Source: a virus (lineage: Duplodnaviria > Heunggongvirae > Uroviricota > Caudoviricetes). Taken from it: DNA of 64,000 nucleotides. Both the position numbers and the translations under genes were made by a program. Of the stretch, positions 1 to 64,000 are shown in pieces; position 1 is the stretch's first letter, and each line of letters starts with the position of its first letter. The notes under the pieces are model-generated. The model worked only from the letters and a program-made list of their open reading frames with translations, searched no databases and had not been told where the DNA came from. Where the stretch lies: positions 44,766 to 108,765 of the IMG/VR virus record IMGVR_UViG_3300020152_000001; one strand, written 5' to 3'.

Positions 1-709
1 CCGAGCCAAGCGTCCGCTCGACACCATCTACATGGACGAAGCGCAGAAGAAGCGCATCATCGCCGACATCATGAACTTCCTGAACAAACGTTCGTGGTAC
101 GCTGCTCGTGGGATTCCGTGGCGTCGAGGCTACTCGTTCGAAGGCCCGCCGGGCACCGGCAAAACCTCTCTGATCTTCGCCATCGCTTCGCTGCTGGGCA
201 AGCCCATCTACATCATCAACCCCGCGACGATGTCGAGCGACAACGCGTTGCAGGAAGCCATCAACGCCGCCGGCAACGGCATCGTCGTCATCGAAGACAT
301 CGACAGCATCACCATCCTCGAAGAGCGCAAGGAAAAGGCGAGCCCCGGCGGACGCTCGAAGAAGAAGGACGACAAGGACGAAGGCCTGACGCTGTCTGGC
401 TTCCTCAACGCCATCGACGGCATCGCCTCTCAGGAAGGTCGTCTGCTCTTCATCACCAGCAACCACGCCGGCAAGCTCGACGAAGCTCTTATGCGTCCTG
501 GCCGTATCGATCGACGCGAAGTCCTTGGCCTCGCCGACGAGAAGGTTGCCCGTCAGATGTTCTCGAAATTCTGCCCGGACCAAGACCCCGCTGACTTCAT
601 CCGCGAGATCAAGCCCCAGCTGCCGATGTCGACGGCCGCTATCCAGAACGCTCTCATCAAACGCGAAGCCCCCGAACTCCTGGAATACGAACTGGAAAAA
701 GCCGCATGA
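1..709 (+). CDS. BCS1-like AAA+ ATPase (5' end truncated by window)
   Basis: In-frame coding continues upstream of the ATG at 32 (RAKRPLDTIY). Walker A GPPGTGKTS, Walker B IVVIEDID, sensor/arginine finger region LMRPGRIDR. Typical of BCS1/AAA family. Confidence 0.8.
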   Translation, partial: RAKRPLDTIYMDEAQKKRIIADIMNFLNKRSWYAARGIPWRRGYSFEGPPGTGKTSLIFAIASLLGKPIYIINPATMSSDNALQEAINAAGNGIVVIEDIDSITILEERKEKASPGGRSKKKDDKDEGLTLSGFLNAIDGIASQEGRLLFITSNHAGKLDEALMRPGRIDRREVLGLADEKVARQMFSKFCPDQDPADFIREIKPQLPMSTAAIQNALIKREAPELLEYELEKAA

Positions 710-903
710 AGCTCGACGAGATCAAGGCCCTCGATGACAAACAGCTGGCCGTGTACCTGCGCGAATCCGCAGGACACGTGAACGACATCATGACCATTGC
801 CGAAGAGCGAGGCATGAAATTCACGCCGGCATTACGAGAAGTCGGAGCGCCGGGAAACTATCGTCGCCGACTCCATATCGGCCCGCTGTCACGAGAGTTC
901 TGA
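706..903 (+). CDS. hypothetical protein (65 aa)
   Basis: ATGA overlap with upstream AAA gene stop. Same-strand operon position. Confidence 0.4.
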   Translation: MKLDEIKALDDKQLAVYLRESAGHVNDIMTIAEERGMKFTPALREVGAPGNYRRRLHIGPLSREF

Positions 904-1142
904 TGCCGACATTGTCGGCTTTGCTCGATCGCTTGCAGATAATGCAAGAGGAAGTCGGCTGCGACGGCGAGAAGACGGCCGCGCACACCTATCCCAGCAG
1001 CGTCCGCTTCCGCATCGACGGCGACGACGCCGATATGGACATCGAGATCGAACTCGAAAGCGTCGACGACATCGAACCTGAATCTCACATGGGCTGCGGT
1101 TGCTGGACCGGAGTCGTGTTCGTTCTGAAGAGGAAAAAGTGA
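903..1142 (+). CDS. hypothetical acidic protein (79 aa)
   Basis: ATGA overlap with previous ORF. Acidic D/E-rich. Confidence 0.4.
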   Translation: MPTLSALLDRLQIMQEEVGCDGEKTAAHTYPSSVRFRIDGDDADMDIEIELESVDDIEPESHMGCGCWTGVVFVLKRKK

Positions 1143-1771
1143 CCGACCTTATCGAGTACGAAGAAGACGTTCTCATGGACGCGGCTGGTTACGCCGTCGA
1201 AGGCGTGATCCCCGGCGCCGCCTACAACGTGTGCGCCGCGCGGCTGGTGAAGCTCCGTCTGCTCAAGCGCAATGAGCCGGGCGTGACGCCATCCGGCGAG
1301 AAGCTGGCGAAAGAAATCTTCCAGCGACGCTTCGGCATCGAGCCGTGGCTTGGCAAGGCCGCGAAGGCGTACAACGCTCGCTACGTCGGTCTCTACGATC
1401 TGCCGAACCGCGAGGGCCCGTTCTACGTCTTCTACACTGAGAATCCCGACCGCTCGAAGGGCCACGACAATTACTTCGGCCTCGTGTGGCGCGACGAGAA
1501 CCCTCTCGACCCCAACACCAAAAGCCACCTCTACATTCTGTCGGCGGCGACGATCCGTGACGCCGTGTTCTCGGCTTTCGAATACGCCCCCGGCAAGTTC
1601 ATTTGCTCGCGGTATCGCCACAACTACGTCATGGCACCCAACGGCCATGCGTTCCTGGACGGCGGTCTCGCCTATGTCCGGGGGTCGGTCCTCCCGACCC
1701 ACACCATGAAAGTCATCGACGGCCGAGAGGTTTTCACGTCGGTATCGGCCGGGGCCAAAGCCGCCAGCTGA
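1139..1771 (+). CDS. hypothetical protein (about 210 aa)
   Basis: GTG start at 1139 overlaps the upstream TGA (GTGA) and is preceded by aagaggaaaaa (SD-like). ORF track gives 1100..1771. Confidence 0.5.
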   Translation: MTDLIEYEEDVLMDAAGYAVEGVIPGAAYNVCAARLVKLRLLKRNEPGVTPSGEKLAKEIFQRRFGIEPWLGKAAKAYNARYVGLYDLPNREGPFYVFYTENPDRSKGHDNYFGLVWRDENPLDPNTKSHLYILSAATIRDAVFSAFEYAPGKFICSRYRHNYVMAPNGHAFLDGGLAYVRGSVLPTHTMKVIDGREVFTSVSAGAKAAS

Positions 1772-1834
1772 CGGCGCATTCCTTGAATGAAACCTTAACG
1801 ACGCTGTGTCTAAGGTGTCGGAAAGGAGTCCACA

Positions 1835-2317
1835 ATGAAAGCCATCCTGACGATCGCCGCCGCCCTGGCCCTGGCTACCCCAGCGTGGGCCCAGGACCGC
1901 GCTGTAGAGACCTCTGGCTTCAACCGCAGCACCGACGCCTTAGTGGCCGCCTATGGCTCCTGGGACGCCTCAGGACGGCCCTGCGAGGGTCCAGAGGCCC
2001 TTGCGGTCGCGAGGCAACTCGACGCCCTCACCGCCGCCTATAACCGGGCCAGCGACCGCGCCATCTGGATTGAAAGCGAGGGCGACGGCCTAGCCGCCGC
2101 GTCGCTAGGCGCCAGAGACCCGGCCCTCGCCGAGGCCATGGGCGCTCGCCTGGGACCCAACGCCTTTGTCGTCGGCGTGGCCGCCGAGGAAGCCGGGTGC
2201 GAAGTCCTGGCCGAGGGCGCGTACATGATCGTCAGCCGTCTGGCCCTTCGCGGCGCGACCATGGCCCAAGCCAACCGCGCCAACCGCTATCTCTTCCGCG
2301 ATCGATCGGCCGAATGA
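1835..2317 (+). CDS. secreted protein with Sec signal peptide
   Basis: N-terminus MKAILTIAAALALATPAWA/QD is a classic signal peptide with AxA cleavage site. SD aaggag 8 nt upstream. Confidence 0.6.
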   Translation: MKAILTIAAALALATPAWAQDRAVETSGFNRSTDALVAAYGSWDASGRPCEGPEALAVARQLDALTAAYNRASDRAIWIESEGDGLAAASLGARDPALAEAMGARLGPNAFVVGVAAEEAGCEVLAEGAYMIVSRLALRGATMAQANRANRYLFRDRSAE

Positions 2318-2835
2318 AGCTGCTCGATCGCGTACTCGAAGACGCCTACAACGCAAATCCCAGTGTCGGCGTGGCTTGGTATCTGATGACCAGCTACCTC
2401 TACTATCACCACGACACCAGCGTCCTCAGCGACCCCGCGTTCGACAACCTCTGCAAATATCTCGATGAGGACTGGGACGCGATCGAGCACATTCACAAGC
2501 ACCTCATCAATCGAGAGGACTTGAGGGCCGGCACCGGCTTCGCTTTGCAGATGGATGATTTGCCGCTCCGCGTCGTCGCCGGAGCTGCGGCGTTGCTCGA
2601 CCTCGCGCTCGACGCCGACGATCGTGATCCCCGGCCGTTCTCGCCGCCGCGATATTTTGCGGAGATGCTTGTACGTGAGGGCGTCGGCCGCAAACGCAAG
2701 AAGAAATCAGCGAGGAAGACACTCGATGCTGATGGCGGGGAAGCGCTTCCAGATTCGGGGGAAGACCTTCTCAGCGGACCCGAGCAAAGCCTCTCCGCTG
2801 ATGATGAGACTCGGCGCGAACACGATTGCGTTTGA
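2314..2835 (+). CDS. hypothetical protein (173 aa)
   Basis: ATG at 2314 overlaps upstream TGA (ATGA). The ORF-track N-terminal extension from 2197 is rejected. Confidence 0.5.
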   Translation: MKLLDRVLEDAYNANPSVGVAWYLMTSYLYYHHDTSVLSDPAFDNLCKYLDEDWDAIEHIHKHLINREDLRAGTGFALQMDDLPLRVVAGAAALLDLALDADDRDPRPFSPPRYFAEMLVREGVGRKRKKKSARKTLDADGGEALPDSGEDLLSGPEQSLSADDETRREHDCV

Positions 2836-3075
2836 TCCCGGCCGCGTGTCGATCGAATAATCCCAAAAGGACAACGCTGTAAGGCCCCAGCCGCCAAGGC
2901 GAGACATCACGGCTTCATACGGCCGCTGGTGCGTCTTCGGCGCGAGCTGGCCGTCGAGATGGGCGAGGTCGCTGTACATCGGCAGCGCCCGCAACAGCGA
3001 GCGATCGACGAGGAAGTGTCCTCCCCTTTCGATGCAGCCGAAGAAAAGCCAATCGGGTTTGTAGTCGGCGATCAC
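2707..3075 (-). CDS. hypothetical protein (122 aa), last gene of the leftward operon
   Basis: Start ATG overlaps stop of upstream minus-strand gene (ATGA at 3072-3075). The N-terminal 80 aa look protein-like. The 3' third overlaps the convergent + gene 2314..2835. Confidence 0.35.
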   Translation of the reverse strand: MIADYKPDWLFFGCIERGGHFLVDRSLLRALPMYSDLAHLDGQLAPKTHQRPYEAVMSRLGGWGLTALSFWDYSIDTRPGSNAIVFAPSLIISGEALLGSAEKVFPRIWKRFPAISIECLPR

Positions 3076-3413
3076 GGAAGCTCTGTGGGATACAGGAAGT
3101 AGACGGCCTTACCCAACTCCCTTGCGTACTCGATTTCCCGCTTCGTCGACGAGCCTATATAGCCGCCGGGGTTCACTACGACGATAGCGTCCGACATCGC
3201 GATCTTATCGAAGTGCAGACTGTCTAGCGCTTGTTTCTCCGCAGTGCCTTCGTCTCCGTCGCTGGTGATGAAACGCGCACCAACAGGTTCGTCGGCGTGG
3301 CCGAAGCAGCTCAGCGAAATCACGATGCATCCGAGCATGGAATAGTGCATCTGCGCCAACGCAAAGGCGTCGGGGAAACGACTGCTTCCGCAGAGGGTGA
3401 CGACTTTTCTCAT
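3072..3413 (-). CDS. nucleoside 2-deoxyribosyltransferase-like (Rossmann) protein
   Basis: Motifs VTLCGSSRF near the N-terminus and VVVNPGGYIGSSTKREIEYARELGKAVY near the C-terminus resemble the NDT/Rcl family. ATGA coupling to the upstream gene. Confidence 0.45.
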   Translation of the reverse strand: MRKVVTLCGSSRFPDAFALAQMHYSMLGCIVISLSCFGHADEPVGARFITSDGDEGTAEKQALDSLHFDKIAMSDAIVVVNPGGYIGSSTKREIEYARELGKAVYFLYPTELP

Positions 3414-3937
3414 GCGAACGGCGTTCCCTGCTTCTTCTTCGCAAGCAACAACGCACCGGCAAGCACGTCGTCAGGCAGCGTCCGGTATTCGATCGGCCGG
3501 CCGTCGCGTTCAGCGGCTTCGATCCCGTACTTCATCCCCCGAGAGATGCCGAGGTCCGTGTAGACGACGGTGGCGTCGGCGACACGTCCCCAGACCAGAC
3601 CTGCATCAATCCCCCACTGACGCTCGATCGGCTGGTCGTCGTCGAGAATGCCCGGTTGCGTGTAAAGCAAGTGGCTGGCGATCGGTGCGTCGCCGCGACT
3701 GAGGGCGTCGCGGATGCAGGCACGTGCATAGGAGACGTTCTCGGCGACTTGGCCGGCGAACGGGGACTCCAGGATCACGAGACGCATCTTGGCATCGAGG
3801 GGATCAAGTGCGTTCGCGACTTCGTCGAGAAGATCGGCGATGCGATCGGGCTTACCCTCTTGGACGGACTTGCGGGTGGAGATGTTGCGGCGGATGCTGG
3901 CGCGGACGCGGCAACGTTCGGCGAGTTCTTTCTTCAT
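3410..3937 (-). CDS. NDT/DUF4406-like Rossmann protein (possible internal start at 3787)
   Basis: Segment MRLVILESPFAG...SYARACIRDALSRGDAPIASHLLY resembles DUF4406/NDT-like folds. It is the second such gene in tandem. Confidence 0.4.
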   Translation of the reverse strand: MKKELAERCRVRASIRRNISTRKSVQEGKPDRIADLLDEVANALDPLDAKMRLVILESPFAGQVAENVSYARACIRDALSRGDAPIASHLLYTQPGILDDDQPIERQWGIDAGLVWGRVADATVVYTDLGISRGMKYGIEAAERDGRPIEYRTLPDDVLAGALLLAKKKQGTPFA

Positions 3938-4049
3938 TGCAGCGCCATCGCCGCAAGAGTGATCGAGCTGCCGGCAAAGACGACGATGGCGAAGACGCCA
4001 AGGTACATCTGCCGCCGGGCGCGGCGGACTTCAGCGAGCACGTGCGGCT

Positions 4050-5156
4050 TCATTGGAGCCCCTGCTCGCTAATGCGGCGGAGAATCCACTCACGTGCCTT
4101 CAACGCGATAGGTCCTGCGACCTCTTTCCATGTAAGACCGCTGGCCTCGCGTTCGGCTTCGGTCTCTTTTTCGACATCACGGCCGATCCAGCCGAGAAAG
4201 GGCCCGATCTTTTGCACCGTGGCGACGCCGTCCGGCCAAACGGCCTGCAGGCCTTGCTCAAGGCGGGCCTCATGCACGTGGGCGGTCGTGAATGCCTTAG
4301 CGTTTTCGCTGGCCTCTGCCTTCATGCGGGCTGGTTTCGCGGCGCCCTTCTCGCCGTGGGCGGCGCCTTTGACTTTGAAGAGCAGCGACTGCGAATGCAG
4401 GCGCAGGTTGGACACGTCTTCGATGCGGAAGGCGCGGCCCGGCGTCATCGGGATTTCGACGGACTGCGGATAGAAGACTAGGCCTTCCCCGACGCCGTCG
4501 ATACCGAATACGGATTTGATGTAGGGGTCGCTCTGGTCGATCTTCGCGACTTCGTCGTTGATCTCGCGGACGATCTCTTCACCGCGTTCGCGATCGTTGA
4601 AGTCGAGGCGGATCAGACTGCCTTCGTGCCACGGGATCACTTTGACGCGCGGATGGATGCCGTTCTCGTTCGTCAGCCAGCGCTCGATGGACTCGGGATT
4701 GACAATATGTCCGTCTGCGGTCTCGATCGAGAACACGAAGAAGGTCTTCTCGGGTATCTGCGAGACCGAGACCTTCTTCTGGATTCCGGGGCCAGCCCAT
4801 TCGCCGTGAACGACGACGTACTCGTTCGCCAGCGGCCGGAGTGATGACCAATAGTCGTTCGTCTCTTCGACGAACTTCGCGAAGCCGCAGTTATCGTCCT
4901 CCGGTGTGATGTCGTCGGTGCGCTTCTGCGCCACGACTTTGCCGTAGCTGTAGACGCGGACGCCGCCATTGGTGCCGTGAAGTTTGACCTTCGCGCGATA
5001 CCGGACGATTGGCCGGTTCGGGAAATCGAACATGCCGGCGATCTGCTTCCACACGTTCACGAAGCCGAGGATCGACGGGAATTTGTGGTGATGATCGGAG
5101 ACCGGCGGCCCACCCTCTTCCGCTTCTGCGTAAGTTAGACTGACATCAGATGGCAT
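4050..5156 (-). CDS. RNA ligase, Rnl2-like (nucleotidyltransferase motif I KLHGTN)
   Basis: KVKLHGTNGG matches the T4 Rnl2 motif I (KIHGTN). Start moved to the ATG MPSDVSL at 5156. The ORF-track extension to 5327 overlaps the upstream gene and is low complexity. Confidence 0.75.
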   Translation of the reverse strand: MPSDVSLTYAEAEEGGPPVSDHHHKFPSILGFVNVWKQIAGMFDFPNRPIVRYRAKVKLHGTNGGVRVYSYGKVVAQKRTDDITPEDDNCGFAKFVEETNDYWSSLRPLANEYVVVHGEWAGPGIQKKVSVSQIPEKTFFVFSIETADGHIVNPESIERWLTNENGIHPRVKVIPWHEGSLIRLDFNDRERGEEIVREINDEVAKIDQSDPYIKSVFGIDGVGEGLVFYPQSVEIPMTPGRAFRIEDVSNLRLHSQSLLFKVKGAAHGEKGAAKPARMKAEASENAKAFTTAHVHEARLEQGLQAVWPDGVATVQKIGPFLGWIGRDVEKETEAEREASGLTWKEVAGPIALKAREWILRRISEQGLQ

Positions 5157-5841
5157 AGGTAAGCCCTGCTTTCGGCAGATCGCGTGCCTCGGCCACGCCC
5201 ATGTGCTGGCGCAGCTCCGTGATAAATTGGTCGGCGGTCTGATCGAGGATTTCGCCTTCGATCCAACCGCTCTGATCGAAATAGGCGTGCATGACTTCCG
5301 GCCGCATGCCGCGATGCATGACCTCAAGCCACGCGAGAGCGCGGCTCAGCATCCGCCGGTGCGTGTGCTCGCCGAGATAATCGCGCCAATGGACCTTGCG
5401 ACGCGGCTCCACGCCCTCGTCGACGTAGAAGCCCCACCACGCCTGCTTCTGCATGCGCCAGACGGCGGTGACGATGACGCCGTCATCATCGAGTTCGTAG
5501 CGCTTCTTGTCCCAGATGTTCTCTGGCACTACGCGGGCGCGGCCGAGGATGCGATGCGCGTACTCTGGCCGGCGATAGTGGAAGCGAAAGCGCTTCACGA
5601 TGTTCAGAGTCGTTTTGCCGGTCTTCGGGTCGTAGACTTCCTCGAAGTAGTCGGTGAACGGGAACGTGATGAAGCCCCACGGGTGATCGTGGGGATGTCG
5701 GTCTTCGTCCTTCCGCCACATGACATGCAGGCGGAAGCGCCCGATGATGCAACGGGTCATGTACGGCGACTGATCGCCCTTCCCCGTAATCGTGTCGAAG
5801 AACGGGAGCTTGTTCAGCAACTGTGACAAATGCTTCGCCAT
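5146..5841 (-). CDS. hypothetical protein with His-rich motif (RHPHDHPW)
   Basis: 231-aa ORF. The start codon lies inside the recurrent motif (CGTAAGTgagacTGACATGG). Possible metal-binding HxHDH motif. Function unknown. Confidence 0.5.
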   Translation of the reverse strand: MAKHLSQLLNKLPFFDTITGKGDQSPYMTRCIIGRFRLHVMWRKDEDRHPHDHPWGFITFPFTDYFEEVYDPKTGKTTLNIVKRFRFHYRRPEYAHRILGRARVVPENIWDKKRYELDDDGVIVTAVWRMQKQAWWGFYVDEGVEPRRKVHWRDYLGEHTHRRMLSRALAWLEVMHRGMRPEVMHAYFDQSGWIEGEILDQTADQFITELRQHMGVAEARDLPKAGLTYAI

Positions 5842-5852
5842 GTCAGTCTCAC

Positions 5853-6320
5853 TTACGCCCTTAGATACAAAGCGACCTCGGCCTCCCGGCGTCGGATCAG
5901 TCCGTTTGATCGCACCTTCGCTCCCTTCTTCGTCACCCAGATGAAGCGCCGCAGCTGCGTCGGGACTTCAGTCAGACGCCCTTCTCGGATCAGCCTAAAG
6001 ACCACCCAACTCGGCGACGCTCCAGCGTTGAAAGCGAACGACACCAAAGCGCCGTACTGATTGTCGGTGAGGGACGCCAACCGATCGGCTGGCATGCACG
6101 CGGCCAGTCGCGTCTGCGCTTCTCGGAGGTCAAGCCGGAGAAGACGCTCCGCTTCCTCTTCGGTGATGGTCTTTTTGCCGACATCGTCCCCGCTTACGGT
6201 CTCCGTGTGACCGTAACCGATCGAAGGCACACCGGCCTCGCAGCGGTAGGCGACAAGCTCTAGGTTCTCGAAGCTCTTGATGAGATCGATTGCCGCTTGG
6301 TTGAGTTCACGAGTTGCCAT
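5853..6320 (-). CDS. endolysin, GH24 phage lysozyme
   Basis: AIDLIKSFENLELVAYRCEAGVPSIGYGHT is the T4/lambda-R-type lysozyme catalytic motif. Start at ATG MATREL (6320). Confidence 0.8.
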   Translation of the reverse strand: MATRELNQAAIDLIKSFENLELVAYRCEAGVPSIGYGHTETVSGDDVGKKTITEEEAERLLRLDLREAQTRLAACMPADRLASLTDNQYGALVSFAFNAGASPSWVVFRLIREGRLTEVPTQLRRFIWVTKKGAKVRSNGLIRRREAEVALYLRA

Positions 6321-6618
6321 AGGTGTTCTGTTCTCGGTGGTCTCGGTTTTGGTATTCCTCGTCTTCCGCTCGCACCTTCTCAATGAAGTCGAGGATGTCA
6401 GAGGATTTGAAGCGGGCGCAGACTTCGTAGCGGCCGGCAGCTTCTTTGACGTTCAGTATCTCACCATAAGGACCGCAGTTGCCGAGGAAACGCGCTCGCA
6501 ACCCACGGGGGCAAACTTTGCGAGGCAAAACCAGCAACACAAACTCGGCCGCGCGACAGCGAGCTTCGAGGTCTTCGACCTTCATCAGTCGACCTTCCCG
6601 CCGACGTGATGAAACCAT
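6307..6618 (-). CDS. hypothetical protein
   Basis: ORF in operon orientation. Overlaps a + strand ORF of similar size. Confidence 0.3.
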   Translation of the reverse strand: MVSSRRREGRLMKVEDLEARCRAAEFVLLVLPRKVCPRGLRARFLGNCGPYGEILNVKEAAGRYEVCARFKSSDILDFIEKVRAEDEEYQNRDHREQNTYGNS

Positions 6619-7307
6619 GCGCCGTAGCGATTGAGGTCGCTTTCTCGCGTGAACTGAAGCATCGCCGGCACGCGCAGATGCCGGCCGCTGCGATGGATGA
6701 TTTGCAGCTCGATAGGCTGTAGGTCATCTTTCTGAGGTTGAAACCATGGGGGCATCGCCACAAGTCGGCGGTCTCCGCGCTCCATCGCCCTCTTGGCTTC
6801 CTGGAGCCAGGCCTTCGGGGCCCGAAGCTCCGTGATAGCGCCTCTGGGATCACGAAGAAACGAAGGACGCTCTTCGCCGGTAGGCCGGCCTTCGAGCATC
6901 CGCATCATCCTCTTCATGCTGGAGATCGAGAACTTGGACGACTTCGACTCCCAGGCGCTAGTCGCCGTGATCTGCTTGGCCCATAGTTCTTCTCGCATTT
7001 TGTTCATGCGAATGTTGAACTCACGCCCCACCTCTAAGGTCTCGATGTCCAAGCTCACTTGCTTGATGTCGTAGACTCTCTTGACCTCGATGGATTTGGT
7101 CTCGACGGCGGAGACGGGAATTGACGCTCCCGGATACGCAACGCGAGGTGATATGGAAACGAGATCACGACGAAGAAGAGGAACTTCCCGCAGAACTTCC
7201 ACAAGAGAAGAAGAGGCCATGCAATTACGACGACTGCGAAAAAGTCGTCCCTTCTGAATGTGAGACCGCGACCAAGCGCGATATAGCAACCTACGAAAAC
7301 CCAACAC
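6585..7307 (-). CDS. hypothetical protein (start uncertain)
   Basis: 240-aa ORF. Internal Met candidates exist. Overlaps 7055..7375 in another frame. Confidence 0.4.
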   Translation of the reverse strand: MLGFRRLLYRAWSRSHIQKGRLFRSRRNCMASSSLVEVLREVPLLRRDLVSISPRVAYPGASIPVSAVETKSIEVKRVYDIKQVSLDIETLEVGREFNIRMNKMREELWAKQITATSAWESKSSKFSISSMKRMMRMLEGRPTGEERPSFLRDPRGAITELRAPKAWLQEAKRAMERGDRRLVAMPPWFQPQKDDLQPIELQIIHRSGRHLRVPAMLQFTRESDLNRYGAWFHHVGGKVD

Positions 7308-7375
7308 GCCGAGACCGCCACGGCGATCGGCGGCGTCAAGACTACCGCCAGGATGAGTTCAAGCACGGCCGCCAT
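7055..7375 (-). CDS. putative small membrane protein
   Basis: About 60 N-terminal residues are strongly hydrophobic (2 predicted TM). The C-terminus is low complexity. Overlaps the neighbouring ORF. Confidence 0.25.
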   Translation of the reverse strand: MAAVLELILAVVLTPPIAVAVSACWVFVGCYIALGRGLTFRRDDFFAVVVIAWPLLLLWKFCGKFLFFVVISFPYHLALRIRERQFPSPPSRPNPSRSRESTTSSK

Positions 7376-7727
7376 GAACCTCCTCGTTGAGCTGGTTCAT
7401 GGCGGCGTCGAGATCGCCGCCGTTGTTGTTGATGGTGTCCTGCAAGCACGCGCCAACGTCTTCTGACGCCAGGAACGAAACCCAGCCTTGTTCGGTGACT
7501 AGGAAGGGTTCACGGCCGGCGATGCTACCAGCGAGAATCTTTCCGTCCTTGTCGACGGCAAGCCACGTGTTCTCCGGAAGGAACGAGCTGACGCGGACGA
7601 CCATGCCGTTGAATAGGGAGATCGCGGCGCCTTCCGGCGGGATCAGCGCCACGGCCTGCATCATCTTCGCGATCTCGTCCTGAGGATTGAAGGCGAACTT
7701 CGAGGCGTCGGGGTTGTTGTCGCTCAT
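7359..7727 (-). CDS. hypothetical protein
   Basis: Start at MSDNNPD (7727). ATGA coupling with the upstream gene at 7724-7727. Confidence 0.4.
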   Translation of the reverse strand: MSDNNPDASKFAFNPQDEIAKMMQAVALIPPEGAAISLFNGMVVRVSSFLPENTWLAVDKDGKILAGSIAGREPFLVTEQGWVSFLASEDVGACLQDTINNNGGDLDAAMNQLNEEVHGGRA

Positions 7728-8074
7728 GGGCGGTACGAAGCCACGCTTTGGACTTTGTGGACGAGTTCGTTGTTGAGCAGCGTCTTCTTGATCCTCTTGC
7801 GGATGATGCCGTAGCCCTTTTCGGTGTCGGGCTCCCAAACTTCAGCGTAGAAGCTGGGCCACATGGACGACGATTCTTCGCGACCACACTGCAAGCAAAT
7901 GCGACGCGGCGGATGATAGCCGTCACCGCCAACGTAATAGGCTTCTTCGGCGACGTGCTCGTGTTTGCAGGTCCTCTGCACTTCTTTGACGATCGCCGCC
8001 AAGCGCTTCTCTTCCTTCTCGACGCGAGCCTGCGCCAAGCGGATGCGGCGGTTGAGATAGTCGGTCAGAGCCAT
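7724..8074 (-). CDS. hypothetical Zn-ribbon-like protein
   Basis: CKHEH...CLQCG cysteine/histidine cluster. Operon position. Confidence 0.4.
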   Translation of the reverse strand: MALTDYLNRRIRLAQARVEKEEKRLAAIVKEVQRTCKHEHVAEEAYYVGGDGYHPPRRICLQCGREESSSMWPSFYAEVWEPDTEKGYGIIRKRIKKTLLNNELVHKVQSVASYRP

Positions 8075-8532
8075 ACCAGCTCTCCACCGGGCGAGAGCCG
8101 TAGCCGCAGCACGCTTTGTACCCAGTCGTCGATACGTTGACGTTCTGCCGGCGGCTTCGTCGCGTCGTCGATGACTATGATGTAATCGAAGCGGCTACCG
8201 CACAGCGTCCCGAACGGCGCCGTGAAGCGAATGTTGGACTGCGGGGTGTTCTTGCGCAGAACCACGGCCTTCATGAGGTTCATCGCCCGCGCGGCGAGGC
8301 GATCAGAGGACGCCACGATGCAGATCGCCGGCCCTTCGGGGTACGGCTGAGTGTAGTAGTCCTCTTCCCTATTCTTCGTCAGACGACCGTTGTAGGGATC
8401 GTCAACGGCGATGAGGTTGGCGCGATGTCCAACGACCTCGGCCTTGCGCTGAGGCGCCAGCGTCTCGTCGGGCACAGGCTGCCGCGCCTGCTCCTGCATT
8501 TTGTCTTCAATCGAACGAAACGAACCGCTCAT
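8065..8532 (-). CDS. hypothetical protein
   Basis: 155-aa ORF overlapping its neighbours by a few nt. Confidence 0.45.
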   Translation of the reverse strand: MSGSFRSIEDKMQEQARQPVPDETLAPQRKAEVVGHRANLIAVDDPYNGRLTKNREEDYYTQPYPEGPAICIVASSDRLAARAMNLMKAVVLRKNTPQSNIRFTAPFGTLCGSRFDYIIVIDDATKPPAERQRIDDWVQSVLRLRLSPGGELVWL

Positions 8533-9062
8533 GGGCGGGCTCCATTAGGCCAATGCCACGGCTCCGGCCGCAGCGACTTCGAGAGGTAGAGAGGGTGACG
8601 AGGCCAGCCGTCTTTTGTCAGAGCCAGCGCCTGGGGCTGCTTGCCGGCGCTGCGGAAGATCGCGTCGACATCGGCGACGCGCTGAAACCAGTCGCCGCGT
8701 ATGTGTCCCTGCACGGCGCCGAAACCGAAGATCACGGTGTCGGCCCAAATGGCGGCGGCTTCGAGCGCGGCGTCGGAGACCGGGGTGTTGAGGATGCCGC
8801 TGCGGAGTTCTTTTGGGTCGGTGGCCCGGACGCTGAAAAGATTCACAACGCCCATGAATTCAGCGTCGAGTGCGTCTGCAAACCCAACGCACCTGCGAAT
8901 TGTGGGGTCGTCGAGATCAGCGTCAGCGGTGCTGGGATTGAGCATGACGAAGAGGACGTTGTGACCCAACGCCGTCCCCGCACGGGGACCACGACGCAGC
9001 CAATATCGATGCGTCTCGGTACTGAGGCAGCGCAGACGACGCAGGTCGTCGGCTACGATCAT
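8529..9062 (-). CDS. DUF1643-family protein
   Basis: LFVMLNPSTADADLDDPTIRRCVGFA matches the DUF1643 signature (MLNPS). Start at ATG MIVADD (9062). Confidence 0.6.
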   Translation of the reverse strand: MIVADDLRRLRCLSTETHRYWLRRGPRAGTALGHNVLFVMLNPSTADADLDDPTIRRCVGFADALDAEFMGVVNLFSVRATDPKELRSGILNTPVSDAALEAAAIWADTVIFGFGAVQGHIRGDWFQRVADVDAIFRSAGKQPQALALTKDGWPRHPLYLSKSLRPEPWHWPNGARP

Positions 9063-9113
9063 CGCCCGGGTTTCAAGTGGAAACTGAGGCGACGGTTCTG
9101 GGTGGCACATAGA

Positions 9114-9341
9114 CTAGATCACAACTCGCAGCAGGCCTTCGGGCACAGCGGCCGGAAGGAATTCTTCTTCGATGTAGTCGAGCAGGAAGATTTCGCGGTC
9201 GCTGCCGATGAGCGGCAGCTGTACGGAATCCACCTTGTAGTAGCGGCTGCGTTTGAGCCCGTAGCTCAGAGCCGCTTCCCGCTGTCTGTCCTCATCGTCG
9301 ACTACGGTGACGAGGACTCCGGGAGCAAAATCAGGCGGCAT
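9114..9341 (-). CDS. hypothetical small protein
   Basis: Start moved to MPPDFAPG. The N-terminal part of the track ORF is Ser/Thr low complexity. Confidence 0.3.
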   Translation of the reverse strand: MPPDFAPGVLVTVVDDEDRQREAALSYGLKRSRYYKVDSVQLPLIGSDREIFLLDYIEEEFLPAAVPEGLLRVVI

Positions 9342-9771
9342 CGACGATGCGGCTGAATTCGACCTCATCGTCGATGAGGTCGGTGTTTCTCCAATCTGGG
9401 TCGGCGAACATCTCGTCGTAGAATTGAAGCACGCGATCGTCTTCGTTGTCGGCGAGATCACACCAACGCAGGACGCCGTTGCCGCCGACAGCGTCTTCGG
9501 CGAAGACGCCGGTTGTGGTCTCACGCAGCTTGTCGAACGCCACGAGCAGCCGCCGCTTAGAGCGGAGTTCGCCCTCGTAAAGCGCCGCGTTGAACGCCGA
9601 ATTCCCGGCGAGGAAGATGTTGATGATGACGCTGACGACCAGAAGGCCGATGACTAGGCTAAGCAACGAGCTTCCTTTCAAGTCTGGCGGCGGCGCGAAG
9701 ATCGAGAACTCGGCGCATGCGTTCGATTCCGTTCTTGCGAACTTCGTTTTCGTCCCACTTCCTGACGCCAC
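9331..9771 (-). CDS. hypothetical membrane protein (1 TM)
   Basis: TM segment SSLLSLVIGLLVVSVIINIFLAG. Start uncertain. Confidence 0.35.
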   Translation of the reverse strand: MASGSGTKTKFARTESNACAEFSIFAPPPDLKGSSLLSLVIGLLVVSVIINIFLAGNSAFNAALYEGELRSKRRLLVAFDKLRETTTGVFAEDAVGGNGVLRWCDLADNEDDRVLQFYDEMFADPDWRNTDLIDDEVEFSRIVDAA

Positions 9772-9958
9772 TCAGGCGTTCTCGAAGCGTGTGGATGTCT
9801 CGATGCGCAGTGCGGACGCCTTTGATGTCGGCGTCGATGCAGCGCATGATTTCGTCGTCACTGACGTGCGACCACGCAGCCAGCAGAGCTTCATCAGCCG
9901 TGGCGTGGCCATCGATGATGCCCTTTGGGGCCAAGGCTGAGGGGACTCGCGCTCTCAT
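9659..9958 (-). CDS. hypothetical protein
   Basis: 99-aa ORF in operon. Confidence 0.35.
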   Translation of the reverse strand: MRARVPSALAPKGIIDGHATADEALLAAWSHVSDDEIMRCIDADIKGVRTAHRDIHTLRERLSGVRKWDENEVRKNGIERMRRVLDLRAAARLERKLVA

Positions 9959-10155
9959 TTCTTCTTCTTCACCGGGGCAGCGCGGTCGACGGCGTGACTC
10001 AGCAGCGCCAACGACTTCGCGAGATCACGAGCGGCACCGGCGGCTTCCTGGGCGGCGATAACGAGAGCACGAGGACCTCCGACGTGCGCCTGCATGTCGA
10101 GGGTATCGGCTAGAGCCAAAGCGTTCTGGGCTTCCTTCTTGAGGTCAAACGCCAT
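9955..10155 (-). CDS. hypothetical small protein
   Basis: ATGA overlap at 9955-9958. Confidence 0.35.
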   Translation of the reverse strand: MAFDLKKEAQNALALADTLDMQAHVGGPRALVIAAQEAAGAARDLAKSLALLSHAVDRAAPVKKKK

Positions 10156-10364
10156 CAGCGGCCTCCGTCCAGAAAGCCTTCATCCCAGGAGAAGGCCTCA
10201 GTGGTGCCGGCGTCGAAGGGGTTGTCTTCCATGTCCAACCCCGCGCGTGCGTCCGCCTGCCCTTTCTTGAAGGACAGCTGATCGATGATGCGATCGGCCC
10301 GGCGTTCGCTGTCTTCGTCCAACCAATCGTCGTCGAAATCGGAATTGAAGCTGTCTAGGCTCAT
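10155..10364 (-). CDS. small highly acidic protein (69 aa)
   Basis: ATG at 10364 overlaps the helicase TGA (ATGA). About 30% Asp/Glu (DFDDDWLDEDSE...). Confidence 0.4.
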   Translation of the reverse strand: MSLDSFNSDFDDDWLDEDSERRADRIIDQLSFKKGQADARAGLDMEDNPFDAGTTEAFSWDEGFLDGGR

Positions 10365-11887
10365 GCGGCGCGGCTCCGGGGTTCGTCGAGCTTCGGCGGC
10401 GCCGAAACTTCGATGAGTTCGGCCTTGGCGCGGGTCGCGGCCACGTACATGAGATTGATCTCCTGTCCGAGCTGCCATTGCTGGCGAGCGAACGGCGACG
10501 GCTGCCACGCGTCGCGGCCTAGCCAGAACACACGCTCCCACTCCCGCCCCTTCGAACGATGGATGGTTGCAAGCGTGAGCATGCCTTGAGCGGCAACGTC
10601 GTCGCCGAAGAGCTTCTCGATACGGTCGGCGAGAACTTCGATGTTCTCTCGGCCGTCGAAGGCCGAAGCGATTTCGAGCAAGCACTCGACTTGGTCTTCG
10701 AGGGCCTCGGTGTTGGCGTCGGGGTTTTTCGCCTTGGCCTTGGCGATTTCGCGGTCGCGCCACTCGACGACCTTGTCCGTCAGCGCGCCAACGGTCTTGA
10801 TGCGGTTCCACTTGCGGACGAGCTTGATGAGGCCCTGGCCGATGGCCTTGCCCTCGACCTTGCACGGAACGCCGTTGCGGATCAGCTTGTAAGCTAAGCT
10901 GACAAGCGGAGAGGTTTTGCGACACAGAATTGCGTCGGTGGGCAAGAAAGTTTGCTCAAGCATCTCGTCGTAGGAAATGGCCTCATACCGGCCCTCCGGG
11001 GCCGTATCTGCGGCGACGATATGCGACACCCACTGCTGGGCCACGGCGACAACGGCCTTCGGGCAGCGATAGGTAACCGTCAGCGGGAGTTCGACGGCGT
11101 TGAAGTCGCGCTTGATGCGCTCCAGCGAGTCGGCGTCGGCGCCAGTGAAGCCATAGATGGCTTGGGCGGGGTCGCCAACGGCGACGAAGCGGCCACCCGG
11201 AGCCACCATCTTCTTCACGAGCGCGCGGCGGGTCTCGTTGGTGTCTTGCGCTTCGTCGAGCAGGACGAAGTCGAATTGCAGCGGCTCCAGATTGAGCAAC
11301 AGCGGCAGGTAGCACATGTCGTCGAAGTCGATGACTTCGATGTTCGCATTCGAACGGGCCAGCGCCATGCGGGCGAAGCGGATGGCTTCGCGCTCAGCGT
11401 CGACGCCGCGACGAAACTCTTCCGGCAGCGCGAGAACGAGGTCGTGATGGTTGAAGATCGTGGACCACGACTCAAAGTCGTCGGCCGCGAGGACGCCGAT
11501 GCCGGCGTTCTTGCCGTGCGACACCAGACGGATGACCACGTCTTCATACCACTTCGGCACGCCCATGACGCGGACGATGTCGCGGACCTTGTTGCCCTCG
11601 ACCTTGATGTTCTTGTTGGCGCGGCGCAGGGCGCCGAAGCCGAACGAGTGAACGGTGCCGGCCTGAGCCGGGAGATTGAGATTGCGGAGCTTGGCGTCGA
11701 TCTCGACGGCGATGGGCTTGTTGTAGGCCACGATCGCGGCAGTCAGGCCAGCGGCCAGGACCTTGATCATTTCCAGCAGGGTCGTGGTTTTGCCAGCGCC
11801 CGCGACGGCGATGAGCACGGCGTTGCCGGTGCCCGTGCGGACCCACTCGATGGCGGTGGTCTGCTGGAGAGAAAGTTTCAGTGCCAC
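10361..11887 (-). CDS. UvrD/PcrA-like superfamily 1 DNA helicase
   Basis: AGAGKTTTL (Walker A), VLLDEAQD, TYRC, TIHRSKGREWE, MYVAATRAK. GTG start. Confidence 0.85.
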   Translation of the reverse strand: MALKLSLQQTTAIEWVRTGTGNAVLIAVAGAGKTTTLLEMIKVLAAGLTAAIVAYNKPIAVEIDAKLRNLNLPAQAGTVHSFGFGALRRANKNIKVEGNKVRDIVRVMGVPKWYEDVVIRLVSHGKNAGIGVLAADDFESWSTIFNHHDLVLALPEEFRRGVDAEREAIRFARMALARSNANIEVIDFDDMCYLPLLLNLEPLQFDFVLLDEAQDTNETRRALVKKMVAPGGRFVAVGDPAQAIYGFTGADADSLERIKRDFNAVELPLTVTYRCPKAVVAVAQQWVSHIVAADTAPEGRYEAISYDEMLEQTFLPTDAILCRKTSPLVSLAYKLIRNGVPCKVEGKAIGQGLIKLVRKWNRIKTVGALTDKVVEWRDREIAKAKAKNPDANTEALEDQVECLLEIASAFDGRENIEVLADRIEKLFGDDVAAQGMLTLATIHRSKGREWERVFWLGRDAWQPSPFARQQWQLGQEINLMYVAATRAKAELIEVSAPPKLDEPRSRAA

Positions 11888-11967
11888 AGTTCCCGTAGCT
11901 CCCGTTGTCTGCCCAGGGTGTTCCCTGTAACTGATGCTGACAAGCGTAAGCGAGACTTACGTCAAAG

Positions 11968-12912
11968 TCAACGGGAAAGTGTAGCTAACGCCGCCTTCTC
12001 GCGGACAATGCCGGACCCTATCCAGTTAACTATGGTCGGGGAGAACGTGTTTCCGAGCATGTGCTGACGGTCTCGTTCGCTGAAACCCGGCAGCGCCGTG
12101 TAATCGTCTGGTAGGCCGAAAGCCCGCTCCATCTCTAAGGCAGAGAGAAGCCGCAGGCTGCCTCCACTTCCCTGATTATCTCCGTCAAGTCGAAGGACGG
12201 CGTGGCGCTTTGCGTGCTCGTGGAGTAGCGGATGGACCGTTTCTGCGCGTCCAACAGGCTTTTTCGATCCAAGCCACAACGACGCACTAGCTCCCGGACG
12301 AAGGTCGCCGTCAGCGGCGAGCCTTCGTGCAATTTCTTTCTCACGATCCGATACACGACCCCTGCCGCCGCGTCCTTCGATATCGAGAACTCGACAAGGT
12401 CCTTCGGCTCCGAGAGTATGTCCGACAAGAAAGAGTCTTTCTCGCCGTAGAGGGAGTCCGAATTGGAAAGTGTCGAGCAGACGCCATGCGACATGAAACC
12501 CGCTTTGGCTTGCCCTTTCCAGCAGGCGCGGGAAAAACCTTCCTCGGTCAGCTGAAAGAGCTTCGGGAACGTTTTCCCAGATGACCCATTCGCTGCCGAT
12601 CTTTTTGGCGAGGTCGAAGAACTCATACGCTAGTTGTCCTCTGGGGTCAGTGTCGGCGCCGCCCTCACCCATCAGCGAAAACGATTGGCAAGGCGTGCCA
12701 CCGATCAGCAAATCCACATGGCCGGCAAAGCAATCGTAGTCGCATTGCGTGAAGTCGCCGACGTTGATGATGGACGGAAACTTGGCCTTTAGAAACGCGG
12801 ACGGAGTCTCCGCAATCTCTGCGAACGCAAGCGGCCGAAAACCAAGCGGAGACAACGCCGGGTGCGCGGCTTCGATATTCGAGCAGACGCTGATGTACGT
12901 GAAGTCGCTCAT
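11968..12912 (-). CDS. DNA (cytosine-5)-methyltransferase
   Basis: Motif IV GGTPCQSFS, motif VI ENV, motif VIII QFGLPLRRERLFLVG, motif X GNTFS. Confidence 0.85.
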   Translation of the reverse strand: MSDFTYISVCSNIEAAHPALSPLGFRPLAFAEIAETPSAFLKAKFPSIINVGDFTQCDYDCFAGHVDLLIGGTPCQSFSLMGEGGADTDPRGQLAYEFFDLAKKIGSEWVIWENVPEALSADRGRFFPRLLERASQSGFHVAWRLLDTFQFGLPLRRERLFLVGHTLGAEGPCRVLDIEGRGGRGRVSDREKEIARRLAADGDLRPGASASLWLGSKKPVGRAETVHPLLHEHAKRHAVLRLDGDNQGSGGSLRLLSALEMERAFGLPDDYTALPGFSERDRQHMLGNTFSPTIVNWIGSGIVREKAALATLSR

Positions 12913-13361
12913 GCGATGACGATTTGCAGCCTTTTGCCGAGCGTCACGGTTCCGCGATCTAGAGCGTCCTGCATCGCCGTGGCGGCGGCGTCGTTATTGA
13001 CGCCGGCATGCTCCATCAGCTTCGCGAGATCGAGCGCGCTGATGCCGTCCGGGCCCGCGCCTCGCACCATGCCGAGCAGCAGCTCGTCGACGGTGTAGGG
13101 CACCGGGCGATCGGCACCGGCTTCCCCTTCCCCGCCGACAGTCAGGAACGACGGAGGCATCGTGCGGCCGACGACCCACAGGAAGAGAGGCATGCCCTCG
13201 ATGAGACGCATGCGTTCTTCCGTCGTCGGGAGCCAGCAGGTGATGACGTAAGGCGGCCTGATTTCCGCGCGCACAGTGGCGCAGGGGCCGTGCTGTTGCT
13301 CGTCCCAGTCTTCAGGAGCGTGGAGGCTGATGTTGGAGCCGGTGAAGTCAACTGGTTGCAA
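12909..13361 (-). CDS. hypothetical protein
   Basis: ATGA coupling with the methyltransferase gene. Confidence 0.45.
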   Translation of the reverse strand: MQPVDFTGSNISLHAPEDWDEQQHGPCATVRAEIRPPYVITCWLPTTEERMRLIEGMPLFLWVVGRTMPPSFLTVGGEGEAGADRPVPYTVDELLLGMVRGAGPDGISALDLAKLMEHAGVNNDAAATAMQDALDRGTVTLGKRLQIVIA

Positions 13362-13608
13362 GTGCGGCTTCCTTTTTCTTCTGGCGCATGGCCCGACGAC
13401 AGGCGGCGCGCCAGACGCGCTCGCGGCCTTCAGGAGTAGTTGCCGACATCACGCCGTCGATACGAAGCTTGCTGCACGCCTCCTCGACAGTGACGCCGTA
13501 GTGCCGCAACCACTTGGCCTGATACGCAGGCGCGGGTCCGGTGTCTGGCATCACATAGTAGCCGTGCCCGGCGAGAAACTTGGCGTTGCTGGTGTCGAGC
13601 TGCATCAT
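13348..13608 (-). CDS. hypothetical protein
   Basis: 86-aa ORF in operon. Confidence 0.4.
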   Translation of the reverse strand: MMQLDTSNAKFLAGHGYYVMPDTGPAPAYQAKWLRHYGVTVEEACSKLRIDGVMSATTPEGRERVWRAACRRAMRQKKKEAALATS

Positions 13609-14303
13609 TCCATTCCTTGTTCCATGAGGTCATCCATGAACGCGCGAGACTTCCAGGGTTCGCGTATCGTCTTCCAGTCGCGTTTCTTGATGCGAGAAGC
13701 GACCAATCGCTTGATCACGGGCAACGTCTGTGACTCGACGAGTGCATCGATGCAGCGCTGCCGATTCCACGACGCTTTCACTTTGATGCGGGCTTCCTTA
13801 CAGGCATCTCGCAGCTCCACAGCCCACAGGAGATTGCCGAGAGACTCGGGCGACAGCAGCGGCGACTTCGGTGCGTGCTTGCGGATGTTGAGATTGCCGG
13901 TGTCTTCGTTGAGTTCGACTAGGCCCCACCAATCAGGGAGAGCCTTCCACCACTTGGAGAGGCCGGTGCGTTCGCGGAGGAAGTTAGGTGACGGCAGCAG
14001 GTGGACTTCGGTGCAGACCGTCGAGTAGAGAGTGCCCTGGGCGACGAGGCGGTCGGGCTTGTCCCCGTCGCCCTTGATTTCGATGCCGTGGATGTCTGTG
14101 TCGGTGAAAACTGCCAAGTCGATGCGAGCGGCGCCGGCGGTGCCGCAGACGAACTCTTCAATGATGACAGAGTCCGGGTAGCGCTTCCGCAGCCACGGAA
14201 TCGCGGACTTGGCGAGAAAAGCGGCCGTGTAGCCGGCGTCGGGGGCCGTCACACCAACCAAGTGTCGACTTCCCAACCATCCGGCGTCTTTTTGAGACAC
14301 CAC
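13605..14303 (-). CDS. PD-(D/E)xK nuclease-like protein (sce7726/MmcB-like)
   Basis: IDLAVFTDTDIHGIEIKGDGD fits the D...E-x-K catalytic core. The 5' end overlaps the neighbour by about 55 nt, so the true start may be an internal GTG. Confidence 0.5.
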   Translation of the reverse strand: MVSQKDAGWLGSRHLVGVTAPDAGYTAAFLAKSAIPWLRKRYPDSVIIEEFVCGTAGAARIDLAVFTDTDIHGIEIKGDGDKPDRLVAQGTLYSTVCTEVHLLPSPNFLRERTGLSKWWKALPDWWGLVELNEDTGNLNIRKHAPKSPLLSPESLGNLLWAVELRDACKEARIKVKASWNRQRCIDALVESQTLPVIKRLVASRIKKRDWKTIREPWKSRAFMDDLMEQGME

Positions 14304-14689
14304 GATTGCCTGCCGTCGTGGTAGTTACGAGCGATCGGATACCAGACCCGCCCGTCTTTCAAACGGACTGGGCTATCAGAGACGGCGATTGCCCTGCTTT
14401 TGAGAGCTTCTTTGTTGAATGGAGGCGCGGTCTCGTCCGCCGGAAGCGCAGGAGACTCGTCGCTGAAGCGCGGCAGCGAGAATTCGAGATGGTTCGGTGA
14501 CATGCCCAGACGCACGGCGAAGTCTGGGGCTTCCCAGGCCCGTTCGTCGTCGGGACTGTTACTCAGGAGATCGTGCCACGCATCCCATTCAGCGCGCTTG
14601 CCGGCGGGGATGAGATACCGATGACCGGAGTCGTCACAGTCGATGAAGTATCGGCCTTCTTTCGGAAGGCCCGGGGAGATTTCAGCCAA
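14249..14689 (-). CDS. hypothetical protein
   Basis: 146-aa ORF. Confidence 0.45.
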   Translation of the reverse strand: MAEISPGLPKEGRYFIDCDDSGHRYLIPAGKRAEWDAWHDLLSNSPDDERAWEAPDFAVRLGMSPNHLEFSLPRFSDESPALPADETAPPFNKEALKSRAIAVSDSPVRLKDGRVWYPIARNYHDGRQSWCLKKTPDGWEVDTWLV

Positions 14690-15434
14690 CGTAGACCATC
14701 CCCGCCGCCCGCATGCGCTGCACGTGGGCTTCGATTTTGTCGCGCTCTGCGCTGTCAGTGACGACCTCGATTACGCCGTCTTCGAGAAGCGGCGACGTTT
14801 CGAGAAACGGAGACTCGGCCAAGGCCTTGTCGACGGCCTGTTTGAGCGTCATCTTGGATTCGACGCCGCGAACATGGTGGCCGGTACCGTCGCCGTTTTT
14901 GTGCCAGCGACGCTCGCGATTGATGAGCATCTTGCCGGCGACGAGATCAATCAGGGACTCGTTGTAGAAGCTCGTGATGGCCATGAGATCGACGAATAGA
15001 AGCGCGACCTGATAGGCGACCTCGCGGCTGTCGAGGAAAGAATAGGCGTGGATGGCCTTAGCCAACGTGAGGTTGGCGTTGGCGACGAGCTGGTCGATGG
15101 CTGGGCCGTTGTGTTGTCTCTCTCCTCGGATCGCGGCGTCGATACGAGCGGGAACGCTGCGGTCCTCGACTGAAAGGCTGGCGAGCACAGAGACGATGTC
15201 GAAGTTCTCGATTTCGAATACGCGGATGGCGACGATGGCAACGTCAGCCGCCTCTTCGACGATCACGTTCTTGTTGCCGGTGACGATTTCCTTCTGAAGC
15301 TCCGCGAGTTCGGTGTTGGCACGGCGAAGTGTCACCAGCGTCGTGGATTCTCCGAACGACTCCGTAGCCCATGCGGTGATGCTGCGCTGGAGTTCACGCC
15401 AGAACAGGTTCTCAGAATGTGTTTCGTTCGTCAT
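14682..15434 (-). CDS. MazG-like NTP pyrophosphohydrolase domain protein
   Basis: LRRANTELAELQKEI...EEAADVAIVAIRVFE resembles the MazG EExxD/E helix pair. Start at ATG MTNETHS (15434). Confidence 0.5.
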   Translation of the reverse strand: MTNETHSENLFWRELQRSITAWATESFGESTTLVTLRRANTELAELQKEIVTGNKNVIVEEAADVAIVAIRVFEIENFDIVSVLASLSVEDRSVPARIDAAIRGERQHNGPAIDQLVANANLTLAKAIHAYSFLDSREVAYQVALLFVDLMAITSFYNESLIDLVAGKMLINRERRWHKNGDGTGHHVRGVESKMTLKQAVDKALAESPFLETSPLLEDGVIEVVTDSAERDKIEAHVQRMRAAGMVYVG

Positions 15435-15843
15435 CGTATCCGGCTTTGCTGTCGATTTCACGGGGAAGCATGATGTCCTCGGCGAAGATGCGCCGGACTC
15501 CCGCACGGCGGGCTCGACGGCACATGTCCAAGGTGCCGGCGCCACCGTCGAAGACGAGCAAGACATCGGGCTTGAGATCGGCGATGGCTTGGTTGCGGAT
15601 GCGGCCGGCTTTGAGGTCGAACTTGTCCCACTCGGCTTCGAGTTCGATCAGGGTCTCACCCCAGACGAACCCGTGTTTGCGGGCCCAGTTGTCGACCAGG
15701 AGATCGGTGCCACGGGCTCCGCCGTGAGCGAGCTTGGTGATGGGACCGCCGTAGCCACGACGCCGATCGTGAACCGCATTCATGACGCGGTTCACGAAGG
15801 TCTGATTTTTCAGGAGGCGAGAGCCCGTAACCGCGAGAAACAT
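15412..15843 (-). CDS. SLOG/DprA-like Rossmann protein
   Basis: VTGSR...LAHGGARGTDL...LLVFDGGAGT resembles the DprA/SLOG GxARGxD signature. Confidence 0.45.
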   Translation of the reverse strand: MFLAVTGSRLLKNQTFVNRVMNAVHDRRRGYGGPITKLAHGGARGTDLLVDNWARKHGFVWGETLIELEAEWDKFDLKAGRIRNQAIADLKPDVLLVFDGGAGTLDMCRRARRAGVRRIFAEDIMLPREIDSKAGYDDERNTF

Positions 15844-15887
15844 TGTCAGTCTTGCTTACACTGTTGGCCGAGGTCTGTCAACGAGAA

Positions 15888-16325
15888 TTACTTCCGCTTG
15901 CGAAAAGTATCCAAGCGGATGACGGTACCGTCGTCGATCGGCGGCGGAGGTGGAGGCGGCAGCGCCGGGACCCTGACCTCCTGATAGATGGCGAAGCCCT
16001 TGGTCTTGTCGATAAACGTGGAGATCGCATCTAGCGGGACGTAGCAACGAAACTGCGCCCCGTTAAACCATAGGTCGACGCCAAAGCCGTTAGGCTCCAG
16101 TGTGAGGTTTCGGTATTGGTGTTGGAGGATCAGTACGACTTCGGGCCGTGCGTAGAGATGCCTGGGTAGGACGACGCCGGGGAATTCCGTCCGCACTGTC
16201 ACCTGAAAGGTGTGATCTTTGGTCAAGAGGTCACGACGCTGAGCCGCGTATCGCAGCAGCGTTGCTATCGAAAGACGACGCGCGTTATCGAGCGCGTTGT
16301 CATAGGGAATCATCTTCTCGGACAC
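15888..16325 (-). CDS. sspB: SspB-like ClpXP adaptor (stringent starvation protein B family)
   Basis: IPYD...HTFQVTVRTEFPGVVLP...VVLILQHQYRNLTLEPNGFGVDLWFNG...VPLDAISTFID aligns to alphaproteobacterial SspB. A basic C-terminal tail (IRLDTFRKRK) looks like a ClpX-binding motif. GTG start. Confidence 0.6.
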   Translation of the reverse strand: MSEKMIPYDNALDNARRLSIATLLRYAAQRRDLLTKDHTFQVTVRTEFPGVVLPRHLYARPEVVLILQHQYRNLTLEPNGFGVDLWFNGAQFRCYVPLDAISTFIDKTKGFAIYQEVRVPALPPPPPPPIDDGTVIRLDTFRKRK

Positions 16326-16696
16326 TACTTTTCGAAGCTCATGAATTGATCGGCGGGTATGATCACGTCGCAGATCGTTCGCTGGTTTTGAGGCTTGAAG
16401 ACGATGTCGATCACTGTCGCCGAACCGCCCAAGCCTCTCCTCACAAACTCACCCAACGCATGTTTCGTCGGACCTCTGCAAACCTCTGACCAGACTTCAG
16501 CGAAGGACTCATCGGTCGCATCCTTCGGTACGACCTTCTGCTTGCCGTCCTCAGAGGCGATGGCGAACCCCGTTGTCAGCATTGCAGCCGTCGCCACCAG
16601 CATATCCTCTCGTCTGATGCCGGCCGTTGTCCGCGCTTCAGCGGAAACACGACGATAGAGCACCAGCCCTTTTTGGAGGTGCGGCAGATAGCGCAT
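16325..16696 (-). CDS. hypothetical protein
   Basis: ATG start. ATGA coupling to the sspB-like gene. Confidence 0.45.
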   Translation of the reverse strand: MRYLPHLQKGLVLYRRVSAEARTTAGIRREDMLVATAAMLTTGFAIASEDGKQKVVPKDATDESFAEVWSEVCRGPTKHALGEFVRRGLGGSATVIDIVFKPQNQRTICDVIIPADQFMSFEK

Positions 16697-16729
16697 GGTC
16701 AGTTACGCTTGCATAGGTAAGCCACAATG

Positions 16730-19700
16730 TCAATCCTCGTCGTCTGAAAGCGGTCGGGGCACATGGATGTCCAGCTTCCGGCGCTCTCGGGCGTGCGTTC
16801 TGATTTCCTCCAAAGTCGGGACCTCGTAGCAGCGCACCTGCTTGCCTTGGATGCGGCGGTTGACGGTCTCGCCGCCGTGGTCAGCCGAGAGGTAGCGCTG
16901 CACGAGTTTCTTGAGGAACTTGCGGTTGCCAATCTTATGTCGAGCGGCGCCGCCAATGGTCTTCAGGTGATTGTCGTAATGACCTTCGAGCACGGCGGCG
17001 CGGATGAACACCCGCTGCCCCAACGGACTATCACGCGTCTCCGCAAATTCTCCGTCTAGATAGATGCCTTCGAGAGAGGGATTGTCCTTAGGCTCGCAGC
17101 CACCGTCTTCGATCATATTGATGAAGAACTTGTCCCACGGCTCCAGCGACTCCATCGCCTGACTGACGAGCTGATCGGTCATCGGCGGCAGGCGAAGAAT
17201 GTCCCACCCTTCTTTGAATCCGCCGTCGACGATCGGGTCCCAGTTCATCAGCTGGTGGATCATGGCTTCACGGCCGCCGTTGTGCATCTGCTTGTCGATC
17301 GCGGCGAAGAACTTGATGTCACCACGGCGAGCGTCACCGCATTCGATGACGAAGTAGCGGCGTTCATCTTCGAGGCCGGCGGGGACGACCCAAGACTCGT
17401 TAGAGATGAACCCCAGCCGGCAGTAGTTCGAAGTCGGAACGGCATCGACGCCTTTCTGTTCGAACATCATCTCGTCGGAGGTGATGAGGTCCTTCAGAGC
17501 GTTGCCCGCTTGGTGGTCACCAGCCCAGAACGCTTCCTCGCAGACCATGAGAATGATACCCCGCTGGTGGCCGTTGAAGTTGCCAGTGATATGATGCTTC
17601 TGAGCGACCTTGATCGCGTAGGGCCCAAGGCTCTTGCGGACCCAATCGAGTAGCTTCGACTTGCCCGTGCCCTTGAGACCTCGAATAGCGATCGACGAGC
17701 CCAGCTTCTCACCAGGGAATTGGAAGAGCTGAGCCAGCCAAGTCATCAGCCAGCGGTAGTGGAGATCGTTGCCTTGGCAGACGTTGTCGAGCACGTGATT
17801 GTGCAGCAGACCCCAGTCGCCGTGTTTGCCCTTGTAGGGAAAACCGCGCCAGAGATTGTACGTGCCGTCAGGGAGTTTGCTGACATCCGGCTCGAAAGCG
17901 ATGCCGTTTTCGTATGTGCGACGCTCCGGCCATTCCATCCAGAGCTTGGTCGCACGCTCTTGTTTGAAGCCCTTGTCCGCCGGCACCAGGAGCTTTTTGT
18001 TCGACTCCATCGTCTTCCAGCCATCGACTCCTTGAAACTTCGGCGACTGGATCAAAGTTTGTGGCACACGAAGGATTCGAGCATCGCTACCGAGTAGGAC
18101 GATAGCGAATTTCTCGTTCATCGCCTCCATGTGCTTGCGGATGTACGGGTCGTCGTAGACGGCGTCTGAAACATCCTCGTCTTCGCCGCCTTCCTCATCG
18201 TCGGAGGTCTGCGTCTTAGCGGCGGCGATGATCGCGGCTTCGCCTTCGGTGCGCTCGACTTCGATCTCGATTAGGTAGGGATTCAGGTCTTCTTCGCTGA
18301 GGTTGTTCTCGCTAACGACGAGATCGAGAAAGTCAGCTCGATCGAGATCAGCGCAGCTCGCGTGCATGCACTTCGCGACGAAGCCATCAGTGAAGTCGGC
18401 GTCGCCAGCAGAGACGACGAAGAAGCCTTTGTCTTCCGGGTCGTCGGCGTTGGTGTGCGCGGCATCGTTCGGGCACTTGAAGTGTCCACCGGCTCCGTTG
18501 CGGGCGCCTCGATCTTCTCCGTAGTCTCGGAAGAACGACTCCGCGTCGAAGGCCTCAGCCTTCTCCGCGAGGAAGCGCATGATCCAGGGATTGCGGAGTT
18601 CTTTGCCGCCGCCGCTGGGACCATCCAAAGCCTCCGAAACGCGCTCGAATACGCTCTTCTCGTCTTCGGGATCAGGAATGTTGTCGAGGCTCAGCGGCTC
18701 GCCGTCGATGACGCGAACTTCGTACCCCTTCCCGTCCTGCGGGTGACGGGGCGTATACATCAGACGGCTGGGGTCGGTGCAGCTTCGATCGTAAGCAGCG
18801 CCGATGAGTTTAGACACGCCAGCGTAGCGGCGCTTCCAAAGTTCGACGCCTTTGCGAGGATTGGTTGCGACTTCTGCGAAGACAAAAGGCCTGTCCAACA
18901 CAAAGAGCACGCGGAACTTCGGCATCGGCGCGTGGTCGACGGTGATCATGACACCGTCCTTCGTGTGCGTCGTGCCTCGGACCTTGGCGTTCTCCAACAC
19001 CCAAGGCCGATAGAGCTTTTCTTTCTTCAGGTAGCCGAACACTTCTTCGGCCGTGGGCTCGCGATCGGCGCCGATGAATTTTAGCACCGCATCCTTACGC
19101 ACGTCGGTGCTGGGCTTCAGGTGGCTCCAGGTCGTCCACACGATCGCGAACAGACCCAACTCCCTGATACGTGCAACGACGGCTTCCATGTCGTCGCCGG
19201 TATCGAGATCGAGCATTAGCAGGTAGTTCGCCCGCATCGCCTGGGCTTTGCGCTCGCCGGCAATAACCTCGCCTTGGAGAATGCACTTCCCATCCTTGCC
19301 GCCTTGCTCGTGCTCTCCAAGCATGACAACGAGGTCTCGCACGGTGCGGGTCATATTTCGCCACGTCCCCGGCGGCGTCTTAACACCCTTGAGGCTGGCT
19401 CCGACCGTCACCTGGAGATCGAGAATTTGGCTGTTTTGGCGGGTTTCTGACGGGTTCGAACCCGGCACCAGGACTTCGAACCCATAGGCTTCGCCGCAGC
19501 CGCCGATGCGCTCCCAGCCGTTTTGGCCGGCGATCGGCACGAAGTCATCAAGCCGCGCTTGCGGATAAACGCCGCGAACGCAGGCCTTCAGGGCGTCGAC
19601 GCGTTCGGCGTCGCTGCCGTGAACGGGGCCATCCAGCAGCCAGATATTGAAGACACGAGGACCTTGACCGAGGATGAGGCTGGGTTCTGGGAACGAAGTC

Positions 19701-19930
19701 GACGCCTCAGCACAGTCGAATCCCCCGAAGCCAACGATGTTGTCGGACATCGTCGCCATAGAGACCCAAGCGTCGAGGCTCTCTTCGAGCAGCGTCGAGA
19801 TTTCTTCGGGAGTTTGCGCCGTGCGTTCATTGTCATCGCACGAAAACAGAAGCGCGTCGTCGGCGTCTTCTGGTAGACAGTCGAAGAATACGGCGTTGAG
19901 GAATTCTTTGTAGCCGAACTCGGCGGACAT
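16730..19930 (-). CDS. primase-helicase (AEP prim-pol N-terminal domain plus D5/P4-type SF3 helicase)
   Basis: 1066 aa. P-loop IRGLKGTGKSKLLDW with downstream D5-like motifs. The N-terminal region carries acidic catalytic clusters (LMLDLDTGDD). Confidence 0.8.
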   Translation of the reverse strand: MSAEFGYKEFLNAVFFDCLPEDADDALLFSCDDNERTAQTPEEISTLLEESLDAWVSMATMSDNIVGFGGFDCAEASTSFPEPSLILGQGPRVFNIWLLDGPVHGSDAERVDALKACVRGVYPQARLDDFVPIAGQNGWERIGGCGEAYGFEVLVPGSNPSETRQNSQILDLQVTVGASLKGVKTPPGTWRNMTRTVRDLVVMLGEHEQGGKDGKCILQGEVIAGERKAQAMRANYLLMLDLDTGDDMEAVVARIRELGLFAIVWTTWSHLKPSTDVRKDAVLKFIGADREPTAEEVFGYLKKEKLYRPWVLENAKVRGTTHTKDGVMITVDHAPMPKFRVLFVLDRPFVFAEVATNPRKGVELWKRRYAGVSKLIGAAYDRSCTDPSRLMYTPRHPQDGKGYEVRVIDGEPLSLDNIPDPEDEKSVFERVSEALDGPSGGGKELRNPWIMRFLAEKAEAFDAESFFRDYGEDRGARNGAGGHFKCPNDAAHTNADDPEDKGFFVVSAGDADFTDGFVAKCMHASCADLDRADFLDLVVSENNLSEEDLNPYLIEIEVERTEGEAAIIAAAKTQTSDDEEGGEDEDVSDAVYDDPYIRKHMEAMNEKFAIVLLGSDARILRVPQTLIQSPKFQGVDGWKTMESNKKLLVPADKGFKQERATKLWMEWPERRTYENGIAFEPDVSKLPDGTYNLWRGFPYKGKHGDWGLLHNHVLDNVCQGNDLHYRWLMTWLAQLFQFPGEKLGSSIAIRGLKGTGKSKLLDWVRKSLGPYAIKVAQKHHITGNFNGHQRGIILMVCEEAFWAGDHQAGNALKDLITSDEMMFEQKGVDAVPTSNYCRLGFISNESWVVPAGLEDERRYFVIECGDARRGDIKFFAAIDKQMHNGGREAMIHQLMNWDPIVDGGFKEGWDILRLPPMTDQLVSQAMESLEPWDKFFINMIEDGGCEPKDNPSLEGIYLDGEFAETRDSPLGQRVFIRAAVLEGHYDNHLKTIGGAARHKIGNRKFLKKLVQRYLSADHGGETVNRRIQGKQVRCYEVPTLEEIRTHARERRKLDIHVPRPLSDDED

Positions 19931-20166
19931 CAGTCGATCTTTTGGATTCGGACTTTCACGGGCCCGTCCTCGATCACGTTGTAGCCGGTCAGCTTGTCGC
20001 GGAGATGCGGGAGCACGTAGGCCATACGTGCCGCGCCCGCTTCGACAGCCGACCGCGCCGTAACTGTGTGCGTGGTCATGGGGGCGTCGCGATAGAACAG
20101 TTGAAGGGTGAAGCGTTTTTGCCCGTCTTCTTCTTTCACGTCTTTCATGCCGCTTGCCTCTTCCAC
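19930..20166 (-). CDS. hypothetical small protein
   Basis: ATGA coupling with the primase gene. Confidence 0.4.
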   Translation of the reverse strand: MEEASGMKDVKEEDGQKRFTLQLFYRDAPMTTHTVTARSAVEAGAARMAYVLPHLRDKLTGYNVIEDGPVKVRIQKID

Positions 20167-20489
20167 TTCTCCGCCATGAGATAATGCACGCGATCGTAGC
20201 CGACCCAGAAGCGTCGATGCGTTGTTTGATCCTCGACCTCGACGGGGCCGAAGTCGTTCTCTTGTGCGGTGATTTCTGCGATGACGAGGTTCTCGCCGTA
20301 GTCCCGCACTAAGGCCTTGCGGCCTTTGAGGTCCCCGAACTTAGCGTCTCGCAGCTGGACGGCATAGGTTTTGTGGGCGACGAGAACCGTGAGCACAACC
20401 GGGTGTGTGAGTCCCCCTCGGTCAAGCCGATAGACGACCTTCCCTTTTAGGGTTTGGCCTTTGTGGCCGAACTCCACGGTTGCGTTAAT
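20145..20489 (-). CDS. hypothetical protein (start moved)
   Basis: The track start at 20549 is the TTG of a TTGACA box. GTG at 20489 (VINATVEFGHKG) is preceded by gaaagagaaa. Confidence 0.4.
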   Translation of the reverse strand: MNATVEFGHKGQTLKGKVVYRLDRGGLTHPVVLTVLVAHKTYAVQLRDAKFGDLKGRKALVRDYGENLVIAEITAQENDFGPVEVEDQTTHRRFWVGYDRVHYLMAEKWKRQAA

Positions 20490-20574
20490 CACGTCAGTTT
20501 CTCTTTCAGCGGGGTCGCGGACAATAACCGCGACCCCTCCGGATGTCAACTAAACTTACGGCCGGGGAGAAGGG

Positions 20575-20859
20575 TTAGGACTTCTTGGTCACGGCCGTGG
20601 GGACGAAGCCCGCGATGAAGCCAAGGGCGGCGCCCAGCTGGTAGGTCTCGTAGAAACCGAAGAGCCCAGCGAGCTGCCCCAAGGTCGAGGGGAAGAGCAG
20701 GCCCACCAGAAAGCCAATGACGGCGCCGAAGATCGTCTTCACGAGGACGAAGATCGCGAGATAGCCGACAACGGTGCCGAAGACCGCAGCGACCATCGCC
20801 ACGAAGCCGGCGACGGCGGCGGCGATGATTCCAAAAAGAGCGACGATGGCTTTGATCAC
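20575..20859 (-). CDS. polytopic glycine-zipper membrane protein (94 aa)
   Basis: Almost entirely hydrophobic (AIVALFGIIAAAVAGFVAMVAAVFGTVVGYL...). ATGA coupling with the HslV-like gene. Confidence 0.5.
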   Translation of the reverse strand: MIKAIVALFGIIAAAVAGFVAMVAAVFGTVVGYLAIFVLVKTIFGAVIGFLVGLLFPSTLGQLAGLFGFYETYQLGAALGFIAGFVPTAVTKKS

Positions 20860-21335
20860 AGTTTTTCCTTCTCAAGCTGCACGACTCTAATAGAACCGCC
20901 GGTGCGGAGGTCGTGCTCCTTCGCGGCTTCGACGGCCAGTTCTGCGCCGGCGCCGGCGTGCATGGCACCCAACGCAAACTTCGCACCCGAGCCAAGCGCG
21001 TAATACGGCGCGTCGATGTATTCGGCTTCGAAGTCGGGGCCGGCGAAGAGGCCGATGCGGCTGGTTTGCGGATTGACGACGATCGCCTCTGCGAGGTCTT
21101 CGCCGTCGCCGAGTTCGCGGCGCGGATGCGAGTGCGGAGAGAAGTCGTCTCTGACCCAACGCACAAACGCCTCGATGTCGGAGATGCAACCGACGACGCC
21201 AACGAGATAGCGCTTCTCGTCGTTCTCTCCGGCGATCACGTCGAAGACTTTCTGCTTCTGGCCGATGACCGTCGTCTGCGTGGTGACGAGGCTGTCGCCG
21301 GCTAAGACGCCGTCTCTGTAGGCGATGGTACTCAA
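20856..21335 (-). CDS. HslV / proteasome-beta-like Ntn-hydrolase
   Basis: STIAYRDGVLAGDSLVTT aligns to the HslV N-terminus (TTIVSVRRNGHVVIAGDGQ). C-terminal ALGSGAKFALGA resembles GSGGxxA. TTG start overlaps the upstream TGA. Confidence 0.5.
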   Translation of the reverse strand: MSTIAYRDGVLAGDSLVTTQTTVIGQKQKVFDVIAGENDEKRYLVGVVGCISDIEAFVRWVRDDFSPHSHPRRELGDGEDLAEAIVVNPQTSRIGLFAGPDFEAEYIDAPYYALGSGAKFALGAMHAGAGAELAVEAAKEHDLRTGGSIRVVQLEKEKL

Positions 21336-21895
21336 GCGCTGACTCCAGCGTTGATGCCAAGCAAGTCGTCGAACACGTAGAAGACGTGCTCCGGCGGCAT
21401 GTTCTCGTCGACCTTGAGATACCAGTCGAAACCTTCGTCGATGTTCGGGCGCTCGAAATCGGCCCTCATCTTCTCGATGACGGCGTCGGGGATTTCTTTA
21501 CCAGGACGAGACTTCAGGCGGGTGGCGAGAACGTCGTCCTCCACCGACACCCAGATGCAGCCTACGTTGTAGAGCCGCCGGCTCACGCGGTTCGCGATCG
21601 AGGCCCGCTTCTTCGCCGTGAGGTTCGTCTGGTCCCAGATGATGACGCCATGGCCGAAGGCCATCGCCAACGCCATTTGCTCGTTGCAGTGCCGCCGGCC
21701 GGCGTCGGCGAATTGCGAGAAGGCTTCGGTGTAGGTCTTGCCGATCTTCGCGGCCTCGGCTTCGATGTAGTCGTCGGAGCTGATGACCGTGCAGGTGCTT
21801 CCCATCTCTCGAACGTAATTCGCCATGGCGTCGCGTAGCGTCGACTTGCCCGACGCCGGCAAGCCGACGAGAATGATGAGCGTGCGCTTCCTCAC
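21332..21895 (-). CDS. polynucleotide 5'-kinase-like P-loop kinase
   Basis: LIILVGLPASGKSTL...SSDDY closely parallels the T4 Pnk kinase N-terminus (GCPGSGKST...NRDDYR). GTG start overlaps the ligase stop (GTGA). Confidence 0.65.
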   Translation of the reverse strand: MRKRTLIILVGLPASGKSTLRDAMANYVREMGSTCTVISSDDYIEAEAAKIGKTYTEAFSQFADAGRRHCNEQMALAMAFGHGVIIWDQTNLTAKKRASIANRVSRRLYNVGCIWVSVEDDVLATRLKSRPGKEIPDAVIEKMRADFERPNIDEGFDWYLKVDENMPPEHVFYVFDDLLGINAGVSA

Positions 21896-23133
21896 GCGGC
21901 CTCCAGGAATTCTATGAACGACGGCGGGTTCAGGAGCAGCGACTTCGCGTGCTCCCAGTTCTTCGATGTCTGCGCGTGCTTACGCAGGTAATTTAGAATT
22001 GCGTCAGCGGTCGTGACTTTGCCGTCGAAGCACTTGAAAACCAGATGCCGGAGCTGCTGCCAGCGAGGATCAGAAGCAGCGTTCGCTTCCGATGCGATGG
22101 CGAATTCTTTGCGGCCGATCTCCTGAGCACGCAGAGTCTCAACATGGACCTTGGCGTTCAGGTGCTGAATCTCAGTGGCCAAACTCGCGATGTATTCTTC
22201 AACGCGAGCGCGATCTTCCGCAGCAAGAGCCGGCAGCAAGTCGTCGATCTTCTGGTCGAGGAAAAGGGCGGCGACGTTGTGCTCGCGGCCGATCAATTCC
22301 TTGGTCTTGTGCAGCTGCACATACCAGGAGGTCTTGAACTTCAGCATGTGGCCGTCGCGAAGCTGGAGTACGTAGCCCTCCACGCCCTCTGCTTCGTGCA
22401 AGGCCTCGCGGAAGAGTCGTTCGACGGGGACCGTTCCGACTACGGGAATGTCGTAGGAGCGCCCCCAGTTTTCGAGCTGGTCGCGGGGGATGTAGTGGCC
22501 GGTGTAATTCCACCGCGCCGCCAAGAGCACAAGCTGGTCCTCGGGATAGTCGAGGACGATGCGTTGGCGGCGGCTGCACCATTCGAAGATTGGCGTCACG
22601 CCAATGCGGGCGGCGTTTGTCGCAAATTCAACGTAGTTCGGACGCGACGCCACGAACTCTTCGACCGGCAGCGCGACATCAGTGACACCCATCTTCGTGC
22701 CCCAACGGATTCCGCCGGCCACGGGAATCGGCGTGATCATGGAGCCGTCGAGCTTGTCGGCGATCACATGGTCTTCTAACTGCACGAGTTCCAGGCCCGA
22801 GAGACCTTGGTCTTGCCTCTCGCCCTCGTTGAAGAACTTGTGAAAGCGTCGGGCGATGATCTCGCCCGTCGACGTGCGGAAGATGATCCCACGGCACTCT
22901 CGGAGAATCGCGGCGCCGTGATCGTAGTCATAGCGCCGGCCTTGGAATTCGGCATCGTTCGCGAGGACGACCTCGTTGAACACCGGCGGAAACGTCTCCG
23001 GCGTCTGGTAGACGTAATTGATGACGGTGTAGTCGCCTTCCTTCTCGACGACGACAAACTCGTCGCGCCCCTTAATGTGTGGGAGCACGTCGTTGATGCT
23101 TGTGATCGAGGGAAATGGGTAGCCGATCGTCAT
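21892..23133 (-). CDS. RNA ligase, Rnl1-like (motif I KLDGSM)
   Basis: VIADKLDGSM matches the T4 Rnl1 KEDGSL motif I. Start at ATG MTIGYPF (23133). The track extension to 23370 is Arg-rich low complexity. Confidence 0.75.
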   Translation of the reverse strand: MTIGYPFPSITSINDVLPHIKGRDEFVVVEKEGDYTVINYVYQTPETFPPVFNEVVLANDAEFQGRRYDYDHGAAILRECRGIIFRTSTGEIIARRFHKFFNEGERQDQGLSGLELVQLEDHVIADKLDGSMITPIPVAGGIRWGTKMGVTDVALPVEEFVASRPNYVEFATNAARIGVTPIFEWCSRRQRIVLDYPEDQLVLLAARWNYTGHYIPRDQLENWGRSYDIPVVGTVPVERLFREALHEAEGVEGYVLQLRDGHMLKFKTSWYVQLHKTKELIGREHNVAALFLDQKIDDLLPALAAEDRARVEEYIASLATEIQHLNAKVHVETLRAQEIGRKEFAIASEANAASDPRWQQLRHLVFKCFDGKVTTADAILNYLRKHAQTSKNWEHAKSLLLNPPSFIEFLEAA

Positions 23134-23336
23134 CAGTAAAACTGCTGGTAGAAGGAACAGATGGCGTTGTGATGCACGCCGTAGCGATTGATCACGGCGT
23201 CGAAGTCCGCCTTGACGAACGCCGGGGGTTCGCCATTGACGGCTCGAAGCTGGTTCTCGGCGACCATGCCGGAGACTTCCGCGTTCACGCACGCGGCCAT
23301 GCCCACGATATAGGCGGCGGACTGTTCTGGTGTCAT
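23133..23336 (-). CDS. hypothetical small protein (67 aa)
   Basis: Start at MTPEQSAAY. The upstream part of the track ORF is low complexity. Confidence 0.3.
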   Translation of the reverse strand: MTPEQSAAYIVGMAACVNAEVSGMVAENQLRAVNGEPPAFVKADFDAVINRYGVHHNAICSFYQQFY

Positions 23337-23432
23337 GCCAGCGGCACCAAGGCGCCGTTGCACGCGGCAACGATGACGACGATGACGGCTGCGAGAAGCC
23401 CGATGCCGGCGATGATGTTCGTCCGCATCAGA
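23337..23432 (-). CDS. putative 31-aa single-TM peptide
   Basis: MRTNIIAGIGLLAAVIVVIVAACNGALVPLA. Its start overlaps the stop of the phosphatase gene. Below the ORF-track size cutoff. Confidence 0.25.
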
Positions 23433-23949
23433 AGTCTCCGGGTTCGACTTGGCAGCACTTGAGCCCCCGGCGCCGCCACATGGCGACGACGCGGTCGCGA
23501 TCGTCGAAAACGATCTGCGGGTCCCAGCCATCGGCCAGAAGCTCGTCGAGCAGTTCTTCTTTAATGATGTCGTCGGCGCGGTAGTCTTTCGGCGCGCGAA
23601 TGTAGAGCGCATCGTAAGGCACGCCGGTTCGGGGCTCGCCGTCGAAGGCTTCCCATGTGGCCTCGTCGAGCCATTGCTTCGTCAGGTCGACAAACTCGCC
23701 GTCACGTCCCGAGCACAGGACCGTAGCCAGACCCACGGCGCGGGTGGCCAGGATCATGTTGAGGATGGGAGCGATCGGGGCGTCGGAGACACAGCCCTTG
23801 TGGAAGGCGAGGTAGTTCTTCGGCTTGACGGCGATGAACGGGCGACGATGGGAGAGATCGGCGATGGTGCCATCGATGTCGAAGATCGCGCACTTCCGGC
23901 GTGGGAGTGCGTTCACGTCCGACTGTGTAATGGTGCCAAAATCTACCAA
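23428..23949 (-). CDS. HAD-family phosphatase (Pnk 3'-phosphatase-like)
   Basis: AIFDIDGTIADLSHR is the HAD motif I DxDGT (compare T4 Pnk VIFDVDGTLA). Start moved to TTG at 23949 behind gaggggag, because the track start is the TTG inside a TTGACA box. Confidence 0.6.
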   Translation of the reverse strand: MVDFGTITQSDVNALPRRKCAIFDIDGTIADLSHRRPFIAVKPKNYLAFHKGCVSDAPIAPILNMILATRAVGLATVLCSGRDGEFVDLTKQWLDEATWEAFDGEPRTGVPYDALYIRAPKDYRADDIIKEELLDELLADGWDPQIVFDDRDRVVAMWRRRGLKCCQVEPGDF

Positions 23950-24014
23950 TGTGCTCCCCTCGTTAGTGTTCCTGTCGATCGTAAGCCATACTGACGCCCT
24001 TGTCAATCAAAATC

Positions 24015-24644
24015 TCACAGCTGCGAGACCAGGGCGTCCACGGCCGCCGAGGGCTCGATGTAGAGTTCCGTCGATTGCAGCCTCGCGTGGCCGGCGATGT
24101 TCTGCACGTCACGCAGGCTGACGCCCTTACTTTCCTGGGCCAGACGAGCGGCCCTGGTGATGAAGGTTCGGCGCCCAGAGTGCGAACTCGCGCCTTCGAG
24201 ACCGAGCGTGGAATATCGACGCTTGAACCACCACTGCACGCGGTTTGGCGTCAGCCGAGGACCAGCGACGCCGTAGATGACGGCGTCCTGCCGCCCTCGC
24301 GCCGGAGACACGGCGTAGAGATCGCGCAGAGCGGTTTCGAGCATTGGGTGGAGAGGCACGCGGCGTTCGCGTCCCTTCTTGGCGATGTCGCCCGGCACCC
24401 AGATTGATTTGGAAAAGGTGATCTTCCCGGATTCGTCGTCGACGGGGATCAGCTGGCCGATGTTGCCTTCGGGATCGAGAACGTCGTCCCAGTCCAGCCC
24501 CGCGATTTCGGCGGAGCGCAAAGCGGCCTTGAACGAAAGCAGGACCATCGCCCGGTCGCGCTCCGGAGTCTTGCTCTCGGAGACGTAAGCCAGGAATTTA
24601 CCCAGCTGGTTGTCGTTCAGAATTGCCGCCTTCTTCGTTGCCAC
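24015..24644 (-). CDS. minimal tyrosine recombinase (catalytic domain only, 209 aa)
   Basis: C-terminal HSGRRTFITRA...GHARLQSTELYI supplies the R..H-x-x-R...Y catalytic residues. No N-terminal arm-binding domain. Confidence 0.6.
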   Translation of the reverse strand: MATKKAAILNDNQLGKFLAYVSESKTPERDRAMVLLSFKAALRSAEIAGLDWDDVLDPEGNIGQLIPVDDESGKITFSKSIWVPGDIAKKGRERRVPLHPMLETALRDLYAVSPARGRQDAVIYGVAGPRLTPNRVQWWFKRRYSTLGLEGASSHSGRRTFITRAARLAQESKGVSLRDVQNIAGHARLQSTELYIEPSAAVDALVSQL

Positions 24645-24662
24645 TTCGCCTTCCCTTCCTTC

Positions 24663-25070
24663 TCAATGTATCCAGTCGTGCTTCCATTCCTCTTCGCCGA
24701 CTTCGAGAGCGTCGGCCTTGTCTTTCAACTTGCGCCACCACACGAAGCTCTCGTGATAGCGGCGTTCGTTCTCGGCGGCGTCGCCGACTTTGTTGGCCAT
24801 GAGGGCCCAGAAGATGTCGTTCTGGAGATCAGCCAGCAAAACGTGGGCCTCCAGCGCTTCTTCCTCGTCCTCGGCGTAGGCCGACGCGTAGTCCACTCGG
24901 TTCAAGAGCACTGAGGGATCAGGCTCTATGAACTCTTCCATGTCCGCGCCTTCTTCCGGCGCGTAGATCACGCTGATCACGACCGACCATTTCTCCGCGT
25001 TGGACATATCTTGCCCCCAACGTGGGATGGTTTCGTTGACGATCGCTGCCGCTAGGTCTTCAGCTTTCAC
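24663..25070 (-). CDS. hypothetical acidic protein
   Basis: 135 aa, Asp/Glu rich. Confidence 0.45.
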   Translation of the reverse strand: MKAEDLAAAIVNETIPRWGQDMSNAEKWSVVISVIYAPEEGADMEEFIEPDPSVLLNRVDYASAYAEDEEEALEAHVLLADLQNDIFWALMANKVGDAAENERRYHESFVWWRKLKDKADALEVGEEEWKHDWIH

Positions 25071-25275
25071 GGGCTCGCTCTGCGCTTTCCGCTTGCGCGT
25101 ATGGGAGATGAAGGCGGGCCTTGCCGAGTAGCGCTTCGACTTTGCCGTCGTCTCTTCCCACTTGGCGCAGCGCGTCAGCTACAGCTTCGAGCCCTAGTTG
25201 CTTCGCGACGGAGTCCACCTGAGAGCCGAAGCTCCGGCGAAGGTCGTGAAGCTCGCGTTCGACCAGCGAGGTCAA
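25060..25275 (-). CDS. hypothetical small protein
   Basis: 71-aa ORF. Confidence 0.3.
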   Translation of the reverse strand: MTSLVERELHDLRRSFGSQVDSVAKQLGLEAVADALRQVGRDDGKVEALLGKARLHLPYAQAESAERARES

Positions 25276-25638
25276 TCAGGCAACCGCGTAGCGAGTGCCG
25301 TCGACTTTCACCGCAAGCACGGTGTCGAGATCGACGGTGCGGAATGCCTTCCTCTCCGTGTCCCAGACAGCCATGTGATTGGGGTTGTTGGCCTTGCGAG
25401 TAGCCGTCCGAGCTTTCGCAGCGTCGCTGGCAGCGTCGCCGGCCACATGCTTCTTCGCAGCGGCAGGCTGGAACCGCATCACCCGAACGTTGCCGTCTTG
25501 TTTGATGAACTCCACAGCGGCGAAGCGGCCTTGGGCCGAGAGCATCAACCGGCGAACGTTTTCGCGACGGCTTTGGATGGCGACATCGGTGTTAAGCAAT
25601 GCTTTCTCCTCTTTTCTCTTTTCCAGTTTCAGTGTCAT
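25276..25638 (-). CDS. hypothetical protein
   Basis: ATG immediately follows a TTGACA-N17-TTACAG promoter-like element. Confidence 0.45.
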   Translation of the reverse strand: MTLKLEKRKEEKALLNTDVAIQSRRENVRRLMLSAQGRFAAVEFIKQDGNVRVMRFQPAAAKKHVAGDAASDAAKARTATRKANNPNHMAVWDTERKAFRTVDLDTVLAVKVDGTRYAVA

Positions 25639-25680
25639 ACTGTAAGTTAGGCTGACGCCGATGTCAATCAGGAAAGAGGG

Positions 25681-25923
25681 TTAAGAGGTCGGTCGCGTAT
25701 CGACGAAGGTATGGCCGTGCCGGCGCTCAACTTGGGCTTCGATACCCAGCGCACCCAACGCCGGTAAGAATTCAGGATGACGAAGAGCATGGCCTACCCG
25801 AAGGTCCGACAACGCGGCCTCATCGCCGATCTCTCGCGCGGTGAAGCCGTTCTCGGCGCCGTGCTCATCACACAGCCGCTTCAGCGCACGCGCAATGCGG
25901 GCTGCGTCTTCAGCCCGAGACAT
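25681..25923 (-). CDS. hypothetical protein
   Basis: 80-aa ORF. Confidence 0.4.
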   Translation of the reverse strand: MSRAEDAARIARALKRLCDEHGAENGFTAREIGDEAALSDLRVGHALRHPEFLPALGALGIEAQVERRHGHTFVDTRPTS

Positions 25924-26344
25924 CGGCGGCTTTCATCTCTGGGATCGAACGCAGCAAGAGTTCGCGTGCGAGAATGCCCTGCACGTCGCGGACATCGACG
26001 ATGCCAGAATTCCGAGAGTTCGCGGCGGCGATCGACGATAGGTGCTGCATCGTCTTCTCTATGCCGAGGTGGCGGGCGACGAGGCGGATCGTCGCCGGAA
26101 GGCTGTGCGTGTAGGTGTCGAGCATGCCCGCCCGCATCTTCTCAAATTGGCCGGGTATGTATGGATTCTCTCGGGAATACTCGTAGACCCAGTCGGCCTT
26201 GGGGGCGTTGGGTAGGAGATTCTTGCGAGAAAAGCCGTCGAAATGGATGGCAATGGCTTCGTCGATCCAGAACGCCGGCTCGTTGGGTTGTAGGCGATAG
26301 AGCGCGTGCTGCACTTCAGCAACTGAGGCGATTTTGTCGGTCAA
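25910..26344 (-). CDS. hypothetical protein
   Basis: 144-aa ORF. Confidence 0.45.
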   Translation of the reverse strand: MTDKIASVAEVQHALYRLQPNEPAFWIDEAIAIHFDGFSRKNLLPNAPKADWVYEYSRENPYIPGQFEKMRAGMLDTYTHSLPATIRLVARHLGIEKTMQHLSSIAAANSRNSGIVDVRDVQGILARELLLRSIPEMKAADVSG

Positions 26345-26468
26345 TCAAACCTCCCCTAAGGCCGCACGGATGGCGGCGTTGATGTCAAGCACGGCCATAT
26401 CGTAGCCCTGCGCCCAGGAGGTGGCTTCGGAATTACTGAGACCGTCAGGAGCCTCGCCGGGGTCGGCG

Positions 26469-26702
26469 TCAGTCTCCATGTAGTGCTTCAGCACTTCCAA
26501 GACTTTGTCCCGGACGTTCTTCGCCGCCGGGCTCTCTGAGATTGGCGTCACCTTGTCGCTCACCGTTTTCTCCCTCCCTCTTCTCGATAACACGAACCCC
26601 GTGTTCAGGGCAGTCCATGTGGTAGTGCGCCTGCATGCGGCCGTCTCGTCCGTAGACGATCATGGCCCGGTTCATCGGCACATCACGACAGATGCAAGTC
26701 AT
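26469..26702 (-). CDS. hypothetical Cys/His-rich small protein
   Basis: MTCICRDVPMNRAMIVYGRDGRMQAHYHMDCPEH. The 3' part overlaps the next ORF (26345..26593). Confidence 0.3.
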   Translation of the reverse strand: MTCICRDVPMNRAMIVYGRDGRMQAHYHMDCPEHGVRVIEKREGENGERQGDANLREPGGEERPGQSLGSAEALHGD

Positions 26703-26953
26703 GTGCGGCGCGGCCTCTTGATGCGATGGTCCTCAAGGTACGCGCGCATGTCTTCCTCTGACGTGACCTCAGACTTCATGTCGCTGCCGATCTCGATTTC
26801 GAAGCCAGGGCAGCGATCACGCACGCGCTCGACTCCTTCCTCGAATGTCGTCGTCCGAGTGCCGAGGCACCGGCAAACGTAGAGCGTGCCTTCGTCGCGA
26901 TAGATCGCGACAGCCGGACGCCCCCGGTAGCGAAATAGGCCATGAGGCTCCAT
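26699..26953 (-). CDS. hypothetical protein, first gene of leftward operon
   Basis: Start moved to ATG MEPHGL (26953). The track start lies inside a TGATAGTG promoter element. Confidence 0.4.
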   Translation of the reverse strand: MEPHGLFRYRGRPAVAIYRDEGTLYVCRCLGTRTTTFEEGVERVRDRCPGFEIEIGSDMKSEVTSEEDMRAYLEDHRIKRPRRT

Positions 26954-26962
26954 TGTCAGCTT

Positions 26963-26990
26963 CACTATCACGCCTTTGCGACGTTGTCAA
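26963..26990 (-). promoter_or_regulatory. putative leftward promoter TTGACA-N14-TGATAGTG (leaderless class)
   Basis: Near-identical copy at 56878..56905. Confidence 0.4.
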
Positions 26991-27018
26991 TTCTCTCTTG
27001 CGTTAACGCTCTTTTTGC

Positions 27019-27046
27019 TTGACGGCGATGTCAGTCTCCCTTACAA
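27019..27046 (+). promoter_or_regulatory. putative rightward promoter (TTGACG-N16-TTACAA)
   Basis: Within the 117-bp divergent intergenic region upstream of the rIIA-like gene. Confidence 0.35.
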
Positions 27047-27088
27047 CCGAGGTCACACAACGCAACAGACACGGAGAAAACGGGACAC

Positions 27089-29290
27089 ATGAAGTCGGCA
27101 GTTCTGGAAAAGCGCGAAGTCGAGGTCGGTGGCGCCTCTGAGATCGGTGAATTCACGATCGCGGCCAACGCCAAGGCCTTCCGCATCCTCATCGACGGCC
27201 TGTATTCCGACAAGCCGCGCGCCATCGTCCGTGAACTCTGGTCGAACGCCTTCGACTCCCACATCGAGCACGGCTGTGCCGATCGCCCGTTCGAATGCCA
27301 CCTCCCGACGCAATGGGAGCCCTTCTTCAGCGTCCGGGACTTCGGAGTCTCGCTGTCGCACGAAGGCGTGATGAAGCTCTACACCCGCGTTTTCGAGTCC
27401 ACGAAGGAAGACACCAACAAAGCCGTGGGCAAGTTCGGCCTCGGCTCGAAGACGTTCTTCGCCTACACCGACTCCGCTAACGTCATCGCTCGCAAGGACG
27501 GCCGCAAGCGCACCTACAACGCCTTCATCGCCGAGAACGGCAAACCCATGATCGTGCTCTTCGCCGACGAAGAGTGTGACGAAGAACAGGGTCTGGAGGT
27601 CTCGTTCTCGGTCAAAGTCCAGGACATCGAGAATTTCAAGCGCGCCGCCCGTATGACGCTGCCGGGCTTCGATGTTCACCCCATCATGACTGGCGCCGAA
27701 GTCGTCGCCGAGAGCCTTCAGACCAACATTGAAGGCACCGGCTGGCGACTGGTCCGCCCGAACAACCTCGTCCGCACGGCCGTAGCCCGCCAGGGCTGCG
27801 TGATTTATCCGATCGATCGCGGCGCCATGGCAGACGAAGCCCTCAGCTACACGCAGCTGGAGCTTCTGAACTCGCCGCTGTTCATCGACTTCCCGATCGG
27901 CGATGTCGACATCACCCCGTCGCGCGAAACCCTCTCCTACGACGACGCGACGAAGAAGAATATCGCCAAGCGTCTGGTCGAGATCGAGAACGAAATCGTC
28001 GGCCGTGTCGAAGTCGCTATCTCCGGTGCGAAGACGCTTTGGGAAGCGCGCCGCGAGCTGAATTCTGTCCTCGGCGAATACTCGCTGCCGTCGACGATTC
28101 GCGACTTCATCAAAGGCAACGCCAAGTGGCGCGGCGAAACCGTCGAACGCTACATCAAGGTCAAGTCGCGACCGTTCGCCGCCCTCGCGCACATTCGCTC
28201 GTATGAACTCCGTCGCCGCAAGTCGGAAATTCGTTTCGACGCGAGAAGCGACATCAGCCTCACCGTCGACGACGGCTTGGTCATCGTTTTCCAGGACGTG
28301 AACAAGCGCGTTACCTACCAAAACGCACGCTTGCGCGAGTTCATCGACACCCTGCCCTACAACAGCGATCGTTCGGTTCTGTGGGTCAAGGTCGACTATA
28401 CGAAGACCGACTACAAGCGCCTGCTCGTCGATCTCGGCAAGCCGCCGGCTAATGTCATCTACAAACTCGAAGACATGCCGGAACCTTATATCAACCGCGT
28501 CGCCGGCCCGAAGATCAAGATCAAACGCCTCGACTATTCGTCGTGGACGGAAGCCAACCATCAGCCCGAAGACGGCGGCATCTATGTCGACTTGAAGAAG
28601 AACGACATCATCCGCAAGGTCAAACGGCCGATCGAGCAAGTGAAGTACGAAGACGGCCAACCCGTCACCGACCCCGCCACCGGCGACTGGGTGTATGAGA
28701 CCGTCGTCAAAGAAGTCGAGACGCATGTCGGCGTCTACGAACTCAAGAACTTCATCGAACTCCTAGTGGCCCAGGGCGTGATGAAGGACGGCGACCAAGT
28801 CCTTGGCATCACCGCGTCCTACAAAAACATACCGACCAAGCACGCCGGCTGGAAAAACTTCTTCGATCTCCTGGACGAAAGCGTCGACACCAACATCGAC
28901 CTCAACCTCTTGGCGTCGGTGAAGGCCTATGATCCCGTAAAGCGTACACGCGCTTGGAACATTGCCGAAGAAATGCTGGACGCCGGCCTGCAAGTCACCG
29001 ATGGCCCGGCAAAGAAGCTCATGGCCGAGATCGAGTTCTATCGCGAACTCGTTGCTTCGGATGACGTGAAAAAGGCGGAGGCCGCGTTCAAGGTTCTCCA
29101 AGCCGTCCGTCCGCAAGACGCGGAGCTGCCGGACGCTCCGGAACCTTGCGAAGCCGAAATCTCAGCCTTCGAAGACGCATACCCCATGGCCATGGCCTTG
29201 GTGGAGGCCTCGTATGGTTCGATCTCGTCGGCGCAGCTGTCGATGATCGTCGATTACGTAATTCTCGTTGACAAACGTCAGCAAGTGTGA
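27089..29290 (+). CDS. rIIA: rIIA-like GHKL (Hsp90-type) ATPase
   Basis: LYSDKPRAIVRELWSNAFDS and VGKFGLGSKTFFAYTD match the Hsp90/GHKL N and G1/G2 boxes. 733 aa, followed by a partner gene, as in T4 rIIA-rIIB. Confidence 0.55.
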   Translation: MKSAVLEKREVEVGGASEIGEFTIAANAKAFRILIDGLYSDKPRAIVRELWSNAFDSHIEHGCADRPFECHLPTQWEPFFSVRDFGVSLSHEGVMKLYTRVFESTKEDTNKAVGKFGLGSKTFFAYTDSANVIARKDGRKRTYNAFIAENGKPMIVLFADEECDEEQGLEVSFSVKVQDIENFKRAARMTLPGFDVHPIMTGAEVVAESLQTNIEGTGWRLVRPNNLVRTAVARQGCVIYPIDRGAMADEALSYTQLELLNSPLFIDFPIGDVDITPSRETLSYDDATKKNIAKRLVEIENEIVGRVEVAISGAKTLWEARRELNSVLGEYSLPSTIRDFIKGNAKWRGETVERYIKVKSRPFAALAHIRSYELRRRKSEIRFDARSDISLTVDDGLVIVFQDVNKRVTYQNARLREFIDTLPYNSDRSVLWVKVDYTKTDYKRLLVDLGKPPANVIYKLEDMPEPYINRVAGPKIKIKRLDYSSWTEANHQPEDGGIYVDLKKNDIIRKVKRPIEQVKYEDGQPVTDPATGDWVYETVVKEVETHVGVYELKNFIELLVAQGVMKDGDQVLGITASYKNIPTKHAGWKNFFDLLDESVDTNIDLNLLASVKAYDPVKRTRAWNIAEEMLDAGLQVTDGPAKKLMAEIEFYRELVASDDVKKAEAAFKVLQAVRPQDAELPDAPEPCEAEISAFEDAYPMAMALVEASYGSISSAQLSMIVDYVILVDKRQQV

Positions 29291-29347
29291 CATCTAGGCT
29301 CAACCCAGGGGCTTCGGCCCGCAGAAAACGGAGGCAATGCGGCTACA

Positions 29348-30679
29348 ATGGCAAGTCTGAATTACACGATCACCCCGAGGTCGATCAACGTCCTCGTCGA
29401 CGGGCGTCCTCGCGCCGTCGATGCGTCGTCCCCCAACTTCGAGCCGCTGAAGGCCGAGCTGAAGAAGGGCGTCGAAGCCAGCCTCGATGTCATCCGTGAA
29501 CTCGCCGATCTGCCGCGCTTCCTTGCGCTCTCCACCGCCGGCCGCGTTCAAGTCGGCGGCGAAGAAATCCGCTTCGATGGCAAACCCATCGCCGGCATCT
29601 ACGTCGACCAAACGTTGGCGCTGCTCCGCGAAGGCTTCGACATCGCGGCGCTGGCCCACTATCTCGACAAGCGCGAGCAAAACCCCAGCGTCAAAGCTCG
29701 CGAAGAACTCGACCTCTTCCTGCAGTCGGGCAACTTCGTGCTGACGCCGGACGGCGACATCCTCGCCTTCAAAAAGGTCAACGACGACTACACGTCGTAC
29801 CATCGCGACCCCAGCGGTGAGCCCGTCTACAACCGCATCGGCGACAAGCCGTCGATGCCGCGTGAAACCGTGGACCCGAACCGCAGCGCCACGTGCTCGC
29901 GTGGTCTTCACTTCTGCTCGTTCTCCTACCTGCCGCACTATTACGGCGGTCAGGGCCGCGTCGTCATCGTGAAGATCAACCCCGCCGACGTGGTGTCGAT
30001 CCCGCATGACTACAACAACTCGAAGGGCCGTGCATGGACCTACGAGGTCGTCGGCGAAGTGCCGGAAGACGAGGCCTCGAAGTTCTTCGACGGCCGTCCG
30101 CTGGTCAGCGACTACAATGGCTCCGGCGCCGCGTTCGATGACGACGATGACAGCGAATTCTTCGGCGAAGACGGCTCCGACAACAGCGACGACACCTCCC
30201 CCGAGGCCATCGCCGCGATCATCGGTGAATTCACGGAAGAGCGCTATGGCGACTTCTACCCGGAAAACATCGACACCATTCTCGACGAAGACCGCGACGA
30301 GGATGAACGCCGCGAGGCCCTGAAGGACCTCTTCGGCAGCGACTGGGGCGCGACGCCGCAAGGCTACGAGTTCTGGGACGCCATCGACGATGAGCTGCTC
30401 TATACGACGCTCTCGGACAAGTCGATCGCCGTGCTCGAAGGCCTGCGTGACGCCGCCGCTGCGGCCATCGCCAACGCCGGCGCCGATGGCGGCGACGACA
30501 ATGACGGCGGCTCCGAAACCGTCCTCGTCTTCAAGACCAAAGACGGCCGTCAGTTCACCGCCGACGAGATCAAGAAGATCGTCGAAGAGCACGGCTATCG
30601 CGGTGGCTTCCGGAACTCCGGCATCCCCGAGTCTACTCTGCGCGGCTGGATGTCCCAAATCCGCGAGGCCGCAAACTAA
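29348..30679 (+). CDS. rIIB: rIIB-like protein (443 aa)
   Basis: Position and size relative to the GHKL gene. Acidic low-complexity middle region. Assignment by synteny only. Confidence 0.35.
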   Translation: MASLNYTITPRSINVLVDGRPRAVDASSPNFEPLKAELKKGVEASLDVIRELADLPRFLALSTAGRVQVGGEEIRFDGKPIAGIYVDQTLALLREGFDIAALAHYLDKREQNPSVKAREELDLFLQSGNFVLTPDGDILAFKKVNDDYTSYHRDPSGEPVYNRIGDKPSMPRETVDPNRSATCSRGLHFCSFSYLPHYYGGQGRVVIVKINPADVVSIPHDYNNSKGRAWTYEVVGEVPEDEASKFFDGRPLVSDYNGSGAAFDDDDDSEFFGEDGSDNSDDTSPEAIAAIIGEFTEERYGDFYPENIDTILDEDRDEDERREALKDLFGSDWGATPQGYEFWDAIDDELLYTTLSDKSIAVLEGLRDAAAAAIANAGADGGDDNDGGSETVLVFKTKDGRQFTADEIKKIVEEHGYRGGFRNSGIPESTLRGWMSQIREAAN

Positions 30680-30721
30680 GTCTCCCAGAGGCGGTTAGCT
30701 CCCGTTTCCGCCTCCAAACTA

Positions 30722-30762
30722 GCCGGCGGGCCCGCGCCCGCGTCGCCCGCCGGCTCTTTTCT
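30722..30762 (+). terminator. rho-independent terminator
   Basis: Perfect 10-bp GC stem GCCGGCGGGC / GCCCGCCGGC followed by TCTTTTCT. A second hairpin (GAGGCGG...CCGCCTC) lies just upstream at 30687-30713. Confidence 0.6.
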
Positions 30763-30772
30763 AAGGATCGAA

Positions 30773-31282
30773 ATGCCCGTCAACAAGCTCAAGCTCGTGC
30801 CCGACTCCGACCCCGTGCTTCACCAGCCGGCGCCGGAAGTCGCGATTACGGGCTCGCAGCTTCGCGGTGGTAAGAGCTATCCAGACTTCGGCGCTGAAGT
30901 CATCGCCGAACTCAGCGACATGTACGACCTCATGAAGATGCAGCGTGCGATCGGAATCGCCGCGCCTCAGGTCGGACTGGCCAAGCGCATGTGCATCGTC
31001 GCCGTGGGTCACGACGTTCATTTCATGATCAACCCCAAGATCACGTTCTCGTCGGGGATCAAGCAGACGGCGCTAGAAGGCTGCCTCTCCTACCCCGGCC
31101 AACAAGCCAAGGTGTCGCGTTCACTCTCGCTCGTCGTCGAGTTCTACGATCGCTCTGGCATCTTCCACAAATTGCGAGCGCAGGGTTTGCTTGCCCGCTG
31201 CATCGCACACGAGGTCGACCACCTCGACGGCATCGTCATGCACGATCGCGTCAGCGTGGCTGACAAGCGTCAGGCAAGCTAA
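30773..31282 (+). CDS. def: peptide deformylase
   Basis: All three PDF motifs are present: GIAAPQVG, EGCLS, HEVDHLDG. Confidence 0.9.
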   Translation: MPVNKLKLVPDSDPVLHQPAPEVAITGSQLRGGKSYPDFGAEVIAELSDMYDLMKMQRAIGIAAPQVGLAKRMCIVAVGHDVHFMINPKITFSSGIKQTALEGCLSYPGQQAKVSRSLSLVVEFYDRSGIFHKLRAQGLLARCIAHEVDHLDGIVMHDRVSVADKRQAS

Positions 31283-31303
31283 GCAGTAAAGGAAGAAAGC
31301 AAC

Positions 31304-32722
31304 GTGGACCTAGGTCTTCTCACTTTGATCGTCCTCGCCGTGTTCGGCGTCGTCGGATTCGTCGCCGTGGTGCTCGCATTCGCGTGGCGTCGCGTCGTCC
31401 CCACCAACATGGTGCATATCGTCCAGTCTCGGACGAAGACCACAAGCTACGGCACCAATCTGCCGAGCGGCAACGTCTACTACAAGGTCCCGGCCAGCAT
31501 CCCGTTCTTCGGCGTGCTCGTCCGTGAACTCCCGACTTCGAACTTCGACATCAAGCTCGATGCCTACGACGCCTACGACAAAGATCGCGCGCCATTCTTG
31601 CTCGACCTCATCGGCTTCTTCGTCATCGAAGACACGAACAAGGCGGCCGCGAAGGCCGAGAGCTTCGATAGGCTCGTTGCCCAGCTGAAAGACATCATGC
31701 GCGGCGCCGCCCGGACGGTGCTCGCCAAGCATGAAGTCAACGAAATCATGGGCGACCGTGCGACTTTCGGCAACGCGTTCACGCATGAAGTCGACGACGG
31801 CCTGAAGGAATGGGGCGTTCGTTCCGTCAAGTCGATGGAACTCATGGACATCCGAGACGCCGCCGGCTCGAAGATCATCGCCGACATCATGGCGAAGAAG
31901 GCCTCGGCGATCGAAATGGACTCGCGCAAAACCGTTGCCGAGAACAAGAAGCAAGCCGAGATCGCGGAGATCGAAGCCGACCGCGAAGTCGAACTGCAAG
32001 AGCAAGACAAGCTCCAGAAGGTCGGCGAACGCACGGCCGGCCAAGAGCAAGCGGTTGGCATCGCCAAGGAAGCGGCGCAGCAGAAGATCAAAGAAGCTGC
32101 GGCCGAGACCATGCGCAAGCAGAAGGCCGTCGAAGAAGTCGAGCGTGTCCGCACGGCTGAAATCGACAAAGCAGCCGCGCTCGTGATCGCCGAAGAGCAG
32201 AAGCAAGTCGCGATCATCGCCGCCGACGCCGCGAAGGCCACCGACATCGTCCGCGCCGAAGGCGAGAAGCAGCAGACGGTGCTGCGCGCCGAAGGTCAGC
32301 TGGAAGAAGCCCGCCGCGAAGCCGATGGCATCCGCGCCAAGGGCGAAGCCGAGGCCGAAGCCAAGCGTCTGCTGGAAATGGCACGCGTCGCCCCCGAGCT
32401 GGAACTCGCGGACGGCCTCGCCAAGGTCGCAGGCTACACGGACTACCTCCAAGCGCTCGCGGCCATCGCCGCTGCGAAGGAAGTCGGCGTCGCCAACGCC
32501 GGCGCCCTCGAAAAGGCCGACATCCAGGTCTTCGCGAACTCTAACGACGCTGCTCAGTCTCTGGGCTCGATCGGCGACCTGTTGGGCACCGGCGGCGGCA
32601 TCAAAGTCGGCGCACTGCTGGAAGGCCTCAAGGCCACCGACACCGGCCGCTTGCTGCTTGGCAAGCTTCTGGGCGAGACCGCAAACGATCGCGATCCCGT
32701 CGCTCCGGCCAAGTCCGCATAA
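31304..32722 (+). CDS. SPFH/Band-7 flotillin-like membrane protein
   Basis: N-terminal TM, an SPFH-like region, then a long Ala/Glu/Lys coiled coil. GTG start behind aaaggaagaaagc. Confidence 0.7.
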   Translation: MDLGLLTLIVLAVFGVVGFVAVVLAFAWRRVVPTNMVHIVQSRTKTTSYGTNLPSGNVYYKVPASIPFFGVLVRELPTSNFDIKLDAYDAYDKDRAPFLLDLIGFFVIEDTNKAAAKAESFDRLVAQLKDIMRGAARTVLAKHEVNEIMGDRATFGNAFTHEVDDGLKEWGVRSVKSMELMDIRDAAGSKIIADIMAKKASAIEMDSRKTVAENKKQAEIAEIEADREVELQEQDKLQKVGERTAGQEQAVGIAKEAAQQKIKEAAAETMRKQKAVEEVERVRTAEIDKAAALVIAEEQKQVAIIAADAAKATDIVRAEGEKQQTVLRAEGQLEEARREADGIRAKGEAEAEAKRLLEMARVAPELELADGLAKVAGYTDYLQALAAIAAAKEVGVANAGALEKADIQVFANSNDAAQSLGSIGDLLGTGGGIKVGALLEGLKATDTGRLLLGKLLGETANDRDPVAPAKSA

Positions 32723-33117
32723 TGCGGAGCCTCGGCTGCCTCATCGCCGGTGCGCTGGCCCTGATCACTTTGATCGGGGCCAGCATCTGGCTCGAATACG
32801 CGACGGTCGACTACGAATACGTCACCGTCCATCGCGAGCCTCAGCGAGAATGCCATACGTCGGTGTCCTCCGACTCCAATGGCAACACGTCTTCGTCGAC
32901 CTCTTGCCACTGGAAGGTCTACACGGACGGTGAAGTCTTCAAGCTAACCGACTCCCTGCTCTTCTGGCAGTTCAATTCCGCCGACATCGCGAACGAGCTT
33001 CGCCCAGGCCGGAGCTATTGCCTGAAGGTCAACGGCTGGCGCGTCGGCTGGCTTTCGATGTTCCGAAAGGTCATCCGCATTGAGAGCGACACCTTCCAAT
33101 GTGGGGTGCCGCGCTGA
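32722..33117 (+). CDS. membrane-anchored small protein (possible NfeD-like partner)
   Basis: N-terminal TM, then a beta-rich domain. TAATG coupling to the flotillin gene. Confidence 0.4.
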   Translation: MRSLGCLIAGALALITLIGASIWLEYATVDYEYVTVHREPQRECHTSVSSDSNGNTSSSTSCHWKVYTDGEVFKLTDSLLFWQFNSADIANELRPGRSYCLKVNGWRVGWLSMFRKVIRIESDTFQCGVPR

Positions 33118-33322
33118 TGGCCTCCGTCGTCCGCCTCCAGATCACGCATGGTCACAGTGTCGTCACCGACATCAGTGGCAGCGGCCAGCAAGCCAGTCCG
33201 CACCTCCAGCGTTGCGGAGAACTCGTCCACGCGGCGCGAACACTGGGCCTGAACTACGCGCTGACTGAAGACGACGAACCCCGCAACGACGAGTGGCTCA
33301 TGTGGGCGAGGTGTGACCGCTG

Positions 33323-33715
33323 ATGCCGATCATCACCCAACATCGCTACTACCGCAGTGACGCCCAGCGCAATCGCGGCGTCCTCTACGTCTTCGGCGAC
33401 AACGTTGCCCGTGAGGGCTACGGTGGTCAGGCGAAGGAAATGCGTGACGAACCCAACGCAGTCGGTGTCCGCACGAAGGTTGCGCCGACGATGCGGCCGA
33501 ACGACTTCTTCAGCGACAGTTACTATGACGACGCCGTCGCCATGATCGAAGACGACTTACGCCGCGTCGTCGATCACCTGGAGAAAGGCGGCATCGTCGT
33601 GTTGCCGGCGGACGGCCTCGGCACCGGCCTCTCCGAACTCCCGACGCGGGCTCCGCGCATCCACGCCTACCTCGAAGCCCGGCTCCAGAAACTCATCGAC
33701 GACTACGATCTATGA
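33323..33715 (+). CDS. hypothetical protein
   Basis: 130-aa ORF. Motif VLYVFGDNVAREGYGGQAKEMR. Confidence 0.45.
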   Translation: MPIITQHRYYRSDAQRNRGVLYVFGDNVAREGYGGQAKEMRDEPNAVGVRTKVAPTMRPNDFFSDSYYDDAVAMIEDDLRRVVDHLEKGGIVVLPADGLGTGLSELPTRAPRIHAYLEARLQKLIDDYDL

Positions 33716-34191
33716 ACCTGCTTCGCGACATCATACAGTGGACGAACGCCGCGTTGGCGGCGTGCTTGATCACGCTCAACGTCTACTTGATCGCGAATTC
33801 GATCCCGATGCCGGATTGGTTCGCACCGATGTCGTATCTTCTCGTCGGCGCCATCACGGCGCGGCTCTACGTCCGCTATTGGAAGCCAGACGACTCCAGC
33901 GACGGCGTCGCGGGTCTCGTGGCCATCGTCGGCTGGTGGGTGATTTGGTACTTCGTCATCGCTGGCTCTCTCATGTGGTTGGTGACGACGCTGGCGCGGT
34001 TCGTTGGGTGCTGCCTCGGCGGTGAGGCCGCGTTTCGTAAAGAACAATACAATTGGGAGCCTGCGTGGCTCCGAGACTTCATGCAACGTCAGCTGACGAA
34101 GCACTACCTTCGCCGCATTCGCCGCGAGGAAGCTAAAGCCTGGGACGCAGAAATAGCGCGGCGTAACGCCGAAGAGGCGAGCAATGTCTGA
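33712..34191 (+). CDS. hypothetical polytopic membrane protein
   Basis: 3-4 predicted TM helices. ATGA coupling. Confidence 0.45.
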   Translation: MNLLRDIIQWTNAALAACLITLNVYLIANSIPMPDWFAPMSYLLVGAITARLYVRYWKPDDSSDGVAGLVAIVGWWVIWYFVIAGSLMWLVTTLARFVGCCLGGEAAFRKEQYNWEPAWLRDFMQRQLTKHYLRRIRREEAKAWDAEIARRNAEEASNV

Positions 34192-34295
34192 AGAACTGAT
34201 CAAGCGCATCTGCACCACGATCATGGTCCTGGCGCTGCCGGCCTCATGCACTGTCATGGAGGTGAAGCGTCTCGAAACCGTCGCGGAGATATACG

Positions 34296-34568
34296 ATGCC
34301 CGGCGGTAACACCTACGCCGCCTGCGCCAGCTATTTGCAGGACCTCGATTGGTACTGCATCGCTGCAGCCGGCAATCAGACTCTCTGGCAGCATGACGAC
34401 GAACCCAGCACCTGGGTGAAGCTGCACACGTCAGGCCATTGGGACATCCAAGACGACAACGAACCGCCAGCCGACCGTCCGGGCTGGACTGCGTATGAGT
34501 GCGGCGAAGGCGTCGACGACCTTCGCCAACGTCTTGCTAATCACATGGTATCCCATGCCCCTGCCTGA
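34296..34568 (+). CDS. hypothetical protein
   Basis: 90-aa ORF. Confidence 0.35.
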   Translation: MPGGNTYAACASYLQDLDWYCIAAAGNQTLWQHDDEPSTWVKLHTSGHWDIQDDNEPPADRPGWTAYECGEGVDDLRQRLANHMVSHAPA

Positions 34569-35028
34569 ATGCTCCGTAACTCGGAACGAGTTCAACATTC
34601 GTCGCGAAGCTTCGAAGAAGACTCCGCTGGGTTTCGTCCAAGAACTCCTAGCGCTTTGCGCCAAAGGCGTGCGCTATCGTCCGGAGAGCTTCGCCATACT
34701 CGCGAACGAAGTAGAAAAAGCGGACAAGCGGACTCACGTTTTGGAGCTACGCGCAACTCACGGGCGTTTGACCGACTCTGAATACAACGATGCCGGCCGC
34801 CCTGGCGGATGGCGTTGGCTTCATGGCGTCCGCATGTGGGCCCGTATTCCCGATACCGGCCCCATTGAACTCGGGGACCATCGTCAGGCGCCTGAGCGCG
34901 TAGTCTCGGCGATCATCGCCGACCTCAACGATCGCGGCGGTCTCGGCATCGACGGTCTCGATCGCGAGACCCAAGACGAAATCCGCGCCACTTGGGCAAA
35001 AATCGTGGAAGAGCAGTTTGGCGGCTGA
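34495..35028 (+). CDS. hypothetical protein (start uncertain)
   Basis: ORF in operon. Overlaps its neighbour. Confidence 0.35.
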   Translation: MSAAKASTTFANVLLITWYPMPLPECSVTRNEFNIRREASKKTPLGFVQELLALCAKGVRYRPESFAILANEVEKADKRTHVLELRATHGRLTDSEYNDAGRPGGWRWLHGVRMWARIPDTGPIELGDHRQAPERVVSAIIADLNDRGGLGIDGLDRETQDEIRATWAKIVEEQFGG

Positions 35029-35440
35029 CCAAGCTTCATTGAAGGGACTGAAGATTATGACCACGGACGAGATCGACGCCGAAATCCGGCCGCTAAACGA
35101 CTTCCAGAGACTGGCGATGCAGGCCGCGCTCTCGCAGCCTCTCGAATTGCCGTCACTGAACAGCGACGCGCTTGAACTACTGATCGACCTTCGAGGGCGA
35201 AAGCTGCTGAAGCGGGACGAAGAAGACAACCACTTGATGCTCACTCGGCGTGGGCGCGCTGTCGCCGAACGTCTCAACTACGACGCCCATTCGATCGAAG
35301 ATCGTCTCACGTTCACTGCGCGTACCTCTAGCGCGCCCAGACACGTCTGTCAGTTGATGGACGAAGCCGCGAAAGAAATCACCACTCTTCGCATACAACT
35401 CGCGGACGCCTGCGAGCAGCTGGACATTTCATTTCAATGA
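35018..35440 (+). CDS. hypothetical protein
   Basis: ORF in operon. Confidence 0.35.
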   Translation: MAADQASLKGLKIMTTDEIDAEIRPLNDFQRLAMQAALSQPLELPSLNSDALELLIDLRGRKLLKRDEEDNHLMLTRRGRAVAERLNYDAHSIEDRLTFTARTSSAPRHVCQLMDEAAKEITTLRIQLADACEQLDISFQ

Positions 35441-35973
35441 GTGGGGAGATCAAAGTACAGGTCCGCAAGCGTGGGTTCGGCTCTAACGGCGCCGGACATC
35501 GACTCACAGTCACTGTATCTAACCGAGACGCGAACGAACTTGACCTCGAAGCCGCCTATCTCGGCGTGCCTACGGCAGCCCTCGCCAGGACTTTTATTTC
35601 TGAAGGCCTTACTCGTCTAAAGGCAACTTCAGTTTCCAATAACAGTGGGCTAACGGAAAACGAAGTTTCCATTATTCCTGAGGACGACAGCGCCACTATC
35701 CCAAACCACTGGCTAGACGACCTCGTAGGCCTGAAGCCGCTCGTGGACTCGTCCTATCGTCGCGAGCCCTTCCCCTATCGCGGCTGGTCGCGCTTCTGGC
35801 ACTGCGTCTTCACCGCCGGTCTGCTGAGTTTGATTCCCTGGGGACTGATCATCGGCCTCATGATCAAACTCGACGCCGAGATCAATCTCTTCCTCAACCC
35901 CGTCACCGTGATGCTCGTCTGCGCGGCGCCGCTGTTCCTGCACATGTTCTGCTCGAAAAGCGAATACGGATGA
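35437..35973 (+). CDS. hypothetical membrane protein (C-terminal TMs)
   Basis: ATGA coupling. Hydrophobic C-terminal third. Confidence 0.4.
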   Translation: MSGEIKVQVRKRGFGSNGAGHRLTVTVSNRDANELDLEAAYLGVPTAALARTFISEGLTRLKATSVSNNSGLTENEVSIIPEDDSATIPNHWLDDLVGLKPLVDSSYRREPFPYRGWSRFWHCVFTAGLLSLIPWGLIIGLMIKLDAEINLFLNPVTVMLVCAAPLFLHMFCSKSEYG

Positions 35974-36227
35974 AACTCAGCCGCCGCAGCTTTTTCGGAG
36001 TGGGCCTCGCCGTTGGAGCCATTGCGGCCTCAGCAGGTAAAGCCGCCTCTGAACCTCCACAGCCAACTGCTCCGGCTGTTGCTGTCGATGAAATTCGGGG
36101 CCTCAACTTCAGAGGCCCTTACTCGCCGCTCGACAATTATGTCGTCGGCGATGTCGTCCACTATCACGGCGGCGTATATTTGTGCGCCAACGGATGGCAG
36201 GTGCTCGCGGCTCCTGGCCATCCGTGA
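35970..36227 (+). CDS. small secreted protein with twin-arginine (Tat) signal
   Basis: MKLSRRSFFGVGLAVGAIAASAG is a Tat-type signal (SRRxFF). Confidence 0.5.
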   Translation: MKLSRRSFFGVGLAVGAIAASAGKAASEPPQPTAPAVAVDEIRGLNFRGPYSPLDNYVVGDVVHYHGGVYLCANGWQVLAAPGHP

Positions 36228-36532
36228 AGCCGCAGGTTTTCAACCGACACCACGGCAACGTTCCAGCAGACGCAGTCTACATCGGCCGAGGCAGTAAGTG
36301 GGGAAACCCCTTCGTCGTCGGCCGAGACGGCACCAGGGCGCAATGTCTGCGCGCCTACAGAGAATACTTGCTGTCAAACGCGGCGCTGATGGCGTCGCTT
36401 CATGAACTCCGAGGAAAGCACCTTGTCTGTTACTGCAAACCCAAACCCTGCCACGGGGACATCCTCGTCTACCTCGCAAACCCGCCCGCCGCTTCGGAAG
36501 ATCGAAAGTGCGTTGTCGATCTACCAGGGTGA
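36182..36532 (+). CDS. DUF4326-family protein
   Basis: VYIGRGSKWGNPF and CYCKPKPCHGDIL are the DUF4326 signatures. GTG start; ATG at 36194 is an alternative. Confidence 0.6.
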   Translation: MRQRMAGARGSWPSVKPQVFNRHHGNVPADAVYIGRGSKWGNPFVVGRDGTRAQCLRAYREYLLSNAALMASLHELRGKHLVCYCKPKPCHGDILVYLANPPAASEDRKCVVDLPG

Positions 36533-36782
36533 GTTCATCACCTTTGAAGAAATCTCACCGGCGCCGAAGACCCAACGCTGGGCCGTGCTGTCGACGCAAG
36601 GTCGAGATGTCTTGGGTCACGTGAAGTGGTTCGGCCGCTGGCGGAAATACTGCTTCTTTCCCGCTGAGGGATGCGTTTTCGAAGAGAAGTGCATGCGTGA
36701 CATCGCGCTCTTCATTGAAGACCGCACAGCGGAATTTCGACGAGACGTTACCGCGATAGTCGCGGCGCTGAAAGACGAGTGA
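36402..36782 (+). CDS. hypothetical protein
   Basis: Overlaps the DUF4326 3' end by about 130 nt. Start uncertain. Confidence 0.3.
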   Translation: MNSEESTLSVTANPNPATGTSSSTSQTRPPLRKIESALSIYQGEFITFEEISPAPKTQRWAVLSTQGRDVLGHVKWFGRWRKYCFFPAEGCVFEEKCMRDIALFIEDRTAEFRRDVTAIVAALKDE

Positions 36783-37066
36783 TGTCTGAGCTTTCACTAG
36801 AACGAATTCCCGCGACCGAGGCCAACATCAGAGCGCAAGCGGTCAGAAATGCTCGTGAACTCGGCTGGCTTCGCGAAGGCCAAATGATCAAGGTCCAGGT
36901 CTTTACCGATCCTCACCCGCACTTCGGCGACGGCGGCACCATCGGCAACGTCATCAGCAGCTACGGCATAACTTGTCAGATAGGCCGCCGCGACGGCGAG
37001 TGGGATGCCGTCATCGTCCGTGAACCCAACGCCACCAAGTTCTTGAACCTCTATCTCGATCCATGA
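36779..37066 (+). CDS. hypothetical protein
   Basis: ATGA coupling on both sides. Confidence 0.4.
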   Translation: MMSELSLERIPATEANIRAQAVRNARELGWLREGQMIKVQVFTDPHPHFGDGGTIGNVISSYGITCQIGRRDGEWDAVIVREPNATKFLNLYLDP

Positions 37067-38691
37067 TGTCCGCAGCGAGTCGCCTGGAGCTTAGCTACGC
37101 TCCCGACTCCGACTTTGAAATTGAAGCACCTCCGGGGAAAACCTACCTCCCCTATCAGCGCGCCGCCGTGGAGTACGCGCTGGGAATTCGTCACGTCCTC
37201 ATTGCCGACCCGCCGGGGTTGGGGAAGACGATCGAAGCCATCGCGATAATCAACACCGACGAAAGCATTCGTCGCGTCCTCATCGCCTGCCCTGCGTATC
37301 TCAAACAAAACTGGCACCGCGAACTCGATAAGTGGCTGGTGCCCGATCTCACGTTCGGCATCGCCGACGCAGAATACATCGAGCGAGAGCAAGTCGGCGT
37401 CTTCTCGAAAGGCAAGAACGCCGGGAAGCCGCGCTACCGCGTAAAGGCGAGGCACAAAGACTACTGGCCCGACACCGACATCGTCATCGTCAACTATGAA
37501 ATCCTGAAGCGCTTTCCCGAGAAGCTGCAGGAGATCGAGTGGGACCTGCTGATCACCGACGAAGGCCACTACATCTCCAACAAGAAGGCCGATCGTTCGA
37601 AGCATATCTGGGGCTTCAACCCCAAACGGCAGAAGGGGAAGCATCGCGAAGGCAAAGAGGTGAAGCCTCTGCGCTACCGGCGTTGGGTCGTGACGACGGG
37701 GACGCCGATCATGACGCACCCTATCGACTTGTGGCCGTTCTTGGAGCGCTTCGACCCGCAGGGACTCGGCCGCAACTACGTCTCCTACATCCGCAAATAC
37801 TGCGGCGCCGTCCGCAATGGATTCGGTTGGGAGATCGGCACCCCGAGCGACGCCGCTCTCGAAGAGCTGCAACAGCGGATGCGGGCGGTGTTCATGATCC
37901 GCCGCGACAAGCGCGAAGTCCTGAAAGACCTCCCCGACAAGACCCGCCAGATCATCCCCCTGCCCAAGGCCGGGCTCGCGGAACTAGCCGACGAAGAGCT
38001 GGACGCCGTCGAGACCGGCCTGAGGTTCTGGGAAGAGCGTCTGGGCATCAAGAAGCCCGAGAAGGAGGCATGGACCTGGGCGAACCTTGCGGAGGCCCTG
38101 GAGGCGAAGTTCGGTCACCTGGGCGGCCTCAGCTACGAGGACGCGGTCGAGCATCTGAAGCCCGACGAGAAGCCTGTATTCGAGGCCCTGAGCGTGGCCC
38201 GGCGCCGGCTGGCCCTGGCGAAGGTCCCCATGGTCGTCGAGCACGTCGGCGGCCTCATACAGGCTGGCGAGAAGGTCATTGTCTTCGCCGTCCACAAAGA
38301 AGTCTGCGAGGCCGTCGCCAAGGGCTTGGAGGCCTATCAGGCGCGGCCCGTCGTCATCACCGGCTCTACCCCCGCCAACCGCCGGCAGGGGCTTGTAGAC
38401 CGCTTCCAGGACGATGCCAGCTGCCGGGCGGCCGTGGGCAACATGCTGGCCATGGGGACGGGCTACACCATGACCGAGGCCCGGTTTGTGGTCTTCGCCG
38501 AACTCTCCTGGGTCCCGTCTGAGCTGGAGCAAGCCGAAGACCGGGCGTGGCGGCTGGGCCAGAAGAACGCCGTCGTCTCCCAACATCTCGTCGTCGAGGA
38601 CAGCCTCGAAGGTCACATGGCCGGGATCATCGTCGAGCGGATGGAGGTCATTTCCAAGGCCCTAGATCGCCGGCCCGTTAATTCTGCTTGA
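37063..38691 (+). CDS. SNF2-family helicase
   Basis: ADPPGLGKT, LITDEGHYISN (DEGH box), TGTP, and helicase-C motifs GNMLAMGTGYTMTEA...QAEDRAWRLGQ. Confidence 0.85.
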   Translation: MMSAASRLELSYAPDSDFEIEAPPGKTYLPYQRAAVEYALGIRHVLIADPPGLGKTIEAIAIINTDESIRRVLIACPAYLKQNWHRELDKWLVPDLTFGIADAEYIEREQVGVFSKGKNAGKPRYRVKARHKDYWPDTDIVIVNYEILKRFPEKLQEIEWDLLITDEGHYISNKKADRSKHIWGFNPKRQKGKHREGKEVKPLRYRRWVVTTGTPIMTHPIDLWPFLERFDPQGLGRNYVSYIRKYCGAVRNGFGWEIGTPSDAALEELQQRMRAVFMIRRDKREVLKDLPDKTRQIIPLPKAGLAELADEELDAVETGLRFWEERLGIKKPEKEAWTWANLAEALEAKFGHLGGLSYEDAVEHLKPDEKPVFEALSVARRRLALAKVPMVVEHVGGLIQAGEKVIVFAVHKEVCEAVAKGLEAYQARPVVITGSTPANRRQGLVDRFQDDASCRAAVGNMLAMGTGYTMTEARFVVFAELSWVPSELEQAEDRAWRLGQKNAVVSQHLVVEDSLEGHMAGIIVERMEVISKALDRRPVNSA

Positions 38692-38734
38692 CAAATGACG
38701 TAAGTTTGGCTTACCCTATGGGGAAGGAATAAGA

Positions 38735-39343
38735 ATGCTTCGACTGGTATGGACGCGGCCCGGCCGCAAGGACACGTGGATCACCACTGTCTCCGGTCGC
38801 AAGATCGCACCGTTCGACCCAAAACCCGAACAGTTTGAGATCAGCGACCTCGCTCACTCACTCTCGCGCCAGTGCCGCTTCGGCGGTCACATTGAGCCGT
38901 TCTATTCGGTGGCGCAGCATAGCGTCTACGTGATGCGAGCGACCAAGCTCTCTATGGCGAAGTATTGGGGGCTGATGCACGACGCCAGCGAGGCCGTGAT
39001 CACCGACCTCCCGACTCCGATCAAGCGCTACATCCCAGACTACGAGGCCGCTGAAGACAAAATTCAGCGCGTGATCTCGCGTCGCTTCCACATTCCCCGT
39101 GGGCCCACAGTCGACGCCGCAGTGAAGGAAGCCGACACGCTGCTGCTGTGCTGGGAAGCATACACGCTGCACCCGGACCCCATGTCCATGAACTTCCTCA
39201 AGCGTCTCGCCGGCAGAGTGCCGAAGGGTACGCTCCGCGATCTCGATCCCCAATTCCGTTGCTGGTCTCCAGACGAAGCCAAGGCGAGATTCCTCGCCGA
39301 GTTCGCTGAGATTTCGCCGTTCGTCACAGCTGAGGCGGCGTAA
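38735..39343 (+). CDS. HD-domain phosphohydrolase (YfbR-like)
   Basis: ISDLAHSLSRQCRFGGH ... AQHS ... LMHDASE supplies the H...HD...D metal ligands. Confidence 0.6.
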   Translation: MLRLVWTRPGRKDTWITTVSGRKIAPFDPKPEQFEISDLAHSLSRQCRFGGHIEPFYSVAQHSVYVMRATKLSMAKYWGLMHDASEAVITDLPTPIKRYIPDYEAAEDKIQRVISRRFHIPRGPTVDAAVKEADTLLLCWEAYTLHPDPMSMNFLKRLAGRVPKGTLRDLDPQFRCWSPDEAKARFLAEFAEISPFVTAEAA

Positions 39344-39997
39344 ATGACCGACGAACTCACTGACGAACAACTGAAAAGCTTGCGGCCGGCGAAGAAGCGA
39401 CGCAGAGACGCTGCCATGGGCGATCTCGGCTACGAGCGCATCGCCGCCGATTTCTATCCGACTGAGGAGCAGTGGACGAAGAGACTCGTCCCCTATCTCA
39501 AAACAAAAATTGGCCCTGACGACATCATCTGGGAATGTGCCGCCGGCGCCGGCGATATGAGCGACGTTCTCATTGGCGCTGGGTTCAGAGTTCTCGCCAC
39601 CGACCTCCACGACCGCAACCATCCTCTAATCTGGAGCGGCATGGACTTCCTCAAGGAAAAAGAGCTGCCTTCTGATCCGAACTTCGGATGCGTTGGAGGT
39701 CGGAAGGTGCGCGCCATCGTCACCAATCCCCCGTACTCGCATGCGAAGGAATTCCTTCTGCACGCGATCGAACTCACGCGCCCTGCGGAAGGCATCGTCT
39801 GCATGTATCTCCGCAACGAGTACGATACCGCGAAGGGACGCATGGGTCTCTTCAACAAGCCGCCGTTCGCCGCGAAGATCGTCACCTGTGGGCGCCCTCG
39901 CTGGATCAAAGGCAGTAAAGGCGGCCCTCGACACACCTACGCTTGGTACGTCTTCGACCACCGACATCAAGGCCCGGCGCAAATCTTCTACGCCTAA
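39344..39997 (+). CDS. DNA methyltransferase, NPPY type (N6-adenine or N4-cytosine)
   Basis: Motif I IWECAAGAGDMSDVL and motif IV IVTNPPY. Confidence 0.7.
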   Translation: MTDELTDEQLKSLRPAKKRRRDAAMGDLGYERIAADFYPTEEQWTKRLVPYLKTKIGPDDIIWECAAGAGDMSDVLIGAGFRVLATDLHDRNHPLIWSGMDFLKEKELPSDPNFGCVGGRKVRAIVTNPPYSHAKEFLLHAIELTRPAEGIVCMYLRNEYDTAKGRMGLFNKPPFAAKIVTCGRPRWIKGSKGGPRHTYAWYVFDHRHQGPAQIFYA

Positions 39998-40023
39998 CGA
40001 CGTAAGTCTAACTGACACGGTCT

Positions 40024-42102
40024 ATGGAAAAGCTACGGACTGCAATCTGGGACATCGAAACCGATGGCTTGCTCGACAAGCTTACGCGGATTCACGTCCT
40101 CGCTATCCTGGAGCAGGAGTCCCAACGACGTTGGGTATTCCGTCAAAACGCGCGCGAGAACACCATCGAGCAAGGTCTCGAAATGGTGGCGAACGCCGAG
40201 CTGAACGTCGGCCACAACACCCTCCACTTCGACATCCCCGCCTGCGAAAAAGTCTATCCAGGCTTCGAAGTCAAAGGCCGCTGCCGCGACACCTTGGTGA
40301 TGTCTCGCCTCATCTTCCCGGATGAGAAGCAGCGAGACTTCATGCGCTTCGAGCGCGGCAAGCTCCCTGGCAAGCTCATCGGCGCCAACTCGCTCGACGC
40401 CTGGGGCTATCGCCTGAACTGCGGCAAAGGCGACTACAAGGCCGTCAAAGAACAGGAAGCCAAAGACAAAGGCATCACCGACCCTGACGAGATCGCCGCA
40501 TATGTCTGGGGCGAGTGGAATCAGGAGATGGAAGACTACGGCGTCCATGACCCCGTGGTCACTCAAGCGCTTTGGCGCCACTGCAACGCCGCGCGTTTCA
40601 GCGAAGATTCGATTATCCTCGAACATCGCATCCACGACTTTATGGGGAAGCAGGAGCGCAACGGCGTTCCGTTCAATCGCGAAGACGCCGAGAAACTCGC
40701 CGCCGGCCTCGAAGATGAGATGTTTCATCTCGTCGGCATCACCAAAGAGCACTACGGCAGTTGGTACGCTCCGGCGAAGAAGCGCATCGTCGCGCCTCGG
40801 TGGCATGACCCCGAGGGCAAGAACGAAGCGAAGTCGTACAAAGAGCCTCACTTCGAGCACGGCCAAGATCGCAACCGCGCCGTCTGGGGCGAGATCGCGA
40901 TTCCGAAGAAGACCATCCGCTACAAGGATAAGCAAAAAGGCGACCGCACCGAAGGCTGCGCCTACACGCCCATCCAGGTCAAAGAATTCAACCCGCTGTC
41001 GCGGGAAAACATCATCGATCGCTTCATAACCGTCTACGACTGGGACCCTCAGGAATTCACTGAGACCGGCCGGCCGGCGGTGAATGACGACGTTCTCCGA
41101 ACGCTCGTCGAGAAGATTCCCATGGCCGAAGAGCTGGCGGAAATCTTCTTCTACAAAAAGCTTCTGGGCCAGCTGAAGGACGGAGCGCAGTCCTGGCTCA
41201 ACGCCGTCGACGACGACGGCATGATCCATCACTACTGCAACGTCGGCGGTACGATCTCCGGCCGCGCCTCGCACGTCGGGCCCAACCTGGGTCAGGTGCC
41301 GTCTGTCGTCGTCAAAGACATCAAAGACGAGCTAGGCAACAAGATCGGCAAGCAAGTCGTCGAAGGCCGCGCTGGCGACTTTGGCTGGGAATGCCGCAAC
41401 CTCTTCTACGTGCCGGACCCTTACGTGCTCCTCGGCACCGACATGAGCGGCATCGAGTTCCGCTGCCTCGCCAATCTCACATACAAGTACGACAAAGGCG
41501 AACTCCTGGATGTCGTGCTTCACGGCGACATCCATGAGATGAACCGCGAAGCCGCAGGGCTGAAGTCCCGCGCCCAGGCGAAGACCTTCATCTACGCGTA
41601 CATCTACGGCGCCGGCGACTGGAAACTCGGCCACATTGCCGACCCGTATCTCACGGACTCGCAGAAGATTGCACTCGGCAAGCTTCTGCGCCGCACCTTC
41701 GAAGAGCGCATTCCAGCTCTCGGCAAAGTCGTCAAGGAAATCGGTCGCCAAGCTGCGAGCGGCAACATCCTTGGTCTCGACGGCCGCTGGCTGCGCGTTC
41801 GCGGCCAACACGCGGCGCTGAACCTCAAGCTCCAATCGGATGCTGCGGTTCTCGCGAAGCAGTGGATTCTGAACTTCCTCGACGGGATGGACGATGCCGG
41901 CCTCCGCGAAGGCTGGGGCGGCGACTGGGTCCAGCTGCTGTGGGTTCACGACGAACTTCAGCAGGCAATCCTCCCGAAGCACGTCGACTTCGCAAAGCAC
42001 CTCCAAGCGAAGGCCGCGAAGGACGCGGGCGCTCGCTTCGGCTTCGTCCCGCCGGTCGACGTGGAATCGAAAATCGGCCGCACGTGGGCGCAAACACACT
42101 GA
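40024..42102 (+). CDS. family A DNA polymerase (3'-5' exo plus pol domains, no 5'-3' exo)
   Basis: Exo I AIWDIETDGL. Motif A LGTDMSGIEFRCLA, motif B KTFIYAYIYGAG, motif C LLWVHDELQ. Confidence 0.9.
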   Translation: MEKLRTAIWDIETDGLLDKLTRIHVLAILEQESQRRWVFRQNARENTIEQGLEMVANAELNVGHNTLHFDIPACEKVYPGFEVKGRCRDTLVMSRLIFPDEKQRDFMRFERGKLPGKLIGANSLDAWGYRLNCGKGDYKAVKEQEAKDKGITDPDEIAAYVWGEWNQEMEDYGVHDPVVTQALWRHCNAARFSEDSIILEHRIHDFMGKQERNGVPFNREDAEKLAAGLEDEMFHLVGITKEHYGSWYAPAKKRIVAPRWHDPEGKNEAKSYKEPHFEHGQDRNRAVWGEIAIPKKTIRYKDKQKGDRTEGCAYTPIQVKEFNPLSRENIIDRFITVYDWDPQEFTETGRPAVNDDVLRTLVEKIPMAEELAEIFFYKKLLGQLKDGAQSWLNAVDDDGMIHHYCNVGGTISGRASHVGPNLGQVPSVVVKDIKDELGNKIGKQVVEGRAGDFGWECRNLFYVPDPYVLLGTDMSGIEFRCLANLTYKYDKGELLDVVLHGDIHEMNREAAGLKSRAQAKTFIYAYIYGAGDWKLGHIADPYLTDSQKIALGKLLRRTFEERIPALGKVVKEIGRQAASGNILGLDGRWLRVRGQHAALNLKLQSDAAVLAKQWILNFLDGMDDAGLREGWGGDWVQLLWVHDELQQAILPKHVDFAKHLQAKAAKDAGARFGFVPPVDVESKIGRTWAQTH

Positions 42103-42161
42103 CGATGTTAATTTTCGCTTGACTTCTGCGTAAGTCTCGCTTACACCCGGAGAACACTGAC

Positions 42162-42608
42162 ATGACCACCGAGACTCCGGCCGCTACGGCCGATCAGGCT
42201 CCCGACACCGCGAATGCGGTGCCCGCAGCTCCCACCCCTCCGACCCAACGCCGCCAACAGCTTCCGCTGGCGTATCGCGCTGGGATACTGATCGGTCGCC
42301 TCATCCAGGCGTTGACGGTGACGATTGTCTTCGGCCCGCTCCTGGTCGCTGGTTTGAAGCTCTTCGGAGTCGAAGGCTTCGTGGCGCTGGGCTACGCCGC
42401 GATCTTCTCGCCATATCTCCTCATCGTCGTCGCCGCCATCATCTACTCCCTCGCCTTCCACGCGACGTTCGCGGCGACGACGCAGGTGATGACGCAGCGC
42501 GACATGCTCGCCGCGCAATACTACCAGCAGCAGCAAGCCCTAGCCGCAGCAGCGGCGAAGTCGGCGCCGGCGGTGTCCAAGAACTACAAGCGTCGGCGGG
42601 CTCACTGA
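42162..42608 (+). CDS. hypothetical membrane protein
   Basis: Ala/Pro-rich N-terminus then 2-3 TM helices. Confidence 0.45.
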   Translation: MTTETPAATADQAPDTANAVPAAPTPPTQRRQQLPLAYRAGILIGRLIQALTVTIVFGPLLVAGLKLFGVEGFVALGYAAIFSPYLLIVVAAIIYSLAFHATFAATTQVMTQRDMLAAQYYQQQQALAAAAAKSAPAVSKNYKRRRAH

Positions 42609-42609
42609 T

Positions 42610-43224
42610 ATGACGGCGACGCTCTTCTTCGATACCGAAACCACAGGCCGCGTCCAGAAGTGGGATGCCCCTCCGTCCGACCCCTCGCACCCGATGCCTG
42701 TGCAGCTCGCGGCAATCCTCCGCGACGACGACACGCTGAAGGAAATCTCCAGCCTCAACGTCATCATCCGTCCTGAGGGTTGGGTGATTGAGCCCGGCGC
42801 CGCCGCCGTTCACGGCATCAGCCAAGAGTATGCAGCGCAGTACGGCATCGCGTTGGAGAACGCCACGTGGGCGTTCATGGGCATGCTCAACGCCGCTGAC
42901 ATGGTTGTGGCTCACAACCTCCGCTTCGACGCCACGGTCATGCGCCGCGCCGCACACGTCGCCGAGGTCCCGGACATCTTCGCTGAGAAGCGTCCGCGCT
43001 GCACGATGCTGGCTTCGATCCCAATCTGCCGCATCCTCCACAAGCGGCCTCGTCACCCAACGGACTTCAAATATCCGAAGCTCGACGAAGCCATGCTCTA
43101 TTTCTTCAACACCGGCGTCGGCGACGACGCGCACGACGCCCTCGTCGACGTGCGGGCCTGCATCCGCGTTCACGACGAACTCCAGAAGATGCGGGCGTTC
43201 CCTGACATGGCGGCAGCGGCCTGA
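42610..43224 (+). CDS. DnaQ-like DEDDh 3'-5' exonuclease
   Basis: Exo I FFDTETTG, Exo II VAHNLRFD, Exo III AHDALVD. Confidence 0.8.
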   Translation: MTATLFFDTETTGRVQKWDAPPSDPSHPMPVQLAAILRDDDTLKEISSLNVIIRPEGWVIEPGAAAVHGISQEYAAQYGIALENATWAFMGMLNAADMVVAHNLRFDATVMRRAAHVAEVPDIFAEKRPRCTMLASIPICRILHKRPRHPTDFKYPKLDEAMLYFFNTGVGDDAHDALVDVRACIRVHDELQKMRAFPDMAAAA

Positions 43225-43622
43225 TGCAGTTGGCTCTTCAATACCGAGAAGAGCACGCGAAGTTTCCCGTAGGGCGGGTGACTTCGACGTGCTTGCGTGG
43301 CGACGAAGCTTTCAAGCGTCTTCAAGTGGGCGACATCGTCCAGGTTGAGGCCATTGAAGGCGCAAACAACGACATCCGGCACCTCGGCGAAGCCGCGATC
43401 ACGGCGAAGAAGCTCACGACCAAGCTCTTTGTTCTTCGTGACGCCCACGAGAACCACTTCTGTCAAGCGGTCGGCGGCCTGCCGTCGAAGCTCATGCAGG
43501 ACGATCTCGATTGGGCCGAACGCACGCTCGAAGACGTGATCACGGCGCTGCACGGCGAACTCCCGCAGGATGAGGTCTTCACCGTCCTCTACCTACTTCC
43601 CCTCAACGCACGGCAAGACTGA
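43224..43622 (+). CDS. hypothetical protein
   Basis: ATGA coupling. Confidence 0.45.
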   Translation: MQLALQYREEHAKFPVGRVTSTCLRGDEAFKRLQVGDIVQVEAIEGANNDIRHLGEAAITAKKLTTKLFVLRDAHENHFCQAVGGLPSKLMQDDLDWAERTLEDVITALHGELPQDEVFTVLYLLPLNARQD

Positions 43623-43774
43623 TGAAGTATCTCGTTCTCGTCGACGGCTTCGCTTCTTTCGAGTGTGAAGCCGACAATCGCACCGACGCCATCGAGCAAT
43701 ACATCGATGCGTTTGGCGAGACCTCAGCCGAACTCGATGCCGTCCCAGATGACGATCAAGGCTCCTGGTAATGG
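43622..43774 (+). CDS. hypothetical 50-aa acidic protein
   Basis: MKYLVLVDGFASFECEADNRTD.... Coupled to both neighbours. Below the track cutoff. Confidence 0.3.
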
Positions 43775-44832
43775 CCGCTCTCGACTTCAAACAGATTTTC
43801 AACGACTACATCGCCGACACCCAGAAGAAGTGGGCGCACGACCGCTCGACTACGTTGGGTGCGTCGGAAGTCTTCGGCTGCATCCGCAAGGCGTGGTTCT
43901 CGAAGCGCGGCGCCGAGTTCGGCTACGAGAAAGACCCCGACTACGAAGAGTCGTGGGGCGCTACGCGTCGCGGCGACCTCATCGAAAACTTCCACGTGGT
44001 CCCGGCGATGAAATATCTCCCGCCGCCGGCCGAGATCAAATACGCGGGCGAGGATCAAGAGACCATTGTTCTCGATCGCAACTCCGCGACTCCGGACGGC
44101 CTGATCACCGGGCTCACAAAGGATGCGCTGAAGAACTACGGTGTCGACAACATCAAGTCGAACTGCATCGTCCTCGAAATCAAGTCGATCGATCCCCGCG
44201 TCAATCTCAAGGCCGAGAAAGACATTCACCACGGGCAAACCCAGGTGCAGATGGGCATCATTCGTGAGACCACGAAATTCCGTCCGCACTACGCCGTTGT
44301 TCTCTACATCGACGCCAGCTTCCTGGACGACATCAAGGTCTTCGTCGTCGAGTTCGACGAGAAGAAGTGGGAGGTCGCGAAGAAGCGCGCCGGCAATGTT
44401 TGGTCGATCGACGATCCAAAAAAGCTGACCCCCGAAGGCAAGTTCGACGGCAGCTGCGAATACTGCCCGTACACGCACGCTTGCGCTTTCGTCACCAACG
44501 GCATGATCCCAGAGACGTTGGCGAAGAAGGGCAAGTTCGTCGCCGTCGACGACAAGCTACTGGAAACGCTGCTCGCGTCCTATGGCGCTATCACTGAGAA
44601 GAAGAAGGCCGTCGAGGCCGACTACGAACTCATTCGGCAGCAGATCAAGGAACGCCTTGTCGAGGTCGGCGACAGCCGCGTGCAAACCGATCGCGGCAAG
44701 GTCTCGTGGTCGAAGCAAAAGGGCCGCGAAACCCTGGATACCGAGGCCATGGAAGCCGATGGCATCGACCTCGGCAGATACAAAAAGGAAGGCGCTGCCT
44801 TCGACAAGCTGACGATTACGCTCGACGATTGA
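43771..44832 (+). CDS. PD-(D/E)xK exonuclease, Cas4/YqaJ-like with C-terminal Cys cluster
   Basis: GASEVFGCIRKAWF, VLEIKS (E-x-K), CEYCPYTHAC cysteine cluster. Confidence 0.6.
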   Translation: MAALDFKQIFNDYIADTQKKWAHDRSTTLGASEVFGCIRKAWFSKRGAEFGYEKDPDYEESWGATRRGDLIENFHVVPAMKYLPPPAEIKYAGEDQETIVLDRNSATPDGLITGLTKDALKNYGVDNIKSNCIVLEIKSIDPRVNLKAEKDIHHGQTQVQMGIIRETTKFRPHYAVVLYIDASFLDDIKVFVVEFDEKKWEVAKKRAGNVWSIDDPKKLTPEGKFDGSCEYCPYTHACAFVTNGMIPETLAKKGKFVAVDDKLLETLLASYGAITEKKKAVEADYELIRQQIKERLVEVGDSRVQTDRGKVSWSKQKGRETLDTEAMEADGIDLGRYKKEGAAFDKLTITLDD

Positions 44833-44929
44833 CGTAAGTCCGCCTGACACGGTGAGAAGAGAGAAGAGCAAAGGCCAGAAGTGCGTCCACCGACGTAAGT
44901 TTCACTAACCCCGAAAGGAAAGTCCCACC

Positions 44930-45664
44930 ATGGGCAACGAAGTAGCAGTGCGAAATCAAAGCAACGCGGTCGCGACCGCAGCTGATCAATGGGCCGACCT
45001 CGCCAACCAATACAGCGCTGGCGGCGGTGACGGCGGCGGCGTCCAATTCCTGAAGTTCAACGGCAACGACGGCGAATTCACCTACGGCGCCAATCGCGAA
45101 GTCCTCGACATCGGCACGCAGCTCGCCGTCAACATGGAGAGCTACGAAGTCGGCTTCATCTGCTGGAAAGAGGGCGAAGTCGTCGACGAGAAGATGGTGC
45201 CGATCGTCTCCGGCCAGTCGGTCAGCAAGGCCGATCTCCCGGATCACGGTCCCTACAAGACCTACGAAGACGGCACGAAAGACGGCTGGTCCGAGCAGCG
45301 TTCGGTGAACTTCAAGGGCATCGAAGACGGTACCGATTATCAGTTCAAGACGACCTCGAAGTCGGGCCTCATCGCCCTGGGCAACCTCCTCCGCGACTTC
45401 GCGAAGGGCGTGAAGCTCAACGACGGCAAGGTCCCGGTGATCGAACTCGCGATCAACACCTTCACGCCGAAGAACAACCCCCGCGCCGGCAAGAAGCACG
45501 CGCCGACGTTCAAGATCGTCGCCTGGGTCGATCAGAACGAACTCGCGGAAACGATCTCCAGCAACAGCGCCGCTGCGGCTGAAGAAGAAGTCGCGGCTCC
45601 GCCGCCGCCTCCGCCAGCTCCGGCTCCGGCCGCTGAGGGCGGTCGTCGCGGCCGTCGCTTCTAA
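44930..45664 (+). CDS. hypothetical protein (possible ssDNA-binding/annealing protein by context)
   Basis: Sits between a nuclease and a helicase. Pro/Ala-rich C-terminal tail. Confidence 0.4.
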   Translation: MGNEVAVRNQSNAVATAADQWADLANQYSAGGGDGGGVQFLKFNGNDGEFTYGANREVLDIGTQLAVNMESYEVGFICWKEGEVVDEKMVPIVSGQSVSKADLPDHGPYKTYEDGTKDGWSEQRSVNFKGIEDGTDYQFKTTSKSGLIALGNLLRDFAKGVKLNDGKVPVIELAINTFTPKNNPRAGKKHAPTFKIVAWVDQNELAETISSNSAAAAEEEVAAPPPPPPAPAPAAEGGRRGRRF

Positions 45665-45679
45665 CGACTGAAGGACCAC

Positions 45680-45707
45680 GGAGGCGGCTTCGGCCGCCTC
45701 CGGTTCT
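45680..45707 (+). terminator. terminator-like hairpin
   Basis: GGAGGCGGC-ttcg-GCCGCCTCC is a perfect 9-bp stem with a tetraloop, followed by GGTTCT. Confidence 0.4.
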
Positions 45708-45710
45708 GAG

Positions 45711-47066
45711 ATGCCGACGCTCTCCCCCCAACAAGAGGATGCCGTTCGCGGAGTCGCCAAGTGGTTTGGTGATTCACCGCACGCGCAGCCTCATAAGCTC
45801 GCGGGCTTCGCCGGCACCGGCAAGTCGACAATCCTCCCGTACATCATCGAAGAATGCGGACTGCAGCCTTCGCAAGTGGCATTTTGCGCCCCCACCGGCA
45901 AAGCCGCAAAGGTGATGACGGAGAAGTTCAAGGCCCAAGGCTGGGACGATGTCGCGGCCAACACCATCCACAAGCTCATCTACAAGCGCCCGGACGACAA
46001 AGCCGATGGCGTGAAGAAACTCCTCGATAGCGCCGAGGACAAGGCCAACGATCTCGCGGCACAGCTGACGGCCGCACGGGCGCAGGGACGCGCCCCCGAA
46101 GAAGTCAGCAAGCTCGAAGTCGACCTCGCCGGCGCCGAGAAGAACGCCAAGGACTTGCAAGCTCGCTTCAAGGAAGCTCTGAGCACGCGCAAGTCCGGCC
46201 TTCGCTTCGAACTCAACAGCGGCTCTCCCATCCGCATGAAGCAGCTCGTCGTCGTCGACGAGGCTTCAATGGTGTCCGAAGAACTCGCTAACGATCTCCG
46301 AGGCTTCGGCGTCCCCATCCTCGCCATCGGCGACCCCGGCCAGCTGCCGCCGGTCTCCGGCGGCATGGGCTTCGACATCACACGGCCGGACTCCTTTCTC
46401 TCGGAGATTCACCGGCAAGCGGCCGACAATCCCATCATCTGGTTGTCGAAGGAAATCCGTGAAGGCCGGCGGCCGGACTACGGCAGCTACGGCGACGGCA
46501 TTCTCCGCATCCTCACGAAGAAGCAGGACGATGTCACTGAAGACGTTGGCCGCGATCTTCAAGTCATTTGCGGAACCCATGCCACGCGCTGGCGGCTGAC
46601 GCAGAAGATTCGAAAGGCCGCTGGCTACACGTCGACGGGTCCGCAGAAGGACGAGCCCCTACTCGTCTGCCGCAACTCGCAGACCATCCCCACGCTCGTC
46701 AACGGCTCGTTCGTCTACTGCGAAGAAGACGTTGGCGAACTCGTGCCGCAGTCCGACAGCTTCGAGGTCAAGTTCACCGACGAGTACGGCGAAACGCGGA
46801 AGCTCCGCGTGCTCCAGGCGCTGTTTGAAGAGCACCTGCTGCGAAAGCAAGGCGCCGCGACCATCACCGATCGCCAGCTCTGGATGGCGCGGAAGTCGTA
46901 CCACCAGCTCGACTTCGGATGGGTGCTGACCTGTCACAAGTCGCAGGGCAGTCAGTGGGATGAAGTCGTCGTCCACGACGAAAGCTCCCGCTTCCGCGAA
47001 GACTCCGACAAGTGGCTCTACACGGCGGTCACGCGTGCGGCGCAGCGTCTGACGGTGATCGTATGA
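45711..47066 (+). CDS. RecD/Dda-like SF1 helicase
   Basis: GFAGTGKST, VVVDEASMV, GDPGQLPPV, TCHKSQGSQWD, LYTAVTRA. Confidence 0.85.
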   Translation: MPTLSPQQEDAVRGVAKWFGDSPHAQPHKLAGFAGTGKSTILPYIIEECGLQPSQVAFCAPTGKAAKVMTEKFKAQGWDDVAANTIHKLIYKRPDDKADGVKKLLDSAEDKANDLAAQLTAARAQGRAPEEVSKLEVDLAGAEKNAKDLQARFKEALSTRKSGLRFELNSGSPIRMKQLVVVDEASMVSEELANDLRGFGVPILAIGDPGQLPPVSGGMGFDITRPDSFLSEIHRQAADNPIIWLSKEIREGRRPDYGSYGDGILRILTKKQDDVTEDVGRDLQVICGTHATRWRLTQKIRKAAGYTSTGPQKDEPLLVCRNSQTIPTLVNGSFVYCEEDVGELVPQSDSFEVKFTDEYGETRKLRVLQALFEEHLLRKQGAATITDRQLWMARKSYHQLDFGWVLTCHKSQGSQWDEVVVHDESSRFREDSDKWLYTAVTRAAQRLTVIV

Positions 47067-47404
47067 CCGCGACATACGAAGACTATCGCCGAGAACTCGC
47101 AGAGGCCGTCGATCTCACAGAGACCGTGATCTCGGCGACAACCAACCTTCTCACCTTCCTGGAGAGCCTGCGTGTCTCCGTGCCCGAAGTCTGGCAGGAT
47201 GACGACACTCTCGATCTCCGCTGGGAGGGCGACAAGCCCTACACCGCATGGACGCTGCACGTGTCCGAGAAGCGGACGATCGCCGTCTACACCAATCTCC
47301 GAGGCGAAGGCTACGGCGTCGCCGTCGAAGACTATGAGCACCTGAAGAGGTTGCTCGCCGACACCCGCATCGCCTTCGTCATCGAGAAAGCCAATGTCTG
47401 CTAG
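47063..47404 (+). CDS. hypothetical protein
   Basis: ATGA coupling with the helicase. Confidence 0.4.
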   Translation: MTATYEDYRRELAEAVDLTETVISATTNLLTFLESLRVSVPEVWQDDDTLDLRWEGDKPYTAWTLHVSEKRTIAVYTNLRGEGYGVAVEDYEHLKRLLADTRIAFVIEKANVC

Positions 47405-47993
47405 GCCCGCCAACGGTCCCGAATTCTGGGACGTGATTCTCCGCGACATCAGACGCGAGAACCCCAGCATCCAGCCCATCATTGCCGGTGGCGCCGTCCG
47501 CGACTTCATCCTCGGCGGCGAAGCCAAGGACATTGATGTGTGGTTCTACAAGTCGACGCGCGGTGGCCCGACGACCGCGACCATGCACAAGGCCAAGCGT
47601 TGGACTCGTGTCGTACCCGATGACGAAGACGAGAACGAATACGCCAGCAACAGCCGGCTGAAGATGCTGCACAACTACGCCTTCTACGGCTGGGACGTGC
47701 AGCTCATCGGCGTCGACGTGTTCCCCTGGGGCTGGGAGTCACTCGTCAACGACTTCAACATCGGCCTTTCGAAGATGGCCTATGACGGCGCCGTCCATGC
47801 TCACGCCGACGCCCTCACGGACATCGCCAACAAAACCGTGAGCATCGTCAAACCCAACGCAGGCGAACGCCTGAAGCGGTGTGTCGGCAAGGCCACGGCG
47901 CTCGCAGCGAAGTACGGCTTCGACAAGAGCAACATCATCCCAGCGGCCATGAGCGTAGTCGACGATTTCGAACTCGAAGAGGTCCCGTTCTAA
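47394..47993 (+). CDS. CCA-adding-enzyme-like nucleotidyltransferase head domain (Pol-beta superfamily)
   Basis: IIAGGAVRDFILGGEAKDIDV matches the class II tRNA nucleotidyltransferase GGxVRD...DxD catalytic motif. Only 199 aa, so no body or tail domain. Confidence 0.55.
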   Translation: MSARPANGPEFWDVILRDIRRENPSIQPIIAGGAVRDFILGGEAKDIDVWFYKSTRGGPTTATMHKAKRWTRVVPDDEDENEYASNSRLKMLHNYAFYGWDVQLIGVDVFPWGWESLVNDFNIGLSKMAYDGAVHAHADALTDIANKTVSIVKPNAGERLKRCVGKATALAAKYGFDKSNIIPAAMSVVDDFELEEVPF

Positions 47994-48586
47994 TGGCGGC
48001 ATGGATCGAGGGCTACGTCTCTCGGTTCGACACCGAAGACTGCTACGGAGACATCAACTTAGAAACCTGCTTCGACGTGTTTCTTCGGCGCTACCGCACC
48101 GTCTTTGAGTGCGGCGTCCCCATGCTCATCGAGCACGACGACAAGAGGCTCTGCGGGCGCTGGTACAGGTTCTGGAAGGACAAGGACGGTCTCATTGGCC
48201 GTGGTGAAATCTTCCGTCATCGGAAACATGGCCGCAACGCCGTCGCCGGGATTCTAGACGGCAGTCGTCGCGATCTCAGCATCGGTTTCTGGCACTCGCG
48301 GAGCCGACACGATTCCAGCCGTTGGTATCGCGTCGATTCCGACGACAAGAAGACCATCAAGTTTCTGCGGAAGGGCGGCCGGCGGCTGATCCCTTCCCAA
48401 ACCGAGGCCCAGGCCTTCGCCTTCAGGCCGTTTGTTAAGACCCGCATCCTCATCGGCGAGGTCTCGCTCGTTAACCGAGCCGCCTGCGTTGGGTCGCGGG
48501 TGCAACAAATCGTTAACCACGGGGTCAGTTTGCCTGACTTCGGCGCAATTCCGCTTGACATTCAGTCAGCGTCAGTATCTAACTAG
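47993..48586 (+). CDS. HK97-family prohead protease-like protein (peptidase S78/U35-like)
   Basis: IEGYVSRFDTEDCYGD...PMLIEHDD...LSIGF follows the S78 pattern (GYASVF..D..GD...HD...LSiGF). Located in the replication module, away from any head genes. Confidence 0.4.
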   Translation: MAAWIEGYVSRFDTEDCYGDINLETCFDVFLRRYRTVFECGVPMLIEHDDKRLCGRWYRFWKDKDGLIGRGEIFRHRKHGRNAVAGILDGSRRDLSIGFWHSRSRHDSSRWYRVDSDDKKTIKFLRKGGRRLIPSQTEAQAFAFRPFVKTRILIGEVSLVNRAACVGSRVQQIVNHGVSLPDFGAIPLDIQSASVSN

Positions 48587-48595
48587 GAGGATGAA

Positions 48596-49558
48596 GTGCA
48601 GTTCCAAGTCGTCGCTATCGCCGGCCGCAAGTTCGCCGGCAAGGACACCGCAGCGCAGGCTCTCGTCGATGAGGGCTATGTGAACGTGAAGTTCGCGACG
48701 CCGTTGAAACTGATGATCCGCACGCTGCTGGAGGCCCGGGGGGCCACGGCCGATGAAGCCGAGCGGATGACGGACGGCGATCTCAAAGAAGTCGTGACAC
48801 CGCTGCTGGACTTCAGCAATACCGGCTCCAGCGAACTCCAGGTGCTGGCCACGGCCATGCTCCGCGTTCTCCTCACGTATCAGGGCGTAAGTGACTATGA
48901 CGCCGGTGTGATGCTGGAAGGCAACGCGAAAGACAAAGCGACGAAATACCTCCAATTCCGAACCCCTGCTTACGCGTTGGAAACCCTGGCTGGCCTATGG
49001 CTGGGGAAAATCATGTCGGCAGGCCCGGCCACCAGCCGGTACGCGATGCAGACGCTTGGGACGGAATGGGGTCGCGATACCATGGGCGAAGGCCAGTGGG
49101 TTGATGCAGCCGTCAACTGCATCGAAGAGATCAAGAAGTCCGGCGGCAAGGCCGTCGTCTCTGACATGCGCTTTCCCAACGAAGGCGACGCCATGGACAC
49201 CATCGGCGCCCTGAAACTTCGCGTTCGTCGCTCCGGAGACCCGCAACAGTTCAACAGCTTCTCCAACCACCCGAGCGAGACCGCGATCGACGACCTGTCG
49301 GTTCATCTTGACATCGATAACGACAGCACGATCGAAATGCTGCACGGCCGCGTGAAGCTCGCGGCGCAGAACCAGAAACAAGTCCGCCTCGTCGAAACCA
49401 TCGACCGCTCCGAACTCGAAGCCATGGGCGGAAATCTAGTCACGCATCCGAAGCTCGCCGGCGCCTACTCGGTGCTTTCTCAGTACCAGGACGATGCCAC
49501 TCGGAAGCTGAAAGTCGAATTTCTTGCGCTACGCCCGATTTTGGACTTGGCGGCATAG
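48596..49558 (+). CDS. dNMP kinase domain protein (T4 gp1-like) with C-terminal extension
   Basis: VAIAGRKFAGKDT matches the T4 gp1 P-loop (SGVKRSGKDT). Confidence 0.55.
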   Translation: MQFQVVAIAGRKFAGKDTAAQALVDEGYVNVKFATPLKLMIRTLLEARGATADEAERMTDGDLKEVVTPLLDFSNTGSSELQVLATAMLRVLLTYQGVSDYDAGVMLEGNAKDKATKYLQFRTPAYALETLAGLWLGKIMSAGPATSRYAMQTLGTEWGRDTMGEGQWVDAAVNCIEEIKKSGGKAVVSDMRFPNEGDAMDTIGALKLRVRRSGDPQQFNSFSNHPSETAIDDLSVHLDIDNDSTIEMLHGRVKLAAQNQKQVRLVETIDRSELEAMGGNLVTHPKLAGAYSVLSQYQDDATRKLKVEFLALRPILDLAA

Positions 49559-49638
49559 GACGAATTTCGCGCGTAGGGAGTACGCGTGAAAAATGCGCCG
49601 TTTCAGCTGAGAAGCGGCCTGGAATACATCAACGGGCT

Positions 49639-49977
49639 GTGTATTCAGCCCACAGGGACAAAGCTGCGGAAAGGCGAACACCAATGGCTGAAGTTGCAAT
49701 GAAATTTATCGATCTCCTGGCGACGGCGGTGCCGACTGTTCAGGTGCAGATCGATGTCGAACACAGCGAGGACGAGAAGGACAAGCCGGCGACGTTGGCG
49801 ATGATCTACGCGCTCACAGTCCACCGCCTCGTGCAATCTGGTGACATGAACGCTCTCAGCCGCCGCGTCTGCGCCGACCTGTATCCTCGCCTCGCTCCTA
49901 CACCACCTAGGGAGCAATCGGCGGATGCCGAGTCCATCGTCCAACAACAACAAGAACAACCGACCGTCACCCACTAA
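49639..49977 (+). CDS. hypothetical protein
   Basis: ORF in operon. Start uncertain. Confidence 0.3.
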   Translation: MYSAHRDKAAERRTPMAEVAMKFIDLLATAVPTVQVQIDVEHSEDEKDKPATLAMIYALTVHRLVQSGDMNALSRRVCADLYPRLAPTPPREQSADAESIVQQQQEQPTVTH

Positions 49978-50308
49978 GGAAGAGCTGCAAGCTCTTCGCG
50001 ATCAGGGACTATCTCGCGAACAGATGGCCGAACGCTACGGCGTAGGCCTATCTCAGATGAAGCGCTGGATTGCAGCGCTGGGCGTGAAGCCAGCCGCGAA
50101 GCGGCCATCTCGGGCCCGCCCGAAGAAGCAAGAAGAACCCAAGCTCGAAGACGGTTTCTCTCTCGTTGACATCGCCGCGTATCGACTCGGCGATCGTCTT
50201 ACCGAGCGTAAAGGTCGTGGCTATTATCTCGACGGGCAGCCTGCGAGCACGGCGACAATCCTCGCCGCCGCAGGGTTAGATTTCCTCGACGCAAAGCCGC
50301 GACATTGA
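49925..50308 (+). CDS. HTH DNA-binding protein (GcrA-N-terminal-like?)
   Basis: LRDQGLSREQMAERYGVGLSQMKRWIAALGV is an HTH resembling the GcrA / sigma region 4 type. Confidence 0.4.
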   Translation: MPSPSSNNNKNNRPSPTKEELQALRDQGLSREQMAERYGVGLSQMKRWIAALGVKPAAKRPSRARPKKQEEPKLEDGFSLVDIAAYRLGDRLTERKGRGYYLDGQPASTATILAAAGLDFLDAKPRH

Positions 50309-50455
50309 TTCTTGCGGCCGTCAGTTTTATTGACACGGCCGGCAAGCGTCGCTATCCTCGTCCTTCATCCCAAAAGCCGCACGGCCTAGCCGGCGAGACC
50401 TTGCGTCCGCCGGACGCCTCCCCTGTTGCCTCCAACCAAGAAGGTCACAAGACCC

Positions 50456-52495
50456 ATGAAACTCCGTCCGTCCGTCCGCGCCGAAATCGTCGAGCATCGC
50501 ACCTATCTCCGCCCGCTCGATGACGAGGGCGCAGTATTCGAGACGACGGAGCAAGCAGTCGACCGCATCATCGGCCATCAGCGATGGCTTTGGGAGCGCG
50601 CCCGTGGTGAGGCGTTGGGTCCGACACAGGAAGCCGAACTCTCGGAGCTTCGCCAGCTTCTCATTGAACGCAAGGTCACTGTCGCCGGCCGCACGCGTTG
50701 GCTAGGCGGCACTGAAGTCGCCCGGCGTCGTGAGTCCTCGCAGTTCAACTGCGCTCACCTCGAAATCCGCACCGTCCACGACATCGTCGACTCGTTGTGG
50801 CTCCTGCTGCAAGGCTGCGGCGTCGGCTTCACTCCGGTGCCTGGAAGTCTCAATGGATTCCAGTGTCCGATTCCCGAAGTCGTCGTGAAGCCGAGCGCCG
50901 TGACGAAGGAAGCGTGGGAAGCCGGCGTTCGTGGCCGCGAGAACAACCGCGAAAGCTTCAACCGCCGCACCGGCGTCTGGACAATCACCGTTGGCGACAG
51001 CGCCGAAGCCTGGGCGAAGTCCATCGGCAAGATCATGGCCGGCAAGTATCCGGCGAAGAAACTCGTACTCGACTTCTCGCAAATTCGTCCAGGCGGTATT
51101 CGTCTGAAGGGCTACGGCTGGATCAGCAGCGGCCACGAGCCCATCGCCAACGCCTTTAAGAAGATCGCCGAGATCATGAGCGCCCGCGCCGGGCAGCTCC
51201 TGTCGAAGATCGACATCCTCGACATCATCAATCTCCTCGGCACCATCCTGTCATCGCGTCGATCGGCGCAAATCGCTCTCGTGGAATTCGGCAGCCCAGA
51301 GTGGGTCGAGTTCGCGAAAGCCAAGGCCAACTACTGGGCGCCGGAAGTCAACAAGCCCTGGCGCGCTCAATCCAACAACAGCTTGGTCTTCTACCAGCGG
51401 CCGACTCGCGACGACATCCGCAGCATCCTCGAAATCATGATGGCTGCCGGCGGCAGCGAACCCGGCTTCATCAATGGCGTCGCCGCTCGCGTTCGCGCCG
51501 CTTGGTTCAAGGGTGCGAACCCCTGCGCCGAAATCCTCCTCGGCGATCGTTCTTTCTGCAACCTCGTCGAAGTCGTTCTCTTCCGCTTCAACGGCGATCG
51601 TCAGGCCCTATACCGCGCCTTCTGGCTCATCGCCCGTGCGAACTACCGGCAGACGTGTGTCGACCTCGACGACGGCATCCTCCAGCGCGGTTGGCACGAA
51701 CTCAACGAGTTCTTGCGGCTCTGCGGCGTTGGCGTCACCGGCGTCGTCTCCTGGGATAGCCACGGCGACCCCATTGCGTGGCAGCAACTCCGGCTTGCGG
51801 CTGTAGACGGCGCCAACTCCATCGCCGACGAACTCGGCCTGCCCCGAGCTAAGGCCGTGACCACGATCAAGCCCAGCGGCACGCAATCCAAGGCCCTCAG
51901 CCTCGAAGGCCAGGAAGTGCCAGAAGGCATTCACAAGCCCCTGGGTCGCTTCATCTTCAACAACATCGGCTTCGGCCGGCATGATCCCCTGGTCGCGAAG
52001 CTCAAACGAGCCGGCTACTACGTCTTCGATAATCCCTACGACGCCACCGGCGTCCTCGTCCGCATTCCCGTGGAATTCTCCAACATCGAGTTCGACGCCG
52101 TCGAGCGCGAGATCAACGGCGAACGCGTGGTCGTCGAGGTCAATCAAGAGTCGGCGATCTCTCAGCTGGAGCGCTACAAGCTCGTGATGGAGAACTACGT
52201 CGACCACAACGCCTCGATCACGGTCTCCTACGACCCCTCCGAGGCCGATGAGATCGCGGACTGGCTGCACAACAACTGGGACATCTACGTCGGAGTCAGC
52301 TTCCTCTATCGCAACGACCCCGCGAAGACGGCGGCCGATCTCGGCTACGCGTATCTGCCGCAGGAAGTCGTCGATGAGCGCACCTATCGAGAATACGTCG
52401 CCGGCCTGAAGCAGCTGAATTTGCGTGGCACCGACTCCTTCGACGAGGTCGAACTCGGCGATCAATGCGCGACTGGCGCTTGCCCGATTCGTTAA
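50456..52495 (+). CDS. nrdJ: class II (adenosylcobalamin-type) ribonucleotide reductase-like
   Basis: NPCAEILLGDRSFCNL matches the RNR NPCGE...CNL active-site motif. C-terminal CATGAC cysteine pair. Start moved to ATG at 50456 behind aagaagg; the track start is TTG. Confidence 0.55.
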   Translation: MKLRPSVRAEIVEHRTYLRPLDDEGAVFETTEQAVDRIIGHQRWLWERARGEALGPTQEAELSELRQLLIERKVTVAGRTRWLGGTEVARRRESSQFNCAHLEIRTVHDIVDSLWLLLQGCGVGFTPVPGSLNGFQCPIPEVVVKPSAVTKEAWEAGVRGRENNRESFNRRTGVWTITVGDSAEAWAKSIGKIMAGKYPAKKLVLDFSQIRPGGIRLKGYGWISSGHEPIANAFKKIAEIMSARAGQLLSKIDILDIINLLGTILSSRRSAQIALVEFGSPEWVEFAKAKANYWAPEVNKPWRAQSNNSLVFYQRPTRDDIRSILEIMMAAGGSEPGFINGVAARVRAAWFKGANPCAEILLGDRSFCNLVEVVLFRFNGDRQALYRAFWLIARANYRQTCVDLDDGILQRGWHELNEFLRLCGVGVTGVVSWDSHGDPIAWQQLRLAAVDGANSIADELGLPRAKAVTTIKPSGTQSKALSLEGQEVPEGIHKPLGRFIFNNIGFGRHDPLVAKLKRAGYYVFDNPYDATGVLVRIPVEFSNIEFDAVEREINGERVVVEVNQESAISQLERYKLVMENYVDHNASITVSYDPSEADEIADWLHNNWDIYVGVSFLYRNDPAKTAADLGYAYLPQEVVDERTYREYVAGLKQLNLRGTDSFDEVELGDQCATGACPIR

Positions 52496-52530
52496 GTCTC
52501 TCTTTCTGGCGCAACTGAGGACCGCTGAGA

Positions 52531-52544
52531 ATTGACTTTTGTCA
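52531..52544. repeat. perfect palindrome TTGACttttGTCAA
   Basis: Read directly from the sequence. Lies 36 bp after the RNR stop codon. Confidence 0.6.
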
Positions 52545-52574
52545 ACGGTGGGTTGCGCCTAAAGGCAGTCAGAA

Positions 52575-52689
52575 TCGCATAGCTCAGACGGTTAAGCGCA
52601 TAGCCGAGCTGAGATCGCAGTTGTTGCACTGCAATATATCACCGCACCCGCAACAAATTGCAGAAGAACGCTATGCGAACACGCATAGG
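52575..52689. repeat. four copies of the 8-mer CGCATAGC in both orientations (iteron/operator-like)
   Basis: CGCATAGC at 52575 and 52597, GCTATGCG at 52670, CGCATAGG at 52682. Interleaved inverted repeats TTGTTGC/GCAACAA and CTGCAAT/ATTGCAG and an ATATAT tract. The local GC content is visibly lower than elsewhere in the window (not computed). Confidence 0.5.
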
Positions 52690-53014
52690 CGGCGCAGTTG
52701 CTTGCCTAATGACCGAAACGTAAGGCGCAGACGAAAAAAGTTCCATACTGGGGCGCCGCAAGCGTAAAGCCAAGGTTCCCAAGAGCACTGCTAACGGCCG
52801 ACATGGTTCCCATACTTCAACACCACCGTAGACCTAAAGGATAGGCACATTGAATACTTGGATGGAGTGAGTTTAAGAAAGGTTGCTCTCACTGTCTTCT
52901 GGGGTTACTGTGGTCAATGTAAGCTACGCTTCTAACATGATTTGTTGCGCCACGCGCGATTTTGCTGTAGTGACTTACTCGCGTGGTCGGAACTGACCGC
53001 AGAGGTAAGAGTTG

Positions 53015-53824
53015 ATGGCACGCAAGGCAAAAGGTGCTAAGCGCACAGTGAAAAGGAGACGCATCATGAAGACTGCTCCGGCGGCGCCGCCGCCACAGAC
53101 TCCGCCCCGGGCCGCTGCCGGTCCTCGTCTGGTTTCGGAGACCGGGGTTCTCGCACGTGAAAAGTCGACGGTGGGCTCTCGCCTACGCGAAGCCCGGGAG
53201 CGCGCAGAGATGACGCAAGCCGACGTAGCTGGAAAGCTGCCCTCCCCGAAGGGCGACGGCCGGACGATGTCTCGGGCGAACATCGCTCAGTACGAAAGCG
53301 ACGCCGTCGAGCCCCCGCTTCACACCGTCGAAGAGATCGCGAAGATTCTGAAGACGCCGGCCTCGTATCTGGCATTCGGCGTCGGCGGGCTTGGTCCCCT
53401 CGGCACCGGCCAGGACGCGATCGATGCCTTGCTCGCTGAGGTCCCCGAATTCACGTTCGGCGACGCTCCCGACGCCCGCGAACCCGTCACCGAATGGAAG
53501 CTGCCGAAGGACTGGCTGCGGGCTCAGCTCCGCGTCAGCAAGTTCGACGACCTCTTCATCTACCAGTGCCAATCGCAGAACATGGCGCCGCAATACGAGT
53601 TCGGCGACAAGCTCGTGGTCGACGGCAGCGACCGTAAGGGCAGCGGTGTCTATCTGCACTGGGACGGCACGGCGCCGGCGATCAACCGCATCACCGTGAT
53701 CCCCAAGGCCTCGGGCCCGATCGCGCGTGTGGCGTCGACGGACAATGTCACCGACCAATACGAGGTGCCGGTCTCTGACCTGCATATTCTCGGCCGCGTT
53801 CGCGGCGTCTGGAAAGCCTCGTAA
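53015..53824 (+). CDS. CI-like repressor (N-terminal XRE HTH plus C-terminal S24 LexA-like peptidase domain)
   Basis: HTH SRLREARERAEMTQADVAGKL...ANIAQYES. S24-like QSQNMAPQYEFGDKLVVD and ILGRVRGVWK. ATG at 53015 behind agaggtaagag. Confidence 0.65.
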   Translation: MARKAKGAKRTVKRRRIMKTAPAAPPPQTPPRAAAGPRLVSETGVLAREKSTVGSRLREARERAEMTQADVAGKLPSPKGDGRTMSRANIAQYESDAVEPPLHTVEEIAKILKTPASYLAFGVGGLGPLGTGQDAIDALLAEVPEFTFGDAPDAREPVTEWKLPKDWLRAQLRVSKFDDLFIYQCQSQNMAPQYEFGDKLVVDGSDRKGSGVYLHWDGTAPAINRITVIPKASGPIARVASTDNVTDQYEVPVSDLHILGRVRGVWKAS

Positions 53825-53826
53825 GT

Positions 53827-54024
53827 TCACGACGCCTCCTTCACCCAACGATCGATAAGAGCCACGACTCTGTCCTCTCTGACCCTGCGCCGTCGTCTAA
53901 CGACGGTGCAGGGCAGATCACCTCGATCGATGGCGTCGTTCACCCAATCCGCTGTGATGTCGACTAGCCCGCGCGATTGAAAAATCGCTGCGGCGTCTTC
54001 GGTTGTGATGAGCTTCGGCTCCAT
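53827..54024 (-). CDS. excisionase/AlpA-like small DNA-binding protein
   Basis: MEPKLITTEDAAAIFQSRGLVDI...LPCTVVRRRRRVREDRV resembles the Xis/AlpA HTH_17 type. Confidence 0.4.
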   Translation of the reverse strand: MEPKLITTEDAAAIFQSRGLVDITADWVNDAIDRGDLPCTVVRRRRRVREDRVVALIDRWVKEAS

Positions 54025-54208
54025 GTCCGAAGCGTAAGCGCCGCTTGCTTTGTCGTCAAGGCAAAATTGCATTGTTTCGGCGTGACTGCGTGACTCGTCA
54101 CGTAGTCAGCGCTGGAAATGTACGGTTTTCGGCGGATGTCAGCGGTCTTCGTAAGAGATAGTTGACGACGTTGCGTCGCGAAAAAGCGTGGAAACCCTTG
54201 AAAAACAA

Positions 54209-54285
54209 TGGCGCACCCGACAGGATTCGAACCTGTGACCTCTGCCTTCGGAGGGCAGCGCTCTATCCAGCTGAGCTATGGGTGC
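54209..54285 (-). tRNA. tRNA-Arg (anticodon CCG)
   Basis: Reverse complement GCACCCATAGCTCAGCTGGATAGAGCGCTGCCCTCCGAAGGCAGAGGTCACAGGTTCGAATCCTGTCGGGTGCGCCA folds as a cloverleaf. Anticodon loop CTCCGAA. T-loop GGTTCGAATCC. 3' CCA is encoded. Confidence 0.85.
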
Positions 54286-54355
54286 TTGTTGATTTGTCAG
54301 TGATTTTCTGTGATACTGCAAGGCGGTTTCGCAGAAGTCACGCAAGAATCACGTA

Positions 54356-55516
54356 ATGGCATCCGTATATCCGGTGACGCTTAAGAACAAGGCCGGTGTC
54401 GAACGCACCGTCTATCGCGTCCAATACACAAACGCCAATGGCAAGCTGAAGCAGAAGCAGTTTCGCAACAAGCGTTTGGCTAACTCCTGGATCAGTGCCG
54501 GCGGCCACGTCGCCGTAGAGGCGGCACCGATCGAAGCCACGGGCTCCAAGTTCTCTGCCATCGCTAAAGCCTGGGTCTCCGCCTGCGAACGCGGCCTCCA
54601 CGGCGAAATGCCGCTCGAAGTCTCCGTCACCGAGGGCTATCGCTCCTATCTTAAGAACTGGATCAATCCCGAGATCGGAGACCTCGACATCGCCGATGTC
54701 GATCGCAACCGCTTCAGGGAATTCCGAGACTGGGTCTTAGAACAAGGCCTCGCGCGGGCGACCGCGAAGAAGATCGTTGGCATCGCCCGCAGCGTCATCA
54801 AGTACGCACTGGACACCGACCTCATCCCCGCCGACCCAACGACGGGAATCACCGTCAAGCTCGCTTCTGGGAGGCATAGGGACCGCTCGACAAAGCGGCT
54901 GCCGGTACATTCCAAGGCAGACATGAAGAAGCTGCTGGCGGTGTCGGCTGAACTCGCGAAGGCCGAGGACAAGCGGACCTCGATCGCCTGGGCTCGCTAT
55001 AGACCCATGCTTCTGCTCTTCGTCTACGCGGGCTTGCGGTCGTCGGAACTCCGGGGACTGCCGAGAGACATGTTCGATCACGCCGAGGGCTCCGTGGAAG
55101 TGAAGCAGCGCGCCGATCGCTACGGCGTCATTGGCCCGCCGAAGTCGACGGCCGGTTATCGCATCATCCGTCTCCCGCGTTGGGTCGCTGACGAAGTCGC
55201 GGAATACCTGAAGACGCACGACCACGAACTCGTCTTCCCTGCCCGACGCAGCGGCGAGCCGATGTCACGCGAGAACATCGAGCGGAGAATGTGGACGCCG
55301 TTGCAAAAGAAGGTCGGAGTGTCTGTGCTGGGTCTCCACTCGATCCGTCACTTCTTCGCGTCGAGGTTGATTGAGCTTGGCGCAAACTCTAAGCAGCTCC
55401 AAGAGCGCATGGGTCACCACAGCGAGAGCTTCACCAAAGACGTGTACGGGCATCTCTTCAAAGACGAAGAAAACATCCGTGCCGACCAGCAACTCGCCGA
55501 ACGGCTGACGCTCTAA
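54356..55516 (+). CDS. int: tyrosine integrase
   Basis: 386 aa. C-terminal HSIRHFFASRLIELG...GHHSESFTKDVYGHL gives the R-H-R-Y catalytic signature. Adjacent to the tRNA. Confidence 0.85.
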   Translation: MASVYPVTLKNKAGVERTVYRVQYTNANGKLKQKQFRNKRLANSWISAGGHVAVEAAPIEATGSKFSAIAKAWVSACERGLHGEMPLEVSVTEGYRSYLKNWINPEIGDLDIADVDRNRFREFRDWVLEQGLARATAKKIVGIARSVIKYALDTDLIPADPTTGITVKLASGRHRDRSTKRLPVHSKADMKKLLAVSAELAKAEDKRTSIAWARYRPMLLLFVYAGLRSSELRGLPRDMFDHAEGSVEVKQRADRYGVIGPPKSTAGYRIIRLPRWVADEVAEYLKTHDHELVFPARRSGEPMSRENIERRMWTPLQKKVGVSVLGLHSIRHFFASRLIELGANSKQLQERMGHHSESFTKDVYGHLFKDEENIRADQQLAERLTL

Positions 55517-55574
55517 TGCGTCATATATGACGCATTAAGTCGGTTAAGGGGCACTTTATGGGTCATATATGACC
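55515..55574. promoter_or_regulatory. two perfect palindromes sharing the core GTCATATATGAC (operator or att-core candidates)
   Basis: AATGCGTCATATATGACGCATT (55515-55536) overlaps the int stop. GGTCATATATGACC (55561-55574) contains the XRE gene ATG. Centres are about 42 bp apart. Confidence 0.55.
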
Positions 55575-55883
55575 TATTGGCCGCGTGCAGGGATTCGGGA
55601 TTTAAGCGAGCTGGATTGCAAGAAAATGGGGAATAAGAAAAAGGCGTCGGCGAAAACCGACGCCCGGAAGAGCGGTGCAATTGAGAAGAAGGTCGGCGGC
55701 CTAGTGCGGGCGCGACGACTGGAAATCGGCATGAGCCAGGAACGTTTGGCCGAACTCCTCGGAGTCACCTTTCAGCAGGTCCAGAAGTACGAGAAAGGCA
55801 TCAATCGTATCGCCTTCTCTCGTATGCTCGACATCGCCGCAGCGCTCGATCGTCCTGTCACCGCATTTGTTCCCGAGCGGTGA
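55569..55883 (+). CDS. XRE-family HTH transcriptional regulator
   Basis: LVRARRLEIGMSQERLAELLGVTFQQVQKYEKGINRI is a Cro/C1-type HTH. Confidence 0.65.
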   Translation: MTYWPRAGIRDLSELDCKKMGNKKKASAKTDARKSGAIEKKVGGLVRARRLEIGMSQERLAELLGVTFQQVQKYEKGINRIAFSRMLDIAAALDRPVTAFVPER

Positions 55884-55908
55884 CATCACGAGGGAAACCG
55901 ATGAAACG

Positions 55909-56253
55909 TTACCGATCGGGAACGTCGCGTTCTTTCGCCTGAGCGGCGGCGATGATCTCCAGCCACTCGTTGTAGGCTCGCGCCACGGCGTAGAGATTGC
56001 CGTAGCAGCTTTCCCACGCGGCGAAGAGCTGGGCTTCGTAAGTCGCAGACGGGGCTTGATCCTCGACGCTGTCGGCTGGAGCCTCCGGCGCGAACTCGCA
56101 CGTGAGCATCCCCGGACGAATGTCCGGCGTCACGAACTCAGTCTGGGTAACGGGCTCTGGCTTCGTCGCGCAGGCCATTAAGCCGGCGCTGAGTATCCCG
56201 TAGCACAGGAGCAACAGGCCCGTTCGCTTCAGGCGGGGCGCGATCGATTTCAC
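55909..56253 (-). CDS. o-spanin-like outer-membrane lipoprotein
   Basis: GTG start. Signal peptide KSIAPRLKRTGLLLLCYGILSAGLMAC with a lipobox-like LMAC. Out-of-frame overlap with the i-spanin 3' end (overlapped spanin architecture). Confidence 0.4.
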   Translation of the reverse strand: MKSIAPRLKRTGLLLLCYGILSAGLMACATKPEPVTQTEFVTPDIRPGMLTCEFAPEAPADSVEDQAPSATYEAQLFAAWESCYGNLYAVARAYNEWLEIIAAAQAKERDVPDR

Positions 56254-56563
56254 GGATGACTCCACTAATGGAGCGGTCAAACGCCGCTCGCTCTTCGAGT
56301 CGTTGGTCGAAGACTTCATTGACTTTCCCTTGTGCCTCTTGCTGCGTCTCCACAGCCCGTAGGCGGGCGTTTGCGCCCGACAGCTCCCCTTCAAGCCGCG
56401 TGATCTCACCAGCCTGTGCGGCGATGGCAGCGGTCTGCTCGCGGTCGCGCCAATAGATGACGCCCAGAAGGCTCACAGCCGCGATGACGATGAGGACGCG
56501 GGGTTGGAAGAGAAAGTCCGCGACGGGCTTCAGAAAAGCCCCTGCGAGTGCGAGAAACGGCAT
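56138..56563 (-). CDS. i-spanin-like protein (N-terminal TM plus periplasmic coiled coil)
   Basis: TM segment LIVIAAVSLLGVIYW followed by heptad-rich EITRLEGELSGANARLRAVETQQEAQ. Confidence 0.45.
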   Translation of the reverse strand: MPFLALAGAFLKPVADFLFQPRVLIVIAAVSLLGVIYWRDREQTAAIAAQAGEITRLEGELSGANARLRAVETQQEAQGKVNEVFDQRLEERAAFDRSISGVIREIDRAPPEANGPVAPVLRDTQRRLNGLRDEARARYPD

Positions 56564-56868
56564 TAGGGTGCGTTCTGTGCCGGTGGCGTGGGAGCGTCGT
56601 CGACCTTCCCGTCGATCGCGGCGTCGATAACGCGGGCGATGCCCGACAGATATTCAGCCGAAGGCGCGACGAGGTAGATCAGCTGGAGAACGGTGGCCTG
56701 GATGATGAGAGCCAGGGCCAGCGTCAGGAGGGCGGCCGTGGCGCCGGCAACCGCGAGCACGTGGGCGATGTATGCCAGCATCGCTCCAATGAAGAGGATG
56801 GTGGCGAAAATCATCAGCCGCCGGAAGAGCCACTTTGGCTCCGGCAAAAAGCTCGAAATGTTGGGCAT
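56563..56868 (-). CDS. holin-like membrane protein
   Basis: 2-3 TM helices (LMIFATILFIGAMLAYIAHVLAVAGATAALLTLALALII). ATG at 56868 chosen over the GTG at 56886, which lies inside the promoter element. Immediately upstream of the spanins. Confidence 0.4.
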   Translation of the reverse strand: MPNISSFLPEPKWLFRRLMIFATILFIGAMLAYIAHVLAVAGATAALLTLALALIIQATVLQLIYLVAPSAEYLSGIARVIDAAIDGKVDDAPTPPAQNAP

Positions 56869-56877
56869 GGTCAGCGA

Positions 56878-56905
56878 CACTATCACGCGTTAGCCAAACT
56901 GTCAA
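56878..56905 (-). promoter_or_regulatory. putative promoter TTGACA-N14-TGATAGTG (leaderless class) for the holin-spanin cassette
   Basis: Near-identical to 26963..26990. Overlaps the stop codon of the tail-fibre gene. Confidence 0.4.
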
Positions 56906-59900
56906 GCCGAGGCGGTAATGACGGCGTACCCGTCGCCACCCTTCTGGGCCAGGATTGAGGGGTCGTCTCCTGCGGTGCCGCCCACGGCGATCGGGGCGCC
57001 CGGATAGTCGGGGTCCGCTGTCCCTGCCGGCGTCGCGAAGTTGCCGGCCGTGGTCGAGCCCGAGGTCGCGCCGGCATCGACGTAGCCGCTACCGCCGCCG
57101 CCGGGGTGACCGTCGCCGCCGCCGCCGCCACCGCCCCAATAACCGCCGCCGCCGCCGCCACCGTCATCGGAGGTGGTGGTGAAGCGATCGGCTGTAGCCG
57201 TGCCGAAACCATTGCCGCCTCGGACCTGGGTGCCGGTCTTGCCGAGATTGCTGGTGTCGCTGCGATCGTTGCCGCCGGCCAGCTGAGTGCCGCCGCTGCC
57301 GCCGGTGGTGCCGCCGCTGTCTTGGCCGCTGGTGCCGCCCCCGGCGCCGCCGTCGCTAGAGCCGAAGCCCACGCCGCCACCACCGGCACCGGCCACGGCC
57401 ACGAGAACGTCGTTGATGTAGACTCGGGTCGAGCCACCGCCACCACCGCCGGCCACGTCACCGCGAGCACCGTCACCGCCGTCCGGCCAGCCGCCGGCGC
57501 CACCTTCAGTGAGGTAGACGCCCGGGCCGCCGCCGCCGCCGACTTCGACTTCGACGACATCGCCTTCGGAGACCGCGAACGTGGCTTCAGTGAAGCCGCC
57601 GCCGCCGCCGTCTGAGGAACCGCTGACGTAGATGCCGCCGCCGCCGCCGGCGCCCCACAGCTTCACCGAGATCGAACTCACGCCGGCTTCAACGATGTAG
57701 CGGCGCCGCGTGCCCGTGTGAGCGACTTCGTAGGTGTTACCGGCGATCAGGCTGCCGACTACCGTGAGGAAACCGGAGACCACGGGAGTAAGGGCCGTGG
57801 TCGCCAGGAGGTTATATGCGCGGCCGAGGACCAGCGTCGACACCGTCACCGGCGACGTGTGAACCGCAGTCCAGTCGAGATCGAAGCCGTCAGCCGTAAA
57901 CCCGTCCCAGTCGGCCCGAAGCGCCGTCGCTGACGTGTCGCGACCGATGTAGAAGACGTTGTCGGCGGCGGCAGAACCGCAATTCGAAGGGTCGGTTGCT
58001 TGGTTGAAAGCACCCAAACCCACACCGCCGGCTTCATCAAAAGCGGCGATGCCGAAGCCAGATGCCTGGGCGTTTTCGAAGTACGGGGTGTCGAAGGCCT
58101 CCGCCGAGCTGCCGATCATCAGCGCGAACTCAGGCTGAAAACCGAGCCCGGTGATGCTTTGCACGCCAGTCGTCGTCGGCGTCATGAACGACAGCACGCG
58201 AGCATCGACACCGGGGACGTGAACGAAGAGCGTGATGTTGTCGTCGCCAGTGATGGTGTTGTTGGCTTCGCTGGTGAAGCCGTCTGCATTGAACGACTTC
58301 CAACGGACGAAGCGGTTGAGGGCTGCAGAGTTGTGAGACGCGAAAACTTGGGCCTTGTCTTCGGACATATACAAAGACGGACGGCCGGCGATGCTCTGAG
58401 AGGTCTGTTGAATCCAGTTGACGCTCGCTTGGTTCGCGTTCTTGTCGACGAATCCCAGGCCCGCAGCGAAGACGCCGTTGCTGCCGTCGCCGTTGCCGAG
58501 GTTAGAGAACTCGCCGCCGATGACGCCAAACGTCGGGTGGAAGCCAATGTGGTCGTAGAGAACTTCCAGGTTTGGATTGTGCAGGGCACTGTTGCGGACG
58601 ACGCCTGCCTTCACGTCATGGCCGGCGATGATAACGGCAAAAAACTGGCGTTGCGTGGCTTCGACGGTCGTGAAATTCAGACGCACACCATCAGCGATGA
58701 AAGAGTCGACTGCGGCCCGCACGGCTTGGGCACTGACGGTTTCGCCAGGAAGCGCGGTCGAGATCACGGCATCGTTGTTCTGCATCCGCTGTTCGGATTC
58801 AGCGTCCGATATGCCCTGATTGTCCTCGATCGTCGCCGATACGCACATTTGATGATACGGCGTCGCGGCGCCGAACGCGTAGAGGACGTGATCTGCGGTG
58901 CTGTTCGCTGGAGACTGGCCGCCGAAGATCAGCACGGCTTTCGGAACACGGCCGCCGAGTGCCGTGTCGGTGATGTCGAGAGTGCCGGTAGCCGTTGGCG
59001 TGAGGAACGGCACCACTGCCATCTTGAAGTCGATGTCGTTGTCGCGTTCGATGTAGCCGGACGCCCGAGCATCGTATTGAACGGTCTGCGGGTTCTCACT
59101 CGTCGTCAGCGGGATCATGCTAGGCGAGCCGTTGGCGAACGTGCTCGTCACCTGCAGCGCCAAACCCGATGGCAGCACGCCGGGGTCTTCAGAACGCGTG
59201 TAGGAAGCGCCGCCGAAGTTGAAGCCAATCCAAACAACGTCGCCACGCCGCAGGAAGATCGGGTGCAGAAGCGGGATGTCGTTGTCGCCAACAGACAAAC
59301 CCGTGACCGTCGCCGTCCGAGTCAGCAACAGACCCGGACCATCGGTGCAGTCCGTGAAGATGAGGCCGCGAATGTCCGTCGCCGGCGCCGCCGTTCCCGT
59401 ATAGAAGTGCATGGTATCGAGCCACATGTCTTCTGGCGCGATAAACTTCCGGGCGCGGATGTTGTTGATCGAGCCCGTGGAGTTTGCAGGCTCCACCGGC
59501 GGCGGGGCCGTCATGAACTCTTCTTCGTCAGCGAATGCGAAGATGAAGGCCTTACCGTCAGAGCCGGCGAGAGACTCACCACTCAAGCGATAGCCAAGGC
59601 CGACTTCGTAGCCGTGCTGGTAGCGGCCAGCAGCGGCATTGGTGCTGCGAATAGTCGTGTAGCCATCGATGAAGTCAGCGGAGTTCGCAGCGTAGCCGCT
59701 GCCACCGCCACCGCCAGTAGCAGCGCCGCCGGCGCCGCCGAAGTAGCCGCCGCCACCACCGCCTGAGTACTGGCCGGAGGATTGAACGGTGGTCTCAGAA
59801 TCGCCGTCGTTGAAGCCGTCTCCGCCAAAGCGGCCGTCGCCGCTACGGGTCTCATAGCCGGCGAGACCCTGAATACCGGCGCTGTCTTGATCGGCCGCGA

Positions 59901-62900
59901 TCATCTCAGTCGTGAAGCCGGAATCCACGCCGCCCGAGAGGCCACCGCCGTCGCCGCCACTGCCGTTGACAGCCGAGCCGCCGTCTTCGCCACCGCCGGC
60001 GCCGGCAACGAGGCGTAGGACTCCGTTGACGTAGATGCGCGTCGAGCCGCCGCCGCCGCCGCCAGCGAAGTTGCTGTCGCGTCCGCCGGAGCCGCCGTCA
60101 GGCCAGCCGCCGATGCCGCCCGAAGTCAGAAGGCCGGGATTGCCGCCCTCCCCGACTTCGATCGTGATCTCGTCGCCGGGTTCGACTTTGAGGATTGCAT
60201 ACGCGTGACCGCCGCCGCCGCTGGCACGGAAGCCGCCCTCGTAGCCGGTGGCGCCACCGCCGCCCCAGATGTTGACCAGCAGAGTCCGGACGCCATCGGG
60301 GACTGAACGCGTGATCGGAGCCCCGGTGAAATAGAAGTCGTTTTCGCCAGCGGCCAGCGGCTCAGCGGCGACCGTCAGAACACCGGCGACATCGAGGTCG
60401 AGGTCAGTAGTCACGACCAACTCGAAGCCAGACGGCGCGTTGAAGAGTTCGCCCGACAACGCCAGCGTCGTCGAAGTCGAGGTTTCGAGGAACATCGTCC
60501 GCGTCAGCGCGCCGGTAAGGCTCACCGACATCGCCGGAGCGGCTTCAAGCAGGTGCGGGAAGCTGACGAACAGCTGACCCGAGACTTCGAGGTCGACATC
60601 GACATCGCCCGCGATCTCGATCGGAGGATACTGCGAGATGCCGCCAGCCGTCGTCAGTGCGACGCTGAGATCACCTTGTAGTTCGATCGGCGCCAAATTC
60701 GAGAGGACGCCAAACAGCGAGAGAATGAGATTGGAGTTCGCCTCCATCTCGATGGGGCCGAGATTGCTCAGGTTGCCGGCGAGTTGCAGGCTCAGGCCGA
60801 GATCGGAATCGAGCAAGAACGGCTGCCGAGAGATAAAGCGACGCATCACCGGGAATAGAGAATCCCCCACGGCGTTGCGGGCGTAGACTCGCAACGTCAC
60901 CCACCCTGGCTTAGAGTCGGTGACCGTGCCCGAAGTCGTCATGCTTCCGAGGTCGTGCTCAGGGCCCTCTTCGTCGTGGCCATCGCGCGTGACCGTCGCG
61001 AAGTATTCCGTGGTCTCGGACGGAGCCTCATCACCGGCGTTGGGTTTGGTGATCGAAGTCGCCGTGCGGTTACGACGAACCCACGTGAGATCGTAGTCGG
61101 GACCAGGAAGCTCGTCGGGATACGACTCACTTTCGACGGTGAGCTGATCCGGCGGATACGGAAGATGTACGCGATCCTGCATTTCCAGGTGCGTGAGCGT
61201 GGCGTCGAACGGGGACGATTGGCCGAAGGCGTTCTGACTGACGGCGAAGCTGTCGACTTCATCGCCCGGCTCGAAGAAGTTCTCACCGAGTTGATCCACA
61301 CCTTCCGAGAAGAAGAACATGCGAGTGCCGGCCGCATGGGTTCGCGGCGACGTATCGCCGATGCCGCGCCAGACGTTGGTCAGTGTGTAAGTGCCGTCGC
61401 CATGATCCGTGTAGCCGCCGTAGGCGATCATCTCGTCACCAATCAAGGCAACATTCACGACATCGTTAGCGATCTCTGAGTCGGTGGCAGTGCGGAGGAC
61501 GATTTTGTCGTCAAGGTTGGAAATGCGGAAGCCCGCCGCGTGGAACTCGCTGGTCTCCAATGGGTACTCGTTGACGAGGGTCGCCGTGGCGCAGAACTGG
61601 CCGTCCGTTTGATCGATGGCATAGGTCTCATTTCCGTCTGTCGACACTTGCGCTTCGAAGCTGTCAGTGTTGACGTGCGGACGACGCATGAAATAGCCGA
61701 TATACGCATTATCGACGGTGCCGCCGTCCGCGACTTCGCCAGCGGCGACCAGACGGTCGACGATGAACTTAGGCAGCTCGATGATGCGGGTCTCGATGAT
61801 GTTCTGCGGCTGCGTGATTGGGCGCACCCACTCTGTTTGCGGAGGCGCAGTGAAGATCGTCTTCGAGATGGCGAAACGGTCCTGCACGAGGTCAATGGCG
61901 ACGCGGCCGTTGTCGAGTTCGCCGTAGTCGAATGACTTTACGCGGCAGATGAGCTGATCGATCCGGTATTCCGGCCAAGTGACCTTGATGACATCGCCAG
62001 GACGCAGCTGGGCGCCGTTGCGGTTGGTGATGATCCGCAGCGTCGTGATCGGGATCGAGAGATAGTTGAGTTCTCGGGCGGCGAGGAAGTTCGCCAGGGT
62101 GCCATTGCTGACGCCCGGGAACGTGACTTCGGTCGAGCGTACCCGGCCTTGAATCGTGATGTTGCTCAGGTCCTGAGCAAAGGCCGTCTTCTCATTGTAA
62201 TCGCTCTCGCGATCGTTGTAGACGACGCGAGTTTGATTGTAGGTGTCAGCCCATTGGGAAACACCAAAGTCGGTGACTTCGAGGATGTTGCTGGGATCGA
62301 AGATCGGCAGCTCTTCGATGTTGTAGTCTTCGCGCACGAGCTTGATGACGATCTGGCGCGTCGTCGGCTCTTCGTAAACGAACCCGTCGATCTGCTTGAG
62401 GATTTCCTCGATGGCGTCGCGGCCGTCCGTCGCCGAGTTCAGCGTATAGGCGATGCCGTGGTTCTCTTCGGCCAGCTGCGTGCCAGCGGCGACAAACGAG
62501 GCCGCGTCGACGCTGTCGCCGGCAATGGCCATGCGGCCCCAGTCGCTGGTGATGATGTCGTAGAGAACTTCGGACGGGTTGGCGTCGCCGTCTTCGCCAA
62601 CGGGGCCGAGGCCGAGCTGGTTGGGTTGAGATTCGACTTCCACGGAAATGGGATCGAGGTTCGGCCGCTCGCCGACCCAGAAGGCGCGCTGAATTGCGGC
62701 TTCGCGTTGTTGCTCGCGAAGGTTTGCCGCCCACAGAAGGAAGCCGATGCCTCCAAAGGGAATGCCCGTGATCTTCGGCGTGTCGGCGGGAAGTCCGCGC
62801 AGCACCATGTACGTGAGCCCGCGATACGCGGGCATGGCGTCATCGAGTTCAGTCTTCTCTGCGAGATACTCGCTACGGGGCTGATCAAAGCGCCCGGGAT

Positions 62901-63363
62901 AGAATTCAACGAGACCGCCGACGCCGCCGCCCTGCTCTTTGCCGCCGAGAATATTCGGAGCGGACACCGAGAAAGCGCCGTGCGTGGACTGCGGCGGGCC
63001 ATCCCAGATTTCTTCGTCACCCCACCAGATGCGGTGAAGCGTCGAGCCCGTTCCCGTGAACAGGCCCAACGACAGCTGCATGCCTAGATAATAATTGTAG
63101 CCGATCGTCTGTCGCTTAGACGAGAACATCCCCGTCTTGACCTTCTTTGTGATGGCCTTCGCGGAGAAGTCGCCATACCAAAGCACGTTCGGCGCACGGA
63201 TGCGGACGCGGCCCCAGTAGAGGAATACTGGGGTCCCCTCATCAGTCATTGGGAAGTTGAAGTCGCTGAGGCCGGCGGCCTTCGCGTTCTCGATCTTCGG
63301 TTTCGGAGCCAACAGCGCCGAGAGAATGAAGAGACCGACGATAGCGACGATGTACCAGAACAT
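56902..63363 (-). CDS. host-specificity / central tail-fibre protein (2153 aa) with Gly-rich repeats
   Basis: N-terminal VFLYWGRVRIRAPNVLWYGDF resembles the Phage-tail_3 type of GTA-g15 / host-specificity proteins. Two internal Gly-rich duplicated modules. Sits upstream of the lysis genes. Confidence 0.75.
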   Translation of the reverse strand: MFWYIVAIVGLFILSALLAPKPKIENAKAAGLSDFNFPMTDEGTPVFLYWGRVRIRAPNVLWYGDFSAKAITKKVKTGMFSSKRQTIGYNYYLGMQLSLGLFTGTGSTLHRIWWGDEEIWDGPPQSTHGAFSVSAPNILGGKEQGGGVGGLVEFYPGRFDQPRSEYLAEKTELDDAMPAYRGLTYMVLRGLPADTPKITGIPFGGIGFLLWAANLREQQREAAIQRAFWVGERPNLDPISVEVESQPNQLGLGPVGEDGDANPSEVLYDIITSDWGRMAIAGDSVDAASFVAAGTQLAEENHGIAYTLNSATDGRDAIEEILKQIDGFVYEEPTTRQIVIKLVREDYNIEELPIFDPSNILEVTDFGVSQWADTYNQTRVVYNDRESDYNEKTAFAQDLSNITIQGRVRSTEVTFPGVSNGTLANFLAARELNYLSIPITTLRIITNRNGAQLRPGDVIKVTWPEYRIDQLICRVKSFDYGELDNGRVAIDLVQDRFAISKTIFTAPPQTEWVRPITQPQNIIETRIIELPKFIVDRLVAAGEVADGGTVDNAYIGYFMRRPHVNTDSFEAQVSTDGNETYAIDQTDGQFCATATLVNEYPLETSEFHAAGFRISNLDDKIVLRTATDSEIANDVVNVALIGDEMIAYGGYTDHGDGTYTLTNVWRGIGDTSPRTHAAGTRMFFFSEGVDQLGENFFEPGDEVDSFAVSQNAFGQSSPFDATLTHLEMQDRVHLPYPPDQLTVESESYPDELPGPDYDLTWVRRNRTATSITKPNAGDEAPSETTEYFATVTRDGHDEEGPEHDLGSMTTSGTVTDSKPGWVTLRVYARNAVGDSLFPVMRRFISRQPFLLDSDLGLSLQLAGNLSNLGPIEMEANSNLILSLFGVLSNLAPIELQGDLSVALTTAGGISQYPPIEIAGDVDVDLEVSGQLFVSFPHLLEAAPAMSVSLTGALTRTMFLETSTSTTLALSGELFNAPSGFELVVTTDLDLDVAGVLTVAAEPLAAGENDFYFTGAPITRSVPDGVRTLLVNIWGGGGATGYEGGFRASGGGGHAYAILKVEPGDEITIEVGEGGNPGLLTSGGIGGWPDGGSGGRDSNFAGGGGGGSTRIYVNGVLRLVAGAGGGEDGGSAVNGSGGDGGGLSGGVDSGFTTEMIAADQDSAGIQGLAGYETRSGDGRFGGDGFNDGDSETTVQSSGQYSGGGGGGYFGGAGGAATGGGGGSGYAANSADFIDGYTTIRSTNAAAGRYQHGYEVGLGYRLSGESLAGSDGKAFIFAFADEEEFMTAPPPVEPANSTGSINNIRARKFIAPEDMWLDTMHFYTGTAAPATDIRGLIFTDCTDGPGLLLTRTATVTGLSVGDNDIPLLHPIFLRRGDVVWIGFNFGGASYTRSEDPGVLPSGLALQVTSTFANGSPSMIPLTTSENPQTVQYDARASGYIERDNDIDFKMAVVPFLTPTATGTLDITDTALGGRVPKAVLIFGGQSPANSTADHVLYAFGAATPYHQMCVSATIEDNQGISDAESEQRMQNNDAVISTALPGETVSAQAVRAAVDSFIADGVRLNFTTVEATQRQFFAVIIAGHDVKAGVVRNSALHNPNLEVLYDHIGFHPTFGVIGGEFSNLGNGDGSNGVFAAGLGFVDKNANQASVNWIQQTSQSIAGRPSLYMSEDKAQVFASHNSAALNRFVRWKSFNADGFTSEANNTITGDDNITLFVHVPGVDARVLSFMTPTTTGVQSITGLGFQPEFALMIGSSAEAFDTPYFENAQASGFGIAAFDEAGGVGLGAFNQATDPSNCGSAAADNVFYIGRDTSATALRADWDGFTADGFDLDWTAVHTSPVTVSTLVLGRAYNLLATTALTPVVSGFLTVVGSLIAGNTYEVAHTGTRRRYIVEAGVSSISVKLWGAGGGGGIYVSGSSDGGGGGFTEATFAVSEGDVVEVEVGGGGGPGVYLTEGGAGGWPDGGDGARGDVAGGGGGGSTRVYINDVLVAVAGAGGGGVGFGSSDGGAGGGTSGQDSGGTTGGSGGTQLAGGNDRSDTSNLGKTGTQVRGGNGFGTATADRFTTTSDDGGGGGGGYWGGGGGGGDGHPGGGGSGYVDAGATSGSTTAGNFATPAGTADPDYPGAPIAVGGTAGDDPSILAQKGGDGYAVITASA

Positions 63364-63402
63364 TTCTGCTGGGCCTTACGTGATGTCAGTTTGGCTTACG
63401 CG

Positions 63403-64000
63403 TTAGCGCAAACGAGGAGTCGCGAACGGGTTGATGGTCGGGATCGTTGGATGACCGCCGAAGTTGATCGCGTTGTTGAACTTGTTGTGGCAGTCGGCGA
63501 GCGTGTGGTCGCAGCCACGGAAGATTTCGACGTTGTCGCCTACCAGGAGTTCGCGGAACGGATACGCGATGGTGATGAAGGGGCCAGTCTGCTCGACGAT
63601 GAGGCGACGCTCTCCGTCGATGGCCCGCACGATTTCACCGGCGTTGAATTCAGCGTCGCCGAACGCGCCGATCGACGCCACAGCAAGCGTGAGTTTGCCG
63701 CCATAGGCGGTGATTTGTGTCTGCACGCGGTTGGGCACACGGTTGACGCTGCATCGCGGCCCGTAGAGGACGTGGTTGCACTGAGTCTGGTAATAGATAT
63801 TCGGGATCGACGACGCCATTTGCGACGCGAAGATCGAGGGAATGGTGATCTTGGCCGTGCGGTTGTCGACGGTGATCTTCGTGATCTTGCCCGTCCAGAA
63901 GACGACATCTTCTCCGTCTTCGCCGTGTCGGCGGTAGATCGTGAGACTGAGAAGACGCCGAGCAATGCCGAAGGCGTAATCCTGCACGACATCCATCTCG
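63403..64000 (-). CDS. GTA g13-like tail protein (BR0599/DUF2163-like), truncated by window end
   Basis: C-terminal FRGCDHTLADCHNKFNNAINFGGHPTIP matches the conserved C...C..KF..NFGG motif of that family. The ORF probably continues beyond the window. Confidence 0.45.
   Translation of the reverse strand, partial: EMDVVQDYAFGIARRLLSLTIYRRHGEDGEDVVFWTGKITKITVDNRTAKITIPSIFASQMASSIPNIYYQTQCNHVLYGPRCSVNRVPNRVQTQITAYGGKLTLAVASIGAFGDAEFNAGEIVRAIDGERRLIVEQTGPFITIAYPFRELLVGDNVEIFRGCDHTLADCHNKFNNAINFGGHPTIPTINPFATPRLR

Follow-up and report, generated by a model that had tools for sequence, protein, structure and literature searches.

To our knowledge, proteases of the HK97/assemblin fold are treated as strictly morphogenetic enzymes, which act inside proheads and are encoded beside the portal and capsid genes. 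The locus described here raises the question of what a gene of this family is doing in the replication operon of a large phage, coupled to a gene for a nucleotidyltransferase (NTase). The genome that carries it is circular, ~132.6 kb in length, siphovirus-type and related to large Alphaproteobacteria phages, and its closest structural relatives point to an alphaproteobacterium as the probable host; the stretch under analysis, referred to below as the window, covers 64,000 nucleotides of it. A first-pass annotation of the window had placed the two genes at 47394-47993 and 47993-48586, where both ORFs were present. It had suggested tRNA 3'-end repair or RNA tailing for the NTase and had left two options for the protease homologue, either a repurposed protease fold or a misplaced or domesticated morphogenetic gene.

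Layout and distribution of the cassette

The replication operon carries a three-gene insert of 1.5 kb, consisting of a small ORF (orf113), a minimal NTase gene and the gene for a tail-less S78 protease. The left border of the insertion is the gene for a RecD/Dda-like SF1 helicase (45711..47066, +; Pfam AAA_30, AAA_19 and UvrD_C_2), and the right border is a dNMP kinase gene (DNMK; 48596..49558, +; Pfam DNMK, 1.2e-13; PHROG 139, 6.6e-40), which has a GTG start with AGGAGGA just upstream. The first cassette gene, orf113 (47063..47404, +), encodes 113 aa with no match in Pfam, PHROG, NCBIfam or PADLOC; its start codon and the helicase stop codon share the sequence ATGA, and its final 11 nt run into the start of the NTase gene (47394..47993, +), which encodes a putative minimal nucleotidyltransferase of 199 aa, class II-like and similar to the Gad2 N-terminal domain. 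Because the conserved 113-aa ORF overlaps the NTase start, the unit comprises three genes. The last of them (47993..48586, +) encodes a 197-aa, tail-less, insertion-bearing serine protease homologue of the HK97 family (Peptidase_S78, assemblin-fold), and it shares one base with the NTase gene at a TAATG stop/start junction read from the sequence at 47991..47995 (+), the third of the overlaps (ATGA, 11 nt and TAATG) through which the cassette genes are linked. On the plus strand between 42000 and 50330 no promoter-like site was found, and the single terminator-like match in that interval was a weak one (48412-48429) within the protease ORF. The GC and GC3 contents of the cassette equalled those of its neighbours, and a recent horizontal acquisition is unsupported by composition.

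One relative (L001/L010), 67-71% identical, keeps the cassette with the same overlaps. The junction in L001, TTCTAATGGC, is identical to the TAATG overlap described above, so that the coupling of NTase and protease genes noted in the first-pass annotation holds in both phages, and an orf113 homologue with 49.5% identity lies at 5571-5918 in L001. The dN/dS values for orf113 and the NTase were 0.49 and 0.47, respectively. Mesorhizobium phage Cp1R7A-A1 is syntenic with the region (p353, 45%; p244, 39%; helicase, 45%, at 78749-80146; DNMK; and RNR, 52%) and has only an 86-aa ORF between its helicase and DNMK genes; this ORF is unrelated to orf113 despite occupying the same position, and no S78 or NTase ORF was found in the whole 131-kb genome.

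Beyond these phages the cassette is very rare. A word-index search for the protease returned 2 proteins, and a full HMMER search of 1.84 billion representative proteins found no further close relative (next match, E 1.3e-10). IMG/VR yielded only a 14-kb fragment, none was found in GTDB (one genome per species), and GenBank phages yielded no further instance of the NTase-protease pair; a metagenome scan with a tail chaperone gave just one weakly related locus, L006, which was left out of the comparisons. The pair was therefore seen in two instances, and since there are only two, its co-occurrence (2/2) is weak statistics. NTases of the same phage family (PHROG 1614) are common without a protease neighbour, and the two genes may therefore act independently.

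The surroundings of the cassette bear on whether it could serve a prophage in defence or superinfection exclusion by sensing phages that enter the cell. Integrase and HTH regulator genes lie 6-7 kb downstream, and NTase-plus-protease combinations occur in bacterial immunity, CBASS being one example (PMC12991175). We nevertheless judge this reading to be highly improbable, as the cassette had no match in PADLOC and no copy in GTDB at one genome per species, and it lacks a separate promoter and terminator, being coupled to the helicase gene within the lytic replication operon.

The protease homologue and the head module

The protease gene is maintained by selection, and its product is a genuine member of the HK97 prohead-protease superfamily (HK97 gp4/S78; clan SH, with T4 gp21 and herpesvirus assemblin), with the assemblin fold and both catalytic residues, His and Ser, preserved. 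Its product matched Pfam Peptidase_S78 (PF04586) with E 9.2e-10 and 39.3 bits (gathering score, 21) over residues 4-108 (profile positions 15-121 of 165), and it matched PHROG 80 'head maturation protease' with E 2.8e-10; an HMM built solely from canonical proteases recovered it at E 7e-31. His48 (codon at 48134..48136, +) corresponds to the catalytic His65 of HK97 gp4 (FFNHKTW) and Ser96, in LSIGF (codon at 48278..48280, +), to the catalytic Ser114 (GMSVGF), both in invariant columns of alignments A2 and A7. D16, E156 and S158 are likewise invariant with the canonical proteases, and the positions D16, G55, G66, G71 and E156-x-S158 are conserved with the HK97 gp4/S78 family. PDB sequence searches gave no significant match for the protease or for the NTase. 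The AF2 model of the protease reached a pLDDT of 83, and in Foldseek it matched the HCMV, EBV and PRV assemblins and T4 gp21 (5jbl), as well as prohead proteases in BFVD with TMq of 0.6-0.67 and E down to 7e-13. The prohead-protease pattern that had first been recognised in this gene is thus borne out by the Pfam score and by the modelled fold, and the alignment with HK97 gp4 answers the accompanying question of whether the His and Ser residues are retained. The nearest canonical match to the protease, P0006, lies on a 1-kb contig, whose gene context is uninformative.

Several features set the homologue apart from its canonical relatives. It lacks the N-terminal ~28 residues of HK97 gp4 and has ~40 residues after the EVS motif compared with ~80 in gp4, with the LRDxGLS... 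helix region and the C-terminal tail missing or truncated. Insertions of 18 aa and 15 aa follow the LSIGF strand, and the conserved motif PAN is changed to RAA, a substitution that, from the sequence, could affect activity. Canonical proteases scored 83-121 bits on the Pfam S78 model, whereas the cassette protease scored 39 bits, and its 37.9 bits against the NCBIfam equivalog TIGR01543 (proheadase_HK97) fell under the cut-off of 59. The low scores against family models, the two insertions, the PAN-to-RAA change and the rarity of the gene (two instances among 1.84 billion representative proteins) would all suit either a binding module devoid of catalytic activity or the decaying remains of a head gene that had been captured. 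We doubt this strongly: both diverged copies retain the His, the Ser and the remaining invariant residues, and an intact reading frame persists in two phages with orthologues of just 67% identity. In addition, the modelled fold is a confident one, and the dN/dS of 0.33 is similar to that of the neighbouring dNMP kinase (0.36). Judged by the invariant residues, the AF2 assemblin fold and the dN/dS value, the protease is probably active. In HK97 gp4 it is the C-terminal extension that directs the enzyme into proheads; since the cassette protease has kept the catalytic residues and lost the capsid-targeting tail, it seems to have been recruited for work outside the capsid.

The position of the gene relative to the head genes points the same way. 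A head module reconstructed from outside the window in the same genome (L018 and L020) contained TerL, portal, scaffold (phrog_206) and major capsid protein (MCP; phrog_212) genes, the last encoding 309 aa without a delta domain, and a tail module was recovered outside the window as well. No S78 gene was found in the head module, and hmmsearch --max detected no second S78 gene in 120.5 of the 132.6 kb (91%) of the genome. The isolated location is therefore not an artefact of the window, as might have been suspected had the complete genome placed the gene next to those for portal or capsid; the protease gene lies outside the head module, separated from it by at least 42 kb on the circular map, and among replication genes, as originally described. 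A separation of about 15 kb from any structural gene had also been given, which was an overestimate: the nearest structural gene, for a 2153-aa tail protein (56902-63363, -), is ~8.3 kb from the protease gene.

These observations have to be weighed against the simplest reading of the family assignment, namely that this is the phage's real prohead maturation protease, encoded far from its head genes. Such a reading would be in keeping with the intact catalytic residues, with the short remnant of the conserved post-domain segment that is still visible (HGVSLPDFGAI compared with AGLS...) and with the lack of any other S78-type gene in the 91% of the genome covered. However, the head module has a separate scaffold gene and an MCP without a delta domain; this MCP shares 72% identity with its counterpart in Cp1R7A-A1, a close relative that does without an S78 gene. 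Moreover, the N-terminal segment is missing and the C-terminal extension truncated, the gene is embedded among replication genes and coupled to that of an NTase, and the scores are those given above (39 bits compared with 83-121, and under the NCBIfam equivalog cut-off). As the gene lies at least 42 kb from scaffold-type head genes and no second S78 gene occurs in 91% of the genome, it is probably not the head protease, and we consider it improbable that it serves in that capacity. Of the two options originally offered, the repurposed protease fold is the better supported.

The nucleotidyltransferase

The NTase carries the class II motif A, IIAGGAVRDFILGGEAKDIDV, whose codons (G32-G33-A-V-R36-D37 ... 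D46-I-D48; 47487..47537, +) specify the metal-binding catalytic signature. G32, G33, R36, D37, D46 and D48 are invariant among seven phage homologues, E. coli Cca and PcnB, in agreement with the class II signature read in the first-pass annotation. Outside motif A the resemblance to class II tRNA NTases and poly(A) polymerase (Cca and PcnB; PF01743) was partial: a motif-C-like DIANKTV is present; motif B (RRD) is lost, with V118-N119-D120 at that place and the position variable among the phage homologues; and E158-R-L-K-R162 aligned with E-D-P-L-R of Cca as a motif-D-like ExxxR in which E and R are kept and D is lost, with partial conservation across the family. The match to Pfam PolyA_pol (PF01743) was confined to residues 30-50 (E 9.6e-4) and, at 19.9 bits, missed the gathering score of 23. 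In hhalign the NTase aligned with residues 5-152 of the 412-residue E. coli Cca (89.3%, E 2.1e-6). At a length of 199 residues, the protein has no body, tail or HD domain; it had been described as lacking body, neck and tail, which is correct for body and tail but not for the neck, since the alignment reaches Cca residue 152, the start of the neck. A long, acidic and poorly conserved loop (residues ~52-98) follows the catalytic strand. An AF2 model calculated from a two-sequence alignment had a pLDDT of 31.7.

Closer relationships were found among phage proteins. The NTase matched PHROG 1614 'nucleotidyltransferase' with E 6.7e-16, and the members compared (Bordetella phage BB8 p30, Caulobacter phages KSC (gp012) and Percy, Ralstonia phage BOESR1, Pseudanabaena phage PA-SR01 and Citrobacter phage Tr1) resemble it in length (176-224 aa) and in their placement among replication and nucleotide-metabolism genes, but none has an S78-like gene after it or an orf113 homologue before it. 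Its precomputed Pfam label was PF26128, Gad2 (E <= 1e-5), and when the seven phage NTases were compared by hhalign with two published Gad2 sequences, the result was 95.6% and E 1.2e-8 over 110 columns, spanning Gad2 residues 26-138 only. Gad2 contains an NTase domain, and its activity against Gabija has been verified by experiment (bioRxiv 10.1101/2023.05.01.538930). The homologous NTase domain is phage-encoded in both cases and, with the Gad2 proteins compared (SPbetaL7 ORF_159 and its Brevibacillus laterosporus homologue; PF26128), the cassette NTase shares the motifs IIAGGA...D(V/I)D..YF, (V/L)Q(L/M)I and FDxx(L/V)C/S..(Y/F)D. It differs from them in keeping R36-D37 of GGxxRD, which Gad2 has lost, and in its length (199 aa compared with ~400 aa); since the C-terminal ~260 residues of Gad2 are missing, the anti-defence label rests on homology of one domain. 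Fission of a Gad2 gene, with the protease or orf113 as the missing C-terminus, was rejected at an hhalign probability of <1%. Judged by these profiles, the NTase is nearer to the Gad2 N-terminal domain than to E. coli Cca, and its alignments mark it as a head plus the start of a neck, that is, a predicted class II-type catalytic core homologous to the Gad2 N-terminal domain.

Other NTase types were rejected on their motifs. An MNT or kanamycin-NTase type had been named as the assignment that would overturn a tRNA enzyme, but the motif is GGAVRD-x8-DID (GGxxRD...DxD) and not GS-x9-10-(S)DxD, the neighbours are orf113 and the S78 protease with no HEPN-type partner, and the NTase matched neither family in Pfam, NCBIfam or PADLOC. 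The phage cGAMP-synthase type (Bcp1; GS...SDxD) likewise mismatched the motif found here.

The remaining alternative for this gene is the one proposed at the outset, that the NTase repairs tRNA 3' ends or tails RNA (CCA or A-tails) beside the RNA ligases and that the protease gene is an unrelated neighbour. Class II enzymes hold tRNA through their body and tail domains, both of which are absent from the NTase. Its class II motif A, the profile match to Cca residues 5-152 and the motif-D-like E158...R162 would fit such a role, as would the genomic setting, in which the two RNA ligase genes and the tRNA-Arg(CCG) gene reported for the window, the latter 70 nt from an integrase gene, were confirmed and at least six phage tRNAs are encoded, and there is precedent in large phages, whose RNA-repair genes are known to include those for CCA-adding enzymes (PMC7824862). 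Against it stand the replacement of RRD in motif B by VND, which is not conserved in the family, the PolyA_pol score under the gathering score and the profile nearer to Gad2 than to Cca. The NTase gene is, moreover, >20 kb from the RNA ligase genes and on the opposite strand, and the family also occurs in ~42-kb T7-like phages, within their replication modules. CCA is encoded in all six phage tRNA genes (6/6), and a repair function is therefore weakly supported. In view also of the loss of motif B and of the body and tail domains, we regard tRNA 3'-end repair as unlikely.

Possible roles of the cassette and their meaning

The reading that we prefer, and for which we see the arguments as evenly balanced, is that the tail-less S78 protease and the minimal NTase form, together with orf113, a conserved accessory cassette for counter-defence or host takeover. 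We infer its biochemistry as follows. The protease would be a soluble cytoplasmic serine protease, co-produced with the replication proteins, and translational coupling would set a fixed protease:NTase ratio. The two proteins would act together on some target other than the capsid, either to counter a host defence or to take over the host. In the likeliest version the NTase would modify a nucleic-acid 3' end or make a nucleotide product and so blunt a nuclease-type defence, comparable to Gad2 acting against Gabija, and the protease would either process the NTase or orf113 or degrade a host factor.

A more specific proposal, which we put forward tentatively and hold to be possible though not probable, is that the phage has domesticated a protease of capsid maturation, which now serves as a soluble effector in partnership with a Gad2-like NTase and is made with the replication genes, not with the late head genes. 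It could take two forms. The protease might gate the NTase, by cutting its variable loop or by removing orf113, and thereby switch it on; alternatively, the phage protease might destroy a host immune protein. CBASS CD-NTases are switched on when phage prohead proteases cleave a loop on their surface (PMC12991175), and the gated form would mirror that switching on the phage side. In both systems a Pol-beta-fold NTase would be functionally linked to an assemblin-fold phage protease, and the NTase described here also has a long, variable, acidic loop (residues ~52-98). The CBASS enzymes, however, are host-owned and cGAS/DncV-like, whereas both cassette genes are phage-owned, the NTase is class II/Gad2-like and its cleavage is hypothetical.

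The importance of the cassette is limited by its rarity, with two instances among billions of proteins; its small size (three genes, 1.5 kb) makes it easy to synthesise. It bears on the question of what Gad2-type NTases do and on the linkage of proteases and NTases in phage-host conflict, where CBASS has recently been shown to sense prohead proteases. Either form of the domesticated protease, if true, would be the first non-capsid assemblin-fold phage protease, going by the literature searched. A copy that selection has maintained, whose active site is intact and whose targeting tail is gone, and which is coupled to an NTase among replication genes, would show that proteins of this fold can take on other tasks in the infected cell.

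The cassette in the replication operon and the phage genome

The window carries a series of + strand genes between 43.7 and 52.5 kb, starting with those for a 353-aa Cas4/PD-(D/E)XK-like protein (p353) and a 244-aa protein (p244). These are followed by a RecD/Dda-like helicase (45711-47066), a 113-aa ORF (orf113, 47063-47404), the 199-aa nucleotidyltransferase (NTase, 47394-47993), the 197-aa S78-like protease (47993-48586), a dNMP kinase (48596-49558), two small ORFs and a class II ribonucleotide reductase (RNR, 50426-52495). The helicase/orf113 junction is ATGA, orf113 and the NTase gene overlap by 11 nt, the NTase/protease junction is TAATG, and immediately before the dNMP kinase gene is a 9-nt spacer that contains AGGAGGA. 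A search of 42000-50330 for + strand promoter-like sites found none; the sole + strand terminator-like match in this interval (48412-48429) falls inside the protease ORF, and its T-tail is poor. The first-pass annotation had placed the NTase and S78-like gene pair inside the replication operon, and the tight junctions, the lack of an internal promoter-like site and the poor terminator-like match therefore confirm that the pair belongs to a tightly packed operon segment.

Comparison with Mesorhizobium phage Cp1R7A-A1 showed that orf113, NTase and protease form an insertion. The replication genes flanking the cassette are shared with this phage (p353, 45%; p244, 39%; helicase, 45%; RNR, 52% identity), yet its helicase gene is followed by an unrelated 86-aa ORF and then the dNMP kinase gene, so the cassette was inserted at a conserved junction; no S78-like or NTase-like ORF was found across its complete 131-kb genome. 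The NTase-protease pairing is known from two instances, the window and one related phage, with an identical TAATG junction in both. Between these two copies dN/dS was 0.33 for the protease (helicase, 0.13; dNMP kinase, 0.36), and the protease gene is thus under purifying selection. The three-gene insertion is, in short, conserved and selected.

The window has no nucleotide-level relatives among GenBank phages. Its proteins are also encoded on ENA contig ERZ27252484 k141_12613 (132,745 bp), whose ends overlap by 141 bp inside the window (pieces L005 and L003 of the same genome end at 54209 and 54349, respectively), an overlap characteristic of a circular k=141 assembly, here of a genome of ~132.6 kb. 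The overlap falls exactly at a complete tRNA-Arg(CCG) gene with encoded CCA (54209-54285, -), which is separated by 70 nt from a tyrosine integrase gene (54356-55516, +) and has HTH regulator genes close by; this may represent a temperate-phage attachment region. Gene content of the window includes rIIA/rIIB, DNA polymerase A, helicases, primase and two RNA ligases, the rIIA and rIIB homologues (27089-30679, +; E = 9e-120 and 4.5e-61) occurring in a siphovirus-type genome that also has an integrase. A 424-aa protein (window 1-709, +; full gene L019:7601-8875) has BCS1_N and AAA domains; BCS1 is a family of mitochondrial-type protein translocases and is unusual in phage. The downstream end of the window reaches the tail module with a 2153-aa Phage-tail_3/Rcc01698_C protein (56902-63363, -), in which the Rcc01698_C match is GTA-like and a weak glycine-rich ALK_LTK_GRD match also occurs; a 657-aa collagen-like/CBM_5_12 protein (L007:5471-7444) is encoded upstream in this module. 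Large siphoviruses that infect Alphaproteobacteria (Erythrobacter, Phaeobacter, Mesorhizobium, Sphingobium and Caulobacter phages) have tail tube proteins with 46-52% identity to that of this phage.

A prohead protease homologue outside the head module

When the protease was searched with HMMER against all 1.84 billion representatives, 298 sequences matched at E <= 1e-3, with only the protease itself below 1e-30 and the next match at 1.3e-10. The nearest matches were ordinary S78 proteases, several fused to HK97-type capsid proteins; these score 83-121 bits against the Pfam S78 model, while the window protein scores 39 bits and misses the NCBIfam HK97-proheadase equivalog cut-off (37.9 vs 59 bits). 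In alignments with 23 ordinary S78 proteases and HK97 gp4, D16, H48, G55, G66, G71, S96 (I97), G98, E156 and S158 were invariant, and both catalytic residues are kept, H48 and S96 aligning with gp4 His65 and Ser114. The protease and its one relative depart from canonical S78 proteins in five respects: they lack ~28 N-terminal residues of gp4, have one insertion of 18 aa following the LSIGF strand and a second, of 15 aa, further on, carry RAA or RAS in place of the PAN motif, and end ~40 residues past the EVS motif, as opposed to ~80 in gp4. In gp4 it is this C-terminal part that targets the enzyme to the prohead. The AF2 model (pLDDT 83, pTM 0.73) predicts an assemblin fold, and Foldseek matched it to the HCMV, EBV, PRV and KSHV proteases and T4 gp21 in the PDB and to prohead proteases in BFVD (TMq 0.6-0.67). 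At rank 41 in BFVD was a region with S78 protease fold (E = 1.9e-7) in A0A6J5NDH2_1, a 1394-aa 'DNA 3'-5' helicase' of an uncultured phage, which may be another instance of this fold away from a capsid context.

Head genes were located by walking the same genome beyond the window ends. TerL (L020:3480-5252) comes first, then portal (L018:2787-4517, phrog_145) and, further along, the scaffolding protein (L018:10001-10801, phrog_206, E = 2.5e-36) and the 309-aa major head protein (MCP; L018:10965-11894, phrog_212, E = 6.6e-85), the last followed by PhoH and then tail genes. The MCP lacks a delta domain, its sequence starting straight at the conserved body. Between portal and scaffold lie ThyA, five tRNA genes with encoded CCA (Tyr, Ile, Met, Leu, Pro; L018:5234-9469), of which the predicted tRNA-Ile overlaps the thymidylate synthase gene start and is possibly a false call, and a 175-aa HslV-family peptidase-like ORF (L018:6017-6544, PHROG 1040, E = 1.7e-15), a second protease-like gene unrelated to the S78-like one. 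A called 197-aa gene between ThyA and scaffold (L018:8122-8715), with tRNA genes just downstream (L018:9045-9469), has an Arg/Gly/Pro-rich translation without family match and is probably a spurious call.

With its filters disabled, local hmmsearch recovered the window ORF at E = 2e-49 with a 25-sequence S78 alignment and at 7e-31 with its canonical-only version, and neither profile detected a second S78 gene in the 120.5 of 132.6 kb searched. The protease gene lies ~42 kb from the MCP gene on the circular map, and the reconstructed head module holds no S78 gene; the position of the protease gene away from portal and capsid genes is therefore not an artefact of the window. Cp1R7A-A1 shares the head proteins (MCP, 72%; portal, 43%; scaffold, 39%; TerL, 38% identity) and has no S78 gene, so heads of this type can evidently assemble in the absence of such a protease. 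A misplaced morphogenetic gene, one of two readings offered earlier, is thus unlikely, and the other, a repurposed protease fold, is supported by an intact active site, the missing targeting tail and its absence from the head module.

An NTase core homologous to Gad2

Motif A of the NTase (GGAVRD-x8-DID) is invariant among seven phage homologues, E. coli Cca and PcnB, and a profile of the seven aligned with Cca residues 5-152, that is, the head and the start of the neck (89.3% probability, E = 2.1e-6). Motif B (RRD) is VND in the NTase, at a position not conserved in the family; the motif D (EDxxR) position reads E158-R-L-K-R162, and the body and tail domains of class II enzymes are absent. 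At least six tRNA genes are present in the phage, every one with encoded CCA, and its RNA ligases are encoded on the other strand, >20 kb from the NTase gene. The tRNA 3'-end repair initially proposed is weakened because the CCAs are encoded, the RNA ligases distant, the tRNA-binding domains missing and motif B lost; a dedicated CCA-repair role is possible but not favored.

The source database labels the NTase PF26128 (Gad2). Gad2, a phage protein of 400 aa in which an NTase domain is predicted, is required for SPbetaL7 resistance to Gabija, and a homologue can by itself block this defense (bioRxiv 10.1101/2023.05.01.538930). With Gad2 sequences from the supplement of that study, hhalign aligned NTase residues 25-158 with Gad2 26-138 over 110 columns (95.6%, E = 1.2e-8); the NTase core and the catalytic domain of Gad2 are homologous. 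Over its first ~140 residues Gad2 is similar to the head of class II NTases (IIAGGA...DVDIYF...FDFTVCMG), with the R-D of GGxxRD lost. The NTase itself falls in PHROG 1614 (E = 6.7e-16), which has members in T7-like phages infecting Bordetella, Ralstonia and Caulobacter and in phages of Pseudanabaena and Citrobacter; in these the gene always lies among primase/helicase, DNA polymerase or RNR genes, and never with a protease gene directly after it.

Possible role of the cassette

The cassette is rare and brings known families together in an unusual putative partnership. Prohead proteases were recently found to activate CBASS CD-NTases through cleavage of a surface loop (PMC12991175), which shows that assemblin-fold proteases can act on cytoplasmic NTases and sets a precedent for a possible link of this kind here. 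We suggest that the protease would be a soluble enzyme produced together with the NTase, and that its target may be the NTase or orf113, or a host protein. The cassette would serve in counter-defense or host takeover.

Follow-up and report, generated by a model that had tools for sequence, protein, structure and literature searches.

A predicted LexA operator in the non-coding region between a ribonucleotide reductase gene and a CI-like regulator gene of a tailed phage

In phage lambda, an autoregulated control region (PRM/OR), with promoter and leader, lies directly upstream of cI, a gene for a CI-type helix-turn-helix (HTH) repressor. The locus considered here is a 519-nt gap, by the annotation of the 64,000-nt stretch of phage DNA that was analysed (the window), between the stop codon of a ribonucleotide reductase (RNR) gene and the start codon of a CI-like gene. 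Neither a three-operator palindromic array like that of lambda nor a divergent cro was found in it; its upstream gene is co-oriented, and its conserved operator matches a host LexA box.

The Salmonella Gifsy prophages have LexA-controlled antirepressor loci (Lemire et al., 2011, PMC3121763). There, as in the window, the LexA box lies in a non-coding stretch downstream of replication genes, with terminator-like palindromes before it; in Gifsy it wires phage regulation straight to the SOS response, a link that is here predicted from sequence. In Gifsy, a palindromic box of the gamma-proteobacterial type governs a dinI homologue and a small antirepressor, whereas that of the window is the alphaproteobacterial direct repeat and precedes the CI-like gene itself, no antirepressor ORF having been found. 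In GIL01, a temperate phage of Bacillus thuringiensis that encodes a LexA-like protein, host LexA is reported to act at the phage promoters (PMC6182141); operators for host LexA in the phage control region are the shared feature, again only as a prediction in the window, while GIL01 differs in its Gram-positive setting, its CGAAC-N4-GTTCG-type box, its genome architecture, and the lack of a classical CI. The pattern in the window is identical to the GTTCN7GTTC direct repeat published as the Caulobacter crescentus LexA box (da Rocha et al., 2008, as cited in PMC9578287 and PMC12700426), but the known sites lie at chromosomal SOS promoters, while that of the window is phage-borne and predicted.

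In gene arrangement, the locus resembles the DSS3-phi-8-like roseophages (Zhan et al., 2016, PMC4961962, a paper that does not mention LexA), MD18, RpAliso, and RcXuper, which have RNR/nucleotide genes, a short intergenic region, and an HTH/S24-type regulator gene. The order RNR-(grx)-dUTPase, 130–415 nt of intergenic DNA, and HTH regulator was found in RcXuper, MD18, DSS3P8, RpAliso, Mwe-JY26, L005, and CcrBL10, with an integrase gene after the regulator in some of them only. In the roseophages and their relatives the regulator is followed by an integrase or tRNA gene (absent in MD18) and preceded by a LexA box or near-box, co-oriented with it, 67–98 nt from its start codon, and abutting a CTTG -35 element. 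The window phage differs from these relatives in lacking grx and dut, in the inverted orientation of its box, which is 334 nt away, and in its regulator, 30–34% identical to theirs.

The RNR, 61% identical to the NrdJ of Sinorhizobium phage phiM12, is encoded by the final gene of a rightward early/nucleotide-metabolism operon, and its stop codon forms the left edge of the region. Beyond the gap, the CI-like gene is followed by a reverse xis-like gene, tRNA-Arg/attP, int, and an XRE gene (Table 1).

Table 1. Positions of features in and around the region, numbered from the first letter of the window.
Feature	Position	Strand	Remarks
Class II (B12-dependent, NrdJ-like) ribonucleotide reductase gene	50426..52495	+	Pfam RNR-II insertion domain
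Composite stem-loop	52508..52559	+	inverted repeat; dG -28.2 kcal/mol, z -3.0, 2/200 shuffles as stable
Palindrome TTGACTTTTGTCAA	52532-52545		motif check
Two direct copies of (T/G)CGCATAGC, 21 nt apart	52575-52583, 52596-52604	+	repeat search
CGCATAG; inverted CTATGCG	52576, 52597, 52682; 52671		motif check
10-mer CATAGCTCAG	52578		motif check
Hairpin GCAGTTGTTGC with GCAACAAATTGC	52617..52661	+	dG -13.9 kcal/mol, z -2.4, 3/200 shuffles
TTGTTGC, GCAACAA; CTGCAAT, ATTGCAG	52621, 52650; 52629, 52657		motif check
-10-like hexamer TATATT (the ATATAT tract of the preliminary description)	52633..52638	-	near-consensus; island GCAATA in alignment
ATATAT	52634		motif check
Exact alphaproteobacterial LexA box GTTC-N7-GTTC (predicted operator)	52666..52680	-	motif scan
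Hairpin/palindrome CTATGCG-AACA-CGCATAG	52671..52688	.	overlaps right half of LexA box
Three RGTTCC(C)A copies	52740, 52775, 52806 (52740..52813)	+	same register in L002 (6262, 6298, 6328)
Islands GAATACTTG, AGTTTAAGAAAGGTTG, CTGTCTTCTG	52852-52860, 52870-52885, 52892-52901 (within 52852..52911)	+	moderately conserved, alignments
79-nt block	52941..53019	+	86% identical to L002 (blastn E 9e-15); ends at CI-like start codon
CI-like regulator gene	53015..53824	+	P22 C2-like HTH, weak S24-like C-terminal domain
attP core (3' 45 nt of tRNA-Arg(CCG))	54209..54253	-	between xis-like and int genes

Close relatives are few. A single viral contig, L002, qualifies, with an RNR 85% identical and a CI-like protein 79% identical to those of the window. 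When 50,697 phage records were searched by blastn with the region as query, none matched. The CI-like protein matched one locus among viral contigs and, in a set of 5.8 billion proteins, only itself and its L002 counterpart; no relatives were found in genome contigs or metagenome contigs. DNA patterns drawn from the conserved block likewise recovered L002 alone, plus a chance match inside a structural gene (L068). Positional conservation, as the term is used below, therefore rests on two genomes, the window phage and L002. Within this pair, short anchors keep a constant offset (46478, then 46479) over 350 nt, identity between the anchors being that of chance, while the left 170 nt of the region cannot be aligned.

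The region had been described as non-coding, and this is borne out. By the ORF list of the window, no reading frame in it exceeds 49 aa and none is of Pfam scale, and substitutions relative to L002, divided by codon position, number 42/41/47 and 12/17/16, without 3-nt periodicity; in the adjacent RNR gene they number 7/5/36. A 37-aa ORF (52883-52996) and a 41-aa ORF in L002 have CCATRDFAV..Y.RGRN in common. A hidden protein gene or uORF was nevertheless rejected, as there is no codon periodicity and the shared peptide merely reflects the conserved 79-nt block. Its description as the only long non-coding stretch of the window may not hold strictly: in a crude coding test, 9938-10363, 33713-34265, and 36030-36389 were left uncovered as well. 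Taken as a whole, the region is probably an ordinary non-coding boundary and control region between the operon that ends with RNR and the gene for the CI-like HTH regulator.

Its best-conserved element appears to be a binding site for host LexA. On the plus strand the predicted site reads GAAC GCTATGC GAAC, its spacer being the inverted copy of CGCATAG. At the aligned position of L002 (6188-6202) there is again an exact box, GAAC CTTGTGA GAAC, in which the half-sites are kept and the spacer has diverged. All five GTTC/GAAC tetramers in 52640-52938 are positionally conserved between the two phages, against 12.5% of all tetramers. In the window as a whole there are two such boxes, the number expected by chance. 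Among 14 related phage loci, nine (DSS3P8, MD18, RpAliso, and Mwe-JY26 among them) carry an exact box ahead of the homologous HTH regulator gene, at a distance of at most 420 nt, as against two in the other 68 kb; the binomial P of 1.2e-14 is over-optimistic, since the loci are not phylogenetically independent. The spacer is different in each of the nine, and two further loci have a common one-mismatch variant, GTTC-N7-GTGC, at the equivalent place. Conserved half-sites around a free spacer, in L002 and in these nine loci, are what a LexA operator would be expected to present. The regulators of the family are only about 30–40% identical, and the motif is nonetheless invariant, which points to a conserved host factor rather than to a phage repressor.

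The geometry of the box differs between the window pair and the rest of the family. In all other loci it is co-oriented with the regulator gene and 64–111 nt away, a CTTG -35-like element following 1–2 nt after it; in the window and L002 it is on the strand opposite to the CI-like gene, 334 nt from its start, and its target in the window may therefore differ. The minus-strand hexamer TATATT and its L002 counterpart, TATTAT, both lie 27 nt from the box; in the other loci the distance from box to -10 is 25 nt. TATATT is a candidate -10 of a LexA-controlled promoter, though which promoter this would be, and in which direction it would point, are themselves conjectural: on the plus strand the same positions read CAATAT in the window and AATAAT in L002, where they form the site TTCGCA-18-AATAAT. 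No convincing sigma-70 promoter overlapping the box was found; a scan of the region for the E. coli-type consensus was empty, and weighted scoring gave many ambiguous candidates on both strands, with a weak -35 near the box.

Alternatively, the region might chiefly yield a small non-coding RNA, such as a leftward transcript under the control of LexA, a proposal that overlaps with the LexA-operator reading and is compatible with it. Such an RNA would start at about 52626, from a minus-strand -35 (CTGCAA, 52663-52658) and -10 (TATATT, 52638-52633), would carry GCUAUGCG repeats, and would have its 3' end either at the stem-loop 52559-52508 or inside the final part of the RNR gene. The shared distance between hexamer and box fits this, as does the lack of a conserved ORF downstream on the minus strand; the minus-strand hairpin 52688-52671 scores as terminator-like, and a strong hairpin about 80 nt leftward in L002 could terminate in both directions. 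Against it, the -35 is poor and the spacer would be 19–20 nt, the stem-loop of the window has no U-tract on the minus strand, and the leftward sequences of the two phages cannot be aligned except for GCTATGC. A search of 52350-53150 with Rfam 15 was empty both at gathering thresholds and at E<=10, the z-scores of the folds are not significant (-1.6, and -0.38 on the minus strand), and a two-sequence RNAalifold prediction gave weak consensus energies without informative covariation. A small RNA as the main product is considered improbable.

A second alternative takes the repeats as operators for proteins of the phage itself: TTGAC-N4-GTCAA, CTATGCG-N4-CGCATAG, and the GTTCC repeats would be bound by the CI-like or XRE proteins, in a lambda-like immunity control region. 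The preliminary description had suggested the operator region of the repressor. In substance that suggestion is borne out, as the conserved part of the region reaches the start of the CI-like gene and holds the predicted LexA operator; the palindromes of that description are not conserved in L002. Two 7-bp half-sites separated by 4 nt would suit an HTH dimer; L002 carries a symmetrically changed palindrome, CTATGCA-N4-TGCATAG; the GTTCC repeats are positionally conserved there; and the DSS3P8-like phages have GTGAC-N5-GTCAC palindromes, with conserved arms and variable loops, 12 nt upstream of their LexA box. On the other hand, neither the TTGAC palindrome nor three of the four CGCATAG copies keep their place in L002, even though the repressors are 79% identical, and the palindrome of L002 is itself a canonical terminator, T-tract included. 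Within the window, CGCATAG and TTGAC-N4-GTCAA are virtually confined to the region; the motifs are absent from other promoters of the window, with which 54 10-mers are shared where 70 are expected. Nor is there a lambda-type operator array, the palindromes being mutually unrelated and not recurring in other intergenic regions of the window, and no operator of the phage's own repressor was identified in the region. Operators for phage proteins seem unlikely. The palindrome overlapping the LexA box has a T-rich tail on the minus strand, where the terminator scan finds it terminator-like; its fold is not significant (z -0.7 on the plus strand, -1.3 on the minus), and it is not conserved in L002.

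All the motifs listed in the preliminary description are present, displaced by at most 1 nt. The density of repeats claimed there is moderately above chance in dinucleotide shuffles, although several motifs are individually near chance: a 7-mer with four copies, as CGCATAG has (all four in the 64-kb window fall inside the region), was reached in 20 of 3000 shuffles, and an 8-mer with three copies, as GGCGCAAC has, in 69 of 3000. The CGCATAG copies and the TTGAC palindrome are not kept as such in L002. Most of these repeats are hairpin arms, parts of the LexA box, or lineage-specific.

The leftmost of them belong to a composite stem-loop that begins 13 nt past the RNR stop codon. Its arms pair GGCGCAAC with GTTGCGCC, CCGCTG with CGGTGG, and TTGAC with GTCAA, the last pair being the palindrome at 52532-52545, which forms the tip. 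In its G+C-rich stem and its place just past the last gene of the operon it resembles an intrinsic terminator; no U-tract comes after it, TAAAGGCAGTC being next, and it is missing from the output of the terminator scan. The corresponding zone of L002 holds a canonical terminator, with a 15-bp stem and a T-tract (6078-6111, z -8.2). The window structure is probably the 3'-end or terminator structure of the operon. The (T/G)CGCATAGC copies that follow are lineage-specific: of the two, L002 retains just the first, in part (TGCATAGC), as the 3' arm of its own terminator. The interleaved inverted repeats noted earlier are the arms of the hairpin at 52617-52661, with the A+T tract in its loop.

The preliminary description also named an origin of replication or iteron set; on this reading the repeats would be iterons and the A+T tract the unwinding element. 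The region does have the lowest GC of any 500-nt stretch in the window (0.51 vs 0.606), so that the description AT-rich is apt in relative terms, but A+T reaches at most 67% over 30 nt, and nothing in it qualifies as a strongly A+T-rich unwinding element. Direct repeats occur (CGCATAGC twice at 21-nt spacing, GTTCC three times at 31–35-nt spacing), but they are of 7–9 bp with two to three copies each, not 17–22-bp iterons; the longest direct families are two-copy 11- to 23-mers at 74–91% identity, and the CGCATAGC copies are not conserved in L002. The best DnaA-box match has two mismatches, and no IHF consensus match was found at one mismatch or fewer. Cumulative GC skew has its minimum near 52–57 kb, but this coincides with a convergent switch of gene strand, and skew follows the coding strand throughout, confounding any origin signal. 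The replication genes are T7-like (polymerase, helicases), with no iteron-binding initiator among the genes scanned. The origin proposal is left unsupported by these results and is regarded as highly unlikely.

It might also be asked whether the region does anything, or is a functionless spacer left by gene loss, with repeats arising by chance or local duplication. Relatives hold grx and dut genes here, with shorter intergenic DNA (130–250 nt), and neither the unalignable left 170 nt nor the motifs near chance level would be out of place in a spacer. No remnant of grx or dut is detectable by similarity, however, and selection on the right two-thirds is shown by the fixed-spacing anchors, by the block of 86% identity, and by the recurrence of the LexA box across the family. 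This explanation is very improbable.

To the right of the LexA box, each of the three RGTTCC(C)A copies includes the LexA half-site GTTC. As full LexA boxes these repeats were rejected, partner half-sites being absent, and there is no enrichment in GTTC density in upstream regions. The islands beyond them would fit a candidate rightward promoter, with -35 TTGCTC (52883-52888) and -10 TACTGT (52906-52911); L002 has TTGATT-17-TAGATT in register with it, and an E. coli-type promoter scan of 52852-52911 gave no match. Searches of the region for CtrA (TTAA-N7-TTAA), DnaA, IHF, and sigma-54 motifs gave no conserved matches. An EcfG-type promoter (GGAAC-N16/17-CGTT) was also tried and rejected: the sole matches, with a mismatch, lie over the Shine-Dalgarno region, and near the repeats GGAAC and CGTT are 19–20 nt apart.

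The 79-nt block may be either a core promoter (with -35-like TTGTTG/TTGCGC at 52942-52950) or a 5' leader. It contains an inverted repeat, CCACGCG (52950-52956)/CGCGTGG (52980-52986), as well as GGAAC (52989-52993) and a Shine-Dalgarno GAGG (53002-53005). No RNA fold in it is significant or shared, the minimum free energy structures of the two phages being different. A further in-frame start of the CI-like gene, also conserved, lies at 53066, preceded by the Shine-Dalgarno AAGGAG (53053-53058); should it be the true one, the non-coding stretch would run to 53065. The S24 domain of the product is detected weakly, which makes the protein no more than a putative lysogeny repressor.

The preliminary description also listed an att- or tRNA-related remnant, in favor of which there is a 10-mer that the region shares with the D-arm of tRNA-Arg. 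This match is one of about 40 equally good chance 10-mers between the tRNA neighborhood and the window, and it is not conserved in L002; ARAGORN and Rfam find no tRNA-like element in the region, and the true attP core lies outside it. The chance that the region is such a remnant is negligible. L002 keeps exactly the 45-nt piece of tRNA-Arg, without the rest of the tRNA. The 45-mer has exact matches in at least 120 genomes, almost all alphaproteobacterial. Judging from this match, the host is alphaproteobacterial, and its LexA is thereby taken to be of the type that recognizes GTTC-N7-GTTC. No related prophages beside tRNA-Arg were found in the approximately 120 genome loci fetched.

Put together from left to right, the proposed arrangement would be a stem-loop, which would end or stabilize the operon transcript; a lineage-specific spacer with the CGCATAGC copies and a second hairpin; a LexA operator with a -10-like element; about 260 nt with the three GTTCC repeats and the short islands; and a conserved block, promoter or leader, that includes the ribosome-binding site for the CI-like gene. 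As long as the DNA of the alphaproteobacterial host is intact, LexA on the box would hold down a promoter in the region; on DNA damage, RecA-stimulated cleavage of LexA would free it, coupling expression of the lysogeny module to the SOS response. A repressor gene that is itself repressed by LexA is counter-intuitive for prophage induction.

More broadly, it is possible, and is put forward tentatively, that an alphaproteobacterial siphophage group including the DSS3-phi-8-like roseophages, RcXuper-like phages, and the window lineage places a host LexA operator before a conserved HTH/S24-like regulator gene, so that the SOS state would be read by way of LexA, either instead of self-cleavage of the phage repressor or in addition to it, and that the window module has been rebuilt. 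The rebuilding would consist in the inversion of the box, its position 334 nt upstream, and the three extra GTTCC half-sites at fixed spacing; it could serve a higher-order complex of LexA or the regulator, or a divergent SOS-induced small RNA. The siphophage group is large and little studied, and some of its members have been described as lytic.

For the preliminary description, the main value of these results is negative: there are no origin features, the region is not an att remnant, and the repeats are mostly hairpin arms or lineage-specific. The SOS link is modestly novel, in what is otherwise an ordinary regulatory region. If LexA does bind, there would be a testable route from DNA damage to lysis-lysogeny control in widespread marine and soil alphaproteobacterial phages, a group whose regulation is essentially unstudied; it would also account for the retention of an HTH/S24-like "repressor" even among members that have been reported as lytic. 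GTTC-N7-GTTC upstream of the regulator could then serve as a marker for annotating such phages and for inferring an alphaproteobacterial host. By this marker, the "Microcystis" phage Mwe-JY26 looks misassigned.

The stretch at 52496-53014 lies in a phage genome segment of ~60.6% GC, at the end of a rightward operon encoding rIIA/rIIB, helicases, a T7-like DNA polymerase, a RecE-like exonuclease, a dNMP kinase, and a class II NrdJ-like ribonucleotide reductase (RNR; end 52495). On its 3′ side is the gene for a CI-like HTH regulator (start 53015 or 53066, end 53824), and beyond that a leftward xis-like gene, a tRNA-Arg(CCG), an integrase gene, an XRE gene, and leftward lysis and tail genes. The preliminary description of this stretch as repeat-dense and AT-rich holds in part. 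All of its motifs are present, with positions off by at most 1 nt, and a GC content of 0.51 is the minimum over 500-nt stretches of the window, although this is not truly A+T-rich. The stretch contains no ORFs longer than 49 aa. The observation is real, but mostly ordinary, and on balance we read the stretch as an intergenic region combining a terminator with control sequences (Table).

Some of the repeats are above chance: a 7-mer in four non-overlapping copies is matched in 20 of 3000 dinucleotide-shuffled versions of the region, and an 8-mer, GGCGCAAC, in three copies in 69 of 3000, while the 10-mer common to the region and the tRNA is at chance level. All four copies of CGCATAG in the 64-kb window fall within 113 bp here. 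The majority of the palindromes noted earlier are parts of hairpins, TTGACTTTTGTCAA being the tip of the stem-loop nearest the RNR gene.

Features of the intergenic stretch (window coordinates; L002 is the relative described below)
Feature	Position	Context	Folding
Composite stem-loop, 19 bp	52508-52559	13 nt past RNR stop	dG -28.2 kcal/mol, z -3.0
Hairpin from the "interleaved" repeats	52617-52661		z -2.4
Anchor AAGAAC-N7-GAACACG	52664-52683	kept in L002	
Short hairpin CTATGCG-AACA-CGCATAG	52671-52688		alone not significant
Anchor TGACC	52710	kept in L002	
Anchor GTTCCATA.TGG	52740	kept in L002	
Anchor GTTCC	52775	kept in L002	
Anchor GTTCCCAT	52806	kept in L002	
Anchor GAATACTTG	52852	kept in L002	
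Anchor AGTTTAA.AAA.GTTG	52870	kept in L002	
Candidate rightward promoter TTGCTC-17-TACTGT	52883-52911	in register in both genomes	
Anchor CTG.CTTCTG	52892	kept in L002	
79-nt block	52941-53019	up to ATG; 86% identity to L002, blastn E 9e-15	
Candidate rightward promoter TTGTTG-18-TGTAGT	52942-52971	in register in both genomes	
Candidate TTGCGC-17-TAGTGA	52945-52973	overlaps 52942-52971 candidate	

Searched with blastn against 50,697 phage records, the region returned nothing, and Rfam likewise had no hit, even with the threshold relaxed to E ≤ 10. The sole close relative found is IMG/VR contig 3300033074_002047 (loci L001, L002, and L069; L002 below), which is collinear with the window over 41.4-56.0 kb (identity 85% for RNR, 79% for the CI-like protein); genome contigs, metagenome contigs, and a 5.8-billion-protein set added no others. 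Three other assemblies contain the identical sequence, ruling out sequencing error as a concern. The first ~170 nt past the RNR stop cannot be aligned with L002, which has a canonical terminator in this zone (15-bp stem plus T-tract, z -8.2; arms including GCTATGCA and TGCATAGC). The offset between the two is constant from 52666 to the start of the CI-like gene (46478 up to 52860, 46479 after), with identity between anchors of ~26%, the wrong-register level. Mismatches fall about equally on all three codon positions (42/41/47 and 12/17/16), unlike those in the RNR gene (7/5/36), indicating that the stretch, including a 37-aa uORF, is non-coding. There is no trace in it of grx or dut, which occupy this position in relatives.

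A scan of the region for regulatory consensus motifs gave a single conserved match, an exact GTTC-N7-GTTC on the minus strand at 52666-52680. L002 has an exact match at the aligned position, with the same half-sites but a different spacer. The motif is that published for LexA operators in Caulobacter (PMC9578287 and PMC12700426). Where the two genomes are collinear but diverged, 5 of 5 GTTC/GAAC tetramers keep their position, vs. 12.5% of all tetramers. The host is taken to be alphaproteobacterial, because the phage attP core exactly matches tRNA-Arg in at least 120 genomes, nearly all from this class. GTTC-N7-GTTC is also the LexA operator of other Alphaproteobacteria. We infer that LexA binds and regulates at 52666-52680. 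Of the functions proposed earlier, that of an operator region for the CI-like repressor comes nearest the mark, in that this is a control region with a conserved predicted host LexA box. The idea that the repeats are operators shared across the window is rejected: CGCATAG and the TTGAC-N4-GTCAA palindrome do not recur elsewhere between genes, and 10-mers in common are no more frequent than expected (54 observed vs. 70 expected).

The window has one other exact box, at 27233-27247 (minus strand) within the rIIA-like gene, in its 5′ part; with ~2.6 per window expected by chance, it is probably fortuitous. Elsewhere there are two near-identical motif pairs: TGACG(C/G)CGATGTCA at 25653-25666 and 27020-27033, in two short gaps of the divergent early/late junction, and TGACAA(A/G)CGTCA at 29269-29280 and 31261-31272, ahead of the rIIB-like and following genes. 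Both hold a TTGAC -35-like core, and so probably represent a repeated early promoter/operator motif.

A wider comparison took in regulators that are more distantly related (29-40% identical). The order RNR-(glutaredoxin)-dUTPase-short intergenic region-HTH/S24-like regulator, common to DSS3P8-like roseophages and a Caulobacter CbK-like phage, is found in RcXuper, MD18, DSS3P8, RpAliso, Mwe-JY26, locus L005, and the CbK-like CcrBL10. Of 14 loci, 9 have an exact box in the 420 nt upstream of the regulator gene, with just 2 in the remaining 68 kb of these loci (binomial P 1.2e-14, which is optimistic, since the loci are related to one another); two additional loci have a common one-mismatch variant in the equivalent place. 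That the box is invariant while the regulators fall to ~30% identity argues for recognition by a conserved host factor, and against the phage's own repressor. The conserved predicted host LexA operator, a trait of this phage family, is the sole element here of wider interest. The DSS3-phi-8 paper notes an integrase and a repressor without mentioning LexA (Zhan et al., 2016, PMC4961962), and no prior report of such an operator as a trait of these phages was found.

Orientation and spacing differ within the group. The window phage and L002 have the box 334 nt upstream of the CI-like gene and in the opposite orientation to it; the other phages have it co-oriented with the regulator gene and 64-111 nt from its start, with a CTTG -35-like element 1-2 nt further on. 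Four of the latter (among L190-L195 and L005) also have, 12 nt upstream of the box, a palindrome of the GTGAC-N5-GTCAC type whose arms are conserved and whose loops vary. The regulator of Mwe-JY26 (L194, PP438418) is the nearest homologue of the window's among cultured phages (39.5%). Its deposited host is cyanobacterial (Microcystis), which looks doubtful: the GC content of the phage is 60%, and upstream of its regulator gene is a LexA box of the alphaproteobacterial type (2351-2365).

Host LexA operators are also used by coliphage 186 tum and CTX-phi. The closest parallel is in the Gifsy prophages (Lemire et al., 2011, PMC3121763), where a LexA box follows terminator-like palindromes downstream of replication genes; it controls an antirepressor, however, while the predicted box here precedes the CI-like regulator itself. 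GIL01 likewise uses host LexA operators (PMC6182141). The box here is the alphaproteobacterial direct repeat, differing from those of both Gifsy and GIL01.

What LexA would control can be read in two ways. On the minus strand, 27 nt from the box in both genomes (25 nt in the other phages), is a near-consensus -10 hexamer, TATATT in the window (the ATATAT tract noted earlier) and TATTAT in L002, with a weak -35. The target may be a leftward transcript without a conserved ORF, possibly a small RNA; an RNA product of the region, as suggested earlier, is possible. Alternatively, the A+T island can be read as a rightward -10, with the box at about +22, and the target may be a distal rightward promoter whose transcript would have a long leader ahead of the CI-like gene. 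Nearer that gene, neither rightward candidate promoter passes an E. coli-type consensus scan. With a promoter at 52883-52911 the 79-nt block would be a 5′ leader; with one at 52942-52971 or 52945-52973 it would be the core promoter. The block holds an inverted repeat, CCACGCG-N23-CGCGTGG, and a Shine-Dalgarno GAGG, and RNA folding gave no significant or common fold for it in the two phages. Conserved CTTCTG (52896-52901) is complementary to conserved CAGAGG (53000-53005), which includes the Shine-Dalgarno of the first start; in these two sequences, this is a possible anti-SD pairing for transcripts starting upstream of 52890.

The CI-like protein matches P22 C2 HTH in its N-terminal domain (E 1e-9) and, weakly, Peptidase_S24 in its C-terminal domain (Pfam E 0.005, under the Pfam cut-off); a family-profile search of PDB matched no S24 structure. 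Its gene has two in-frame ATGs, each with a Shine-Dalgarno: GAGG (53002) for 53015 and AAGGAG (53053) for 53066. Gene callers took the second (252 aa, 53066-53824). Both start codons are conserved in L002 while the 17 intervening basic codons diverge, and long and short isoforms are possible.

Two other functions had been proposed. An origin of replication finds little in the region to sustain it: there are no iterons of the usual size and no strongly A+T-rich window, the best DnaA box has 2 mismatches, and the skew minimum falls at the convergence of gene strands. An att/tRNA remnant was suggested by the shared 10-mer, but this is one of ~40 such matches between the tRNA neighborhood and the window, and the attP core is elsewhere. 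Between its xis-like and int genes, L002 has exactly the 3′ 45 nt of tRNA-Arg (7715-7760 region), lacking the 5′ half; as it keeps just this piece, the core can be placed at 54209-54253, 1.2 kb from the region. The window phage has the complete tRNA-Arg(CCG) (54209-54285) between the same genes; either it captured the whole tRNA or L002 lost the 5′ half. A 132,745-bp ENA contig with identical sequence stops shortly beyond the tRNA-Arg.
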